From an uncultured Planctomycetales bacterium (GTDB taxonomy: Bacteria; Omnitrophota; Gorgyraeia; Gygaellales; Profunditerraquicolaceae): DNA of 30,566 nucleotides. Both the position numbers and the translations under genes were made by a program. The stretch is taken from positions 1 through 30,566 of the forward strand of contig CAZDUF010000004.1 of the NCBI GenBank assembly GCA_964508555.1, in the 5' to 3' direction. Below, piece after piece: positions 1-30,566 of this stretch (positions within the stretch are counted from its first letter, which is position 1; every line of letters begins with the position of its first letter). The notes below the pieces were generated by a model, which saw nothing but the letters and a program-made list of their open reading frames with translations, was not told the origin of the DNA and ran no database searches.

Positions 1-1555
1 TCGTTACCGCATCTGCCCTGATCTGCAGGTTATCCCACGGTCCTGTCACATCTCCCTGAAAAATAACCGACACATTCATGTCATCGGAAACATTCGTATC
101 CCATCCTGCAAAACCTGTCCCCCCCACAGTGCCATTAATCAACAAACCGCCGGCGCGCACGCTGCCGTTCACGTCAAGTTCTGCCGCAGGATTCACGAGG
201 TTAATACCAACCGCCCCCAGAGTATCGATGATACTTCCTCCGGCAAGCGCCGTGCCGTTCCATCTGGCGACCTCACCCGCTCCGAAAACCCCGACCTGCG
301 GATCCGTCTCTCCGGGGAATGTGATCGTGACATTCGTAGCGTTGGTAATCCTGCCGTCTTCATCAACCACGATGCGCGACACGCTTGAGCTTGAACCATA
401 CGCCCCCGCATCGACTCCCGATGTCTGCAATTCAGATGCGCCGACTGCGCTGACGCCTATTTCTGACGCGCCCACGGCGTCCGGCATAATTTGTAAATTA
501 TCCCACGGTCCGGTGACGTCTCCCAGAAACACGGTAGACACATTCAGATCATCGCTTGCGTTCGAATCGAAACCGCTGAAAGCCGAACCACTTAATGTGC
601 CGTTAATGATCAACCCTGTGCCGCGGATAGCTCCGGCGACATCAAGTTTAGCCTGCGGTGTAGAGGTGCCGACGCCGACATCCTGGGACGCATCTGCGGT
701 ATACAATCTGCTGCCTGCCTGCTCCCAGGCCGTATTCCCCGAGAGATTCGCGACCGACGAAAGCGAACTCCCGTCAGGGAATACAAATCCGCCGCTCAAA
801 GACTGAATACCTCCGTTCACCACAAGCTTGTAACCGCCTACGGTGGTGCCGATACCGACATTGCCGCCGTCAGCAACAATCACTGCCATTGTACCGCCGT
901 CATACAGACGCAATATGTCGCCGCTCCCCTGCTGTGTAACATTCAATACTGGGGTTGTTGCATTCGCGACAACAGTAAGAGGTGCCTCCATAGTATCGGC
1001 CTCGTCTGAACGAATGAACTGCGCGTGATTGAGACCGTCGAAACGATCGGAGTTAAGCGCGCCGACTGACGGTACGACTTTCAAGCGCGGCGTCATTTCG
1101 CCATCGTCATCAACCTCGATGGTCATATAGTACTGCTGATTGAAATCCATGGATGAAGGAAACACGGTTTCGCTGCCGAGATAACACGATATGATGCCGT
1201 GGCTATCTGCAGTCAAGGTTTGCGTCTCTTCCCACAAAACGCTCCCCCCGGTCTCATTTTCGTAGAAACGGAAGGTGAAATCATGCTGACCGGTCACCGG
1301 CGTATTCGTGCTTGAAGTCACCCGTGCCTGGAAAAAGATCTCCTGAGGGACATCAGCAAAGACATGCGAAACGGCTGTCGTCAACGTCATTGCGAGGGCA
1401 AAGCCCGAAGCAATCACAAGTAAGAATAATTTACTAAAGATTGCATCGTCGGCCCTCGGTTCACCCGGCCCTATCGGATGGGCCGGTGCAGGCCTCTGCC
1501 TAGTCCTCGCAATGACGGTGTCTCTTGTTTGCTCCCGCGCTGAAGTCCTATTCAT
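1..1555 (-). CDS. Secreted repeat-containing fibre/adhesin-like protein, 3'-truncated by the window edge (518 codons visible)
   Basis: Not in the ORF track. I translated it by hand from ATG 1555 to position 2 with no stop: MNRTSAREQ...FSKLFLLVIASGFALAMTLTTAVSHVFA|DVPQEIFFQARVT...TGQHDFTFRFY...NSDRFDGLNHAQFIRSD...GNVGIGTT...GAYGSSSSVSRIVVDEDGRIT...GDVTGPWDNLQI (twice). These motifs resemble phage tail-fibre and bacterial trimeric fibre repeats. Confidence 0.85.
   Translation of the reverse strand, partial: MNRTSAREQTRDTVIARTRQRPAPAHPIGPGEPRADDAIFSKLFLLVIASGFALAMTLTTAVSHVFADVPQEIFFQARVTSSTNTPVTGQHDFTFRFYENETGGSVLWEETQTLTADSHGIISCYLGSETVFPSSMDFNQQYYMTIEVDDDGEMTPRLKVVPSVGALNSDRFDGLNHAQFIRSDEADTMEAPLTVVANATTPVLNVTQQGSGDILRLYDGGTMAVIVADGGNVGIGTTVGGYKLVVNGGIQSLSGGFVFPDGSSLSSVANLSGNTAWEQAGSRLYTADASQDVGVGTSTPQAKLDVAGAIRGTGLIINGTLSGSAFSGFDSNASDDLNVSTVFLGDVTGPWDNLQIMPDAVGASEIGVSAVGASELQTSGVDAGAYGSSSSVSRIVVDEDGRITNATNVTITFPGETDPQVGVFGAGEVARWNGTALAGGSIIDTLGAVGINLVNPAAELDVNGSVRAGGLLINGTVGGTGFAGWDTNVSDDMNVSVIFQGDVTGPWDNLQIRADAVT
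1385..1517. repeat. Palindromic miniature element (Rickettsia-palindromic-element/MITE-like) inside the coding frame of the fibre gene
   Basis: Perfect 13-bp terminal inverted repeat CGTCATTGCGAGG (1385-1397) / CCTCGCAATGACG (1505-1517). Inner stem CGAAGCAATC (1406-1415) / GATTGCATCG (1439-1448) with one mismatch. Nested hairpin CCGGCCC (1465-1471) / GGGCCGG (1480-1486). Confidence 0.85.
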
Positions 1556-1561
1556 AAGTAT

Positions 1562-2347
1562 TTAGCGTTTCGTATTGAGCGCTTCAGTAACTTCTTTTGC
1601 CTTCTTCCCGAAAAACGGATTGCTCGGATCAATCTCTGCTGCCTTCTTCCACTGGACCAGCGCTTCCCGCAGGAGCCCAAAGCCCTCAAGCGTCTGCGCA
1701 TAGCGACCCCGTAAACCTGCTGAATTCGGTTCCGCGTTTACTCTCTGCTGATACATCGCCAACGCCTTATCTTTCATGCCGGCAGCGACATAGGCGTTGA
1801 TAAGAATATCTCCGAAGTACTGGTCATTTGGACTCTGCTGGACGATCGGCTCAAGCATCGCGATAGCCTTCGGCGCCTCACCGGCAAGCACATAGTAATC
1901 GATCAGGCGCACTTTATATCCATGATCCTGCGGGTTCGCAGCCTGCAATCCTTCGTAAATACGGGCAACCTTATTCCAATCCTTCAGCCGCACATAGCCT
2001 TCCGCTATGGCTTTTTTCAAGGGGACATTCTCAACACCCGGTTTCTCGCGCGCTTCAAGGACAGTCACGATTTCCTGGATTTTTTCCGGATTTTGCTCCG
2101 CAATCGTATACAACTCAAGAACCGCCCACTCATGGATATCACCATGCTTACCTGCGGCTACCGTATCTGCGATCGAGCGTATCGCGTCATCTTTCTTTCC
2201 GGCCTTCACGAGCGACTCGATATTCCTGCGCGCCGCTTCTGACGGCGTCACTGCAGGGTTTGTTTTCTCTGCCGCACACACAGGCCGGCAGAATACCAGG
2301 GACACCACCATGCCGCTTACCGCTGCCACTGCCATCATCTGTCTCAT
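1562..2347 (-). CDS. Secreted TPR-repeat protein
   Basis: Signal peptide (MRQMMAVAAVSGMVVSLVFCRPVCA|AE) and helical TPR-like repeats ending in ...PQD, ...SPND, ...EPNS, ...DPSN. Confidence 0.85.
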   Translation of the reverse strand: MRQMMAVAAVSGMVVSLVFCRPVCAAEKTNPAVTPSEAARRNIESLVKAGKKDDAIRSIADTVAAGKHGDIHEWAVLELYTIAEQNPEKIQEIVTVLEAREKPGVENVPLKKAIAEGYVRLKDWNKVARIYEGLQAANPQDHGYKVRLIDYYVLAGEAPKAIAMLEPIVQQSPNDQYFGDILINAYVAAGMKDKALAMYQQRVNAEPNSAGLRGRYAQTLEGFGLLREALVQWKKAAEIDPSNPFFGKKAKEVTEALNTKR

Positions 2348-2361
2348 CGGGAGCTCCTTTT

Positions 2362-3960
2362 TTATCTCTTCCAGAACAGAATCTTCTCTTGTAACTCGGA
2401 TACCGTTGCCTCATCCCCTACCGTCCATATCCACTGCGCAGGCGTCGGGTCTTCTTCATCGATCGAAATCGCGCCGTCTGCGTTCAAATCATAACCGCTT
2501 TTCACGTAAAAATAATGGTTGGCGTATACAAGATCCGTAAAGGTTGCTTCGCGCTGCAATGTCCAGGCTGACCAAGACTGGTTATCGATACGCACGGCGA
2601 AAAGCGCGCCCTGTCTGCTCGATTCGAACGTAAACGCGGCCTGCGTTTCCACTGTCGCTGCCGAAGGACCGCTGATAATGCGCGTGTCAGGTGTCAGCCT
2701 GTGCAACGTTATCTGATCGGTATATGCGCCGGAAATATTACCCGCAGCATCCAGAAATTTGACAAATACCGTCTTGACACCGTCGACGTCAGGCTCCAGC
2801 ACCAGCCAGCTCGTAATCACCGTCTGGTAAGGATACGGATGATTCATCTCGGTGTCGAAAATACCGTCGTTGGAGATGACCACAGACGCCACACTCGAGA
2901 CTGCGTCCGAGGCGTCAAGGTGCAGCGAAACGTACGCGGAATGCGACACCGGAGCTCCGGCATTGATACTGAATGTCCCTGACGGCGGCTGTGAATCGGC
3001 GACAAACTCCCAGGCTTGAGAAGCTGCATTGCCCGCCATATCGCGCGCCGTAACCACGACGGTATTCTTGCCTTCCGCCAGATATTCCTCAGAACCCGAG
3101 GAGAATATTCCGGTCTCTGTGTCGTATGATCCGCTCACTTGCCTGCCGTTGAGCTCCATGCGCACGCTGGTCGGGTCAACGCCGGAATCGGCATCAGCGA
3201 TACGGCAGGCTACCGCGATTTTATTATCTGAAAGCAGCGCTCCGGACGCGGGACCCAACTGATTCACGTATGGCCCGAGGCGGTCGATCCAGATCTCAAA
3301 CGAACGCACGCTGTCCATTTCGGGAATCCCTGATGAATAAAACGGCGCGACGTACATCACATGCCGGCCGTTTGCGATAGCGCCGTCGGCAAACTGGAAC
3401 TGCGGGGCGTACGTATCAATCGTGCCGTCAGGGCTGGCATCAACCGCTACGGAGAAACCGTCCACCAGCGCAGCCGGTTCAACAATAATGCCCCAGGAAA
3501 TATACGGGTCGTCATCTTTCTGCCAGGTTTTCTCAGGTATAAGCTCACCCAACACCTCGGCCCGGCAGATGATTTCGCTGATCAGCCAGTCTTTGTCCTC
3601 TCCCAGAACCTCATCCATCCCGTATATGAGCTGCACCTGCCCTGCCTGCAGGCTGAACTGGCCGCTGGAAGCGGATGAAAGCGGGATGAGACCTTCTCCG
3701 ATAATCGACATCACCATCATATGGCTCGATGAGGTTGTCGGCCCTCCGCCGTTGGCGAAAGCGACCGCATCGATCTGGAACGAACCTCCGGTCATCTCAA
3801 CTGCCTCAACCTGCGCATAACAAAACAACATCGCGAATATAAAGCATCCGATTGAAATCAATAGGGTTTTGCTCCAGCTTGAATCTCCCAATAAAAAACC
3901 CGATATCCGCTTTTCGTGGATATCGGGTAGCCCCGCGGGGCGCCGCCTGTGTTTTTTCAT
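2362..3960 (-). CDS. Secreted Ig-like/fibronectin-like multi-domain protein
   Basis: ATG at 3960 overlaps the upstream stop (ATGA), so it is preferred over the track start at 4065. Signal peptide ending AQVEA; beta-sandwich motifs (IDRLGP, NTVVVTARDMAGN, DSQPPSGTFSINAGA, VFVKFLDAAGN, TPDTRIISGP). Confidence 0.75.
   Translation of the reverse strand: MKKHRRRPAGLPDIHEKRISGFLLGDSSWSKTLLISIGCFIFAMLFCYAQVEAVEMTGGSFQIDAVAFANGGGPTTSSSHMMVMSIIGEGLIPLSSASSGQFSLQAGQVQLIYGMDEVLGEDKDWLISEIICRAEVLGELIPEKTWQKDDDPYISWGIIVEPAALVDGFSVAVDASPDGTIDTYAPQFQFADGAIANGRHVMYVAPFYSSGIPEMDSVRSFEIWIDRLGPYVNQLGPASGALLSDNKIAVACRIADADSGVDPTSVRMELNGRQVSGSYDTETGIFSSGSEEYLAEGKNTVVVTARDMAGNAASQAWEFVADSQPPSGTFSINAGAPVSHSAYVSLHLDASDAVSSVASVVISNDGIFDTEMNHPYPYQTVITSWLVLEPDVDGVKTVFVKFLDAAGNISGAYTDQITLHRLTPDTRIISGPSAATVETQAAFTFESSRQGALFAVRIDNQSWSAWTLQREATFTDLVYANHYFYVKSGYDLNADGAISIDEEDPTPAQWIWTVGDEATVSELQEKILFWKR
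3898..3928 (-). terminator. Intrinsic-terminator-like hairpin located inside the 5' end of the Ig-protein gene
   Basis: Perfect 11-bp stem ACCCGATATCC (3898-3908) / GGATATCGGGT (3918-3928). On the minus strand it runs into TTTTTT. Confidence 0.5.
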
Positions 3961-4502
3961 CGGCTCACTGGGATATGGACTGTAAATTCCTGCTTTTCCT
4001 GGTCGTCTCTCATCCGGTATTCCACCTTCACCATTGCCGGAATACCGCTCGACTCTTGCCTCCACTCATGTTGCCAGTTACTGGCGTTACCGTACCAAAA
4101 CATACACTCGGCCACGCCTTCCAGAGAGGGCACATCCTGCGTTCCCCATGTTGCGAAATCGAAATCTGCGGGTTGCTCTATGAAACGATCGATCGTCTTC
4201 GTCTGTCCGTTGTACGCATACCGCACTTCCGCAAGAACGTCTGCCTGCGCCGTGACAAAAGCGAATGATACTTGGAGAGCCTCAAAACCGGCTTTCCCCT
4301 CCTCCTCAACCGCTACCAGCGACTGAATATTCCGTGCCATCTTCTGGAAGAAAACCCTTTGGCGCTGGATAGAATCTGCGAATTTCTCTCCCTGGTGAAA
4401 CGACTTGAACGTCTGCACCATCGAAACCAGGACCAGCGTGATCACCACGGTAAAGATCGTGAATGCTATGATCACTTCTACCAGCGTGAATGCCCGCCTC
4501 AT
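3957..4502 (-). CDS. GspJ/PulJ-like minor pseudopilin
   Basis: Class III signal MRRA|FTLVEVIIAFTIF with E+5; 181 aa; C-terminal W...GIPAMVKVE pattern typical of GspJ-like proteins. Confidence 0.8.
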   Translation of the reverse strand: MRRAFTLVEVIIAFTIFTVVITLVLVSMVQTFKSFHQGEKFADSIQRQRVFFQKMARNIQSLVAVEEEGKAGFEALQVSFAFVTAQADVLAEVRYAYNGQTKTIDRFIEQPADFDFATWGTQDVPSLEGVAECMFWYGNASNWQHEWRQESSGIPAMVKVEYRMRDDQEKQEFTVHIPVSR

Positions 4503-6079
4503 TACTCTGCCGCAATGGCAACTCCGGCCTGTGCCGGCATGTTGTCGGCGCTCACCTTTTTCTGCTCCTGCACCTGAGCAGCACGAGCCAGATATTCATT
4601 CGACCTGGCAGTATCGCCTGCCAGCTGGTAGATATGAGCTAAATGACGATAGGTGATAACGAGTTCCGGATTCCGCGCGATCGCCTGCTCGTAATAGGCG
4701 ACTGCCTCCTGATACCTGCCGGTCACCTCATAAATATTGCCCGCGTTATGATACGGATCCGCATAATGAGGTTTGAGAGCAATCGCTCTCTTGAACTCTT
4801 CGATAGCTTTCTCGTAATTCCCTTCTTTTGCGTACACGTCTCCCATATTGTTGTGCGCGCGGGGGCTTTCAGGCGAAACCTCAACCGTGGCCCTCCAGAG
4901 TTTCTCGGGAGTTCTCCAATCTTCGTTCCGTACTACCGTACGCGCGGCATACCCGGCGATAATGAATGAACAGAGGGCTAACCCAATTCCTTTCATACGT
5001 TTCCTGCTGAATAAGCTCTGATAGGCAAACGCCATGATGATACTCAACATGATCGATGGCGTATACACATACCTCTCGGCAAGCAGCCAACTGATGGTTA
5101 CCGGGCTGTATGTCGGAGCGAGGAATAAAGCGAACAAGAGGATCCCGAAGAAAACAGGGCGCGCCCGCTCATATATGATTGTTAGCACGACAGCGCCAAA
5201 AACAAGCGCCAGCAGCCCCATGCGCAGCCAGAAAATTGTGATGATCGGAGGCTCATGATACAGTGACAACTCTGCCGGCCAGAAGAGCAATCCCAAATGG
5301 GAGAAGAGCGAATACACCATATTGAAAAGAGGATTCGTCCATTGGAACCCCCCTTCCATTTCCTTCGATACTGACACGGCCCTGCCTGCTATGTCCATTT
5401 TGCTCATGTAGAGGCGCAGGACAAGGATGATAAAGAAAGGGACTATCCACTTCCAAGTTCTGCGGATACGCTGAAATGTCGCATCGAATATTACCAGTAG
5501 CACGGGAAATACAAAGTAAAACGCGAAATTACGGTAGATAAAATATGAAAAAACGGCGAGCGCCCCGAGGTACCAGCGAATATACACGGTTTGAACCGAA
5601 TCCGGCCGCTGAGGTTGAACCGCGGTCAACCCCTGGGGTTGGATCGAACCAAGCTGGCGTGTCGCCCGATAGTACAAGAGTAACGTGCCCAGAGTAAACA
5701 AACCTACCAACACATACGGGCGGCCCGATATCCAGGTCACAGCCTCGGCATGAATAGGATGCACCGCAAACAGCGCCGCTCCGAGCAAACTCGCACGTTG
5801 CCTGAAGAAAAGGCTCAAAAATACGAAAACGAGAATCGTCATGACGCTATGCGCCAGGATGCTGACCGCGTGATACGGCACTGGGTTCGTCTTTGTTGCC
5901 CGGTACACCAGACTGTTCAGCGTATTGTGCGGAAACATAAGATAGCGCGCCGTATCTCCCAAATCCTTGTTCTCGACAATGTCCGCAACGTCATCTGACA
6001 CGAACTGATTCGGCAGCGAATTCGCGTACACCAGAAAACACAATGCGACTAAAAATATGTATACGTACTTTTTTTTCAT
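4502..6079 (-). CDS. TMTC-type GT-C glycosyltransferase (putative protein O-mannosyltransferase) with C-terminal TPRs
   Basis: First-loop DD motif (VSDDVAD), YHAVSILAH, LFAVHPIHAEAVTWISGR, ERYVYTP, RNEDW...LW, SPRAHNN; many TM segments; three TPRs. Confidence 0.85.
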   Translation of the reverse strand: MKKKYVYIFLVALCFLVYANSLPNQFVSDDVADIVENKDLGDTARYLMFPHNTLNSLVYRATKTNPVPYHAVSILAHSVMTILVFVFLSLFFRQRASLLGAALFAVHPIHAEAVTWISGRPYVLVGLFTLGTLLLYYRATRQLGSIQPQGLTAVQPQRPDSVQTVYIRWYLGALAVFSYFIYRNFAFYFVFPVLLVIFDATFQRIRRTWKWIVPFFIILVLRLYMSKMDIAGRAVSVSKEMEGGFQWTNPLFNMVYSLFSHLGLLFWPAELSLYHEPPIITIFWLRMGLLALVFGAVVLTIIYERARPVFFGILLFALFLAPTYSPVTISWLLAERYVYTPSIMLSIIMAFAYQSLFSRKRMKGIGLALCSFIIAGYAARTVVRNEDWRTPEKLWRATVEVSPESPRAHNNMGDVYAKEGNYEKAIEEFKRAIALKPHYADPYHNAGNIYEVTGRYQEAVAYYEQAIARNPELVITYRHLAHIYQLAGDTARSNEYLARAAQVQEQKKVSADNMPAQAGVAIAAE

Positions 6080-6091
6080 TATCTTTAGCTG

Positions 6092-6146
6092 AACTACCCC
6101 ATATCCGCAAACCGGTCAACCGGCAAACCGGCTAACCAACTACCCC
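6092..6146. repeat. 8-bp tandem repeat flanked by a 9-bp direct repeat
   Basis: AACCGGTC (6110-6117), AACCGGCA (6118-6125), AACCGGCT (6126-6133), plus a degenerate fourth unit AACCAACT; AACTACCCC at 6092-6100 and 6138-6146. Confidence 0.7.
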
Positions 6147-7804
6147 GGCCCCAACACCCGCAACACCTCGGCAACGTTGGTCGCGCCGAAGACTATCTTC
6201 TCCCACCCGTCGTCGTACATGAATGTCATACCCTGGGCGCGACAAGCCTTGATGATTTCGGTGGAACTCGCCTTCTCGACCGTGAGCCTGCCGATCTGAG
6301 GAGTCATCTCCATAATCTCGAATATCCCCACCCTGCCGCTGAAACCGGTGTGCAGGCAATCCTGACAGCCGTGCGCCTCCCACACCTCCACTTCCTTGTC
6401 GGCATAAGGTGCTTCCTTGAACAACTTCTTTGATTGCTTAGATTTACATTTCTTGCATAATACCCTGACAAGCCGCTGCGCAACCACGCCGTTCAAGCAA
6501 GACGCGATCAGGAATGGTTCAATACCCATGTCGACTAATCTGGTTACTGCAGACGCGGCGTCATTCGTATGGAGTGTTGAAAATACCAGGTGTCCGGTGA
6601 GAGCCGCCTGGATTGCGATTGTTGCGGTTTCCAGATCCCTTATCTCCCCCACCATAATGATATCGGGATCGTGTCTGAGTATCGACCGCAACCCGTTGGC
6701 GAATGTGAGATTAACTTTCTGATTCACCTGAATCTGCCTGCAGAAATCAAGGTGGTACTCAACGGGATCCTCAATGGTAATAATATTTTTCTCGACTGAT
6801 TGAATAATCGAAAGCGACGCATAGAGTGTTGTCGTCTTACCGCTTCCTGTCGGTCCGGTCACCAGGATAATCCCTGACGGTTTCCTGATCAGCTGTTCGT
6901 ACCTCTCCAGATGTTTCTGTGACATTCCTAACTGATTGAGTGTCAAAACTTTCTTGTTCTGTTTCAATAACCGCAAAACGATGCTTTCCCTCTCAATCGT
7001 AGGGATAACCGATACACGCACATCCAGGGCAGTTCCGTCAAGCTCGACATTGAATCTTCCATCCTGGGGCTGCCTGCGCTCTGCGATATCCAGGTTCGCC
7101 ATGATCTTGATGCGGGATACAAAAGCGTTATATGCGGTCGATTCAGGAGGCGTAATCTCTTTGAGCACGCCGTCGATACGGAGCCGCAGGCGCATCTTGT
7201 CGCGTTGGGCTTCGATATGAATGTCAGACGCTCCGAACTTGAGCGCCTGCAGCAACAGGAGATTTACCGCTTCGATGATGGACGGTTTGGAGAATTCCTC
7301 TTTCAGATAACCGTCATCTATCTTGAGAGCAGGGTGAGCTGATTCCTGACGCTCGTGTCTTTGCCCTTCTCTCCTGTCGCAGCATCTGCTCAAGACATCG
7401 ATGAGCTCATCCTCCCTGACCAGGTACGGCTTGATAAAGAGTCCGGTGCGAAAGCGCAGCTCATCATATATAGAGGAATCCAGCGGATCGAGCACGCCGA
7501 CCGCAAGCTCGAAATTATCCTTGAATAACGGGATAACCTTCTTCTCCCAGAGCAGCTCCGCGGGCACCAGCGCCAACAGCGCTTTGTCCGGAGAAAAAGT
7601 ATTCAGCCGGAATTCTTCGAGATTCAGATGCTTGCCGAGAAATCCGGTCAGCTTCTCTTCGGAGATGACTTTCAGCTGACGCAGGGCCTGTACCAGCGAC
7701 ACGGAGCTGCGCTGCTGCTCGAGCCGAATGGTCTGCATCTGCGCGGGCGATACGATCCCATCGCGTTCCAGCTGTTCTTCAAGATTCAATTGCTGCATAA
7801 TCAC
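6140..7804 (-). CDS. gspE: GspE/PilB-family assembly ATPase
   Basis: Walker A GPTGSGKTTT, TIEDPVEY, LRHDPDIIMVGEIRD, TGHLVFSTLHTN, tetracysteine motif CKKC...CQDC, and an N-terminal MshEN/N1-like region. Confidence 0.95.
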   Translation of the reverse strand: MIMQQLNLEEQLERDGIVSPAQMQTIRLEQQRSSVSLVQALRQLKVISEEKLTGFLGKHLNLEEFRLNTFSPDKALLALVPAELLWEKKVIPLFKDNFELAVGVLDPLDSSIYDELRFRTGLFIKPYLVREDELIDVLSRCCDRREGQRHERQESAHPALKIDDGYLKEEFSKPSIIEAVNLLLLQALKFGASDIHIEAQRDKMRLRLRIDGVLKEITPPESTAYNAFVSRIKIMANLDIAERRQPQDGRFNVELDGTALDVRVSVIPTIERESIVLRLLKQNKKVLTLNQLGMSQKHLERYEQLIRKPSGIILVTGPTGSGKTTTLYASLSIIQSVEKNIITIEDPVEYHLDFCRQIQVNQKVNLTFANGLRSILRHDPDIIMVGEIRDLETATIAIQAALTGHLVFSTLHTNDAASAVTRLVDMGIEPFLIASCLNGVVAQRLVRVLCKKCKSKQSKKLFKEAPYADKEVEVWEAHGCQDCLHTGFSGRVGIFEIMEMTPQIGRLTVEKASSTEIIKACRAQGMTFMYDDGWEKIVFGATNVAEVLRVLGPG

Positions 7805-7807
7805 CGT

Positions 7808-10735
7808 TTAGTTTCCGGATGCGATAATCTCCTCCCCTGACGGAGAGAGGACTTTCGCGGTCACGAAGATCATCAGATTTTTGCGCTGCACGACGTCGGA
7901 ATCTTTCTTGAAAAGGTTCCCCAGGACGGGAAGACTCCCCAGAAGCGGAACCTTGGTCACGGTCTTGGTGCGGCTCTCCTTGACGAGACCGCCGAGAACG
8001 ACCGTGTCCGCGGAGTTGACGACGACGGTCGTCGAGAGATTACGCGAGGTGAACAACGGCAGCGTGACATTCCCGGAATACTGAAAGGCGTCGGCCGTGG
8101 CCTCGCTCACTTCGGGAATAAGTGACAGGTTGATGGTCTTGCGGTCTGCGCCGACGGTGGGAACCACTTTCAGGATGATGCCGACGTCCCTGCGCAGGAA
8201 ATCCTTGGGCACGTTCTGATAGGCGGTCTCCCCTGCGTCGTTAAAATCTCCGTCACCGTTCACGTCAAACTGCACGATCTCGAATTCATACCGCGTGGGA
8301 TAGATCCATTCGTCGACAACCTTGATCGACGCCATCTGGCTGTTCAGCGTCGTGATACGAGGACTCGAAAGGGTCTTTATGCGCTTGGTCTCCTCGAGGG
8401 CGTGCAGCACGACCTGGAATTGCGGATACGTGAGCACTCCCTTGTAGGTAAAATTCAACCCTTCCGACGCGCGCGTAAAGGACGTGAAATCGAACCCGCT
8501 GTTCGCTGCCAGCCCTTGCGCGAAGTTGCCGTCTTCCTTGTCGAAGGCGAAATCGTCGTTGAGCTTGAGCTCGATACCGAAATCCTTGGTATCGGTGATA
8601 TCGATCTCGATGAACCGCGCCTCGATCAACACCTGCACCGGCTCGATATCCAAAGAATACAGCATCTCCTCGAGCATCTGCAGATTCTGCGGCGTGTTAC
8701 GCGCAATCAGGGCATTAAGCCTTTTATCATAGGTAAGCTTGGCATCAGCCGGCCAGGCAACCACTTCTTTAAGTGTATCTTCAATGGTGTAAATCTTGTT
8801 GATCTGGGCGGACGATCCCCCCAGCCCGGTCGAGCCGCCGGAAACCGGCGTGAAATCGGTAAACAGTCCGCCGCCTCTCAAGAGATAATACACCCGCGTC
8901 TCCATGGCCTCGTTTGCGACCTCTTCGGGATCGGCGATCCAGACGATTTCCTTGTCGATGCGGTACACGAGGCCGAGGCTTTTGGTGAGGTACTTGATCA
9001 CTTCGATGATGTTGGCGTCGTCGAAGCGCGCGGTCACGGTGGGGTCGAGATTCAACACCTTCTGCGACGCGACAAAGTTTACCCCGGACTCCTGCGAGAG
9101 AAATTTGACGACAGATTTCAATCCTACCTTGTCGAAATCCATGGTCACGCGTTTCTCCTGGAGCTTTCTCCGGATAATCGGGGTTTCGATGAGAGGCGTC
9201 ACCGACTGTTTTTCTATCTTCTTCGGCGGGTCGACGTACGGAGGAATCTGCGTTTCATACACCTCGCGGATCATGGTGTCCTCCGTATGGACGATATCGG
9301 TCTTCAGCACACCTCTGGCCTGCTGTTCCTGAGCGGCGAGCTTCTTCTCACGCGCCTGCTCGATAAAACGCTTTGCCTCAGATGTGTACTTCGTGCGCGG
9401 ATTGCCTTCGAGAGAAACCACCCGCTCGAATCCTTTGATCGCCTCGTCATACATGCCTTCGTTATACAGGCGTTTGGACACCTGCCAGAGCGCATCCACC
9501 CTGCGCATCTTCTCCGCTTCATCGTGCGCCTTCATCGCCGCGTCAACGTCATCGGCAGCCAGGGCAACGCCGCGTTCCTGGCGGCCTTCATATACTTCTG
9601 CTATTTCCGCCCCATCGTCGTCAAGCAACGCGTCTTGTTCAGCCAATAATGCCTGTAAACGCCGCTGGCGATCGTCGGTCTTCGTCGCAGGCGCACTCCG
9701 TGGCGTGACCGTCCGTTCGTCCTTTGCCAAACGGCGCCGCTCGCGCAGAGCATCCTCTTTCTCCTGCAGCCGGTATTCTTCTTCCATCTGCTCTATCTCG
9801 GCGCGCCGCTTCTGCATCTTATCTTCGCGCTGGCGCAGCAAATCTTCTTCGCGCGCGGCGAGCATCTCTTCTTTGCGCATCTGCTCCTGGCGCAACTGTT
9901 CCATGCGCTCCTCGCGCGCGGCGCGCTCCGCGTCAAGCTTAGCCAGACGCTCGGCGTCTTTCTTCAAACGCTCGACGTCTTTAATCCGCTGCGCCTCCTG
10001 CGCATCAAGCAACGCCCGCTGCTTCTGGGCCTCCATCTCGGTGCGCTTCTGAATCTCGGCAATCTGCAGTCGCCGTTCCTCTTCTTTCTGTTTCAACTGC
10101 AGCTGCGCCTCCCGGGCCTTGCGGTCGGCTTCTTTTCGGGCGCTCTCAATCTCAAGTTTCAATTTGCGTTCCCGTTCTTCAATCTCTTTTTTACGCTGCG
10201 TAACCGCCGTCTGACGCTCGAGCTCAAGCTTTCGCACAAGCTGCGTGCGCTCCAGTTCACGCTGTTTCGCCGCCTTCTGCGCCTCATCCTGCAGCTGCTT
10301 CAGTCGGGCTTCTTTTTCCGCTGTTTCTTTGGCACGCGCGGACGCGCTTTCACTCAGCATGCTCGTGAGATTGCTGTCGGCAGCGGGCACGGCAGTCTTG
10401 ATACAGGACTCGCTCGGAGGCTTGGTGCCGATCTTGGCAAGCAGATTCTCGGCATCTACGCGCGTCGGTTTGTATCCCTTGCCCTCGCGCCATTGCCGCA
10501 AAGAACTATCGGTATTCAGAACCGCAAGCACATAATTGAGTTTCTCGCGCGCGCGGTCGTAACAGCCCTTCTGGTAGAAAATCAACGCCTCACGATATGC
10601 GCTGTCGACTCCCTGGCTCGCTTCGAGCACGCGGTCGTCTTGCACGTCGTACGCACCTGCGAACCCGAACACACCCGCCATCAGGCACGCGACACACAGA
10701 CTGACACACGTTTTGCCCATGGAATATCTAGCCAT
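7808..10735 (-). CDS. gspD: Secretin (GspD/PilQ family) with long N-terminal coiled coil
   Basis: C-terminal secretin motifs QVLIEARFIE, TLSSPRITTLN, DVGIILKVVP, DTVVLGGLV, KVPLLGSLPVLGNLFK, LMIFVTA; N0/N3-like domains; signal peptide. Confidence 0.92.
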   Translation of the reverse strand: MARYSMGKTCVSLCVACLMAGVFGFAGAYDVQDDRVLEASQGVDSAYREALIFYQKGCYDRAREKLNYVLAVLNTDSSLRQWREGKGYKPTRVDAENLLAKIGTKPPSESCIKTAVPAADSNLTSMLSESASARAKETAEKEARLKQLQDEAQKAAKQRELERTQLVRKLELERQTAVTQRKKEIEERERKLKLEIESARKEADRKAREAQLQLKQKEEERRLQIAEIQKRTEMEAQKQRALLDAQEAQRIKDVERLKKDAERLAKLDAERAAREERMEQLRQEQMRKEEMLAAREEDLLRQREDKMQKRRAEIEQMEEEYRLQEKEDALRERRRLAKDERTVTPRSAPATKTDDRQRRLQALLAEQDALLDDDGAEIAEVYEGRQERGVALAADDVDAAMKAHDEAEKMRRVDALWQVSKRLYNEGMYDEAIKGFERVVSLEGNPRTKYTSEAKRFIEQAREKKLAAQEQQARGVLKTDIVHTEDTMIREVYETQIPPYVDPPKKIEKQSVTPLIETPIIRRKLQEKRVTMDFDKVGLKSVVKFLSQESGVNFVASQKVLNLDPTVTARFDDANIIEVIKYLTKSLGLVYRIDKEIVWIADPEEVANEAMETRVYYLLRGGGLFTDFTPVSGGSTGLGGSSAQINKIYTIEDTLKEVVAWPADAKLTYDKRLNALIARNTPQNLQMLEEMLYSLDIEPVQVLIEARFIEIDITDTKDFGIELKLNDDFAFDKEDGNFAQGLAANSGFDFTSFTRASEGLNFTYKGVLTYPQFQVVLHALEETKRIKTLSSPRITTLNSQMASIKVVDEWIYPTRYEFEIVQFDVNGDGDFNDAGETAYQNVPKDFLRRDVGIILKVVPTVGADRKTINLSLIPEVSEATADAFQYSGNVTLPLFTSRNLSTTVVVNSADTVVLGGLVKESRTKTVTKVPLLGSLPVLGNLFKKDSDVVQRKNLMIFVTAKVLSPSGEEIIASGN

Positions 10736-10737
10736 GA

Positions 10738-11820
10738 TTACTCATCCTCCCGTTTGATCACGGTCAAGAAATTATCGCTTCCTTCAAGGATAACTTCAGT
10801 CTCCGAGAAATTTTTCAGGCGGAAATTATCGAACCGATCTCCCACCGACAGAAAAAGCGTCTCCTTGCGCATCGCATCTTCGATCACCGCTACCTGCTTG
10901 GTGCGCAGGAGCGCCCGCCCCTTGTAGAAAAACCGCTGCGCGGGCTTTTCTTCCTCCGGAGGCTGCGTCACGTCCTCCTCGACACCCGTCTGTTTCACCG
11001 GTATGAGAAACGGGCTTTTGCTGCGCAAGAGCGACACCGCAGTGTCGATCCCCGCGGGATACGATTCATCGGGGACCTGCGCCACGGTTATCTTTCCGTC
11101 TATTCCTTGTATATCAGACAAAGAAACGCTTAATGTCGAATATTTCAGCGAGACGTACACGCTCTCCGGCTCGACCCGGACTTTAAGCGCCTGGCTGCAC
11201 AGTTTCGGAACGATCCCGTTCATGCGGATCAGAAAATCCATCACCGTCGCGTGCGGAAACGCCAATTCCATTTCGGCGGGAACTTCGCGGGTGTCGGGCA
11301 GCGCGCTCTCTTTTGTCGGAGGAAGCGGTTTTGCCAGCGACACGTCGGCTCCCGACGCGACGGCCAACTCGGCGACTGAACGCATCGCGTAGAGCTGTCC
11401 CAGAAGCAGCGCCGCATCCGACTCAGACGGAAGTTTATCCGTGAACGAGAAACCGGAAAAATCCGTTTGCCGGGAATCAGCAAGGGCTTTTAATTCGGTT
11501 GAGGAGCGGTTCAACTCCTCGGCGAAGAGAATGCTCATATCGTAATTCGAGCGCGTCCATTTCGCGCGCGGGTCAAACAGCGCGCCGAGAGCTGCAAGGC
11601 GGACCGCGCTCGATGAAACCGCGGCGCGCAGGTCAACGACTTTCTTTTCGCTAAAGGCCCCGAGCGCGTCATCGAGCTGCGCGGCGCTGGCGGCTGCGCG
11701 GCGCGCGTACGCTTCCTCGCGCGCGCGCAGCACAAACGCGCTCAGGCACAGGCAGAGTACAACCGCGAGTAACGGCTTCCATGCAGGGGCGCGCGCGGTA
11801 GCAGCAGAAGCGGCGATCAT
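10738..11820 (-). CDS. PilO-like protein with C-terminal PilP/GspC-like domain
   Basis: N-terminal TM helix, helical linker, ferredoxin-like PilO pattern (EMELAFPHATVMDFLIRMN...LKVRV), Pro/Glu linker, then YKGRAL...AVIED...FLSVGDRF...VIL. Position between the pilMN-like gene and the secretin. Confidence 0.55.
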   Translation of the reverse strand: MIAASAATARAPAWKPLLAVVLCLCLSAFVLRAREEAYARRAAASAAQLDDALGAFSEKKVVDLRAAVSSSAVRLAALGALFDPRAKWTRSNYDMSILFAEELNRSSTELKALADSRQTDFSGFSFTDKLPSESDAALLLGQLYAMRSVAELAVASGADVSLAKPLPPTKESALPDTREVPAEMELAFPHATVMDFLIRMNGIVPKLCSQALKVRVEPESVYVSLKYSTLSVSLSDIQGIDGKITVAQVPDESYPAGIDTAVSLLRSKSPFLIPVKQTGVEEDVTQPPEEEKPAQRFFYKGRALLRTKQVAVIEDAMRKETLFLSVGDRFDNFRLKNFSETEVILEGSDNFLTVIKREDE

Positions 11821-13274
11821 GTGGATATCCCCTGCCGGCGCCGCATATCGAATCTGATTTTGAATTCGATTGCCGCTTGCTCATCCTGTGCCGCGCCTGC
11901 TCCTCCGTTTCCTCCGGAACCGGAGGAAACGACCTTGACGTCGCTGACCGATTCCGTGCCGCGCAACTTCACGATGAACTGGTTGATCTCGTTGTAATCG
12001 GCAGAGGTGCCGCTGATGTACAACTCTAATCCTTTTTCCCCTTCTTTGAGCTCAAACTCCTTGATCTCGATGCCGGTTGACGCCCCTGCGGAAACAGCGG
12101 CCATCGCTTTCAGGAACAGTTCCTGGTTATCGATCTTCGACTGCAGGAATTGCGTCGCCGCGTCGAGGCGAGCTTTCTTCTCTTTGAGATTCTTGATCTC
12201 GGGAATATACGCCGCAGCCTGCGCGCATGTGCGGGCGGCACGCGAACGCGCATCCTGCAGACGGAACACGGAACGCACGTTCACGAATACGAGCCCCGCG
12301 CACGCCGCGGCCAGAGAATACACCGCGAGTTTTTCAGCGTAATTGATGCGGCTGGCGATCCGCTCCGTGCGCACCTGTTCGCCGATCAGGTTCACGTACA
12401 CAGTCGACGACGCGCGAAGGCACGTCAGCCCGTAACCGATGCTGGAACCGATGGAATACGGATCGGACGGCAACACGGCTTTCGGGCAGGAAATTTTACG
12501 CAAGGGGTTAACCTGAATAATTTCGCAGCCGGGGAAATGTTCCCGCAACGCGCTCACGATCGATGCGGGATAATTCGCTCCGCTTAAATACACGCGCATC
12601 GAAGACTTCGACGACTTGGACGGATTCTGCAGATAATGCGTGTTGACCACGCGTTTGACTTCCTGCAGAAACGCATCCGAAGACTGCGCGTTGTCGGTGA
12701 GCGAGCTTCTGCCGATAGGAAGCGGATATGTCCAAAGCCTCCTGTCTTCATGAAACATGATATCGGATACGCGGCCGCGCATATTTAATAAAAGAAACTT
12801 TCCCTTCTCACCGTAATTGTGCAGAATCAGATTATACAATCCGTACGCCGCGGGTACGACTCCGGACACGGAGAATCCCGCAGAGGACAGGCGCGTGCGC
12901 GTCTCTTCGACAATCTCTCTGCGCGCGGCAACAAGCGTGATCACCGGTCCCGAAGGCACCACCTGCCAGAAGCATTCATCGAGTTTGAGCGGCAGGTTCA
13001 GTTTCTGGAGCGCGGGAAGGATGTCCCTGCGAACATCGCGAGCGCGGGAAAGCGCAGGAGTCGACTGGATATGTTTTAAGAAAAGACTCGGAACCGGAAG
13101 GCTCGTGACCGTTACCTGATTTTTGTTGACGTTCAGCGCGGAAAGATTTTCTGCGGAAGGGACAACATGCTGCGAAGTCAATACCACCTTGTTGTGGCGC
13201 AGGCTGAGCTCAGTCACGACAGTCGCGTCACTATCTATATCAATGCTCAAAATTGTCTTTGGTTTTAAGCCCAT
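11817..13274 (-). CDS. pilM: PilM-PilN-like fusion (pilus assembly/alignment protein)
   Basis: ILSIDID start, actin-like region (FLLLNMRGRVSDIMF, RVYLSGA, GSSIGYGL), VNLIG, TM helix, coiled coil, PilN-like LYISGTSADYNEINQFIVKL. Start placed at ATG 13274; 13325 is also possible. Confidence 0.7.
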   Translation of the reverse strand: MGLKPKTILSIDIDSDATVVTELSLRHNKVVLTSQHVVPSAENLSALNVNKNQVTVTSLPVPSLFLKHIQSTPALSRARDVRRDILPALQKLNLPLKLDECFWQVVPSGPVITLVAARREIVEETRTRLSSAGFSVSGVVPAAYGLYNLILHNYGEKGKFLLLNMRGRVSDIMFHEDRRLWTYPLPIGRSSLTDNAQSSDAFLQEVKRVVNTHYLQNPSKSSKSSMRVYLSGANYPASIVSALREHFPGCEIIQVNPLRKISCPKAVLPSDPYSIGSSIGYGLTCLRASSTVYVNLIGEQVRTERIASRINYAEKLAVYSLAAACAGLVFVNVRSVFRLQDARSRAARTCAQAAAYIPEIKNLKEKKARLDAATQFLQSKIDNQELFLKAMAAVSAGASTGIEIKEFELKEGEKGLELYISGTSADYNEINQFIVKLRGTESVSDVKVVSSGSGGNGGAGAAQDEQAAIEFKIRFDMRRRQGIST

Positions 13275-13406
13275 CGCCGCCTTTCGTATTCGCCGCGTGA
13301 ACCGTGACGCATCAACCAAACACATTGCGCGCATCAATGAGCGAAGTATGCTGCGCGCTTCAATCTGTCAACGAACTGAGTCTTATCCTCCTATATATAT
13401 TATTTA

Positions 13407-13436
13407 TTATTAAAACATGGTTCCGGAATTTGTCAA
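13407..13436 (-). promoter_or_regulatory. Candidate sigma70 promoter for the pilM-secretin-gspE operon
   Basis: Perfect TTGACA (13436-13431) followed by an AT-rich tract; the -10 hexamer is ambiguous. Confidence 0.4.
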
Positions 13437-13705
13437 TACATCTTTGCAAGTAATCGCGCTCATTTTTTTAGACGCGATACAGCATACACCAACAACCCGG
13501 TACACTTCACACAATCCATGGACAGCATATCGAGATACGGTGGTCGCAACAGTCAACGCATCTCACATCAAGAGAATGGATGCACAGAATCGCGCGCAGC
13601 GCGCATGTTGACAGTCTGAAATGCTGACATGTCGAATTGGTGCTGGCAGCTTGTTATCACGCACTGCATTTCACAGAGATTTAACTTATTGATAAATAAT
13701 ATTTT

Positions 13706-16420
13706 TCATTCCTTAACTAAACCGCCACGATCATAGATAATTCGGATACTCTCTGTTGCCGACGTCTTATCACGCACCAGATACTCTCCCCTGCTCTTGA
13801 GCTCATATACATCAGAGCGCACCGTAAGACGCGAGTGCATGCCAAGAAACGCAGGGTTCAGAAGTATTAGGTCGCCGACTCCCAGAAGGTCGCCGTTGCG
13901 GTTACCAAGCGGCCGGTTCTCAAGCACCGCCTGCACGAGCGAGCCGTCGTTGAAAACGCTCTTCAATACCTGCGTGGTTGCAGTGTTGACATTGATGCGC
14001 CCGGCCACTGAAAGCACCGGCTCAAGAATTATTTTTTCCAGCGCGATTTTTTTGCCGGATGTGTTTTCGATACGCACATAAAGACTTCCCTTGTCAGCGC
14101 CGCTTATCTGGGCCATGCCGTAATGCAATCTGTTTTCGCGAAAGGCAAGACTCAAATTCGCACCCGGAGATTCCGTTTGCGCTACGCTCACAAGCACCGA
14201 AATATCGGAGACATCCTCTCCTTCGATACTGACCCAGTACGCGGCAGCAGGAACCGCATCGAATTTCCATTCGTGCGATGCGCCGGCATCCATTTCAACG
14301 GCGCTCCCCTCCTGCCCCGAGAACCAGAGTTCCTGAACGCCGTATGCGAAGGAATCGCACACCAGCGCGCAATCGCGCGCGTCAAACCTCTCCCATTCGA
14401 CGCCGTTTGATATCTGCACGAGCTCGCTCAAATCTTGCAACGGCCTGTTGAATAATTTAATCTGCGCGGGGCTATGCTTCGTCAATCCTCCCTGCTGCGT
14501 GTACATGCCCAGATTCTCATTGGTTGCACCAGGAGTCGCGAGCGATTTGGCCGAAGAAAAATACCAGCCGTCTACCAGACCGTCTTTATCCGCGTCAACG
14601 CGCGAGGCAGGGTCTGAGCGTTCGATGCTGATAAAAGGCATGACCATCGTTGCGGCATATTCGGCCGCATCGATTGTCCTCCCGTTTTTGTTTTTCAAAA
14701 CCACAATGCCGCCGGCATCGGGAAAGAGATCGAACGTGCGGTCAATGACCGGTTCATACGCTCCGAAATCGGGATGCCGCGCGCCGAAACCCCAGGCGTT
14801 CCTGAACGACACGCCGTTGCCTCTGAGCTTGCCAGGCGCCTCAGAACCGTCGTCGTTATCCGTTGCCAGCACCAGGTGCTGAAACGGCTGCACCACGGTA
14901 TTCTCTCCGACGACTGCCGGGTACCCTTTCACCAGTTCGCCCTCGGGCGTCATCACCTCAAGAGAACAGCCGCCGATGTCAACCGGCTGCGATGACAGAT
15001 TGATCAACTCGATGAACTCGGCATCAGGCTGGCGCGAGAGCCTGATCCCGCCGAAGAGGGCCTGTTTCACCGGATCGTTATTCACGACGCTGACCTGAAT
15101 GATTCCCGTTTCGCCGAGCGAGACAGCAGATGAAAGAAAATCTCCCGCTGACAAATCCTTTCCTGAGACGCCGGCGCAGGTGACGTCTCCCACGTAACCG
15201 CCGGGCGATCCTGAAAGCACCATGACGTGATACTTGCCTTGCGGCAGATGCGCCGCGTTAAACGTGAATTCCCCCCGCTCTCCCTTTCCCAGCGCGAGCG
15301 TCGCCGTGAAATCCTGCCAGGGAGCCGGCATGATCTCGTTAATAGCGATCGCCTCGCTTCCCGCCGCAACGCTGCGCGACATACCCTGCGCCGCGCCTGC
15401 CTCGACAAGACGCAGGTGCGAAAACACGCTTTCGCCGTCAGACGCCGGAGCAATCGTCATCGTAAACCCTCCACCCGACACACTCACCTTCTGCGCCAGT
15501 TTCTCCGCATGCTTATACACCTGCCCCTGAATGCTGCCGATGGTATCGTTCGACGAGCTTGCGTACACAAAACAATCATACTCCCCGTCAGCAATCGCCA
15601 GGTTCGACCAGTGAAACACGCCGGCAAGAGAACCGGCGACGGCGCGGTACACATCGCCCGTAAACTGCCACCCTCCCTGATCGATCATGCCCGACGGCGT
15701 GACTTTCGAAAGAAGCGACTCGACAAACTGGGTCTGGCTCAAATCCTCATCGCCGGCATCAACAACGAGCGCGGCTTTCTGCCGCGCGTCCTCGATGCCG
15801 CGGTCGAGAAATACGTCCAGAATCAGCTGCGCGTTCGCTGAATTCAGATACGGCCTGCGGTTATTCTTCAGATCGAATTCCCTGTCCCGGGAATACACGG
15901 TTACGTACGGAATCAGTGACGCGGTCTCATTCGTGCCGAGGACTCTGCTTAATTCTTCGACAGCGCGATACGGACGGCCGGCAATAATCGATGCGGCGCG
16001 TGACGGGTCGAGGCTGCATTCTGAAAGGAGGTTCGCGAGTTCCTGCTCGCTGCAGACGTTCAGATGGAGTTTCCCTGCCTCATCCGACACGCTGATGCTG
16101 AATCTGCCGAACCTGTTTCCCGAGGCGTCCCTGACTTCAAACCATCGCTCCCCGGCAAAATGGGAAAAAGACACATCATCAAGCGAATCGATGGCATTGA
16201 GCTTCTTCTCCGTCTGCAGCACCTCCTGCGCGTAGACGATTCCCGCTTCAGCAATGTATCGCGAGCGGACCGCGTCCAGATGCTTGACTGCCGCGAACTG
16301 CTCCTGTTGAGCGAGCATAAAGAAAGCGATGCCGATAACGAAGAACATCGCAAGAAACGCAATCACGATGATCAGCGCCTGAGATTTATTGCTGTATATA
16401 CGTAATGAACTTCTCGGCAT
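13706..16420 (-). CDS. gspK: GspK/PilX-like large minor pseudopilin with helix-hairpin-helix motifs, lamin-tail domain and beta-sandwich modules
   Basis: KSQA|LIIVIAFL pilin-like helix without E+5, SRYIAEAGI, SVSDEAGKLHLN, PYVTVYS, RINVNTAT, LTVRSDVYELKSRG; LTD motifs INEIM and EFIELIN. Confidence 0.75.
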   Translation of the reverse strand: MPRSSLRIYSNKSQALIIVIAFLAMFFVIGIAFFMLAQQEQFAAVKHLDAVRSRYIAEAGIVYAQEVLQTEKKLNAIDSLDDVSFSHFAGERWFEVRDASGNRFGRFSISVSDEAGKLHLNVCSEQELANLLSECSLDPSRAASIIAGRPYRAVEELSRVLGTNETASLIPYVTVYSRDREFDLKNNRRPYLNSANAQLILDVFLDRGIEDARQKAALVVDAGDEDLSQTQFVESLLSKVTPSGMIDQGGWQFTGDVYRAVAGSLAGVFHWSNLAIADGEYDCFVYASSSNDTIGSIQGQVYKHAEKLAQKVSVSGGGFTMTIAPASDGESVFSHLRLVEAGAAQGMSRSVAAGSEAIAINEIMPAPWQDFTATLALGKGERGEFTFNAAHLPQGKYHVMVLSGSPGGYVGDVTCAGVSGKDLSAGDFLSSAVSLGETGIIQVSVVNNDPVKQALFGGIRLSRQPDAEFIELINLSSQPVDIGGCSLEVMTPEGELVKGYPAVVGENTVVQPFQHLVLATDNDDGSEAPGKLRGNGVSFRNAWGFGARHPDFGAYEPVIDRTFDLFPDAGGIVVLKNKNGRTIDAAEYAATMVMPFISIERSDPASRVDADKDGLVDGWYFSSAKSLATPGATNENLGMYTQQGGLTKHSPAQIKLFNRPLQDLSELVQISNGVEWERFDARDCALVCDSFAYGVQELWFSGQEGSAVEMDAGASHEWKFDAVPAAAYWVSIEGEDVSDISVLVSVAQTESPGANLSLAFRENRLHYGMAQISGADKGSLYVRIENTSGKKIALEKIILEPVLSVAGRINVNTATTQVLKSVFNDGSLVQAVLENRPLGNRNGDLLGVGDLILLNPAFLGMHSRLTVRSDVYELKSRGEYLVRDKTSATESIRIIYDRGGLVKE

Positions 16421-16820
16421 AGGAGGTTCCCCGCAGCGAAAAAATCACGGTCAATTCCACATGGTACAGCGTTACGCCGGGATCCATGGTATTCGGTGAA
16501 ACGGACATGGCCCAGGAAATACCCTGTGACTCACCCTTCGTGGTGCCGGCAGACGGCCGCTCCAGGCTCTTGAGCTCTTCGAGTTTCTGCTGGGCTACTT
16601 GGGTAACGAGATTGATCTTACGGCTATAAGCGAAAGAGTGCCACGCAGAAGGAAAAATATTAAACAGGCTGATAATGCCCAGAGCAAGGACGCTCAAGGC
16701 GATAAGTATCTCGACTAACGTAAACGCTGTTTTTTTAAATGGTTTCGCTCCTGAATGAATGCTGGAGGGTGGTCTGCTCTTTGCCGCTGCCGCCGTGAGC
16801 TTACCGGCGGCAGGCATCAT
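16386..16820 (-). CDS. GspI/PilV-like minor pseudopilin
   Basis: KKTA|FTLVEILIALSVLALGI; AQQKLEELK; short beta-rich C-terminus; ATG overlaps the gspF stop. Confidence 0.8.
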   Translation of the reverse strand: MMPAAGKLTAAAAKSRPPSSIHSGAKPFKKTAFTLVEILIALSVLALGIISLFNIFPSAWHSFAYSRKINLVTQVAQQKLEELKSLERPSAGTTKGESQGISWAMSVSPNTMDPGVTLYHVELTVIFSLRGTSYAEKFITYIQQ

Positions 16821-17836
16821 TTGATCAGTGTGCTCATACTGAAAATGGGGAAAAACAGGGCAACCACGATAAAACCCACGATAGCGCCCATAATCATAAT
16901 CAGCATGGGTTCAAGCAGTGAGAGGAATCCGGTGACTGCAAATGATACTTCCTCTTCGTAATCATCTGCGATGTCAAGAAAAAGGTCCATAATCTTGCCG
17001 CTCTCCTCCCCTACCTGGATCATGCGCACCACGGTCAGGGGAAAGACAGCGGTCTCCTCCATGGCAAGAGAGAGATTGGTGCCGGATTCAAGCTTCGCCC
17101 GGATCTCAGAAATCGCGCGGCAGAGGATCGGAGACAGGGTCGTCTCTTCAAGAACGTCGAGCGCCTTGACCAGAGTCACGCCGGATTGCAGCAACGTGCC
17201 GATCGTGCGGCAGAATCTGCCTAGATGCACGAGCTTATGCAGCTTTCCCGCGACCGGAATGGACCAGATGCAACGGTTGAGCAGATACCGTCCGCCCGGG
17301 TTACGCGACATGACCACCAGGCCTGCGGCGCCGATGATCAAAAGCAGTAACCCCAGCCAACCCCACTGCACAGTGAGTCTGCTCATGGTAATGAGCAGCT
17401 GCGTTGCGGGAGGCAGCGTCCCCCCCATGTCTTCGAACACCCGTACGAAAATCGGGACGACGAAAAGCAAAAGCAGAGTCACAATCGCGCCGGCCATAAT
17501 AGTAACCAGCACCGGATACATGAAAGCCGACTGGACCTGACGGGTAATGCGCTGCTGTTTGACCAAATGCTGGGACAACTCTTTGAAAACCCCGGTAAGA
17601 TTACCGCTGACCTCTGCTCCCCTGACCATGTTGACGTAGAACTGGGAAAAGAAACGCGGCGACTCACCGAGCGCTTCGGAAAGAGATTTACCCTCCTGCA
17701 CGGCGGCGATCGCATTCTCGACTTCGGTATTGAACCTGCCTGTGGGAAGCTGGGCGTGGATGATCTGGAGGGCCTTGAGCAGCGGAACGCCTGCCTTCAG
17801 CAGTGTATACAGCTGCCGCGTAAAGGTAATGACCAT
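16817..17836 (-). CDS. gspF: GspF/PilC inner-membrane platform protein, N-terminally short (339 aa)
   Basis: FTRQLYTLLKAGVPL, AEVSGNL, SAFMYP, FCRTIGTLLQSGV, MIQVGEESG, LLEPMLI. Confidence 0.92.
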   Translation of the reverse strand: MVITFTRQLYTLLKAGVPLLKALQIIHAQLPTGRFNTEVENAIAAVQEGKSLSEALGESPRFFSQFYVNMVRGAEVSGNLTGVFKELSQHLVKQQRITRQVQSAFMYPVLVTIMAGAIVTLLLLFVVPIFVRVFEDMGGTLPPATQLLITMSRLTVQWGWLGLLLLIIGAAGLVVMSRNPGGRYLLNRCIWSIPVAGKLHKLVHLGRFCRTIGTLLQSGVTLVKALDVLEETTLSPILCRAISEIRAKLESGTNLSLAMEETAVFPLTVVRMIQVGEESGKIMDLFLDIADDYEEEVSFAVTGFLSLLEPMLIMIMGAIVGFIVVALFFPIFSMSTLIK

Positions 17837-17842
17837 ATGGTC

Positions 17843-17871
17843 ATTGTAAAATACCTTCGGGGGAAATGCAA
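17843..17871 (-). promoter_or_regulatory. Sigma70 promoter of gspF (leaderless geometry) overlapped by an 18-bp perfect palindrome
   Basis: TTGCAT (17871-17866), 17-nt spacer, TACAAT (17848-17843), 6 nt, ATG 17836. Palindrome AATGACCATATGGTCATT at 17828-17845. Confidence 0.7.
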
Positions 17872-17888
17872 TATAAATTCAACTAAAG

Positions 17889-17930
17889 CAAAGGACCGGT
17901 TCAAACCCGGTGGTTAAACCGGTCCCTTTG
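17889..17930 (-). terminator. Intrinsic terminator after the lipoprotein pair
   Basis: GGACCGGTT (17893-17901) / AACCGGTCC (17917-17925), extendable with CAAA/TTTG; followed by TTTGCTTTAGTT on the minus strand. Confidence 0.7.
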
Positions 17931-17936
17931 ACGATT

Positions 17937-18368
17937 CTATTTCGTTGTCCTCCCGATTGTTCCCATCAAGTCCGTTTTGAGAGTCGAAAGCTGACGGGTA
18001 TCGACACCAACCGTCCAGATATTCGCCTGAAGAAGCGCCTGGGCCTCGGATTTGATGGCAATCGATTTGCGGTCTTCGGAAAACTTCATAGTAACACGCA
18101 CGCGGTAATTCTGCTGGTAAACCCCGGACCACGTATACATCCACGCCGTCCGGATATATCCGTTATCCTTCTCCACAAACTCTATATCGAAATCCCTCAC
18201 AAGAATTGCGAAAGTAGTCTCCCACGCACGCTCAAAATCAACGTCTTCGCGCACCTCGATTGTCATCCAACCGGGCTCAGATACCTGAGAGAATGACCGC
18301 GGGATGCGGGCTGTCGCGCAACCGCACACGCACAACGATAGAATCATCACACACGCAGACCATCTCAT
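17937..18368 (-). CDS. Lipoprotein of unknown function, paralogue B
   Basis: RBS AAGGAGG before ATG 18368; lipobox-like VCG|C; clear similarity to 18379-18813. Confidence 0.8.
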   Translation of the reverse strand: MRWSACVMILSLCVCGCATARIPRSFSQVSEPGWMTIEVREDVDFERAWETTFAILVRDFDIEFVEKDNGYIRTAWMYTWSGVYQQNYRVRVTMKFSEDRKSIAIKSEAQALLQANIWTVGVDTRQLSTLKTDLMGTIGRTTK

Positions 18369-18378
18369 GTTGACCTCC

Positions 18379-18813
18379 TTAACGAGTCGTCCGGCCAATG
18401 GTTCCCATGACGTCGGTCTTGATTGTTTCCAACAAGCGCGTGTCGTATCCCATCACCCACAAACCCTGCCCGCCGTATTCCGCTTCAGATTTAACCTCCA
18501 CCTTCGTGTGATCCGGTGAAAACTTGGCGGTTACGCGAACGCGATAGTTCTCCATGACCCTGCCCGTCCAGGTATAGAGCCAGGTTGTCCTGATATACCC
18601 ATCCTGCCGCGATATGATCTCAATATCGAATCTCTTAACCAAAGTATCAACGACCGCCTCCCATGCCTGATCATACGGGACATCAGTACGGATTTCAATG
18701 CTTGCCCATGACGGTTCCATCGTCTTGACGAATGTCCGCGGTGCCATACAGCCAGCAACTAGAAAAAGAAATGGCAACGCCAATGCCAAACCTGCGTTCA
18801 TCCTGTTTCTCAT
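18379..18813 (-). CDS. Lipoprotein of unknown function, paralogue A
   Basis: AGGAG lies 9 nt before ATG 18813 (alternative start 18822); lipobox LVAG|C. Confidence 0.8.
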   Translation of the reverse strand: MRNRMNAGLALALPFLFLVAGCMAPRTFVKTMEPSWASIEIRTDVPYDQAWEAVVDTLVKRFDIEIISRQDGYIRTTWLYTWTGRVMENYRVRVTAKFSPDHTKVEVKSEAEYGGQGLWVMGYDTRLLETIKTDVMGTIGRTTR

Positions 18814-18938
18814 AGCAGACATCTCCTCTCTTGATTGTGGATCCCGATTATAGCCCGAAACCGTACAGGGATCCTATTGCATTGCACGTTGAGGGATTTG
18901 TTCTCGTTTCTTTGGAGTACTCCGTCTCGCAAAAAGGC

Positions 18939-18961
18939 CCGCGAAGTTTTTATCTTCGCGG
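18939..18961 (-). terminator. Intrinsic terminator after the V4R-HAMP pair
   Basis: CCGCGAAG (18939-18946) / CTTCGCGG (18954-18961), then GCCTTTTT on the minus strand. Confidence 0.7.
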
Positions 18962-18979
18962 CTGAATACCGCCTGCAAA

Positions 18980-19522
18980 TTAATACTTACCGGGACGACC
19001 CTGCTCCTTCAGAAGACTATTGATCTCTTTCTTCAGCTCAATCATGCGTAATTCACGGCCCGTCATAAGCGTGTTCATGGCCTTGAGACTATCCCGCTCT
19101 TTCTTTAATTCCGCGTTCTTTTCAGTTATCTCTCTTTGGGCTTTATCCAAAGCAATGACCATCGCGTTAAACGCCCGGGAAAAATCCCCCATAAAATCAA
19201 CCCGCTGATTGAAATCTCCCGCGGCAATTTGCTCAACCTGCCACGTCAGGTGTCTCAGGTTGGATTGCAACTGCCTGAAAGGAGACGCCAAGAAGTTCTT
19301 TGCCCCAATGTCAATGTCCAGATTGCCTTGGGCCAAAGGGATAATAACGTCTTTGACCTCAGACAATGAATCCCTGAGCTTATTGACCATTTCACAAAGC
19401 TGCCTCATTTCGTCTTCGGCGTATCCGGAGACGTCAATCCTACCAGGGATTTCCCCGCTCAGCAAGCGATAAAGAACCTCAGTAACTTTGTCAATTTTCT
19501 CTTTATAGACCTGTATATCCAT
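18980..19522 (-). CDS. Soluble HAMP/coiled-coil signalling protein without an output domain
   Basis: HAMP-like repeats (LAQGNLDIDI; VEQIAAGDFNQRVDFMGDFSRAFNAMV), coiled coil, C-terminal GRELRMIELKKE motif; no TM, GGDEF or HisKA seen. Confidence 0.7.
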   Translation of the reverse strand: MDIQVYKEKIDKVTEVLYRLLSGEIPGRIDVSGYAEDEMRQLCEMVNKLRDSLSEVKDVIIPLAQGNLDIDIGAKNFLASPFRQLQSNLRHLTWQVEQIAAGDFNQRVDFMGDFSRAFNAMVIALDKAQREITEKNAELKKERDSLKAMNTLMTGRELRMIELKKEINSLLKEQGRPGKY

Positions 19523-19527
19523 AGCGA

Positions 19528-20052
19528 TTACTTCATATTCACGGCAAACCTGCAGACTCTATCACCTGATGCCCAGCAATCAACTTCTTTTGCGTGAAAT
19601 TCCTTCCCGGTGTAAGCATCGAGGATCCCGGCGATAAATCCCTCGTCATATTCACATATTGTCTCCCCACTCAACGGCAGACCAGAACAATCCAAATCCT
19701 CTGCAACGGTAAGAATAAAACGCATTTTATCAGTATCGGCCTTTTCTATCTTCAGAATCCCGATATTCAAATCTTTTAGTTTCCGCTGAAGGTCAGCGAT
19801 AAACTCATTAAAACTCAGTTTTGTATCCAACATATTCCTGCAAAACTCTTTGCCGGCTAATCTCCCGGCATTGGTAAATATTTCTTTGCCTTTCGCCGCG
19901 TCAAACTGTTTAATCAGCTCATCCCTGAGAGTGTATTGCATAAGTCTATACACTGTGACCGGACACAACGGGCCGAGATTCGGTCGTCCTTGTTCAATAT
20001 TTCCCAAGTCTTTCCACGAAAACGTATTTTCGTCGCGTTCTTCCTTAAACAT
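19528..20052 (-). CDS. V4R (4-vinyl reductase) domain protein
   Basis: GRPNLG, YRLMQY, AGRLAG, EDLDCSG, ICEYDEGFIAGIL, KEVDCWASGDRVCRF; ATG 20052 has a GAGGG RBS. Confidence 0.85.
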   Translation of the reverse strand: MFKEERDENTFSWKDLGNIEQGRPNLGPLCPVTVYRLMQYTLRDELIKQFDAAKGKEIFTNAGRLAGKEFCRNMLDTKLSFNEFIADLQRKLKDLNIGILKIEKADTDKMRFILTVAEDLDCSGLPLSGETICEYDEGFIAGILDAYTGKEFHAKEVDCWASGDRVCRFAVNMK

Positions 20053-20106
20053 AAGCCTGCCCTCTTTCAGTCTGAAACTCGCCCATGACACTGCACCTCA
20101 ATTCTG

Positions 20107-20220
20107 TCCCCCGCTCGATCGGAGATCTCTCGGCGGTGACGCCGAGGTGTCAGTAGTGTGCTGGCTCGTGAAACGCTCGAGTTCGTTACCCCTGCACGGT
20201 CGGAGACCGAGCAGGGGTCC
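20107..20220 (-). ncRNA. Putative structured RNA / cis-regulatory leader of the V4R gene, family not recognised
   Basis: Non-coding stretch with several GC-rich hairpins: 20188-20195/20211-20218 with inner 20197-20201/20205-20209; 20129-20135/20140-20146; 20165-20168/20178-20181. Confidence 0.4.
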
Positions 20221-20240
20221 GTTTTTCTTTTCTAGATGTT

Positions 20241-20280
20241 GCGACAAAACCGCACCAGTTCTGGATGGCGGTTTTGTCGC
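20241..20280. repeat. Perfect 13-bp inverted repeat downstream of tRNA-Ser
   Basis: GCGACAAAACCGC (20241-20253) / GCGGTTTTGTCGC (20268-20280); no following U-tract on either strand. Confidence 0.75.
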
Positions 20281-20295
20281 GCGTCGGAAGAAAAA

Positions 20296-20384
20296 CGGAG
20301 AGGCTGGGATTTGAACCCAGGGACCCGGTTTCCCAGGTCAACTCATTAGCAGTGAGCTCCGTTCGACCACTCCGGCACCTCTCC
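20296..20384 (-). tRNA. tRNA-Ser(GCT)
   Basis: GGAGAGG/CCTCTCC acceptor stem, anticodon loop CTGCTAA, long variable arm, TTCAAAT T-loop, G discriminator; CCA not encoded. Confidence 0.95.
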
Positions 20385-20481
20385 TCAATTTTTCCCGCTC
20401 TATTCGATAGAGGAAAAATTGATCCCGCCGAGTGCGTTAAAATTTTCCGCAGAAAATTTTGACGCATTTTACGAGGCGGGG
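20385..20481. repeat. Two stacked long hairpins immediately 5' of tRNA-Ser
   Basis: TCAATTTTTC (20385-20394) / GAAAAATTGA (20413-20422) enclosing CTCTAT/ATAGAG; TGCGTTAAAATTTT / AAAATTTTGACGCA (20433-20466) enclosed by CCCGCC/GGCGGG. Confidence 0.7.
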
Positions 20482-20556
20482 AAATTTTCCCTCGTTTAGG
20501 CAAGGGGCGATAGTTATACGTCCAAATTCGCAAGCAAACCTACATCAATGACTGCA

Positions 20557-21030
20557 TTAATCCTGTCGCTTTTCCCTCTTCTTCCTGAAAAATTCACTCA
20601 CCAGAGCCGCGCATTCAACCTGCTTCACTCCCCCCTGCACCGTAATCCGATGGTTGAGCTTCGCGTTGTGCGCGATATTAAAACACGACCCGCAGGCGCC
20701 GGTCTTCGGATCAGCCGCGCCGTAATAAATGTGCCTGACGCGCGCAAGAACCAGCGCGCCCGCGCACATGCTGCAGGGCTCAATTGTAACATAGACGCTC
20801 CCCTGCTGCAACCACTTCGACCCTGCGTAGCTCGCGGCCGAGGTCAACGCCAGCATCTCCGCGTGCGCTGTCGGATCACTCAGACGCTCCACCTGGTTAT
20901 GCGCCTTCGCGATAATTCGCCCCTGCTGGACAATGACGCAGCCGACCGGCACCTCGTCCTCTTCGAACGCGCGCCGCGCCTCATCCAGCGCGGCTTTCAT
21001 GAAATATTCGTGATTTCGTATCATACTCAT
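20557..21030 (-). CDS. tadA: tRNA-specific adenosine deaminase
   Basis: EVPVGCVIV, HAEM, TIEPCSMCAGA, YGAADPKTGA, FFRKKR. Confidence 0.95.
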   Translation of the reverse strand: MSMIRNHEYFMKAALDEARRAFEEDEVPVGCVIVQQGRIIAKAHNQVERLSDPTAHAEMLALTSAASYAGSKWLQQGSVYVTIEPCSMCAGALVLARVRHIYYGAADPKTGACGSCFNIAHNAKLNHRITVQGGVKQVECAALVSEFFRKKREKRQD

Positions 21031-21072
21031 CGTGTTCGTCCGGAATGAAGGGCAATGAACAAGGTGCCGATG

Positions 21073-22461
21073 CTACTTGCCTCGGGGGGAAAACAGACCC
21101 TGCTTACGCGGCTGGGGCTGGGAATGTAACAACGCCTCCCTGGTAACGCCGAGAGACGCGAGCGCAGACGGGGGATTCTGCGCGTAATGACGGCAGAATG
21201 CGGTAATATCCTTCATCGTGCGGAGGGAGCGCTCGACGAAAATCCCCATGATGCGCGTGCGCACCTCAAGCTCCAGCATGATGTCCTGCGGTTTCTTCCC
21301 GCTGATCAGGGCGATCTTGTCGCGGAACACACTCGGCACGCCGGGAGGCGTGAATTCAAGCGTCGAGAGGTTGCACGTCCACAGCGTCGACAGAAGCACC
21401 TGCTTCTGCTCCATGCCCGCGGTTTCGACCATCTCCGCGACCACGCGCCTGATCCTGCCGTCGACCATCAACCGGCGCATGATCACAAAAACGTCGACCA
21501 GATTCACCAGCACTTCCGGCACGTTCATCGGCTCGTTCTGCATCCGCAATATCGTCTCGCGCGCGGTCGAGGCGTGAATCGTGCCCATGCAGTATTTACC
21601 GATATTCATCGCGGTCATCAAATCGTGCGCTTCCCTGCCCCTGACCTCTCCCACAATCACGCGGTCAGGCCTCATGCGCAGCGAATTCTTGACCAGGTCC
21701 TCAAGCGTCAGCTCCTCATCGCTCTCCAGACGCGAAATATTCTCCTCGTACGCGGTATTGAGCTCAAACGTATCTTCAATAAGCACAATGCGATCGTTGC
21801 TTGGGATAAACGAGAGCAGCGCGTTCATCAGAGTGGTTTTTCCCGCGCCCGGACCGCCCGCGATAATCAGATTCGCGGGCTTGATCCCCAATCCTTCCAC
21901 ATACATCCAAAACAAAGCCGCCATAGCCGGATTCATGGCCCCGGAGATAATCAAATCAACGATGCTCAAAGGGTCTTCCTTTGCCCTGGTCAGGGTAATC
22001 TGGGGGCCGAACGGAGAAAACACGATATTCGCCCTGCCCTTGATACCGAGCAATTCGACGTTGTTGATTTTCTCGATTTTGTTCCTGCCGGAAAAGTAGA
22101 TGAGTTTCTTGATGAAGAGGTTCAAGTCATCGAACGTGGCAAAGGCCTTATCCGTCTTGTGCAGGCCGGAGGTTGTCTTGTGGATGTAAATGGGCGAGAG
22201 CGCGTTGATCATGATATCCTCGATATCGCGGTCAGCGAGGAAATCGTCGATCACGCCGTATTTGAGGAACTCGGCAAAGAACCGTTCGAGCTCCAGCCCC
22301 TCCCCTGCCTTGAAGGTGTGCTGGTAGCTCCCTGCATTGTATTCTTCGAGGAAAACTTTGAAGATGACTTCCTGACGCTGGGCGTGGTCCTGCAGGAGAA
22401 AAATGCGGCCGGGCAGCCTGTCGAGGATCTTGTTCTCGAACTCGATCTGCTCTCTGGTCAT
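21073..22461 (-). CDS. cpaF: CpaF/VirB11-family secretion ATPase (orphan)
   Basis: IEDIMIN, Walker A GGPGAGKTTL, LIEDTFEL, LRMRPDRVIVGEVRG, GTIHA. Start moved to ATG 22461 because the longer track ORF overlaps tRNA-Arg. Confidence 0.85.
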   Translation of the reverse strand: MTREQIEFENKILDRLPGRIFLLQDHAQRQEVIFKVFLEEYNAGSYQHTFKAGEGLELERFFAEFLKYGVIDDFLADRDIEDIMINALSPIYIHKTTSGLHKTDKAFATFDDLNLFIKKLIYFSGRNKIEKINNVELLGIKGRANIVFSPFGPQITLTRAKEDPLSIVDLIISGAMNPAMAALFWMYVEGLGIKPANLIIAGGPGAGKTTLMNALLSFIPSNDRIVLIEDTFELNTAYEENISRLESDEELTLEDLVKNSLRMRPDRVIVGEVRGREAHDLMTAMNIGKYCMGTIHASTARETILRMQNEPMNVPEVLVNLVDVFVIMRRLMVDGRIRRVVAEMVETAGMEQKQVLLSTLWTCNLSTLEFTPPGVPSVFRDKIALISGKKPQDIMLELEVRTRIMGIFVERSLRTMKDITAFCRHYAQNPPSALASLGVTREALLHSQPQPRKQGLFSPRGK

Positions 22462-22488
22462 AACGAATGCCTTCGGCGCGTAAAAAAA

Positions 22489-22562
22489 CGCGCCCAACAG
22501 GAATCGAACCTGTAACAACCAGTTCCGTAGACTGGTGCTCTATCCAATTGAGCTATGGGCGC
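22489..22562 (-). tRNA. tRNA-Arg(ACG)
   Basis: GCGCCCA/TGGGCGC acceptor stem, GCTC/GAGC D-stem, CCAGT-CTACGGA-ACTGG anticodon arm, TTCGATT T-loop; CCA not encoded. Confidence 0.95.
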
Positions 22563-22579
22563 ACTATGAAAGGAAAAAT

Positions 22580-22608
22580 ATTATACCCTATGCGCCTCTC
22601 TCTGTAAA
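22580..22608 (-). promoter_or_regulatory. Sigma70 promoter of tRNA-Arg
   Basis: TTTACA (22608-22603), 17-nt spacer, TATAAT (22585-22580). Confidence 0.8.
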
Positions 22609-22611
22609 GAA

Positions 22612-23259
22612 CTACCCCAGGGGAACAAAACGCAGCAAAGCACCAATCATCCCCATGATCAATTTCTGAATAACGATAATAACCGGGTCAAGGATACCCG
22701 TAAAGAGCAGGCCGATAAGGATAAAGAAACCATACGGCTCAATCCGCGCCAGGAACTCCTGTCCCCGGGCGGGGAGCATCGACATGAGGATACGCGACCC
22801 GTCAAGCGGCGGCAGAGGTATCAGATTGAAGGAACCGAGGATAATATTCACCTGCACGGTGCGCAGCATCATCGTCAGAAGCATCTCATTATCGGTCCTG
22901 AACGTCATCAGACCGATCAGGAGAACCGTGGCGATCAGGATATTGGCGGCGCACCCTGAGAGCGACACGCAGAACATGCCCAGCCTGCGCATGCGGAAAT
23001 TCTCCGGATTGATCGGCACGGGGTTGGCCCATCCGAAACCGGCAACAAGCAGCATGAGCGAACCGAGCGGATCCAGATGCGAGAACGGATTCAGCGTAAT
23101 CCTGCCGGCGCGCTGCGCGGTCCTGTCCCCGAAGGCGTACGCGACAACCGCGTGCGATAATTCGTGCGTGATCAGGGAATAAATAAACAGAACCGCCATC
23201 CCGAAAAAGTACACGGGATTCCCGACAATCATCTGTAACACGCCCATCGACCGTTCCAT
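22612..23259 (-). CDS. Site-2 protease (M50 family)
   Basis: HELSH, RITLNPFSHLDPLG, FGWANPVP, FNLIPLPPLDG. Confidence 0.93.
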   Translation of the reverse strand: MERSMGVLQMIVGNPVYFFGMAVLFIYSLITHELSHAVVAYAFGDRTAQRAGRITLNPFSHLDPLGSLMLLVAGFGWANPVPINPENFRMRRLGMFCVSLSGCAANILIATVLLIGLMTFRTDNEMLLTMMLRTVQVNIILGSFNLIPLPPLDGSRILMSMLPARGQEFLARIEPYGFFILIGLLFTGILDPVIIVIQKLIMGMIGALLRFVPLG

Positions 23260-23286
23260 AGACCTCTTGTCCCGTCCTTTGCTCTG

Positions 23287-23847
23287 CTACCCCGCCCTCG
23301 CCGTCGAAAGAGCCAGTTTATAATCCTGATCAAGCCGTCTCCAGGCTACGGCCACGAGATTCTCGAAGAATAGTATCTCAGCCGTCAGCACGATCTCGCC
23401 GACAGGCACGCTCCATTGCAGCAGGAATATCCCGAAATACAGCGAGGCGAACATCTGATTGATGCGCACCGCGAAGGTATCTGGGTTTTTGACCGAATAC
23501 TCCCACGCCAACCGGGCGACCCGGGCCATACCCAGGAGAAACGGGATTTCGCGCACGTCTACGGCATACACCGACAGAGACGGGATGAATGCGGTCATTG
23601 CCAACAGGAGACACACCATGACTGCGATGTCAGAGAACATGCGCGTTGCCGGATACAGCGTGCATCCTGCCACGCGCAGATACTCGTAACAGAAAAGAAG
23701 CAGGATCAGTCCCACGACAATCATGCGCTGGAACATAAACCCGACAAGCAGTCCGGGAAACGCGCTGATCCCGGCAACGAGCATGCTGCCGAGTGTGGCA
23801 GGATACAGGAGCCCTACAACGAGCTGGTGCGGTTGACTTTTCTGCAT
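23287..23847 (-). CDS. Hypothetical polytopic membrane protein
   Basis: AAGGAGG RBS; several hydrophobic segments; fills the gap between collinear genes. Confidence 0.65.
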   Translation of the reverse strand: MQKSQPHQLVVGLLYPATLGSMLVAGISAFPGLLVGFMFQRMIVVGLILLLFCYEYLRVAGCTLYPATRMFSDIAVMVCLLLAMTAFIPSLSVYAVDVREIPFLLGMARVARLAWEYSVKNPDTFAVRINQMFASLYFGIFLLQWSVPVGEIVLTAEILFFENLVAVAWRRLDQDYKLALSTARAG

Positions 23848-23874
23848 ACGCTCTCCCTCCTTGTCATACGCCGG

Positions 23875-24906
23875 TCATTTTTTTACAAACGCCTCGAGCG
23901 CCTTCACGCCGAGTGAGACTGCCGCATCCACGTCATCCATCGAGAACACCCCCGACGCGGAATGCACGTATCTGGTCGGGATCCCGAGCACCCCGCTCAA
24001 CACCCCTTCCCTGTTCATATAGATGATCGCGGCATCGGTCATGCCTCCCTCCAGGACGTCGAGCTGGTATTTGATCTTGTTCGCGCGCGCGGAGCCGATA
24101 AAAAGCTCCTTGATGCCGGAAGAGACGATAAATCCCCTGCCTCCTGCCTCAACCGTCCCGATCGAAACCCCTGCGCCGAGCTTGATCGACGACTGGTGCT
24201 CCTGGATATGCGGGGTGTCTCCGGCGACCGTCGTATCCACGACGAGCGCGAAATCAGGATTTACACGGAAGGAGGACGTGCGCGCGCCCTTCAGGCCGAC
24301 CTCCTCCTGCGTCGTTGCCACCGCGTACACCTCGGCCCTGATTTTCAAACGTTCCATCATCTTCAACAGCGCGTAACAGCCGAGCCGGTTATCGAGAGAT
24401 TTCCCGTAATACAGATTCCCGTCGAGACGCCCCGCATTCGGTTCGAACACCGCCATATCGGTAATCTCGACGCGCTTGAGGGCTTCTTCGCGCGACGATG
24501 CCCCGATGTCGATGAACATGTCCTCGGATTTCACGGGCTTATTGCGTTCCTCGTCCTTCTGGATATGCGGAGGCTTGGCTCCGATAATACCGTGCACGTC
24601 GCCGCGCGCGCTCTTGATCAGGACGCGCTGTCCGGGAAGAGCGCGGTCATCGATACCGCCGACCTTGACGAAATGAAGATACCCGCCTGGTGTCACGTGC
24701 TTGATGATGAAGCCGACCTCATCCATATGCGCGGCAATCATGATTTTCCTGCCGCCCTTGCCCTTGCGGGCGATCACGTTACCGAAGGTATCCGTGGAAA
24801 CCTCGTCGCAGGACTTGGCAAGCTCCTTCTTCATGATCGCGGCAACCTCATGTTCGTACCCGGAAATCCCGGCAGCGCATAATAATTTCTTTAAAACTTC
24901 ATCCAT
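23875..24906 (-). CDS. M42 family metallopeptidase
   Basis: AAHMDEVG, LDNRLG, QEEVGLKGA, GGMTDA, PTRYVHS; start at ATG 24906. Confidence 0.93.
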   Translation of the reverse strand: MDEVLKKLLCAAGISGYEHEVAAIMKKELAKSCDEVSTDTFGNVIARKGKGGRKIMIAAHMDEVGFIIKHVTPGGYLHFVKVGGIDDRALPGQRVLIKSARGDVHGIIGAKPPHIQKDEERNKPVKSEDMFIDIGASSREEALKRVEITDMAVFEPNAGRLDGNLYYGKSLDNRLGCYALLKMMERLKIRAEVYAVATTQEEVGLKGARTSSFRVNPDFALVVDTTVAGDTPHIQEHQSSIKLGAGVSIGTVEAGGRGFIVSSGIKELFIGSARANKIKYQLDVLEGGMTDAAIIYMNREGVLSGVLGIPTRYVHSASGVFSMDDVDAAVSLGVKALEAFVKK

Positions 24907-25447
24907 TGTACTTTTCTCCTCTTTTCCAGGTTGTATCCTGTTTTGTCTTGCTTTTGAGTATCTCAATGAGGAATTCCCGCTCCTCGATACCAAGGTCCGT
25001 GAGGGTCTTCTCGAAGTTTCCGATCTGGGCTTTGCGCTCGATATGGTCAGAGAGCGAAAAGAGCACGCGCGTCACTTCTTCAAAAAGCCGCGCCAGCCTC
25101 AAGAGCACTGCAGGATCCTGCGTCTGCAGCCAGCAATCATCCATGAGTTTCTTGAGCCGTTCGAGCTCTGACCTGCAGGTCCCTTCGCGGGAAAAATCCT
25201 CGGAACAGCCGATGACGCACATCCGGAGGACCTCAAGCTCATCGGGAGCCATATCCTGCGCCGACTGCAGTTTGTGAATCGCCGACTGGATACGCTCCCG
25301 CAGCGCCTCAACGGCGTCCTCGCGCAGCCTACCGGAATATTCGCTTAAAACCGCCGCAACCCTGCGAAAGGATTCGGGATCGCCTTTCTCGTATGCCTGG
25401 GAGAAAAAAGAATCGATGCGGGACTGCAGTTCTTTGAGGTCGACCAT
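24899..25447 (-). CDS. Hypothetical all-helical protein
   Basis: Collinear ORF between fprA and the M42 gene, overlapping the M42 start; purine-rich RBS. Confidence 0.7.
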   Translation of the reverse strand: MVDLKELQSRIDSFFSQAYEKGDPESFRRVAAVLSEYSGRLREDAVEALRERIQSAIHKLQSAQDMAPDELEVLRMCVIGCSEDFSREGTCRSELERLKKLMDDCWLQTQDPAVLLRLARLFEEVTRVLFSLSDHIERKAQIGNFEKTLTDLGIEEREFLIEILKSKTKQDTTWKRGEKYNG

Positions 25448-25465
25448 ACCTGCCCCCTTTTTCCC

Positions 25466-26656
25466 TTACGCCTTGCGAACCGCCTGAGCCATTGCCTGCG
25501 CCAGACGGCTGCAGGATACAAGGTTCTCCTGTGTGGGAGCGCAGCGCGCCTCAACCAGCGGTTCGACGAAACGCAGCTGGTTGCGCTGGATAAATTCCTG
25601 CAGGCAGGCGGATGCGCCGCCGCTCCATCCGTGAGATTCGATTATCCCGACGCTGCGGTTCTTGACCTTGGTATGATCCAGAAAAGTCACCACTGCATCG
25701 ATGGGGGGAAAAAGACTCATATTATAGGTAGGAGATGCGATAATCAGTCCCGCATATTTCCAGACGTCGTTGACGATAAACGAAAGATGCGTTCGGGAGG
25801 CGTCGTGCATGACGGGTTTTATGCCTCCTGCCTCGAGGGCGCCTGCGCAGGCCTCGACCATCTTCAGGGTATTGCCGTACATGGAACCGTACGCGATGAC
25901 AACGCCTGCATCGGCTTCGTAACTGCTCCATTTCCGGTACAGCTCAATAACATGCCGTGGATGCTGCCGGTAGATAAGTCCGTGCGTCGAGGCGACCATG
26001 CGTATGTCCAGATGCGCGAGCATCTGCATGGCCTTGAGCACCATGGCGCTGTACTTAGCCACGATATTCGAGAAATACCGGCGGGTCTCCTCTTCGTATC
26101 CCGACGGATCGACCTGATCGTCGAACACGCCCTTGTCGAGCGCCGCGAACCCTCCGAATGCGTCTCCGGAAAACAGGATGCCGTCCTGTTTTTCGTAGGT
26201 CATCATCGTCTCAGGCCAATGCACCATGGGCGTCAGATAAAACTCAAGCGTCCGGCTCCCAAGCTCGAGCGTTTCTCTGTCCTTGACGATTTTGACGTTC
26301 GTATCGATGCGGTAGAAATTTTTCAGGAATTCCGCGGTCTTTTCGTTGCCGACGACAATCAGTTGCGGATACAGCTTGAGCAGTTCGAGAAGCGCGCCGG
26401 AATGGTCAGGCTCCATGTGGTTGACCACCACGTAATCGAGCGTCCTGCCGTTCAAAACGCCCCGTATCTTCCCTATATACTCCTCGTAAAAATTCTTTTT
26501 GACGGTATCGATGAGCGCGGTCTTACCCGCGTCGATGAGGTAGGAATTGTAGGTAACGCCGCGGGGAAGCGGCCAGATGGATTCGAACAGATCGGTCGTA
26601 TGGTCGTTCACGCCGACCCAGAAGATATCTTTGGCAAGAGACACCGGAGGAGTCAT
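25466..26656 (-). CDS. fprA: Flavodiiron protein (A-type flavoprotein)
   Basis: GVTYNSYLI, NHMEPDHSG, HWPETM, SGDAFG, STHG, flavodoxin YGSMYGNT; start at ATG 26656. Confidence 0.93.
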   Translation of the reverse strand: MTPPVSLAKDIFWVGVNDHTTDLFESIWPLPRGVTYNSYLIDAGKTALIDTVKKNFYEEYIGKIRGVLNGRTLDYVVVNHMEPDHSGALLELLKLYPQLIVVGNEKTAEFLKNFYRIDTNVKIVKDRETLELGSRTLEFYLTPMVHWPETMMTYEKQDGILFSGDAFGGFAALDKGVFDDQVDPSGYEEETRRYFSNIVAKYSAMVLKAMQMLAHLDIRMVASTHGLIYRQHPRHVIELYRKWSSYEADAGVVIAYGSMYGNTLKMVEACAGALEAGGIKPVMHDASRTHLSFIVNDVWKYAGLIIASPTYNMSLFPPIDAVVTFLDHTKVKNRSVGIIESHGWSGGASACLQEFIQRNQLRFVEPLVEARCAPTQENLVSCSRLAQAMAQAVRKA

Positions 26657-26662
26657 ACATCC

Positions 26663-26690
26663 ATTATAGCAACGCCGCCCGTGAATACAA
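26663..26690 (-). promoter_or_regulatory. Sigma70 promoter of fprA (leaderless geometry)
   Basis: TTGTAT (26690-26685), 16-nt spacer ending TGC, TATAAT (26668-26663), 6 nt, ATG 26656. Confidence 0.75.
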
Positions 26691-26708
26691 GCCTGTAAAT
26701 CGACGCGA

Positions 26709-27674
26709 TCACCGGGCGTGCGCGCATGCGGTAATGAGCGCATGCATCTGCTGAGCGGTCGTGACCCGCGAGGCTTTCTCGCGCAAGGGACGCACCCGCT
26801 GCCATCCCTTGGTGTAGGAGGCGAAAAACTTCCGGTACAACACCACGCCGTTACGTTCTCCCCAGTACGCGACGTTTGCGTCCAGATGCTCACCCATGAC
26901 GCGGATCACCTCCTCATGAGACGGCCCGGCAAGCTTAGCCCCTTTCTCAAGAAACGCCCTGATCTGCGGGAAAATCCACGGATTCCCGATTGCGCCGCGG
27001 GCAACGTTGACCGCGTCGCAGCCTGTTTCCTCGAACATCCTTCTCGCGTGAGACGCATCCCAGATGTCACCGGAAGCAATAACCGGAATCTTCACCGCTG
27101 ACTTGGTCCGTGCTATCGCGGCATAATCAACCGTACCGGCATACTCCTGCATCCTGGTGCGCCCGTGCACGCATACCGCGCGGGCTCCGCATCCTTCGGC
27201 AACGCGCGCCGCCTCCGGGCAGTTCACCGAGTGGGCGTCCCAGCCGCTGCGAATTTTAACGGTCACCGGCAGTTGCGATTCCTTAATCACCAGGCGCAGT
27301 ATCTTTTCCAACTTCTTCAGGTCGCGCAGAAGCGCCGCGCCCTCTCCCCTGCGCACCACTTTCTTTGCCGGGCAGGCGGCGTTAAAATCCAGAATAACGA
27401 ACGGATACGGCCGGATGATGTCGATCGCGCGTTTGATATAGGCAGGTTCGCAGCCCAAAAGCTGCACGCCCAGCGGCGCGTCCCCGGAAGTAGAAAACAG
27501 CATCGCCCTGGTGCGTTTCGATTTGTAACCCAGACTGCGGCAGTTGATCATTTCGACGAACGCCATCTCGCAGCCGAATCTGCGGCAGAGCATGCGGAAC
27601 GGATGATCGGTCACCCCTGCCATGGGAGCGAGAATCAGCCGCGAACGAATGGTGAGAGACCCGAGTTTAAGCAT
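26709..27674 (-). CDS. dusB: tRNA-dihydrouridine synthase
   Basis: LAPMAGVTD, GVQLLG, DFNAACP, PVTVKIRSGW, VHGRT, PVIASGDI, VARGAIGNPWIF. Confidence 0.93.
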   Translation of the reverse strand: MLKLGSLTIRSRLILAPMAGVTDHPFRMLCRRFGCEMAFVEMINCRSLGYKSKRTRAMLFSTSGDAPLGVQLLGCEPAYIKRAIDIIRPYPFVILDFNAACPAKKVVRRGEGAALLRDLKKLEKILRLVIKESQLPVTVKIRSGWDAHSVNCPEAARVAEGCGARAVCVHGRTRMQEYAGTVDYAAIARTKSAVKIPVIASGDIWDASHARRMFEETGCDAVNVARGAIGNPWIFPQIRAFLEKGAKLAGPSHEEVIRVMGEHLDANVAYWGERNGVVLYRKFFASYTKGWQRVRPLREKASRVTTAQQMHALITACAHAR

Positions 27675-27686
27675 GCACGGGAGGGG

Positions 27687-28082
27687 TTACCGGTCGGGAC
27701 GCAGAAGAAAATGATACACCGCGGAAAACACGAAGAAGATCGCGACTGCGGGAGTGAAAGTGGGGAAATACACCATAACCACGAATGCGGCTATGCAGGA
27801 GGAGATGACCATAGCGGGTGAGAAATTCATGAACAGGCCGGCAATGAGCATGGCAAGCGGAAAAATGCCGAGAACGGGGTTTTCTTTGACGCGAGCCACG
27901 GCGTATTCGACGTTATAATCCGCCTGAACGTCTTCGCTGGTGTCGGTAAACCCCTTGCCAAAGGCATGCAGCGACGAAAGGAACCTGCCTCCGGCACTGG
28001 TTCCCTGCTCTTGTGCATATTCCTCCTGCGCGAACGCGCAGGCGGCTGTCAGCATCACGACGGAAATAATGAACAGTCTCAT
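27687..28082 (-). CDS. Hypothetical membrane protein with signal peptide
   Basis: MRLFIISVVMLTAACAFA|Q signal peptide; hydrophobic C-terminal half; own promoter. Confidence 0.7.
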   Translation of the reverse strand: MRLFIISVVMLTAACAFAQEEYAQEQGTSAGGRFLSSLHAFGKGFTDTSEDVQADYNVEYAVARVKENPVLGIFPLAMLIAGLFMNFSPAMVISSCIAAFVVMVYFPTFTPAVAIFFVFSAVYHFLLRPDR

Positions 28083-28088
28083 AAAGAT

Positions 28089-28117
28089 ATCATAGCACTG
28101 CGACGGTCCTCATGCAA
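28089..28117 (-). promoter_or_regulatory. Sigma70 promoter of 27687-28082 (leaderless geometry)
   Basis: TTGCAT (28117-28112), 17-nt spacer ending TGC, TATGAT (28094-28089), 6 nt, ATG 28082. Confidence 0.75.
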
Positions 28118-28126
28118 GCACAAGGG

Positions 28127-28579
28127 CTAATAGCCGTCGGATTGGATAGAGTTTTCTCCTGAATCAAGATCGGCGGTCAAGATATACCGGGGTGCTGCGG
28201 CACCGCAGCCGGTTGCAACATCCGGCGGTTTGCCGTTATTGCGGCAGCGCGTTGCGGTGATGCGCACGCGGGTATCGGCTAGAACATCGACATCATAGCG
28301 AAAATAATGCGACGGCCTGCAAACTTGCGGATGCTGGTCTCCGGCCAAACCGATATTCGCTTCATCATTCTGGAAACTGGGACTTGAAAGGCTCTGGTGC
28401 TGCAGATAATGCGCCTGCGCGAGCGTGCGGATATGGCCGCATACCTGTTTGGCTTCTGCGCCGCGGGACTTCTCAACGGTCGAGGCGTACTTTTGCGCGC
28501 CGAGCGTGGAGAGTATGCCGATTATGATGACGACGACAATAAGCTCGAGTATCGTAAAACCCGGCACAGGTCTCGCCAT
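28127..28579 (-). CDS. Type IVa pilin-like protein
   Basis: MARPVPG|FTILELIVVVIIIGILSTLG with G-1 and E+5; EKSRGAEAK; four Cys. AGGAGG lies just before ATG 28579 (alternative start 28597). Confidence 0.88.
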   Translation of the reverse strand: MARPVPGFTILELIVVVIIIGILSTLGAQKYASTVEKSRGAEAKQVCGHIRTLAQAHYLQHQSLSSPSFQNDEANIGLAGDQHPQVCRPSHYFRYDVDVLADTRVRITATRCRNNGKPPDVATGCGAAAPRYILTADLDSGENSIQSDGY

Positions 28580-28593
28580 AATCCTCCTATTGA

Positions 28594-28800
28594 TCATTCA
28601 ACGATCTCGATGGCTGTCGAACCGGACTTTATAAGATCCCCTGCTTTCAGCTTCTTGCGCACGCGCAGTTCTACCTCGCCGTTGACCAGCACCATACCTT
28701 CCAAGATCAATTCCCGCGCGCGCGCGCCGTCCTCTGCGATCTTGAGCACCTTGAGCAGATTATCCAGCTCGATAAAATCACCCCTCAGACGGAACTGCAT
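28594..28800 (-). CDS. S4-domain RNA-binding protein (YaaA/YbcJ-like)
   Basis: FIELDNLLKVL...G..A...I.EG.VLVNGEVELRVRKKL..GD. Confidence 0.88.
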   Translation of the reverse strand: MQFRLRGDFIELDNLLKVLKIAEDGARARELILEGMVLVNGEVELRVRKKLKAGDLIKSGSTAIEIVE

Positions 28801-30451
28801 CTATCTCCTCGCTCCCCCACACCGTGAGGGTAAATTCCAACGGCACCTGTCCCATGCTCTGCTGCACGCGCTTGAGCTCTCCCACGGCGACGCGCGACAT
28901 ATCGCAGCCGCCGTCGCTCAGGTATGCGCGCACTGCCTCGGCGCGCTGCCTTGAAAGCGCATCGAGTGCGGCTGCATCCGGTTCACCTTCCTCGATAACC
29001 AGACGCTTCATCTCGGCACGCAAAGCGTCCGCGTCAATCTGCTTTGCGCTGGTAAACCGGCGCACAAGCACCCAGTATGCGCGTATCCCGAACCGCAGCC
29101 TATACATCTGCTTGAGAATCAGAAGGTCGTCGCCGGTTGATTCCAAACGGCGGCGGATGAATTCTTCGTCGAAAGCCTGTGTCTTTATCGCCTTCCAGTC
29201 CGCTTCCGGATCGCAGCTGCCGTTAATCTCAAGAGAAATCTTCGGCCTGTTGTTCAAGGCCTGTATCAAGACTTTCAGTTTTTCGACGGTTGCATCCGTC
29301 AGGAGCGCGCTGCCGGGATCAAACGTCACCCTGCCCAATTCCTCGCTTGCCCCTTCCAGCCCAGCCATGGAAAGAAGCGCCGTAAAAGGCGACGTAACCA
29401 GTTTCATCACGAAATTCGCGGCTGTCTTACCCAAGAGCGGCAGATACCTGAACTGCGGGTCGCTTACGTCACCGTAAACGGGAAGAGACACGGTAATACG
29501 GCCCTGGGGATCTTCAAGCAGCGCGATAACTAATCCAAAGGGCAGCGGCAAAGCGCTTTGAGATTCGACCTTGTCGCCGAAGTCAAACTTCTGGATCAGC
29601 AGTTTATGGCGGGCATCGAGTTTATTGTCAGAGATGCGGTACTCCATGTTCAGGTCGAGCTGGCCCCCGTCTTTGACTGCTCGGCCTGTGTATTTGCCGA
29701 CGTACGGCGTCAGCACCGAGAGCGCATAGCGATTCAGTGAGAATGACGTTTCCATCTCAAGAGGCTTGGCAAAAAGCCTGGCAGCGGCTTGGACGGAAAT
29801 TTCTCCTTGCTGGTCGAGCCTGGAGGAAAACGTGACGTTTGTCCTGGCATCCGGGTCAGTTGAGAAACCGGTCACGTTCAGGTTCATTGCGGATAGTGAG
29901 GTCATAAACGCCGGCTCGATAGTCCGGTCAGTAAACGTGACCGTTGCGTTCGTCATGCGGATGGCGTCGATTGAGAACGCAGGCAGCTGTTGCGCCGGGG
30001 CAGGCTGCTGCCCGGAAACCGTCTCGTGCTGCAGAGCTGCCGCAGGCGCCGTTGCCGGCGCGGTTTGGTTAACGGCAGGCACAAGCTCAATCAGATTGAT
30101 CTTGTTGCCGGCGAGAAGCGCGGCATGGACCTGGAGTCTGTTGAGGCCGATGATCTCAACGCGGTACTGTTTCCTGAGAAGAGCAAGGAAACTCGCATCC
30201 ACCCAGAATTTGTCGAAACCAGCCACGACCTGTCGGTCAGCATCCAGGATTTTCAAACCTCCGATACTGACCCGCAGGAGAAACGGATTGAACCACACGG
30301 AGCGCAGCTCAACGCGGTGTTTGAGTATTTTGCTGCCTTGAGAGCGCACCAAAGGAGGAACACCGACAGGAATGACAACATAGATAACAAGAAAAACAAA
30401 AATGACAAAACCCGCGAGAATCTTCAGGAGAATACGGAAGGCTTTTTTCAT
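28778..30451 (-). CDS. DUF748-like periplasm-spanning protein with C-terminal OmpA-like domain
   Basis: N-terminal TM anchor, WFNPFLL, YVGKYTG, KFDFGDKVES, LPFGLVIALLED..G.I...LPVYGD..DP.F, VTFDPGSALL, LSRQRAEAVRAYL. Confidence 0.85.
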   Translation of the reverse strand: MKKAFRILLKILAGFVIFVFLVIYVVIPVGVPPLVRSQGSKILKHRVELRSVWFNPFLLRVSIGGLKILDADRQVVAGFDKFWVDASFLALLRKQYRVEIIGLNRLQVHAALLAGNKINLIELVPAVNQTAPATAPAAALQHETVSGQQPAPAQQLPAFSIDAIRMTNATVTFTDRTIEPAFMTSLSAMNLNVTGFSTDPDARTNVTFSSRLDQQGEISVQAAARLFAKPLEMETSFSLNRYALSVLTPYVGKYTGRAVKDGGQLDLNMEYRISDNKLDARHKLLIQKFDFGDKVESQSALPLPFGLVIALLEDPQGRITVSLPVYGDVSDPQFRYLPLLGKTAANFVMKLVTSPFTALLSMAGLEGASEELGRVTFDPGSALLTDATVEKLKVLIQALNNRPKISLEINGSCDPEADWKAIKTQAFDEEFIRRRLESTGDDLLILKQMYRLRFGIRAYWVLVRRFTSAKQIDADALRAEMKRLVIEEGEPDAAALDALSRQRAEAVRAYLSDGGCDMSRVAVGELKRVQQSMGQVPLEFTLTVWGSEEIDAVPSEG

Positions 30452-30465
30452 AGATAGTAGAATAC

Positions 30466-30494
30466 ATTATACCTTATGTAACCGAAAATGTCAT
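30466..30494 (-). promoter_or_regulatory. Sigma70 promoter of the DUF748-like gene
   Basis: ATGACA (30494-30489), 17-nt spacer, TATAAT (30471-30466), 14 nt to ATG 30451. Confidence 0.6.
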
Positions 30495-30566
30495 CCCCGG
30501 GATGATACATTTGATGTTACTATGCCAAAATGTTAATAATAATTACTAAGCGAAAATGTTAATTTT

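Follow-up and report, generated by a model that had tools for sequence, protein, structure and literature searches.

At the left end of the window, by which we mean the whole 30,566-nucleotide stretch of DNA analysed here, a stop-free frame of 518 codons runs on the minus strand from an ATG at nt 1555 to nt 2, where it reaches the window edge, just as an earlier interpretation made from the letters alone (the sequence-only reading) had proposed. The encoded protein had no match in Pfam, even at an E-value of 10, and its closest relatives in GTDB genomes and JGI metagenomes are at most 63% identical to it; the Omnitrophota homologues span lengths of 770 aa up to at least 1935 aa. The frame is absent from the ORF listing, in which ORFs running off the source sequence are skipped, and the plus-strand ORF of 242 aa at nt 78-806 is an antisense shadow of the same gene.

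Table 1. Features of the fibre gene and of the adjoining T2SS/T4P-like cluster, with positions in the window
Feature	Position (nt)	Strand	Basis or remark
MAT-type fibre gene, 5' part, 518 codons, running off the window edge	2..1555	-	Open frame and homologues
Repeat copy 2, aa 448-517, truncated at the window edge	5..214	-	Self-alignment
Inter-block modules ASEIGVSAVGASEL, GAYGSSSSVSRIVVDEDGRITNATNVTI, ETDPQVG...ARWNGTAL	212..472	-	Recur in relatives
Repeat copy 1, block of 69-70 aa, aa 292-361, ending in GDVTGPWDNLQIMPDAV	473..682	-	Self-alignment
Shaft rungs GNVGIGTT...KLVVNG...GGFVFPDGSS...DVGVGTSTPQAKLDVAG, aa 223-312	620..889	-	Bd2133 homology
Neck motif LNSDRFDGLNHAQFIRSDEADTMEAPL	971..1059	-	Identical in the four closest orthologues; weak match to phrog_972
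MAT-type N-terminal beta-sandwich domain, aa 67-~165	1060..1357	-	AF2 and NCBIfam match
Leader: Arg-rich extension of ~38 aa, hydrophobic core aa 39-62, predicted cleavage between VFA (aa 64-66) and DV (from aa 67)	1358..1555	-	Sequence, hydropathy
TPR protein with signal peptide	1562..2347	-	Pfam TPR_14/19; between the Big_13 and fibre genes
Big_13 / Ig-like exported protein	2362..3960	-	Pfam Big_13, E 7e-7
GspJ-like minor pseudopilin	3957..4502	-	Pfam N_methyl and T2SSJ; position conserved
Polytopic membrane protein with C-terminal TPR (PilW/Tgl-like repeats)	4502..6079	-	Present in L003, L005, L006, L016
GspE/PilB-type assembly ATPase with MshEN domain	6140..7804	-	Pfam T2SSE, E 3e-135
Secretin, 975 aa, with long charged coiled-coil-like N-terminal extension	7808..10735	-	Pfam Secretin, E 1.5e-37
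Alignment-complex genes: 360-aa protein and PilM/PilN-like (GspL-like) fusion	10738..13337	-	PilN; Amuc_1101 PilM-like, 1.8e-15
GspK-like minor pseudopilin, 904 aa, with lamin-tail-domain insert	13706..16420	-	Profile matches
GspI-like pseudopilin	16386..16820	-	Profile matches
GspF platform protein	16817..17836	-	Profile matches

The genes that precede the fibre gene on the same strand form a T2SS/T4P-like cluster (Table 1), where scans for promoters and terminators performed no better than on shuffled sequences. The ATPase scores 566 bits against the GspE model TIGR02533 and 556 bits against PilB, and the secretin scores 186 bits against GspD, 164 against Amuc_1098 and 150 against PilQ. The alignment-complex genes are conserved in L001, L004, L006 and L014. 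For the Big_13 gene, M36 (nt 3960) is the probable start codon, the ORF listing beginning at nt 4065; orthologues of its product at 41-49% identity are found in every related locus, and a comparison of the protein with PDB sequences gave no matches. A faint NCBIfam match of this protein to PamT of the CPR pilus (E 0.022) was considered and dropped, as Pam pili are chaperone-usher-like and CPR-specific. The TPR gene has no counterpart in the related loci and is an insertion of the window genome only.

These related loci were collected with a four-sequence alignment (A2) as the query. The Big_13 gene lies upstream of the fibre gene in the window and in L001/2/14, L003/5, L004, L006, L015, L016 and L017, and immediately so in the related Omnitrophota loci, the window alone having the TPR gene in between. 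Genes for the GspJ-like pseudopilin, GspE and the secretin are present wherever the contig of an Omnitrophota locus extends far enough, and the fibre gene is the last gene of the cluster in all eight lineages of this phylum. With the gene order kept in eight lineages, the linkage between fibre and secretin is firmer than the window alone showed.

Leader, N-terminal domain and shaft

The ATG at nt 1555 is the sole canonical start 5' of the hydrophobic core, an in-frame GTG (V47) falling inside the core itself, and the leader has no twin-arginine motif, lipobox or prepilin motif. Orthologues follow the layout MFKK...h-region...VFA and then DVPQQ, and conservation with eight of them begins exactly at D67, after VFA. 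The type I signal peptide suggested in the sequence-only reading is, therefore, likely, with a hydrophobic stretch at aa 39-62 and an n-region of ~38 aa that is unusually long, and it would provide export to the periplasm by Sec, which, like Tat, is a path that T2SS substrates take.

MAT (mosaic adhesive trimer) proteins are defined by a signal peptide and, after it, a beta-rich domain that is conserved and ~130 aa long (PMC10769870). In the fibre protein, AF2 models the region after the leader as a beta-sandwich of six strands, in which ~90 residues have a pLDDT above 90; the extent of the domain is about 100-130 aa. The domain matches the NCBIfam model Bdello_MAT_N (NF053851) at E 6.3e-6 over the model's first half only, and with 26 bits falls far below the curated, Bdellovibrio-specific cut-off of 60 bits, which places membership at the superfamily level. 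The same model matches 17 of 21 aligned relatives (E <= 0.01, best 9.3e-10). Fold searches of PDB and BFVD with the N-domain model returned generic Ig-like sandwiches only (E >= 1.5e-3, TM <0.5), and the MAT authors reported the same want of a PDB fold match for the Bdellovibrio proteins.

Downstream of this domain the family is mosaic. Eight Omnitrophota orthologues are 55-79% identical in the N-domain, and similarity ends at aa ~255-403, so that the shared stretch comprises ~190-340 N-terminal residues of the mature protein before the sequences diverge, over the range of lengths given above; a conserved base with distal parts and lengths that vary is, in fact, the build expected of a MAT. 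Relatives with the same N-domain that end in Peptidase_S74 (PF13884) include P0007, P0012, P0017, P0020 and P0045, the SDxxxK motif reading SDLRYK in P0017. No S74 domain is recorded for the complete T2SS-linked orthologues P0001 and P0004, and the tip of P0004 had no matches among PDB sequences.

The only significant match of the fibre to a PDB sequence, obtained with phmmer, aligns aa 223-312 with residues 200-283 of chain 8OND_A (E 3.4e-6); in the Bd2133 crystal structure these lie directly ahead of W913 and form domain 2 of the trimeric beta-helix (PMC10769870). The predicted signal peptide, the Bdello_MAT_N-like domain and the Bd2133-like shaft together identify the fibre protein, at the level of sequence, as a new member of the MAT family in the superfamily sense, and the resemblance to Bdellovibrio MAT fibres that had been noticed beforehand is borne out by both of these matches. 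The motifs listed at that time (NSDRFDGL...FIRSD, GNVGIGTT and GAYGSSSSV..I.VD.DGRIT) are all found in the translation, and the inter-block modules recur in P0005, P0006, P0015 and P0042, where their order and number differ. An AF2 monomer of aa 206-518 is non-globular and of low confidence (pLDDT 58, pTM 0.24); judging from homology, the fibre probably trimerises.

The shaft contains an internal repeat, also described in the sequence-only reading as spaced by 156 aa and set inside a block of ~70 aa. GDVTGPWDNLQI occurs at aa 345 and aa 501, a distance of 468 nt separating its Gly codons (nt 523-521 and 55-53), and in a local alignment the surrounding block is identical at 42 of 69 positions between the copies and scores 235, whereas 1000 shuffles average 42 (sd 7.3, maximum 78). 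The two copies are 60% identical as DNA and there is no long exact DNA repeat, which indicates that the duplication is old or recombined and was retained at the protein level. The contig terminates within the repeat. Run X1, from a freshwater metagenome, carries the window sequence as short Logan contigs, broken at the repeat, and in its assembly graph contigs branch there (nt 26-55), with depths of 24.4 and 10.8 against 6.4. At least a third copy is present in this run, reading NDLNTVTVFA-GDVTGPWDNLQI...AAEIATGAVD, the frame staying open past the window edge, and its presence in the source metagenome points to a fibre longer than the portion in the window; the 156-aa composite unit, which occurs at least twice in the window, probably has three or more copies in the complete gene. 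The extra copies in this run could, however, stem from a related strain or from a paralogue of the fibre gene.

Motifs of the NSD.FDG and GNVGIGT kind are shared with phage tail fibres and tailspikes with a Peptidase_S74 chaperone, and relatives of the fibre such as P0017 end in the same chaperone. Weak PHROG matches to a tail protein (phrog_3269, E 0.002) and to the proximal subunit of a tail fibre (phrog_972, E 0.017) would likewise agree with a prophage gene or one derived from a phage tail fibre. However, no phage genes were found across the 30.5-kb window, no IMG/VR contig encodes a confirmed relative of the fibre, all PHROG matches have E >= 2e-4, and the best BFVD match of the N-domain model (E 1.5e-3, TM <0.5) is not significant. 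Unlike phage fibres, moreover, this is a cellular gene with exclusively cellular neighbours, within a conserved cellular operon, and its product has a predicted Sec signal peptide and an N-domain that is not of phage type. A phage origin is thus highly improbable and was discarded, given the weakness of the PHROG matches and the absence of IMG/VR relatives, and the cell-encoded origin assumed at the outset stands.

Delivery and anchoring of the fibre

We favour the reading that the gene encodes a MAT-type surface fibre with a modular and probably trimeric shaft; since its place at the end of a T2SS/T4P-like operon is conserved, the fibre is most likely delivered by the adjoining machine, and to this reading as a whole we assign a probability of roughly 0.8. 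The Sec signal peptide would bring the chain into the periplasm and be cleaved between VFA and DV; the beta-sandwich N-domain, homologous to that of the MATs, might act as the conserved cell-proximal base, as suggested by Bdellovibrio; the remainder would trimerise into a beta-helical shaft of short interchangeable modules, arranged in the 156-aa composite units; and the variable tip, beyond the window, might bind a surface glycan or protein on a host or prey cell. As to delivery, the fibre could travel as cargo through the secretin and be retained on the surface, or it could be mounted at the tip of the pseudopilus, and synteny suggests the Big_13 protein and the GspJ-like pseudopilin as candidate partners. 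Export through the secretin is plausible in view of the gene order. It is also possible, and we propose it tentatively, that the Omnitrophota machine is dedicated to the MAT-type fibre, with the Big_13 protein and the GspJ-like pseudopilin docking its N-domain.

A role as adhesin at the tip of a pilus or pseudopilus is compatible with the data, which it fits as well as secreted cargo does. Should the fibre be the adhesive tip of a T4P-like filament and not secreted cargo at all, its N-domain would dock after Sec export, perhaps via the Big_13 protein, on the GspI/J/K-like minor-pseudopilin tip, and it would exit via the secretin on the growing filament, much as PilY1/PilC adhesins ride on T4a pili; we consider this unlikely. 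The fibre and Big_13 genes directly follow that of the GspJ-like minor pseudopilin in every lineage; in addition, the size of the GspK-like tip pseudopilin, unusually large, and its lamin-tail-domain insert suggest an exposed, elaborate tip. Seymour et al. interpret such Omnitrophota clusters as type-4a pili, presumed to mediate host-cell attachment (PMC10066038), and the MAT authors raise an interplay with type IV pili (PMC10769870), both of which count in favour of a tip adhesin. On the other hand, the window has no PilT-type retraction ATPase (its second ATPase resembles FlaI/TadA), T2SS models give slightly higher scores than T4P models for the core components, and in sequence the fibre resembles neither PilY1 nor any other known tip adhesin. 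Nor do we know of a precedent for a three-fold fibre on the tip of a one-start helical pilus. PilY1/PilC of type IVa pili are, like the fibre, large Sec-exported non-pilin adhesins encoded with minor pilin genes, and both combine a variable modular part with a conserved one, which serves for docking in PilY1/PilC; PilY1, however, docks via a C-terminal beta-propeller, whereas the conserved part of the fibre is N-terminal, and PilY1 is not a trimeric fibre. Myxobacterial PilY1 has been the subject of a survey (PMC13190605).

With regard to secreted cargo, substrates of the PulA type resemble the fibre in being Sec-dependent, as is predicted for the fibre, and in having a gene that adjoins a secretin/GspE cluster, and they fold and oligomerise in the periplasm, a likeness that we propose for the fibre as well. 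Pullulanase PulA, a T2SS substrate, is encoded with the Klebsiella pul operon, and some T2SS substrates stay attached to the surface. Known T2SS substrates are mostly globular enzymes or toxins, and we know of no fibre that is trimeric, 800 to 1900+ residues long and shown to use a T2SS.

Alternatively, the protein might be an ordinary Sec-exported adhesin that takes another route outward, its adjacency to the machine reflecting shared regulation or inherited gene order. The N-domain family is indeed huge (82,451 clusters of the 50% representative library), and secretin, GspE, GspJ-like and Big_13 genes are absent from all the non-Omnitrophota N-domain loci examined, which belong to Planctomycetia, Bacteroidaceae, Nitrospirota, Thermomicrobiales and archaea; as most of the clusters and these loci are without an adjoining machine, the N-domain needs none in general. 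Bdellovibrio MATs, too, are displayed without any reported dedicated T2SS (PMC10769870). Nevertheless, eight lineages have retained the adjacency while their N-domains drifted apart to the extent given above, and the linkage was kept even though the downstream genes vary and one lineage gained the extra TPR gene; the packing is also tight, the window showing intergenic distances of 6 and 14 nt. Adjacency kept over such divergence argues for selection on the linkage, and we regard an ordinary adhesin as rather improbable.

Relation to Bdellovibrio fibres and meaning for the Omnitrophota

The MATs of Bdellovibrio bacteriovorus (Bd2133 / PDB 8OND, Bd3182, Bd1334; Caulton et al. 2024, PMC10769870) have the same layout of leader and beta-rich N-domain as the fibre, and, like it, a long shaft whose beta-helix rungs are of the GNVGIGT type, the fibre's sequence being directly similar to that of Bd2133; as in the fibre family, the base is constant and the distal part variable, the tips of the fibre's relatives being S74 or non-S74. 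Bdellovibrio is predatory, and the Omnitrophota are likewise suspected of a predatory or parasitic life. The differences lie in the N-domain, which is only remotely similar (26 bits against the 60-bit cut-off), in the 156-aa composite shaft repeat, which has not been described for Bdellovibrio MATs, and in the position of the fibre gene, which closes a T2SS/T4P-like operon; for the Bdellovibrio fibres no delivery or anchoring system is known. An Omnitrophica MAT of 713 aa with an S74-like tip was in fact already listed (UniProt A0A2H0LB00, COV76_08125; Supplementary Table S3, PMC10769870), its genomic context not being discussed in that paper. By its phylum, and by the assignment of the authors who defined MATs, it goes with the fibre, and it differs by its S74-like tip from the T2SS-linked P0001 and P0004.

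MAT fibres were described in 2024 as prey-recognition adhesins of Bdellovibrio, and the authors, who suggested type IV pili as a possible link, left open their passage across the outer membrane and the binding partner of their invariant N-domain (PMC10769870). The N-domain family is very large (above 80,000 clusters at 50% identity); our scan gave no Pfam match for it. In the Omnitrophota, which are uncultured, ultra-small and suspected of being parasitic or predatory, and whose T4P-like clusters have been proposed to serve host attachment, one MAT subfamily is fixed, across eight diverged lineages, at the end of such a cluster, where its neighbours encode a minor pseudopilin and a conserved Ig-like protein. 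The conserved locus is, therefore, a concrete candidate for a MAT delivery and anchoring system, and the fibre a candidate host-recognition protein of these bacteria. If the machine is truly dedicated to the fibre, it would be the first MAT delivery and anchoring system to be identified and, among type IV filament machines, the first with a cargo or tip in the shape of a fibre.

The fibre reading frame and its missing end

Starting at ATG 1555 on the minus strand, the frame translates without a stop for 518 codons and runs off the left edge (window nt 1-1555), in agreement with the fibre-like ORF proposed by the sequence-only reading; it has no entry in the ORF track because ORFs running off the source are not listed. 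The 156-residue internal repeat claimed by the same reading also held, as GDVTGPWDNLQI occurs at aa 345 and aa 501 (counted from this ATG; Gly codons at nt 523-521 and 55-53) within a block where 42 of 69 aligned residues are identical between copies, with a local score of 235 vs 42 ± 7.3 (maximum 78) in 1000 shuffles, and the remaining motifs that it quoted were all found in the translation. At the DNA level the two copies are only 60% identical and there is no long exact DNA repeat, so the duplication is either old or assembled by recombination, with maintenance at the protein level. Four short modules together make up the 156-aa period, namely the rung VGxxxxxPxxxLDVxG, the block [DT]N.SDD...GDVTGPWDNLQI..DAV, then GxYGSSSxVxxIxVDxDGRITxxxNVTI, and finally ETDPQVG...RWNGTAL. 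Each is also present, in differing order and number, in five proteins of unrelated appearance that span several phyla (P0005, P0006, P0015, P0025 and P0042); judged from these sequences, such reshuffling is mosaic behaviour, as expected for the mosaic adhesive trimer (MAT) family of Bdellovibrio surface fibres. The Pro/Ser/Thr-rich ATG ORF opposite the fibre gene is in all likelihood no gene but a shadow ORF, owed to the GC skew of the coding strand.

The source contig was not found in the protein collection, GTDB genomes or JGI metagenomes, and 99% of the words are present in a public freshwater-metagenome run (X1). The Logan contigs assembled from X1 break exactly at nt 26-55, which are the GDVTGPWDNLQI codons. 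A 102-nt contig overrunning the window edge has a depth of 24.4 vs 6.4 for the main contig, and contigs of 118 nt (depth 10.8) and 869 nt (depth 6.4) match nt 2-55 and 18-55, respectively, with four differences each. Their loose ends are the flanks of a further repeat copy, with NDLNTVTVFA ahead of GDVTGPWDNLQI and, past the window edge, AAEIATGAVD, which follows the pattern of ASEIGVSAVG in copy 1. The frame thus stays open past the edge. Most likely, the window ends here since the assembler failed on further copies of the repeat, and the gene therefore probably has three or more units, although the additional copies may instead come from a paralogue or a related strain. Orthologues seen in full measure 770-801 mature residues, and in one (locus L017) no stop comes within 1935 residues.

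Leader, N-domain and membership of the MAT family

The leader consists of an Arg-rich stretch of about 38 aa and a hydrophobic core (aa 39-62), followed by VFA and DVPQ; in all orthologues conservation starts exactly at D/E-V/I-P-Q/R after VFA, and this junction fits a predicted signal peptidase I site. The protein lacks a lipobox, a twin-arginine motif and a prepilin motif. The N-domain (residues 67 to ~165), the putative base of the fibre, comes out confidently in AF2 as a beta-sandwich of six strands (pLDDT >90 for some 90 residues). It has no matching Pfam model, no match among PDB sequences and no significant match among PDB and BFVD folds, just as the MAT N-terminal domain is without a structural homologue in the PDB according to its authors (PMC10769870). 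It does match NCBIfam NF053851 ("Bdello_MAT_N") at E 6.3e-6 with 26 bits, below the curated cut-off of 60, as do 17 of 21 aligned relatives (best 9.3e-10). This Bdellovibrio-specific model is the only curated one to match it.

Among solved structures, the whole protein significantly matches just one, the Bdellovibrio bacteriovorus fibre Bd2133 (8OND, E 3.4e-6), with aa 223-312 (GNVGIGTT...KLVVNG...GGFVFPDGSS) aligned to the final rungs of its second trimeric beta-helix domain, just before W913. An AF2 monomer of aa 206-518 is non-globular, with almost no secondary structure, but is too poor a model (pLDDT 58, pTM 0.24) to serve as support. MAT tips are S74 chaperone/proteases, with SDxxxK, or else adhesive domains of another fold, and an Omnitrophica protein is already listed as a MAT in Supplementary Table S3 (PMC10769870); relatives sharing the fibre's N-domain end in Peptidase_S74, with SDLRYK in P0017. 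The resemblance to Bdellovibrio MATs noted earlier was thus borne out and, on the homology of N-domain and shaft rungs, together with these S74-ending relatives and the Omnitrophica precedent, the ORF adds a new member to an established family, which its authors had already noted in Omnitrophota. A phage origin of the gene was rejected because the window has no phage genes, IMG/VR no confirmed relative and PHROG only weak matches, and the earlier view of a cell-encoded fibre stands.

Searched with an N-domain profile, 1.84 billion representatives gave 82,451 clusters at E <= 1e-3, of which 44,087 reach E <= 1e-10; among the 150 best matches listed, the matching region nearly always begins 20-60 residues into the chain. 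The family thus exceeds 80,000 clusters at 50% identity, and the window's own copy has no Pfam-A match. Elsewhere the N-domain heads giant proteins that run off their contigs: L007 (3792-13445), from a Planctomycetia MAG, reaches at least 3217 aa and L017 (1533-7338), on an Omnitrophota-like metagenome contig, at least 1935 aa. In L008, L012 and L010 the domain is fused to a beta-helix or an FGE/SUMF1 domain, or stands C-terminal to an F5/8-type module. An 896-aa protein with N-domain and GNVGIGT rungs (L011, 9653-12343) lies on a contig labelled archaeal MAG PL23a_bin.95, so MAT-like fibres may extend beyond bacteria, or the bin is contaminated.

The adjoining machine, its linkage to the fibre and possible delivery

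From 17.8 kb to the fibre, all genes lie close packed on the minus strand.

Features of the window, in order along the minus strand
Feature	Position (nt)	Strand
GspG-like major pseudopilin candidate	28127-28597	-
Second secretion-type ATPase, 481 aa	21073-22518	-
Tandem small lipoproteins, 153 and 147 aa	17937-18398 and 18379-18822	-
GspF	first of gene run, from 17.8 kb	-
GspI-like pseudopilin	after GspF	-
GspK-like pseudopilin, 904 aa, lamin-tail-domain insert (PF00932)	13706-16420	-
PilM/PilN-like (GspL-like) fusion	after GspK-like gene	-
360-aa protein without assigned function	after PilM/PilN-like fusion	-
Secretin, 975 aa	7808-10735	-
GspE/PilB ATPase with MshEN domain	after secretin	-
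Polytopic TPR membrane protein	after GspE/PilB ATPase	-
GspJ-like pseudopilin	after TPR membrane protein	-
Big_13 (Ig-like) exported protein	after GspJ-like pseudopilin	-
Small TPR protein	between Big_13 gene and fibre	-
Fibre	last of gene run, 1555 to left edge	-
Antisense ORF, 242 aa	78-806	+

The core parts score slightly higher with T2SS than with T4P models (GspE 566 vs PilB 556 bits, GspD 186 vs PilQ 150, GspF 304 vs PilC 267), all under equivalog cut-offs, and we therefore speak of a T2SS/T4P-like type IV filament machine. Such Omnitrophota clusters were classed by Seymour et al. as type-4a pili and linked to host-cell attachment, without mention of fibres (PMC10066038).

Several parts are unusual. 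The secretin has a Lys/Glu/Arg/Gln-rich, coiled-coil-like insert of ~300 aa (about aa 130-400) before its TPR, FecR_C/STN and secretin domains, and this extension varies across lineages, as orthologues have 563 (L001) and 785 aa (L003). Canonical GspK has ~330 aa, a length far exceeded by the GspK-like protein and its L001 counterpart (931 aa), which suggests an elaborate filament tip. The tandem paralogous lipoproteins just upstream of GspF, both with lipobox-like GC/AGC and a C-terminal ...TDxMGTIGRTT[KR], have no Pfam match and are possibly pilotin-like helpers. The second ATPase is nearest to FlaI/TadA/VirB11-type models (FlaI 2e-55), not PilT, with no obvious Tad or archaellum-like partner genes beside it. 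Housekeeping genes (Dus, M42 peptidase, flavo-diiron-like protein, tRNA deaminase) stand between the main cluster and the GspG-like candidate (N_methyl; TIGR01710 9e-8), which is found ~11 kb further upstream. Promoter and terminator scans were uninformative, being no better than shuffles.

The best homologues of the fibre come from Omnitrophota, with similarity to it limited to the first ~190-340 mature residues. The loci of these homologues (L001/L002/L014, L003/L005, L004, L006, L015, L016 and L017), which with the window make eight lineages whose N-domains are 55-79% identical to one another, keep the order (PilMN, unknown) – secretin – GspE – (TPR membrane protein) – GspJ-like pseudopilin – Big_13 protein – fibre, upstream as far as contigs reach; genes downstream of the fibre vary, and the extra TPR gene occurs in the window alone. 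None of these machine genes was found within the available flanks of the other N-domain loci, which are from Planctomycetia, Bacteroidaceae, Nitrospirota, Thermomicrobiales, an archaeon and metagenomes. The linkage is hence specific to the Omnitrophota subfamily and has been kept across considerable divergence.

The fibre would be exported by Sec with cleavage of its signal peptide, would trimerise and be displayed at the surface, and might adhere to another cell, with the adjoining machine as its putative means of delivery. We rank a surface-attached cargo of a T2SS-like machine about level with an adhesin mounted on a (pseudo)pilus tip; an unrelated export route, the adjacency of the genes being merely inherited, comes next. 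As far as the searchable literature shows, the fixed position of one MAT subfamily beside a T2SS/T4P-like operon and an Ig-like partner gene is new, and this association makes the delivery and anchoring of MAT fibres a testable question.

Follow-up and report, generated by a model that had tools for sequence, protein, structure and literature searches.

The CGTC-tagged REP superfamily includes the dRS3/NTS repeats of Neisseria and, in R. conorii, RPE-4 and RPE-6 (Di Nocera, De Gregorio and Rocco 2013, PMC3733652). Units of this superfamily have a terminal (C/T)GTC tag followed by a stem with A-T first pairs (PMC3733652) and a short unpaired tail. They occur mostly as head-to-head dimers with the tags outside and spacers of 20-100 nt, heterodimers among them, and the copies are mainly intergenic with occasional in-frame intragenic ones. 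The published NTS, CGTCATTCCCGCGMAVGCGGGAATCYRG, is cut as ssDNA by SsnA, and NTS copies are reported to occur rarely inside genes (PMC11893778). Some ORFs of Rickettsia contain palindromic elements inserted in frame (Ogata et al. 2000, as cited in PMC3733652), and an enterobacterial RU-2/ERIC-like repeat makes up a portion of the signal peptide predicted in Yersinia pestis YPO1552 (Delihas 2007, PMC2759123). Finally, the REPINs and GTAG REPs, which are partnered by an IS200/IS605-type tyrosine transposase (RAYT), occur singly or as inverted doublets, the latter folding into one long hairpin, and are dispersed between genes with no target-site duplication.

The element described here is a palindrome at the 5' end of a fibre-protein gene in a 30,566-nt stretch of DNA (the window, meaning the whole stretch analysed). 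The element and the repeat family to which it belongs share with the CGTC-tagged REPs the tag, the A-T first pairs, the unpaired tail (C-Y-C/A in the family), the head-to-head dimers and the mainly intergenic location. In contrast to the four described CGTC families, which have a continuous 8-9-bp stem and a 4-5-nt loop, the stem here is interrupted, and the hosts are uncultivated groundwater and sediment bacteria and phages, together with some alphaproteobacteria and cyanobacteria. The sequence CGTCATT ... AATCY(R/A) is common to the family and the NTS, and the ssDNA fold layout of the Neisseria NTS matches that of the short arm of the element. The original prediction noted a resemblance to Rickettsia palindromic elements, which holds at the superfamily level through the CGTC tag and RPE-4/RPE-6 (PMC3733652) but probably does not extend to membership in an RPE family. 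As with those elements, a palindromic repeat is read through in frame in a seemingly functional gene; the host phylum differs, and the relationship is drawn via the published classification and the CGTC tag. The RPE-1 inserts of Rickettsia are reportedly located in surface loops of enzymes, not in signal peptides. Similar to the RU-2 case, a small palindromic intergenic repeat is fused in frame and contributes to a long predicted signal peptide (41 aa in YPO1552), homologues in other genera have unrelated signal peptides, and the inference is made in silico. In contrast, the RU-2 repeat family is MITE-like and 168 bp in length and its target is a small hypothetical protein, whereas here it is a large, conserved fibre whose cleavage site is conserved and whose orthologues are clear. 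The window case neatly illustrates a type of event already described, with a computational precedent in RU-2. The singlets, inverted doublets, intergenic dispersal and missing target-site duplication of the REPINs and GTAG REPs are also found here, while the tag (CGTC rather than GTAG) and the partner (a GIY-YIG nuclease rather than the transposase) differ.

Anatomy of the element

The element consists of two inverted hairpin units separated by a spacer, with the following features in window positions:

1385..1517, no strand assigned: whole element, a 133-nt head-to-head heterodimer of two CGTC-tagged hairpin units with the tags outward
1385..1415, plus strand: short-arm unit, with CGTC tag, lower stem ATTGC/GCAAT, GA/GAA internal loop and upper stem GGGC-AAA-GCCC
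1416..1438, no strand assigned: AT-rich spacer between the units, 17% GC, encoding FSKLFLLV, the first part of the h-region
1439..1517, minus strand: long-arm unit, with CGTC tag and GTCATTGCGAGG ... GATGCAATC around a 58-nt expanded middle

The perfect 13-bp inverted repeat and the inner stem were found as originally predicted. The sequence CGTCATTGCGAGG occurs exactly twice in the window, at 1385-1397 on the plus strand and 1505-1517 on the minus strand, and the inner stem GAAGCAATC/GATTGC has its arms at 1406-1423 and 1431-1448. A repeat search of the 30.5-kb window reported two inverted repeats, the other being a CG-run palindrome near 24070-24103. In shuffled windows, perfect 13-mer inverted repeats no more than 150 nt apart had a mean of 0.035 per shuffle, with any such repeat in 5 of 200 shuffles. 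The 153-nt region folds with an energy of -68.6 kcal/mol as RNA (z = -6.35) and -39 kcal/mol as DNA (z = -7.7), and none of 200 shuffles was as good in either case. The dimer adopts a three-way junction whose closing helix is the 13-bp outer stem.

Both units begin with CGTC, and the arms are unequal with their tags outside. The ssDNA fold of the short arm is ....(((((..((((...))))...)))))...., in which the tag and tail are unpaired and ATTGC pairs with GCAAT. The long arm contains hairpins at 1462-1488 and 1489-1502 in its middle, and its GATGCAATC has one mismatch to GAAGCAATC. When considered alone the long arm folds no better than shuffles (z = -0.59), and in the dimer it pairs with the short arm. 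An identical copy of the 30-nt short-arm unit is present in an unrelated contig (L060), and a similarly asymmetric architecture is present in four further loci (L202, L203, L204 and L206). Relaxed matching found no other copy of the element above chance in the 30-kb window, where the dimer is single-copy. The inner hairpin of the long arm was considered as a separate nested repeat, for which there were 0 matches in viral contigs; the recurrence of long-arm/short-arm dimers across the family led to its rejection.

The composition of the spacer is unusual for this DNA. Stretches of 24 nt with at most 21% GC make up 0.5% of the 30-kb window, with none in the fibre gene, and among the spacer codons are two TTA (5% of Leu codons) and one AGT (7% of Ser codons). 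Its foreign composition and its codon usage rule out the possibility that the spacer is an ancestral h-region with an independent insertion on each side.

The view of the element as a TIR-type mobile element had to be abandoned. The flanks GTCGTCAA and GTGTCTCT show no target-site duplication, which a MITE would have, and instead of being the terminal inverted repeats of an IS the 13-bp 'TIRs' form the tagged feet of a pair of inverted hairpin units, which are autonomous and are found as singlets too. The element is a REP-type head-to-head dimer, not a MITE.

The repeat family and its association with GIY-YIG nucleases

The suggestion that the palindrome belongs to a dispersed family was borne out by a CGTC-tagged unit, YGTCATTGCGAG - variable mini-hairpin - GAAGCAATCY, that matches at least 120 viral contigs. 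The family is very common in metagenomic and viral contigs and is also found in Novosphingobium, Methylosinus, Methylobacterium and one cyanobacterium, with units at 40 or more places in Novosphingobium resinovorum. Units are found singly and in inverted doublets 64-201 nt long, and the loci analysed contain 44 tags-outside dimers. Between its conserved ends the unit has a variable, self-complementary mini-hairpin, 2-36 nt in sampled units, compared with 58 nt in the long arm of the window. A pyrimidine is present at position -1 (C or T before GTC) in 96% and at position +1 in 98% of 222 units. In one instance, a family copy lies in frame within a real gene, the phage portal gene of L055.

The tag, the A-T first and second stem pairs and the head-to-head heterodimer that characterize the CGTC superfamily are all found in the family. 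In contrast, the continuous 8-9-bp stem and 4-5-nt loop of CGTC-1 to -4 are replaced by a 5-bp stem, a GA/GAA loop and a variable upper stem, and this interrupted stem argues for a new class that is none of the four described CGTC families. Neither the element nor canonical family members match Rfam at the gathering or E-value level, and the family sequence was not found in the literature searched by sequence. As judged from its sequence, the family is a previously uncatalogued class of CGTC-tagged REPs/Ssn-related motifs.

The link to GIY-YIG (Ssn-type) nucleases emerged only when the search began from Ssn homologues. Two loci encode a GIY-YIG protein with family units on both sides (L219, 1501-1785, PF01541, 8.6e-15; L234, 1501-1758, PF01541, 1.7e-10), an architecture like the repeat-ssn-repeat arrangement of the NTS/SRM system (Nat Commun 2025, PMC11893778), and the family is therefore placed among the CGTC-tagged REPs and the Ssn-related motifs. 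This repeat class is missing from the other 38 Ssn-like loci examined, and in about half of them the flanking repeat detected is a different (C/T)GTC-tagged hairpin. Additionally, the ssn homologue of Planktothrix is flanked by covarying GTCATTCTGAG-TGAAAC-GAAGAATCT. In the first 120 loci with family copies, one degenerate match was the only Ssn-like gene beside a copy. Unlike the NTS/SRM system, no Ssn-like or GIY-YIG ORF was seen in the 30-kb window, and the published SRM pattern HGTCWYN(0-2)YYVSBRHN(0-5)WNVSBRGN(0-2)RNCYNB, which the NTS control matches, matches 0 of 234 family units and nothing in the window because the stem sequence differs. The ends of that pattern, HGTCWY and RNCY, are common to family units.

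The fibre gene and its presequence

The gene features relevant to the element are as follows:

1..1555, minus strand: 5' part of the fibre-protein ORF, at least 518 codons, running off the window start, with start ATG 1555
1562..2347, minus strand: upstream TPR gene, 261 aa, abutting the fibre start
1355..1555, minus strand: presequence, residues 1-67, with n-region 1-42, h-region 43-63 and c-region to VFA67, followed by D68
1367..1429, minus strand: hydrophobic stretch LFLLVIASGFALAMTLTTAVS, residues 43-63, of which 43-56 are element-encoded and 58-63 flank-encoded

The fibre protein is weakly similar to the N-domain of the Bdellovibrio MAT fibre and to PDB 8OND, and its nearest homologues come from Candidatus Omnitrophica MAGs. 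Searches for a same-species or empty-site allele found none, with best matches of 53% identity in the protein database, 48% among the matches listed in a metagenome scan and 32% in a GTDB genome scan. The closest fibre relative (L122) has 4-5 family units in the intergenic gaps of the corresponding operon and another relative (L123) has one family dimer; judging from these two loci, the repeat family is present in the lineage of the window organism. A further homologue (L127) contains a second, unrelated palindromic repeat inside its presequence.

The fibre gene follows a type IV pilus/T2SS-like operon in every relative, and the conserved order of secretin, T2SSE, pseudopilin, Big_13 and fibre speaks against a chimeric join. 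The neighbourhood does contain features expected if a metagenomic assembler had joined or collapsed two loci at the palindromic repeat to produce a fusion present in no cell: the element is a strong palindrome from a repeat family, the TPR gene (whose protein had no database record found) is missing from the position before the fibre in all relatives examined, and the only other assembly found, a 100% identical JGI contig, ends at window position 2134, 617 nt before the element. Given the conserved synteny, and with no other copy in the window for the element to recombine with, such an artefact is highly unlikely. Even if the join were wrong, the fibre 5' end would lie inside the element, because there is no start codon or h-region between the element and the cleavage site.

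Translation of the minus-strand ORF from ATG 1555 yields exactly the peptide originally quoted, confirming the in-frame reading of the element (codon 13, third base, through codon 57) within a predicted 67-aa presequence. The palindrome is 133 nt (131 nt minus the outer C/G) and is not a multiple of 3. Simulated excision of 133 or 131 nt results in a frameshift into an early stop, and a 132-nt excision alone restores MNRTSAREQTRD-T-LTTAVSHVFA/DVPQ (the slash marks the signal-peptidase site); clean-insertion models therefore need a 1-nt ambiguous boundary. Two of the six frames are stop-free in the window dimer, compared with 0-4, mostly 3 or 4, in other family dimers, and an open frame through such elements, taken alone, is weak evidence.

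ATG 1555 sits 6 nt past the stop of the upstream TPR gene, a placement suited to translational coupling, and is presumably the only plausible start codon. The other canonical in-frame starts are only GTG47, ATG56 and TTG58, which lack an SD and would leave the protein without a charged n-region or without any h-region. Between the TPR and fibre genes, the gene strand contains no promoter or terminator consensus. Translation could be hindered by the -68 kcal/mol structure, which begins 38 nt into the CDS, and the inconsistent SD sequences of this genome make it difficult to assign starts. Furthermore, many REPs annotated at ORF N-termini are really extragenic (Di Nocera et al., PMC3733652), and a start at the ATC of codon 39, with GAGGG about 13 nt upstream, would give a 29-aa signal, M/IFSKLFLLVIASGFALAMTLTTAVSHVFA, of orthologue-like length. 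Most of the element would then be a 5' leader RNA, perhaps regulatory. As ATC is very rare as a start codon and GTG47 and ATG56 have the shortcomings noted above, translation starting within or after the element is quite improbable. The h-region would still be element-encoded from ATC39 or GTG47, so the main point stands.

The window presequence has a charged n-region, an uncharged h-region and small residues at -3 and -1, as in Sec-type signals. The n-region is proline-rich and net positive, with 8 K/R versus 5 D/E, and the long arm encodes VIARTRQRPAPAHPIGPGEPRADDAI. Residues 43-63 form an uncharged run of 21 residues, the sole hydrophobic stretch ahead of the conserved cleavage site, and this stretch is mostly element-encoded. 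As anticipated in the original prediction, its hydrophobic core, LFLLVIASGFALAM, is encoded by the spacer and the short arm (the latter encoding IASGFALAM(T) on the gene strand). Comparison of orthologue N-termini, a check proposed with that prediction, indicates that the orthologue presequences are 28-33 aa (~30), end in xFA/DVPQ and lack the palindrome, and that their h-regions are ordinary and unrelated to that of the window. The cleavage context VFA/DVPQ is kept in P0001-P0004, and the V-F-A/D of the window aligns with xFA/DVPQ.

Hydropathy was expressed as KD9, the maximum 9-residue Kyte-Doolittle mean. The KD9 of the window presequence is 2.61 with the element and 1.27 without it, compared with at least 2.37 upstream in all of 58 homologous loci except three (L156, L182 and L177), whose anchors do not mark an N-terminal signal peptide. 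Consistent with the earlier claim that removal of the element leaves no h-region, hydrophobicity without it falls below that of every genuine homologue.

The same presequence provides the evidence on whether the insertion is instead recent and tolerated or damaging, having removed the native h-region and left a fibre that is poorly exported, membrane-anchored or non-functional in a gene that has yet to decay. At 67 aa the presequence is twice the usual length (~20-35 aa for a Sec signal), and its 42-aa n-region and 21-residue uncharged stretch are atypical and could anchor the protein or work poorly. Its KD9 of 2.61 is at the low end of the homologue range, and a search of 5.8 billion proteins found words of its peptide shared with one protein only and no scoring relative. 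The arms are almost perfectly complementary and the spacer is still 17% GC; a palindrome this close to perfect and a spacer of foreign composition point to a recent event, one perhaps still untested by selection. On the other hand, at least 518 codons are open, the N-domain retains the invariant residues of the orthologues, the hydrophobic frame immediately precedes the conserved cleavage site and the n-region charge is net positive. The L122 relative has a natural 51-aa presequence behind a good SD, which appears to work in this fibre family and shows that long n-regions are probably tolerated. On balance, a tolerated or damaging insertion is unlikely.

A probable element-encoded export signal

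The best reading of these results is that the hairpin-repeat dimer has probably been exapted and now supplies the h-region of the export signal of the fibre, because the orthologues are without the element and hydrophobicity is lost without it. As originally proposed, we infer that the element has been exapted rather than merely tolerated. In this mechanism, the repeat units would act as ssDNA hairpins whose cognate partner, in other genomes, would be a small single-domain GIY-YIG nuclease (Ssn). The dimer inside the 5' end of the fibre gene would be transcribed and translated in frame from ATG 1555, with the long arm lengthening the n-region by ~26 residues, most of them polar or basic. The spacer and short arm would give LFLLVIASGFALAM which, together with six flank residues, would be the only h-region before the ancestral VFA/DVPQ signal-peptidase site. 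The ancestral h-region would have been lost by deletion at or after insertion, or in the rearrangement that placed the TPR gene upstream. With that region gone and the element forming the only h-region, Sec-dependent export of the fibre most likely depends on element-encoded residues. The translation start, actual export, cleavage and the order of these events are what we infer from the DNA; the element's anatomy, its family, its in-frame reading, its absence from orthologues and the drop in hydrophobicity on its removal are observed.

A broader idea, which is doubtful, is that family dimers repeatedly give rise to export signals and membrane segments, either new or as replacements, and that expression or recombination of the fibre is perhaps switchable. 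In such a scheme, one frame is stop-free in either orientation and ends in a hydrophobic ...(I/C)(A/F)xxxLAMT patch, and dimers landing in the disposable presequence of a surface protein can replace its h-region. A strong hairpin combined with a cognate ssDNA nuclease might make host-contact fibre genes switchable. The unrelated palindromic repeat in the L127 presequence hints that repeats land preferentially at this gene position and are tolerated there.

The link between the family and Ssn would help explain why gene calls contain spurious 'VIASEAKQS / SLRGAKRRSN / DCFASLAMT' peptides by the thousand, and it adds another candidate pair of Ssn and substrate. Provided that the presequence works, this locus would be a clear natural case in which a selfish hairpin repeat has become the functional core of a Sec signal peptide on a conserved surface fibre. 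It would also illustrate how secreted proteins can take up repeat DNA at their disposable N-terminus, which later becomes dependent on it.

The element and its repeat family

The element occupies positions 1385-1517 and consists of a short arm (1385-1415, plus strand), a spacer (1416-1438) and a long arm (1439-1517, minus strand). The 13-bp inverted repeat of the original prediction, CGTCATTGCGAGG, was located by a window search at 1385-1397 (plus strand) and 1505-1517 (minus strand), with no third copy across the window when two mismatches were allowed. Shuffling the window rarely yields a perfect 13-mer inverted repeat within 150 nt (mean 0.035 per shuffle; any in 5 of 200), and a repeat finder returned one further inverted repeat, a palindromic CG run near 24070-24103, in the 30.5 kb. 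The inner stem predicted alongside it was also found (arms 1406-1423 and 1431-1448). In the fold of this region the outer stem closes a three-way junction; the energy is -68.6 kcal/mol for RNA (z = -6.35) and -39 kcal/mol for DNA (z = -7.7). Folded as ssDNA, the short arm presents a tag, a 5-bp stem, an internal loop, a 4-bp stem and a tail; the long arm is expanded to 79 nt and carries extra hairpins. The expanded-arm layout is seen again in four other loci (L202, L203, L204 and L206; 115-121 nt), one of which, L203, shares the three-way junction fold.

The idea that a repeat family lies behind the element was borne out, as the motif GTCATTGCGAG-N(4-14)-GAAGCAATC matches at least 120 viral contigs; for 20 fixed bases, chance alone should give about one match (our own estimate). 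Units are found alone or paired in inverse orientation, the pairs spanning 64-201 nt, and an unrelated contig, L060, has a 30-nt unit identical to that of the window. The unit middle varies in sequence and is self-complementary; CGAAGC is most frequent, completing a GCGAAGC mini-hairpin, and other versions are GTGCAGAGCACC, GCTGACGAAGTCAGCC, TCCCGATTTATCGGGAC and, in the window, GGCAAAGCCC. Since the middles vary freely yet stay self-complementary, structure rather than sequence appears to be kept. Across 222 units, a pyrimidine stands 5' of GTC in 96% and 3' of AATC in 98%. The dimer is also found in at least 40 places on a single replicon of Novosphingobium resinovorum, as well as in N. aromaticivorans, Methylosinus trichosporium OB3b, Methylobacterium and Aulosira, and the dimers of these cultured organisms never lie under an annotated feature. 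The family sequence was not found in the literature searched by sequence, and no Rfam model matches the element or the family members scanned; the class apparently went uncatalogued until now. The sole Rfam matches in the window are two tRNA genes.

20296-20384, minus strand: tRNA gene
22489-22562, minus strand: tRNA gene

The element had been described as a mobile-like element with TIRs. The TIR description did not hold: the element is not a MITE, because it lacks a target-site duplication and what were called TIRs form the feet of hairpin units that also occur singly.

The fibre gene and its relatives

The fibre ORF runs on the minus strand from ATG 1555 (MNRTSAREQTRDTVIARTRQRPAPAHPIGPGEPRADDAIFSKLFLLVIASGFALAMTLTTAVSHVFADVPQ...) and meets no stop before the window edge, a span of at least 518 codons. 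Its closest relatives, with 46-59% identity in the N-domain, are hypothetical proteins of Candidatus Omnitrophica MAGs and similar metagenomic contigs. The N-domain (window 1-1354, minus strand) weakly matches NCBIfam NF053851, a Bdellovibrio mosaic adhesive trimer fibre (6e-6, below cutoff), and PDB 8OND, Bd2133 (3e-6). In every relative examined the fibre gene is preceded by one operon encoding a secretin, a T2SSE ATPase, a pseudopilin and a Big_13 protein. The two weak matches hint at a host- or prey-contact fibre beside a pilus/T2SS-like operon. In the window alone, a further gene lies between the Big_13 and fibre genes.

1562-2347, minus strand: TPR protein gene (261 aa), signal-like N-terminus, 6 nt from the fibre start

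This gene is absent from that site in the closest fibre relative, L122, and in four other loci (L123 and L197-L199), which suggests that a rearrangement beside the repeat brought it in. Family units are present in some relatives: in L122, four to five fill all the gaps between the genes of the pilus operon (42-110, 422-467, 1129-1294), and in three of them the expanded middles (about 26 nt) are related, which suggests a local subfamily; L123 has one family dimer.

The element is absent from the orthologous fibre genes. Their presequences are ordinary (MFKKRASRIGLVGILTLVLISIFSWEAVFA, MFKKRANLKICVILFLICINLFFWDSVFA and MFNQRFNRMGKTRVLFTIILLIGALFFWNFAFA, each then |DVPQQ), and signals of 20-35 aa abut the conserved mature N-terminus in almost every one of 72 more distant homologues; the family motif was found at the fibre gene start in none of these orthologues or distant homologues. 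One fibre homologue, L127, carries a different palindrome (GTAGGGGCGGGCCCC...GGGCAACCACGGGGGGTTGCCCCTAC, 2881-2950) inside its presequence, and this too seems to be translated, within the n-region, because no canonical start codon lies between palindrome and h-region.

Supply of the predicted signal peptide core

The element lies in frame, as originally proposed, with the ORF open from ATG 1555 across codons 13-57 (from the third base of codon 13). The open frame by itself is weak evidence, because several of the six frames are stop-free in most family dimers (two in that of the window). The palindrome measures 133 nt, or 131 if the outer C/G is left out; removal of either length causes a frameshift into a stop, and a 132-nt removal alone restores the frame.

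The cleavage context SHVFA|DVPQ is retained, and residues 43-63 form the sole uncharged hydrophobic run before it. As predicted, the core comes from the element, residues 43-56 being coded by the spacer (FSKLFLLV) and short arm (IASGFALAM). Without the element any h-region is lost: the maximum 9-residue Kyte-Doolittle mean falls from 2.61 to 1.27 after the 132-nt excision, in agreement with the earlier expectation. The median over 58 homologous loci is 3.1, and only three fall below 2.37. In these three the anchor motif marks no N-terminal signal peptide: L156 and L182 were anchored wrongly, and the L177 motif falls within a longer protein. The spacer was considered as a relic of the native h-region and rejected on its 17% GC and rare codons (TTA, AGT); 24-nt windows of the fibre gene never fall under 29% GC. 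In the frame used here, dimers of the family typically finish with a hydrophobic ...DCFxxLAMT-type patch, and because of this the repeat class is predisposed to supply hydrophobic segments.

In the exaptation reading, the fibre would be made from ATG 1555, exported and then cleaved at A67|D68, the native h-region having been deleted at or after insertion or lost in the putative rearrangement that brought the TPR gene. A main rival is a translation start downstream. ATG 1555 follows the TPR stop by 6 nt, with no promoter or terminator consensus on the gene strand between the two genes, and its missing SD says little because SD usage is patchy across this genome. The other canonical in-frame starts (GTG47, ATG56 and TTG58) also lack an SD and would leave no n-region or no signal, which argues against this rival. 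A start at the rare ATC of codon 39 would give a 29-aa signal whose h-region is still element-derived. Long n-regions are tolerated in the fibre family, since the presequence of L122 is 51 aa long and follows a good GGAGG.

The other main rivals are that the insertion is recent and damaging, and that the junction is an assembly artefact. Protein, metagenome (among the matches listed) and GTDB genome searches returned neither a close relative nor an empty-site allele of the fibre. No second assembly was found over the junction: JGI contig Ga0394875_0005322 (sample 3300037501) is 100% identical to window 2134-16079 and ends inside the TPR gene, and because it ends at 2134 the element stands without independent assembly cover.

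Known cases, CGTC REPs and Ssn nucleases

A putative repeat-derived signal peptide of this sort is an already known kind of event, being preceded by in-frame REP/RPE insertions (PMC3733652), by a phage portal gene and by YPO1552. In the portal gene (L055 7921-9507, minus strand) the window family supplies a unit-bounded 67-aa insert (aa 176-242); phrog_64 aligns over residues 21-507, across the insert, and Pfam SPP1_portal matches. A homologous portal, L033, has a family unit at the same position. In silico work (Delihas 2007) described a small enterobacterial repeat that contributes to the signal peptide predicted for Y. pestis YPO1552; the signals of YPO1552 homologues are unrelated (PMC2759123). 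The window case is cleaner than YPO1552, because it concerns a large, conserved fibre with a conserved cleavage site and a clear absence of the native h-region.

Di Nocera et al. 2013 (PMC3733652) distinguish two REP superfamilies by their tags, GTAG and CGTC. A CGTC REP opens with CGTC or TGTC, its stem has A-T pairs at the foot, and it carries a 3-nt tail. CGTC REPs are mainly found as head-to-head dimers with the tags outside, sometimes in frame within genes. Neisseria dRS3 belongs to this superfamily, as do R. conorii RPE-4 and RPE-6, and a dedicated enzyme was not known as of 2013 (PMC3733652). The proposed RPE resemblance therefore stands at the superfamily level, although the element is probably not a member of an RPE family. 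The 94-aa GIY-YIG protein SsnA binds and cuts the Neisseria unit, the NTS (CGTCATTCCCGCGMAVGCGGGAATCYRG), as ssDNA only, and Ssn homologues in several phyla have their own flanking Ssn-related motifs (SRMs) (PMC11893778). Like the NTS, the window family has CGTCATT...AATCY, and the short arm in the window has the ssDNA layout of the Neisseria NTS. In contrast, the published degenerate SRM pattern fits none of 234 family units, because the family stem differs.

An Ssn-like probe recovered the N. gonorrhoeae ssnA locus (70% identity); three real Ssn homologues were then aligned and used to retrieve 40 Ssn-like loci from viral contigs. Two loci, L219 and L234, have a GIY-YIG gene (PF01541) with window-family units on both sides. 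A Planktothrix Ssn homologue is flanked by covarying GTCATTCTGAG-TGAAAC-GAAGAATCT, and many of the remaining Ssn-like loci have different (C/T)GTC-tagged hairpins. On a Planktothrix agardhii plasmid (L211, NZ_LR882964.1), an Ssn-like GIY-YIG gene has an MmeI-type restriction-modification gene on one side and DISARM drmA on the other, with arrays of GTCATTCTGAG...GAAGAATCT units around it (2698-2867 and 3339-3410) that include truncated tag-half tandem copies. Judged from its anatomy, its family and the flanking of GIY-YIG genes, the element is best classed as a head-to-head heterodimer of a new class inside the CGTC-REP/SRM superfamily, and this repeat class is one that can be linked to the Ssn nucleases.

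What the first reader, a model, noticed from the sequence alone, without database searches (positions are those of the whole stretch)
7808..10735. Secretin carrying a charged coiled coil of about 210 residues between TPR-like helices
Seen: after the signal peptide come a short TPR-like segment, an E/K/R/Q-rich heptad stretch (about 10355-9716), a second TPR-like segment (VDALWQVSKRLYNEGMYDEAIKGFERVV), and then the usual N-domains and barrel. Known: classical GspD/PilQ N-termini are N0-N3 or AMIN domains, not long coiled coils. Inference: as an oligomer it could form a periplasmic stalk of about 30 nm (210 aa x 0.15 nm) spanning an unusually wide periplasm, or act as a TolA-like tether.
Basis: partly seen in the sequence, partly recalled or inferred. 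Interest (0 to 1): 0.65.

Follow-up and report, generated by a model that had tools for sequence, protein, structure and literature searches.

The report
Omnitrophota secretin with charged single-helix arm
The outer-membrane channel protein of a pilus/secretion machine in an uncultured freshwater Omnitrophota bacterium carries a detachable N-terminal arm with a 214-residue, highly charged rod-like helix that looks like a stable single helix rather than a coiled coil and changes length wildly between close relatives, so it is a lineage-typical spacer and probably not a ruler of the cell envelope.

Summary
The 975-aa ORF (7808-10735, minus strand) is real. It is the secretin of a conserved T2SS/T4P-like operon of an Omnitrophota bacterium.

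**Layout:** signal peptide, a 4-helix TPR-like head, a 214-residue E/R/K/Q/A-rich helix (residues 127-340), one canonical TPR with capping helix, then N0, N1 and the barrel.

**Not confirmed:** the "heptad" part. Hydrophobic 3.5-residue periodicity is absent (z 0.3, against 21 for tropomyosin). Opposite charges are enriched at i+3/i+4 and not at i+7. AlphaFold2 draws one uninterrupted helix of about 32 nm. This is the signature of an ER/K-type single alpha-helix.

**Across orthologous, syntenic loci:**
- The tract runs from near zero to 515 contiguous residues and grows by recent tandem duplications.
- The PilMN- and PilOP-like partners stay constant in length.
- All four short forms inspected have the arm as a separate upstream gene, always broken between TPR helix B and the capping helix.

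A stalk that spans a wide periplasm is therefore unlikely. A separable spacer arm fits better.

TPR-secretin fusion is already described for Akkermansia PilQ; I found no description of the charged rod. I rate it a new variant of a known kind, of moderate interest.

The parts
7808..10735 (-). Whole secretin gene, 975 aa plus stop codon
   Evidence: ORF list and translation. Orthologues sit at the same operon position.
10652..10735 (-). Signal peptide, residues 1-28 (MARYSMGKTCVSLCVACLMAGVFGFAGA|YD). It looks like a signal peptidase I type; no lipobox.
   Evidence: Read from the sequence. AF2 helix 2-26. Homologues have equivalent N-termini. No signal-peptide predictor was available.
10427..10645 (-). 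Head module, residues 31-103: four helices with a TPR-like motif (YxxALxxYxxGxYxxA...WR...P)
   Evidence: pLDDT above 90 in the full model and 90.2 when modelled alone. Conserved in 14 homologues with invariant Y, R and P. Foldseek gives only weak TPR/MIT-like matches at E > 0.1. No PDB sequence hit.
10358..10426 (-). Flexible linker, residues 104-126 (Pro/Ser/Ala-rich)
   Evidence: pLDDT below 50 over residues 112-130.
9716..10357 (-). Charged helix, residues 127-340 (214 aa, about 32 nm): ER/K-type single-alpha-helix-like rod
   Evidence: AF2 draws one uninterrupted helix, pLDDT 50-84. Composition and periodicity tests. Charge periodicity at 7-8 residues, z 2.8. Only two tiny DNA repeats.
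9557..9715 (-). Linker region, residues 341-393, with two short acidic helices
   Evidence: pLDDT below 50 at 339-352 and 376-393.
9248..9556 (-). Canonical TPR (helices A and B, about residues 411-443) plus capping helix that continues as a long helix (449-496). The loop at 444-448 (LEGNP|R) is the point where gene fission recurs in relatives.
   Evidence: Pfam TPR_2. PDB consensus TPR at 1.5e-14, covering the last repeat plus the solvating helix. pLDDT above 90. Split genes.
9152..9247 (-). Conserved Pro-rich connector, residues 497-528 (PPYVDPP...LIETPIIRRKL)
   Evidence: Consensus of 120 homologues.
8933..9151 (-). N0-like domain, residues 529-601
   Evidence: Pfam FecR_C at 24.4 bits (equal to the cut-off) and STN at 18.4. 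pLDDT 93-97. Foldseek hits to XcpQ N0-N1 and the EscC periplasmic domain at E about 1e-5.
8639..8902 (-). N1/N3-type ring domain (Secretin_N), residues 612-699
   Evidence: Pfam Secretin_N at 22.7 bits, below the 28.2 cut-off. AF2 alpha/beta fold.
7811..8638 (-). Secretin barrel and gate, residues 700-975
   Evidence: Pfam Secretin 129 bits, E = 1.5e-37. Foldseek matches to PilQ, InvG, BfpB, PulD and GspD at E = 1e-26 to 1e-20.
10738..13337 (-). Upstream partners: PilMN-like fusion (11817-13337) and a 360-aa PilOP-like protein (10738-11820)
   Evidence: Pfam PilN and NCBIfam Amuc_1101-like, both weak. Position and length are conserved in orthologous loci.
6140..7804 (-). Downstream assembly ATPase (MshEN + T2SSE)
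   Evidence: Pfam T2SSE at 3.3e-135 and MshEN at 2e-17.

Best explanation
The gene encodes the outer-membrane secretin of a type IV filament (T2SS/T4P-like) machine of an Omnitrophota bacterium.

Its constant core covers about residues 449-975: capping helix, Pro-rich connector, N0, one N-domain and the barrel. This core is a normal secretin. In front of it sits an accessory periplasmic 'arm', made of:
- a small TPR-like head;
- a flexible linker;
- a 214-residue polyampholyte helix that behaves in sequence terms like a stable single alpha-helix (ER/K type), not a heptad coiled coil;
- one canonical TPR that docks on the core's capping helix.

Shown here:
- the domain layout;
- the single-helix signature;
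- the extreme, duplication-driven length variation of the rod among orthologues;
- the invariance of the partner proteins;
- the recurrent fission of the arm into its own gene, always at the loop between TPR helix B and the capping helix.

Inferred:
- The arm is a separable accessory subunit that stays attached through the TPR and capping-helix contact.
- With 12-15 protomers per secretin ring, it forms a crown of semi-rigid charged rods.
- These rods hold the head modules tens of nanometres from the channel base, lying obliquely or laterally in the periplasm.
- The rod works as a spacer whose exact length is not under constraint, not as a ruler of periplasm width.
- What the heads bind (peptidoglycan, neighbouring machines or an assembly factor) is unknown.
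For: Secretin core:
- Pfam Secretin scores 129 bits.
- Foldseek matches PilQ 6w6m at 7e-26 and other secretins.
- The operon holds GspF, pseudopilins, a GspK-like protein, PilMN-like and PilOP-like proteins and the ATPase.

Rod as a single helix:
- AF2 draws one helix over residues 127-340.
- Hydrophobic 3.5-residue periodicity has z 0.3, against 21.4 for tropomyosin and 12.8 for Lpp.
- Best a/d occupancy is 0.53, against 0.86-0.98 for the controls.
- Opposite-charge pairs have z +2.3 at i+3, +2.5 at i+4 and -0.9 at i+7. This is the same direction as a synthetic E4K4 helix and opposite to the coiled-coil controls.
- The same holds in 38 tracts of homologues, with mean z of 0.7, 2.3, 3.4 and -1.8.
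- Charge periodicity at 7-8 residues has z 2.8.

Length freedom:
- The core is about 451 aa throughout, while the N-terminal extension runs from 68 to 1182 aa.
- The tract runs from 0 to 839 aa in total and up to 515 aa contiguous.
- Against the closest relative (92% identical core), the tract differs by indels of 14, 36 and 8 aa.
- Tandem duplications of 29-132 aa reach 98% identity.
- P0049 and P0050 have identical cores and differ by a 73-aa duplication.

Partners are invariant:
- Across 8 syntenic loci, PilMN-like proteins are 470-506 aa and PilOP-like 356-369 aa, while the tract runs from 36 to 555 aa. No significant correlation.

Separability:
- In L001, L005, L006 and L091 an upstream gene ends at ...LEG/LEK.
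- The secretin gene then has its own, unrelated signal peptide before ...KYTP.
- In L001 stop and start overlap as ATGA.
- The core tree needs at least 5 changes between the fused and short states.
Against: - No experiment or oligomer model was available. Single-helix character is inferred from sequence statistics and a monomer AF2 model with only moderate confidence (pLDDT 50-84, with a dip to 50-55 at residues 221-250).
- The tract holds 18% strong hydrophobic residues, more than textbook ER/K helices. Pairing between neighbouring protomers is therefore not excluded.
- The functional part (a crown of spacer rods, heads binding a partner) has no direct evidence.
- One orthologue (P0009) does without the rod. 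Its contribution may be small or conditional.
- The partner-length argument rests on 8 loci.
Confidence: 0.55

Rival explanations
1. First reader's model. The tract is a true coiled coil that oligomerises between protomers. It forms a rigid stalk of about 30 nm perpendicular to the membranes and bridges an unusually wide periplasm.
For: The helix is long, uninterrupted and free of Pro and Gly. It holds 18% hydrophobic residues. A few homologues show some local 3.5/3.6-residue periodicity: P0029, P0031, P0033 and P0018, with z 2.8-5.2.
Against: - The window's tract has no heptad signal, whereas the controls give z 13-21.
- a/d occupancy is 0.53.
- Indels and duplication periods are not multiples of seven: 36, 8, 29, 58, 59, 66 and 73 aa.
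- Tract length varies from 36 to 555 aa among syntenic orthologues whose PilMN-like and PilOP-like partners are constant.
- A 515-residue helix would be 77 nm long, in cells reported to be about 200 nm across.
Confidence: 0.1
2. Built-in pilotin or assembly chaperone. The TPR modules do the job that separate TPR lipoproteins (PilF/PilW/Tgl/TadD) do elsewhere, guiding the secretin to the outer membrane or helping it multimerise. The charged rod mainly keeps the unassembled monomer soluble and apart, acting as an entropic or electrostatic bristle.
For: - No pilotin-like gene is present in the operon.
- TPR fused to the secretin is general in this PVC/Omnitrophota family.
- For Akkermansia PilQ the N-terminal three-TPR domain was described as 'resembling the pilotin proteins' (PMC4960237).
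- The arm can be a separate protein, as pilotins are.
- A bristle role would explain why exact length is unconstrained.
Against: - There is no lipobox, so the arm is not outer-membrane anchored.
- Only one canonical TPR and one TPR-like head are present.
- The arm attaches at the N0 end of the secretin, far from the barrel and S-domain region where known pilotins bind.
- This rival is compatible with, rather than exclusive of, the spacer-arm model.
Confidence: 0.18
3. TolA-like inner-to-outer-membrane tether. The N-terminal hydrophobic segment is an uncleaved signal anchor, so each protomer is tied to the inner membrane by the long helix.
For: A hydrophobic N-terminus is followed, in many homologues, directly by the charged helix. 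In overall composition this resembles the long charged helix of TolA domain II. That comparison rests on knowledge of TolA and of PMC2572700, which mentions TolA-like charged helices fused to AMIN domains.
Against: - The N-termini look like ordinary cleavable signal peptides with small residues at -3 and -1.
- In split forms the secretin half acquires its own signal peptide and so needs no tether.
- Length variation of 20-80 nm is incompatible with a fixed membrane-to-membrane distance.
Confidence: 0.07
4. Largely neutral low-complexity expansion. The rod is a tolerated, slippage- and duplication-prone linker with no length-dependent or specific function of its own.
For: - It is hypervariable even between identical cores.
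- It is nearly absent in P0009.
- It is less conserved than the head, the TPR and the core.
Against: - Of 47 complete close homologues, 29 keep at least 100 contiguous residues.
- All tracts keep helix-compatible, Pro/Gly-free, near-neutral composition with significant i/i+4 charge pairing. This indicates selection for a helical rod.
- The rod is retained in the split-gene forms.
Confidence: 0.1

Closest known systems
PVC-type PilQ secretin, Akkermansia muciniphila Amuc_1098 (NCBIfam NF042912; Ottman et al. 2016, PMC4960237)
   Same: Both are outer-membrane secretins of a type IV pilus-like cluster with a TPR-containing N-terminal region in place of AMIN domains. The same broad family turns up across Verrucomicrobiota, Kiritimatiellia, Lentisphaerota and Omnitrophota.
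   Different: The window's protein scores 164 bits against a family cut-off of 750, and only over the C-terminal barrel. The non-Omnitrophota relatives have at most about 40 contiguous residues of charged helix, and two I read carry acidic or Pro/Ala-rich regions instead. A long ER/K-like rod is not reported for Amuc_1098.
Classical secretins PilQ (T4aP), GspD (T2SS), V. cholerae competence PilQ (PDB 6w6m)
   Same: N0, a ring domain and the gated double-walled barrel are shared. So is the operon with an ATPase, a platform protein, pseudopilins and PilM/N/O/P-like partners.
   Different: Scores fall below the equivalog cut-offs: GspD 186 against 351, PilQ 150 against 284. There are no AMIN domains and no N2 domain. 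The N-terminal arm of about 450 residues has no counterpart in any solved secretin.
TPR pilotins and secretin partners: PilF/PilW/Tgl, TadD (RcpA-TadD, PDB 8odn)
   Same: In both cases a TPR protein is associated with a secretin. In split relatives the arm is a separate exported protein next to the secretin gene.
   Different: The arm is not a lipoprotein. It has one canonical TPR rather than 3-6. It is joined to the N0 end of the secretin, and it carries a long charged rod.
ER/K single alpha-helix (SAH) domains (myosin VI/X, caldesmon and others; general knowledge of the class)
   Same: High E/K/R content, i to i+4 opposite-charge pairing, no hydrophobic seam, a single long helix in the prediction, and use as a spacer between folded modules.
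   Different: The tract has more Leu, Ala and Gln than textbook SAHs (18% strong hydrophobic residues). It is periplasmic and sits on an oligomeric outer-membrane channel. It is untested biophysically.
TolA domain II and CpoB/YbgF (periplasmic long helix; coiled coil plus TPR)
   Same: All are periplasmic and combine a long charged helix with TPR modules (comparison from general knowledge).
   Different: There is no retained membrane anchor, no TolA C-terminal domain, no heptad trimerisation signal and no homology detected.

Membership tests
Secretin superfamily (Pfam PF00263) | C-terminal secretin domain above the Pfam gathering score, with a secretin barrel fold | tested here: met
   129.2 bits against a cut-off of 27.5. 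Foldseek matches 6w6m PilQ at 7e-26, and InvG, BfpB, PulD and GspD at 1e-25 to 1e-20.
Secretin superfamily | Periplasmic N0 and ring (N1/N3) domains before the barrel | tested here: met
   FecR_C scores 24.4, at its cut-off. STN (18.4) and Secretin_N (22.7) fall below theirs. AF2 gives alpha/beta domains at pLDDT 90-97. Foldseek matches XcpQ N0-N1 and the EscC periplasmic domain at E about 1e-5.
T2SS GspD (NCBIfam TIGR02517 equivalog) | Whole-protein score at or above 351.35 | tested here: not met
   186 bits, matching profile positions 298-591 only.
T4aP PilQ (NCBIfam TIGR02515) | Whole-protein score at or above 284.35 | tested here: not met
   150.2 bits.
T4aP PilQ | N-terminal AMIN domain(s) | tested here: not met
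   No AMIN hit in Pfam at E <= 0.01.
Amuc_1098 family PilQ (NCBIfam NF042912) | Whole-protein score at or above 750 | tested here: not met
   164.4 bits, covering the C-terminal 565-803 of the profile only. I treat it as a distant relative, not a member.
Coiled coil | Heptad (3.5-residue) periodicity of hydrophobic residues, with a/d positions mostly apolar | tested here: not met
   z 0.3 globally and 1.0 locally, against 21.4 for tropomyosin and 12.8 for Lpp. a/d occupancy 0.53, against 0.86-0.98.
ER/K-type single alpha-helix (SAH) | Very high E/K/R content with enriched i to i+3/i+4 opposite-charge pairs and no hydrophobic seam | tested here: met
   53% charged residues. z is +2.3 at i+3, +2.5 at i+4 and -0.9 at i+7. 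Family means are 2.3, 3.4 and -1.8. Charge periodicity at 7-8 residues has z 2.8. AF2 draws a single helix.
ER/K-type single alpha-helix (SAH) | Monomeric, non-cooperatively melting helix in solution | not testable with these tools
   Needs CD, AUC or SAXS on the recombinant tract.
TPR repeat | 34-residue helix-turn-helix matching the TPR consensus (second segment, residues 411-443, plus capping helix) | tested here: met
   Pfam TPR_2 scores 26.5 against 27, which is borderline. Designed consensus TPR proteins match at E = 1.5e-14, aligned to the last repeat plus the solvating helix.
TPR repeat | The same, for the first segment (head, residues 31-103) | tested here: inconclusive
   No Pfam or PDB sequence hit. 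The model is confident (pLDDT 90), but Foldseek gives only weak TPR, TPR-chaperone and MIT matches at E 0.2-1.5.
TPR pilotins (PilF/PilW/Tgl/TadD) | Outer-membrane lipoprotein (lipobox Cys) with an array of several TPRs | tested here: not met
   The signal peptide has no canonical lipobox. Only one canonical TPR is present.
TolA | Retained N-terminal membrane anchor and a TolA C-terminal domain | tested here: not met
   No TolA domain hit. The N-terminus looks cleavable. Cleavage itself is not testable here.

The most novel reading that the evidence does not exclude
Alternating TPR heads and length-tunable ER/K single-helix rods are a distinct, modular periplasmic device of Omnitrophota secretins. 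It works in cis or, after fission, in trans through a split TPR and capping-helix joint. It forms a radial crown that spaces, anchors or corrals the pilus/secretion machine in cells about 200 nm across. Rapid duplication and deletion of the rod would tune its reach between lineages.
Probability: 0.25. Interest if true: 0.65.

Novelty: new variant of a known kind. Interest (0 to 1): 0.45.

Why it matters
Secretins are among the best-studied outer-membrane machines. Every solved example has compact N-domains or AMIN domains at the periplasmic end.

Here the secretin carries 12-15 copies per ring of a charged rod 20-80 nm long. The rod's length is free to drift, and it can be detached as its own gene at one precise joint. 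That adds a new architectural class.

It also offers a natural 'split TPR' docking joint, and a possible bacterial, periplasmic use of single alpha-helix spacers, which so far are known mainly from eukaryotic motor proteins.

Omnitrophota are ultra-small and largely thought to be host-dependent or predatory, and type IV pili are central to that lifestyle (PMC10066038). How their pilus machine is built therefore matters for understanding attachment to hosts or prey.

The negative result is useful too. The tempting idea that the rod measures a wide periplasm does not fit the comparative data.

Tried and rejected
- **Pfam and NCBIfam on the tract:** no family hit in residues 127-340.
- **PDB sequence search with the head module:** nothing at E <= 1.
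- **Foldseek with the whole model:** only the secretin core matched.
- **Self-BLAST for internal repeats:** it failed because off-diagonal hits were culled under the full-length self hit. I replaced it with a diagonal identity scan.
- **GTDB genome scan with the family alignment:** It was useful for taxonomic spread only.
- **The genome search and the fetch from genomes:** I could not look for paralogous secretins in this genome, nor test whether rod length covaries with other envelope-spanning proteins.
- **Literature searches:**
  - Omnitrophota plus secretin.
  - Omnitrophota plus type IV pili.
  - Secretin plus coiled-coil, TPR, PilQ and domain architecture.
  - Two Omnitrophota papers read for these terms.
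  - None described the charged rod.
- **Sequencing runs:** only one DNA run of a freshwater metagenome holds the gene, and no RNA run was found. There is therefore no expression evidence.
- **Lipoprotein reading of the N-terminus:** rejected, because neither Cys sits in a lipobox and the closest relative lacks them.


Full report
**1. The observation**

The window holds a 975-codon ORF on the minus strand at 7808-10735.

*Domain hits.*
- Pfam finds a Secretin domain at residues 779-963 (129 bits).
- It also finds a sub-threshold Secretin_N (653-699), an N0-type STN/FecR_C match (533-598), and a TPR_2 at 414-444 that scores 26.5 bits, just under its 27 cut-off.
- NCBIfam matches GspD, PilQ, MshL and the Akkermansia Amuc_1098 family, all far below their cut-offs and mainly over the C-terminal half.

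*The tract.*
- A sliding-window count shows an E/K/R/Q fraction of 0.5-0.68, with no Pro or Gly, from about residue 127 to 340.
- No other long ORF in the 30.5-kb window has such a tract.

*The start.* The ATG lies 2 nt after the stop of the upstream gene, as in the orthologous loci. It gives a normal signal peptide. A database gene call that starts at Met19 loses it.

**2. Structure prediction**

AlphaFold2 with a 120-sequence alignment gives mean pLDDT 79. In order along the chain it predicts:
- a helical head (residues 32-103, pLDDT above 90);
- a disordered linker (104-126);
- one uninterrupted helix (127-340, pLDDT 50-84, lowest at 221-250);
- a poorly ordered acidic segment (341-393);
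- a TPR pair (about 411-443, pLDDT above 90);
- a long helix (449-496);
- a Pro-rich connector;
- two alpha/beta domains and the barrel.

At 0.15 nm per residue the long helix is 32 nm.

Foldseek against the PDB matches only the core: V. cholerae competence PilQ 6w6m at 7e-26, then InvG, BfpB, PulD and GspD. Nothing solved covers the N-terminal 450 residues.

The second TPR aligns to the last repeat plus the solvating helix of designed consensus TPR proteins at E = 1.5e-14.

The head, modelled alone, is a confident four-helix module (pLDDT 90). It has no PDB sequence match. Its only fold matches are weak ones to TPR proteins, TPR chaperones and MIT domains at E 0.2-1.5. 'TPR-like' is therefore plausible for the head but unproven.

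**3. Coiled coil or single helix?**

Those control sequences may hold small errors.

| Measure | Tract 127-340 | Tropomyosin | Lpp |
|---|---|---|---|
| Hydrophobic 3.5-residue periodicity, z | 0.3 | 21.4 | 12.8 |
| Best heptad-register a/d occupancy (with Ala) | 0.53 | 0.86 | 0.98 |
| Opposite-charge pairs at i+3, z | +2.3 | +1.1 | -1.1 |
| Opposite-charge pairs at i+4, z | +2.5 | +1.1 | -1.1 |
| Opposite-charge pairs at i+7, z | -0.9 | +2.4 | +2.0 |

All values are.
- The tract's charge pattern has the same sign as a synthetic (E4K4)n helix and the opposite sign to both coiled-coil controls.
- Charge periodicity peaks at 7-8 residues, z 2.8.
- The same holds for 38 tracts of at least 120 residues in homologues. 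Mean z is 0.7 for local 3.5-residue periodicity, 2.3 for i+3, 3.4 for i+4 and -1.8 for i+7. A few tracts (P0029, P0031, P0033, P0018) do show some amphipathic periodicity.
- The tract is a near-neutral polyampholyte, with a family mean of +0.06 charge per residue.

This is the sequence signature of ER/K-type single alpha-helices, which I know from the general literature. The 18% content of Leu, Ile, Met and Val is higher than in textbook cases, so weak pairing cannot be excluded.

**4. Relatives**

A search with the core (residues 500-975) found 302 proteins. The close ones are all from Candidatus Omnitrophota MAGs, at 55-91% identity, and range from 537 to 1632 aa in length.

*Length of the extension.*
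- In an alignment of 120 of them the core from Leu525 onward is constant at about 451 aa. The part before it ranges from 68 to 1182 aa.
- Of 47 complete proteins with at least 60% core identity, 29 have a contiguous charged tract of at least 100 residues. The median is 161 and the maximum 515.
- One protein, P0009 (73% core identity), has head and TPR but almost no rod.

*How the length changes.*
- The closest relative, P0003 (92% identical core), differs by indels of 14, 36 and 8 residues inside the tract.
- Many homologues carry recent tandem duplications with periods of 29, 58, 59, 66, 73, 112, 116 and 132 residues, up to 98% identical.
- P0049 and P0050 have identical cores and differ by one 73-residue duplication.
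- The window's own tract has no recent duplication. At DNA level it shows only a 24-bp repeat (2.4 copies) and a 15-bp repeat (2.3 copies).

*Wider taxonomic spread.*
- A scan of species-representative genomes shows the wider family in Kiritimatiellia, Verrucomicrobiota, Lentisphaerota and Auribacterota.
- Some of these records carry other or generic labels, such as Planctomycetia, 'PVC group' or 'uncultured bacterium'.
- Those relatives often have N-terminal extensions of 300-640 aa, but at most about 40 contiguous residues of charged helix.
- Two examples I read (P0112, P0115) have acidic or Pro/Ala-rich regions before their TPRs.
- The long rod is therefore a trait of an Omnitrophota subgroup.

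**5. Genomic context and the ruler idea**

The gene order is conserved in every locus I fetched:
- GspF;
- a pseudopilin;
- a GspK-like protein with a lamin-tail domain;
- usually a small HTH gene;
- a PilMN-like fusion;
- a PilOP-like protein;
- the secretin;
- the MshEN-type ATPase;
- a TPR membrane protein;
- a GspJ-like pseudopilin, an Ig-like protein and a fibre protein.

These are therefore orthologues.

Across eight such loci the total charged tract runs from 36 to 555 residues. The PilMN-like protein stays at 470-506 aa and the PilOP-like protein at 356-369 aa. There is no significant rank correlation.

Those two proteins must bridge the inner membrane to the secretin's N0 ring, so the periplasmic distance is evidently similar in all these species. 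A perpendicular 515-residue helix would be 77 nm long. Omnitrophota cells are reported to be about 0.2 micrometres across (PMC10066038). The rod therefore cannot be a fixed axial strut that matches periplasm width.

**6. Gene fission**

Nine close homologues are 'short' (547-581 aa). All four that I inspected (L001, L005, L006, L091) are split genes.
- The upstream gene encodes a signal peptide, a head in some, the charged tract, and TPR helices A and B. It ends at ...LEGEER*, ...LEGEKQNEKKN*, ...LEKSN* or ...LERKE*.
- The secretin gene then starts with its own signal peptide and resumes at (RI)KYTP..., the capping helix.
- The four new signal peptides are unrelated in sequence.
- In L001 the stop and start overlap as ATGA.
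- On a tree of the cores, the fused and short states need at least five changes. Several forks are weakly supported. The P0004 clade (100) and P0007, which sits inside a 99-supported clade with fused members, are well separated from each other.

Recurrent fission at one loop shows that the arm is a separable module. It also suggests that TPR helices A and B dock on the capping helix without a covalent link.

**7. What it most likely is**

Putting this together, the protein is a normal secretin core that carries an accessory arm: head, rod and TPR joint.

I commit to the following reading. The rod is a semi-rigid, charged single-helix spacer whose exact length is not constrained. With 12-15 protomers per ring it gives a crown of rods that hold the small head modules tens of nanometres from the channel, lying obliquely or laterally in the periplasm.

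What is shown and what is inferred, together with the rival readings and the results that would refute each, is set out in the fields above. My confidence is about 0.7 for the structural description and about 0.35 for the crown-of-spacers function.

**8. Comparison with what is known**

Ottman et al. 2016 (PMC4960237) described Akkermansia PilQ (Amuc_1098, 907 aa) as having an N-terminal BamD-like domain with three TPRs 'resembling the pilotin proteins'. A TPR-secretin fusion in this superphylum is therefore already known.

I found no description of the charged rod, its length variation or the split forms. I checked Seymour et al. 2023, a 2026 preprint on Omnitrophota genomes and three keyword searches. 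Paywalled literature was not searched.

Earlier notes of this scan, which I read after forming my view, report similar TPR-plus-ER/K arms on other Omnitrophota secretins, and also free-standing arms. They agree with this reading but are unchecked AI notes, not evidence.

**Verdict.** This is a real feature and a new variant of a known kind. It is typical for its lineage rather than a one-off, and of moderate interest.

Noticed in passing
L001:6312-7060; L005:2188-2780; L006:3-480; L091:3-830: Gene fission recurs at the same loop of the TPR (…LEG | …KYTP). Each time a new, unrelated signal peptide appears on the secretin half. In L001 stop and start overlap as ATGA. How a stop, a start and a signal peptide arise together at one spot is unexplained.
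   Followed up: partly
window 8228-8263 (residues 825-836, NGDGDFNDAGET): An acidic Dx[DN]xDG-like loop inside the barrel region is nearly invariant across the Omnitrophota family (consensus xDxNGDGDFxDAGET). It resembles a calcium-binding loop. Three homologues (P0041, P0056, P0057) have replaced it.
   Followed up: no
window 13338-13705: Most orthologous loci have a 60-83-aa HTH/MerR-like gene between the GspK-like gene and the PilMN-like gene. The window has a 368-bp gap there with no convincing minus-strand ORF. The closest relative (L088) also has no gene called in the equivalent gap.
   Followed up: partly
window 10681-10735: A public gene call for this protein starts at Met19 (957 aa) and so loses most of the signal peptide. 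The 975-aa start fits the operon spacing and gives a proper signal peptide.
   Followed up: yes
P0049 versus P0050; P0022; P0017; P0085: Tandem duplications of 59-116 residues at 95-98% identity lie inside the charged or TPR arm. They occur even between proteins with identical cores, which points to ongoing expansion and contraction.
   Followed up: partly
window 8402-9649 and 9384-10052, plus strand: Long antisense ORFs (415 and 222 aa) run opposite the secretin gene. They are Arg/Ser/Leu-rich mirror products of the GC-rich charged region and have no sign of being genes.
   Followed up: no
L007:842-3809: In the more distant locus with the 1632-aa secretin (P0062), the alignment proteins are separate small genes (PilMN 567 aa, then 71, 175 and 172 aa) instead of one PilOP-like fusion. 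An IS91-type transposase lies nearby.
   Followed up: no

What the first reader, a model, noticed from the sequence alone, without database searches (positions are those of the whole stretch)
20107..20220. Unidentified multi-hairpin element with alternative pairings ahead of the V4R operon
Seen (minus strand): GGACCCCTGCTCGGTCTCCGACCGTGCAGGGGTAACGAACTCGAGCGTTTCACGAGCCAGCACACTACTGACACCTCGGCGTCACCGCCGAGAGATCTCCGATCGAGCGGGGGAC. It has at least three stems, and the GCTCG in the first stem can alternatively pair with either of two downstream CGAGC copies (plus-strand 20164-20168, 20113-20117). It ends about 55 nt before the V4R start. I do not recognise it as c-di-GMP-I/II, fluoride, SRP, 6S or a small ribozyme. 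Inference: a candidate new riboswitch or ncRNA, or the structured end of a mobile element.
Basis: partly seen in the sequence, partly recalled or inferred. Interest (0 to 1): 0.65.

Follow-up and report, generated by a model that had tools for sequence, protein, structure and literature searches.

The report
Opposite-strand terminator plus orphan hairpins, not riboswitch
The hairpin cluster in front of the V4R gene is real, but its strongest stem looks like an ordinary transcription terminator on the opposite strand, and the rest is single-copy spacer found in no relative examined, so nothing supports a new riboswitch.

Summary
The sequence and its stems are at the stated coordinates. Hairpin 1 (20188-20218, 13 bp with 1 mismatch, about -23 kcal/mol) is the strongest short-loop hairpin in the 30.5-kb contig; shuffles give 0.025 such hairpins per window. 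The riboswitch reading finds no support.

- **No known family:** Rfam gives only the two tRNAs.
- **No homologue found:** about 55 V4R orthologue loci, 20 Omnitrophota tadA/tRNA-Ser loci, phage and plasmid records and two metagenome scans gave nothing. A covariance model over 411 kb matched only itself.
- **Weak bistability:** the predicted switch depends on where the RNA is cut, and 5-20% of shuffles show it.

On the + strand hairpin 1 is followed by CCG-TTTTTCTTTTCT. It is the only + strand terminator-like site on a contig whose plausible genes all lie on the minus strand. It faces tRNA-Ser(GCT), which is followed by the same 12-mer TCCGTTTTTCTT.

A related organism (about 82-86% identical in coding pieces) keeps the T-tract exactly. 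Its hairpin is kept through paired changes. Beyond the hairpin the relative's contig no longer aligns.

The stretch after tRNA-Ser(GCT) varies between strains in other Omnitrophota, and serine recombinase genes sit there in two lineages.

Best reading: a composite of an opposite-strand terminator and lineage-specific spacer at a variable junction. What the terminator stops is unknown.

The parts
20296..20384 (-). tRNA-Ser(GCT) gene. Its last 4 nt and the next 8 nt form TCCGTTTTTCTT (20288-20299), a T-tract directly after the acceptor stem.
   Evidence: ARAGORN; Rfam tRNA 55.8 bits; 12-mer search
20240..20280 (.). Long perfect hairpin, GCGACAAAACCGC / GCGGTTTTGTCGC: 13 bp, 14-nt loop, -24.5 kcal/mol. 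It lies between the two facing T-tracts. In the relative its stems are unchanged and differences fall in the loop and the flanking spacer.
   Evidence: variant positions 20260, 20265, 20267 and 20281-20285
20219..20233 (+). CCG-TTTTTCTTTTCT tail of the + strand terminator (read on the minus strand it is the 'A-rich spacer'). It is 100% identical in the related organism. The 12-mer TCCGTTTTTCTT (20218-20229) is an exact inverted copy of the one after tRNA-Ser.
   Evidence: no differences at 20214-20259
20188..20218 (+). Hairpin 1, the stem-loop of a Rho-independent terminator reading on the + strand: ACCCCTGCACGGTC GGA GACCGAGCAGGGGT, 13 pairs with 1 mismatch, -23.2 kcal/mol.
   Evidence: The relative has CCCCATCGCGTC AGTT GACGCGATGGGG at the same place.
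20165..20181 (-). It contains an XhoI-type palindrome, CTCGAG. No evidence of function.
20129..20146 (.). Hairpin 3, CTCGGCG TCAC CGCCGAG: 7 G+C-rich pairs, -12.9 kcal/mol, no T-tract on either strand.
20108..20117 (-). CGAGCGGGGG, complementary (with one G-U) to the 5' arm of hairpin 1 (20208-20217). This is the source of the predicted alternative long-range helix.
   Evidence: boundary dependence
20045..20099 (-). GAGGTG (20094-20099), then 7 nt, then a 13-codon ORF (ATG 20086 to TAA 20045). Its stop overlaps the V4R start out of frame. The V4R gene's own AGAGGG Shine-Dalgarno lies inside it. Possibly chance.
   Evidence: read; not conserved upstream of V4R orthologues
19528..20052 (-). V4R-domain gene, 43% G+C against 54% for the contig. 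It is followed by a HAMP protein gene (18980-19522) and a minus-strand hairpin, -12 kcal/mol, followed by GCC-TTTTT, read here as a terminator (18939-18961).
   Evidence: Pfam

Best explanation
The 114-nt 'element' is a composite, not one RNA device.

(1) Hairpin 1 (20188-20218) with the conserved tail CCG-TTTTTCTTTTCT (20219-20233) is a canonical Rho-independent terminator on the + strand. It points away from V4R and toward tRNA-Ser(GCT). With the T-tract that follows the tRNA on the minus strand and the long hairpin between them, it forms a pair of facing terminators. This arrangement would keep + strand (antisense) transcription out of the tRNA gene.

(2) The remaining 80 nt (20107-20187: hairpin 3, weak stems, and a 3' segment that happens to complement hairpin 1) is single-copy, lineage-specific spacer. 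It lies at the point where similarity to the nearest relative ends. It is either the untranslated leader of the low-GC V4R-HAMP pair or the tail of whatever + strand transcript the terminator stops.

Shown: the hairpins, the T-tract, their retention in one relative, the single-copy status and the absence of homologues. Inferred: that termination actually occurs, what is terminated, and that the spacer has no ligand-sensing role.
For: - **Terminator anatomy:** the stem has 13 pairs and -23 kcal/mol. After a 3-nt gap come 9 T in 12 nt, on the + strand only. The minus-strand hairpin behind the HAMP gene on this contig has the same 3-nt gap geometry...CGCGG-GCC-TTTTT.
- **Whole-contig scan:** a scan allowing one stem mismatch finds three sites. 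Two are on the minus strand at gene ends. Hairpin 1 is the only one on the + strand. Shuffles give 0.85 sites per window and none above 9 pairs.
- **Facing T-tracts:** TCCGTTTTTCTT occurs exactly twice in the window, in inverted orientation, after the tRNA and after hairpin 1. Shuffles give 0.21.
- **Relative in runs X1 and X2:** it is identical over 20214-20259. At the hairpin position it has CCCCATCGCGTC-AGTT-GACGCGATGGGG. Under the alignment that requires the fewest changes (placement of the 1-bp deletion is ambiguous), that is two double-compensatory pairs, the mismatch repaired, one base pair deleted on both arms and no disruptive change, at -26.9 kcal/mol.
- **No U-tract on the minus strand:** none follows any of the element's hairpins.
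- **No homologue:** none matched Rfam, and none turned up in any related locus.
- **Single copy:** no second copy in the source metagenome's contigs at 80% or more.
Against: - No + strand gene or recognisable sigma-70 promoter lies upstream of the terminator. All plausible genes of the contig are on the minus strand, so what it terminates is unknown.
- The hairpin conservation rests on a single relative and on only 30 nt of its sequence.
- The 3-nt gap between stem and T-run is longer than in typical terminators.
- No transcript data exist.
- The 10-bp complementarity between the two ends of the element has no role in this reading and is put down to chance.
Confidence: 0.55

Rival explanations
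1. Plus-strand small RNA. A roughly 110-200-nt transcript starts near or inside the V4R start region. It contains hairpin 3 and ends at the hairpin 1 terminator. Being fully complementary to the V4R 5' UTR and start codon, it would act as a cis-antisense regulator of V4R-HAMP.
For: A strong + strand terminator with nothing annotated to terminate. The + strand fold of the 114-mer is slightly more stable (-53.7 against -48.4 kcal/mol). A weak promoter-like site, TTCCCA-18-TATTTT at 20001-20030 on the + strand, would give a roughly 195-nt RNA. The terminator is conserved in a relative.
Against: The only promoter candidate scores 8 of 12, and the consensus scan found none. The + strand fold z-score is only -1.6. 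The body upstream of the terminator does not align with the relative at 80% or more. No RNA data were found.
Confidence: 0.15
2. Recombination scar or edge of an acquired block. The V4R-HAMP pair was inserted or swapped in next to the tRNA-Ser trailer. The element is junction sequence left from the previous occupant, for example the terminator and 3' end of a lost convergent gene.
For: Similarity to the relative stops at 20214. V4R is 43% and HAMP 46% G+C against 54% for the contig, and the element is 65%. The genome-collection V4R hits are labelled Deltaproteobacteria/Desulfobacterota-type, not Omnitrophota. In other Omnitrophota, contigs with identical TadA differ right after tRNA-Ser(GCT), and serine recombinase genes sit there (L056/L057, L072). 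Convergent genes follow the tRNA in L056 and L068.
Against: The window has no integrase or recombinase next to the element and no direct repeat of the tRNA 3' end. The break lies about 80 nt beyond the tRNA, not at its 3' end. At about 85% coding identity, noncoding sequence may simply have diverged beyond alignment without any insertion.
Confidence: 0.2
3. Minus-strand cis-regulatory leader. A bistable RNA (riboswitch, thermosensor or protein-binding leader) switches between hairpin 1 and the long-range helix to control V4R-HAMP expression.
For: The ensemble splits 48/52 between two mutually exclusive helices in the isolated 114-mer. CCUGCUC in the 5' arm could also pair with GGGCAGG, which overlaps the V4R Shine-Dalgarno (read). 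The position, 55 nt upstream of the start, is appropriate.
Against: No Rfam match even at E of 10 or less. Nothing similar lies upstream of about 55 V4R orthologue loci, which have varied and unrelated upstream regions. No terminator-type expression platform exists on this strand. The bistability vanishes with other boundaries and appears in 5-20% of shuffles. No literature link between V4R and riboswitches was found.
Confidence: 0.07
4. A copy of a repeated palindromic element (REP, BIME or MITE-like), with CCCCTGCTCG / CGAGCGGGGG as terminal inverted repeats.
For: G+C-rich hairpins in an intergenic region, with 10-nt inverted termini.
Against: No second copy exists in the 30.5-kb contig. No other contig of the source metagenome matches 20120-20213 at 80% or more. 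The break with the relative lies inside, not outside, the putative terminal repeat.
Confidence: 0.03

Closest known systems
Rho-independent (intrinsic) transcription terminators, including facing or bidirectional pairs between convergent units
   Same: A G+C-rich stem of 12-13 bp with a short loop, followed within 3 nt by a T-rich run. The stem sequence drifts while pairing is kept, and the T-tract is conserved. A second T-tract faces it from the tRNA side.
   Different: No annotated transcription unit ends at it, since every plausible gene on the contig is on the other strand. There is a 3-nt G+C gap before the T-run. Termination has not been measured.
Riboswitch expression platforms (terminator/antiterminator or SD-sequestering switches)
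   Same: Two mutually exclusive helices share one strand, placed in a 5' region about 55 nt before a start codon.
   Different: No conserved aptamer, no Rfam match, no homologues, no U-tract on the mRNA strand, and the predicted switch is not robust to the choice of boundaries.
tRNA-gene-adjacent integration hotspots (genomic islands and integrative elements at tRNA 3' ends)
   Same: Content directly downstream of tRNA-Ser(GCT) differs between close strains in several Omnitrophota. Serine recombinase genes occur there in relatives. The adjacent V4R-HAMP genes have atypically low G+C.
   Different: The window has no recombinase or integrase at this site and no duplicated tRNA 3' end. The break is about 80 nt past the tRNA.
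REP/BIME and MITE-type extragenic palindromes
   Same: A cluster of G+C-rich imperfect palindromes in an intergenic spacer.
   Different: Single copy wherever it could be counted, and no target-site duplication.

Membership tests
Any described RNA family (Rfam 15: riboswitches, leaders, sRNAs, ribozymes) | Match to a curated covariance model | tested here: not met
   At gathering thresholds only the two tRNAs matched. At E of 10 or less on 19900-20500, nothing overlapped 20107-20220 except a 14.5-bit miRNA chance hit at its edge.
Riboswitch / cis-regulatory leader | Conserved structured domain upstream of homologous genes in other organisms, with covariation | tested here: not met
   No similarity upstream of 48 genome-collection V4R loci and 8 closer ones. 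Covariance model R1 over 411 kb found only itself.
Riboswitch / cis-regulatory leader | Expression platform on the mRNA strand (terminator with U-tract, or SD sequestration) | tested here: inconclusive
   No U-tract follows any hairpin on the minus strand. A 7-bp pairing of CCUGCUC with the SD region is possible but is not in the predicted MFE.
Intrinsic terminator | Stable G+C-rich stem-loop immediately followed by a T/U-rich tract | tested here: met
   On the + strand: 13 pairs, -23.2 kcal/mol, then CCG-TTTTTCTTTTCT.
Intrinsic terminator | Structure kept through compensatory change in relatives | tested here: met
   One relative only. Under the fewest-change alignment: two double-compensatory pairs, one repaired mismatch, one paired deletion, and the T-tract identical.
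Intrinsic terminator | Lies at the 3' end of a transcription unit and stops RNA polymerase | not testable with these tools
   No + strand gene or clear promoter lies upstream. No RNA runs hold the stretch.
REP / MITE repeat family | Many copies per genome | tested here: not met
   One copy in the contig. No other matching contig in the source run at 80% or more.
tRNA-targeting integrative element end (attL/attR) | Direct repeat of the tRNA 3' end bounding the island, with an integrase nearby | tested here: not met
   The 22-mer at up to 3 mismatches and the 12-mer at up to 2 mismatches give no meaningful second copy. Pfam on the neighbouring genes shows no recombinase.
Integron attC site | R'' RYYYAAC and R' GTTRRRY core sites bounding an imperfect palindrome | tested here: not met
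   Read directly from the sequence: neither core motif is at the ends of the element.

The most novel reading that the evidence does not exclude
The conserved + strand terminator closes an unannotated small RNA that overlaps the V4R 5' UTR and start codon in antisense. This would make it a cis-antisense regulator of a V4R-HAMP sensory pair, in an uncultured Omnitrophota bacterium where I know of no described sRNA.
Probability: 0.12. Interest if true: 0.45.

Novelty: new member of a known kind. Interest (0 to 1): 0.18.

Why it matters
It matters mostly as a correction. A stretch that looks like a bistable regulatory RNA on one strand is better explained by an ordinary terminator on the other strand, next to orphan spacer. 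Such candidates should be read on both strands before riboswitch follow-up.

A minor point of interest is that the flank of tRNA-Ser(GCT) appears to be a recurrent variable or integration site in Omnitrophota, guarded by facing terminators. If the terminator does close an antisense RNA, it would be an early example of RNA regulation in this uncultured phylum.

Tried and rejected
- **Whole-genome tools:** Copy number in the full genome and genome-wide terminator statistics could not be obtained.
- **Metagenome scans:** two exact-pattern scans, one for hairpin 1 and one for the conserved spacer, returned nothing. Identical JGI contigs do exist (L051-L053), so that collection evidently lacks these samples.
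- **V4R as an anchor:** 48 genome-collection loci and the closest database relatives (75-78% identity) show unrelated upstream regions.
- **TadA as an anchor:** this gave only identical copies or relatives at 77% or less. In those relatives the sequence after tRNA-Ser is unrelated.
- **The close relative:** I could read only 30 nt beyond the break in runs X1 and X2. Its 296-nt contig could not be fetched.
- **Other runs:** 20 more runs hold only the tRNA.
- **Phage and plasmid collections:** no match in phages and only two short chance-level hits in plasmids.
- **RNA runs:** none found.
- **Promoters:** sigma-70 scans on both strands found nothing convincing. Sigma-54-like GG-N10-GC matches read by eye were weak and badly placed.
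- **Small ORFs:** those in the spacer look spurious.
- **Integron attC, MITE with terminal repeats, and tRNA att duplication:** considered and rejected on sequence features.

Full report
**Observation**

The quoted minus-strand sequence is present. The coordinates are right to within one base: the quoted string is 115 nt. Three stems exist.
- Hairpin 1, 20188-20218: 13 pairs with one U·U mismatch and a 3-nt loop.
- A weak 4-bp stem, 20165-20181.
- Hairpin 3, 20129-20146: 7 G+C-rich pairs.

CGAGC occurs three times, not two. The significant alternative pairing is a 10-bp helix between 20208-20217 and 20108-20117. In the isolated 114-mer it takes about half of the ensemble.

Hairpin 1 is well beyond chance, with 0.025 hairpins of that size per shuffled window. 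It is the strongest short-loop hairpin on the contig.

The bistability is not beyond chance. It drops from 18 two-partner positions to between 0 and 8 when the boundaries move by a few to a hundred nucleotides. It also appears in 5% (at 18 or more positions) to 20% (at 8 or more) of dinucleotide shuffles.

**Context**

All plausible genes of the 30.5-kb contig lie on the minus strand. In transcription order they are:
- an M50 peptidase;
- tRNA-Arg(ACG);
- a CpaF-type ATPase;
- tadA;
- tRNA-Ser(GCT), 20296-20384;
- a perfect 13-bp hairpin, 20240-20280;
- an A-rich spacer;
- the element;
- a V4R gene (ATG 20052);
- a HAMP protein gene;
- a terminator at 18939-18961.

The best TadA matches are labelled Omnitrophota. 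The order tRNA-Arg(ACG), tadA, tRNA-Ser(GCT), with or without the ATPase, recurs in other Omnitrophota contigs.

**Search for relatives of the element**

- Rfam gave only the tRNAs, even at E of 10 or less.
- The V4R protein has thousands of relatives, the closest at 78% identity. Their upstream regions are varied and show no similarity to the element. This covers 48 genome-collection loci and eight closer metagenomic ones.
- Three JGI contigs carry the region at 100% identity, so they add no variation.
- Phage and plasmid collections and two metagenome pattern scans gave nothing.
- A covariance model of the element, run over 411 kb of fetched loci, found only itself. It also matched the palindromic hairpin 1 on the other strand.
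- In the contigs of the source run, nothing else matches 20120-20213 at 80% or more, so the element is single copy there.
- No RNA run holds the stretch.

**The other strand**

Read on the + strand, hairpin 1 is followed by CCG-TTTTTCTTTTCT.

I scanned the whole contig for stems of 7 or more pairs (one mismatch allowed) followed within 3 nt by at least 6 T in 8. This found three sites. Two lie on the minus strand behind genes (3898-3928 and 17893-17925). Hairpin 1 is the only one on the + strand. Shuffled windows give 0.85 sites on average, never with more than 9 pairs.

The minus-strand hairpin behind the HAMP gene has the same geometry of a 3-nt G+C gap and then T5, so the contig offers a local precedent for this spacing.

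The 12-mer TCCGTTTTTCTT occurs exactly twice in the window, in inverted orientation. One copy runs off the 3' end of tRNA-Ser on the minus strand. The other runs off hairpin 1 on the + strand, and the long hairpin lies between them. Shuffles give 0.21 occurrences, and 1 of 100 shuffles reaches two.

None of the element's hairpins has a U-tract after it on the minus strand.

**One informative relative**

Runs X1 (a 296-nt contig) and X2 (a 151-nt contig) contain an organism whose coding pieces are about 82-86% identical to the window. Its tRNA-Ser trailer aligns down to 20214, with no differences at 20214-20259. The differences fall only in the loop of the long hairpin and in the spacer beside the tRNA.

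Beyond 20214 the aligner gives up. The 30 loose letters read (+ strand) TCGCTG-CCCCATCGCGTC-AGTT-GACGCGATGGGG, directly joined to the conserved TCCGTTTTTCTTTTCT. This is a perfect 12-bp hairpin of -26.9 kcal/mol at the same position.

Compared with the window's hairpin, under the alignment that needs the fewest changes (the placement of the 1-bp deletion is ambiguous), it shows:
- two pairs changed on both sides;
- the mismatch repaired;
- one base pair deleted on both arms;
- a different loop;
- no disruptive change.

A conserved T-tract with a drifting but always paired stem is the signature of an intrinsic terminator. This rests on one relative and 30 nt, so it is suggestive rather than conclusive.

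**The flank of tRNA-Ser(GCT) is a variable site**

- Contigs encoding the identical TadA protein P0124 differ immediately after the tRNA (L056, L058, L060). L056 and L057 carry a large serine recombinase gene there.
- Contigs sharing TadA P0133 agree through a Y-shaped hairpin structure after the tRNA and then diverge. L072 carries a gene there whose N-terminus (MRYFIYARKSTDDEDRQ) I read as serine-recombinase-like; it had no Pfam annotation on record.
- L068 and L071 have a second copy of the tRNA 3' end, CCAGCCTCTCCG, about 150 nt downstream, and a convergent small gene.

So unrelated multi-hairpin stretches followed by strain-specific content are common at this position in the phylum.

In the window, V4R (43% G+C) and HAMP (46%) are below the contig mean of 54%, while the element is at 65%. 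The genome-collection V4R relatives are labelled Deltaproteobacteria/Desulfobacterota-type rather than Omnitrophota. This fits an acquired gene pair. However, no recombinase or tRNA-end duplication is present in the window.

**Interpretation**

I take the element to be composite.

Hairpin 1 and the spacer form a + strand intrinsic terminator that faces the tRNA gene. The likely role is to insulate the tRNA from antisense transcription, or it may be the surviving terminator of a former convergent gene.

The 80 nt from 20107 to 20187 is orphan, single-copy sequence at the edge of a variable block. Whether it is transcribed as the V4R leader, as the tail of a + strand RNA, or both, cannot be told without RNA data.

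The main weakness is that nothing annotated, and no convincing promoter, lies upstream of the terminator on the + strand. That leaves room for an unannotated cis-antisense sRNA, which I put at about 0.12-0.15. The minus-strand riboswitch reading gets about 0.07 and a repeat element about 0.03.

**Limits**

- The relative's contig could not be fetched beyond 30 nt.
- No transcript evidence exists.
- A literature search found no link between V4R genes and riboswitches, and nothing on Omnitrophota tRNA-linked recombinases.

Noticed in passing
window 20288-20299 (-) and 20218-20229 (+): An exact 12-mer, TCCGTTTTTCTT, occurs twice in inverted orientation around the long hairpin at 20240-20280. One copy runs off the tRNA-Ser 3' end and the other runs off hairpin 1. 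Shuffles give 0.21 occurrences.
   Followed up: partly
L056/L057 2128-3807, L072 4394-5134; compare L058, L060, L073, L075: In other Omnitrophota, contigs with identical TadA differ right after tRNA-Ser(GCT). L056/L057 carry a Pfam-annotated serine recombinase gene there, and L072 a gene whose N-terminus looks serine-recombinase-like by eye. This points to a recurrent integration or variable site. Run X3 also has a contig with the L056-type junction.
   Followed up: partly
L068 about 3558-3710 (same in L071): A second copy of the tRNA-Ser 3' end (GACCAGCCTCTCCG) lies about 150 nt downstream of the tRNA. It looks like an att-type scar. A convergent 77-aa gene follows.
   Followed up: no
L072/L073/L075, 25-90 nt after tRNA-Ser: A Y-shaped structure, GGAGCGC[AAGCCCCC-TATA-GGGGGCTT][CCGCC...GGCGG]GCGCTC, followed by TTTT. 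It is conserved among these strains up to the point where they diverge. Its architecture is analogous to the window's spacer, but the sequence is unrelated.
   Followed up: no
window 20385-20556: The 172-nt spacer between tadA and tRNA-Ser is about 25 nt in L054 and about 80 nt in L056. Here it holds a 14-bp A+T-rich palindrome (20433-20466) and repeated GGGAAAATTT(C/T)CCC-like motifs. It may be the tRNA promoter or operator region.
   Followed up: no
window 20045-20099 (-): GAGGTG, then 7 nt, then a 13-codon ORF (MGEFQTERGQAYV). Its stop overlaps the V4R ATG out of frame. It could be a coupled leader peptide or chance, and it is not seen upstream of V4R orthologues.
   Followed up: partly
L062 3833-4003 vs L064 3831-4003: V4R orthologues paired with HisKA kinases share a roughly 170-nt upstream block at 84% identity. 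It includes GTGCCGATATTGCAAG...TATGGCATAAAC and is unrelated to the window's element. It may be a promoter or regulatory region of that V4R-kinase module.
   Followed up: no
window 19528-20052: The V4R gene's genome-collection relatives are labelled Deltaproteobacteria/Desulfobacterota-type (up to 67%), and the closest metagenomic ones (up to 78%) sit in quite different neighbourhoods: gas-vesicle genes, response regulators, HisKA kinases. With its 43% G+C, this suggests horizontal acquisition by this Omnitrophota genome.
   Followed up: partly
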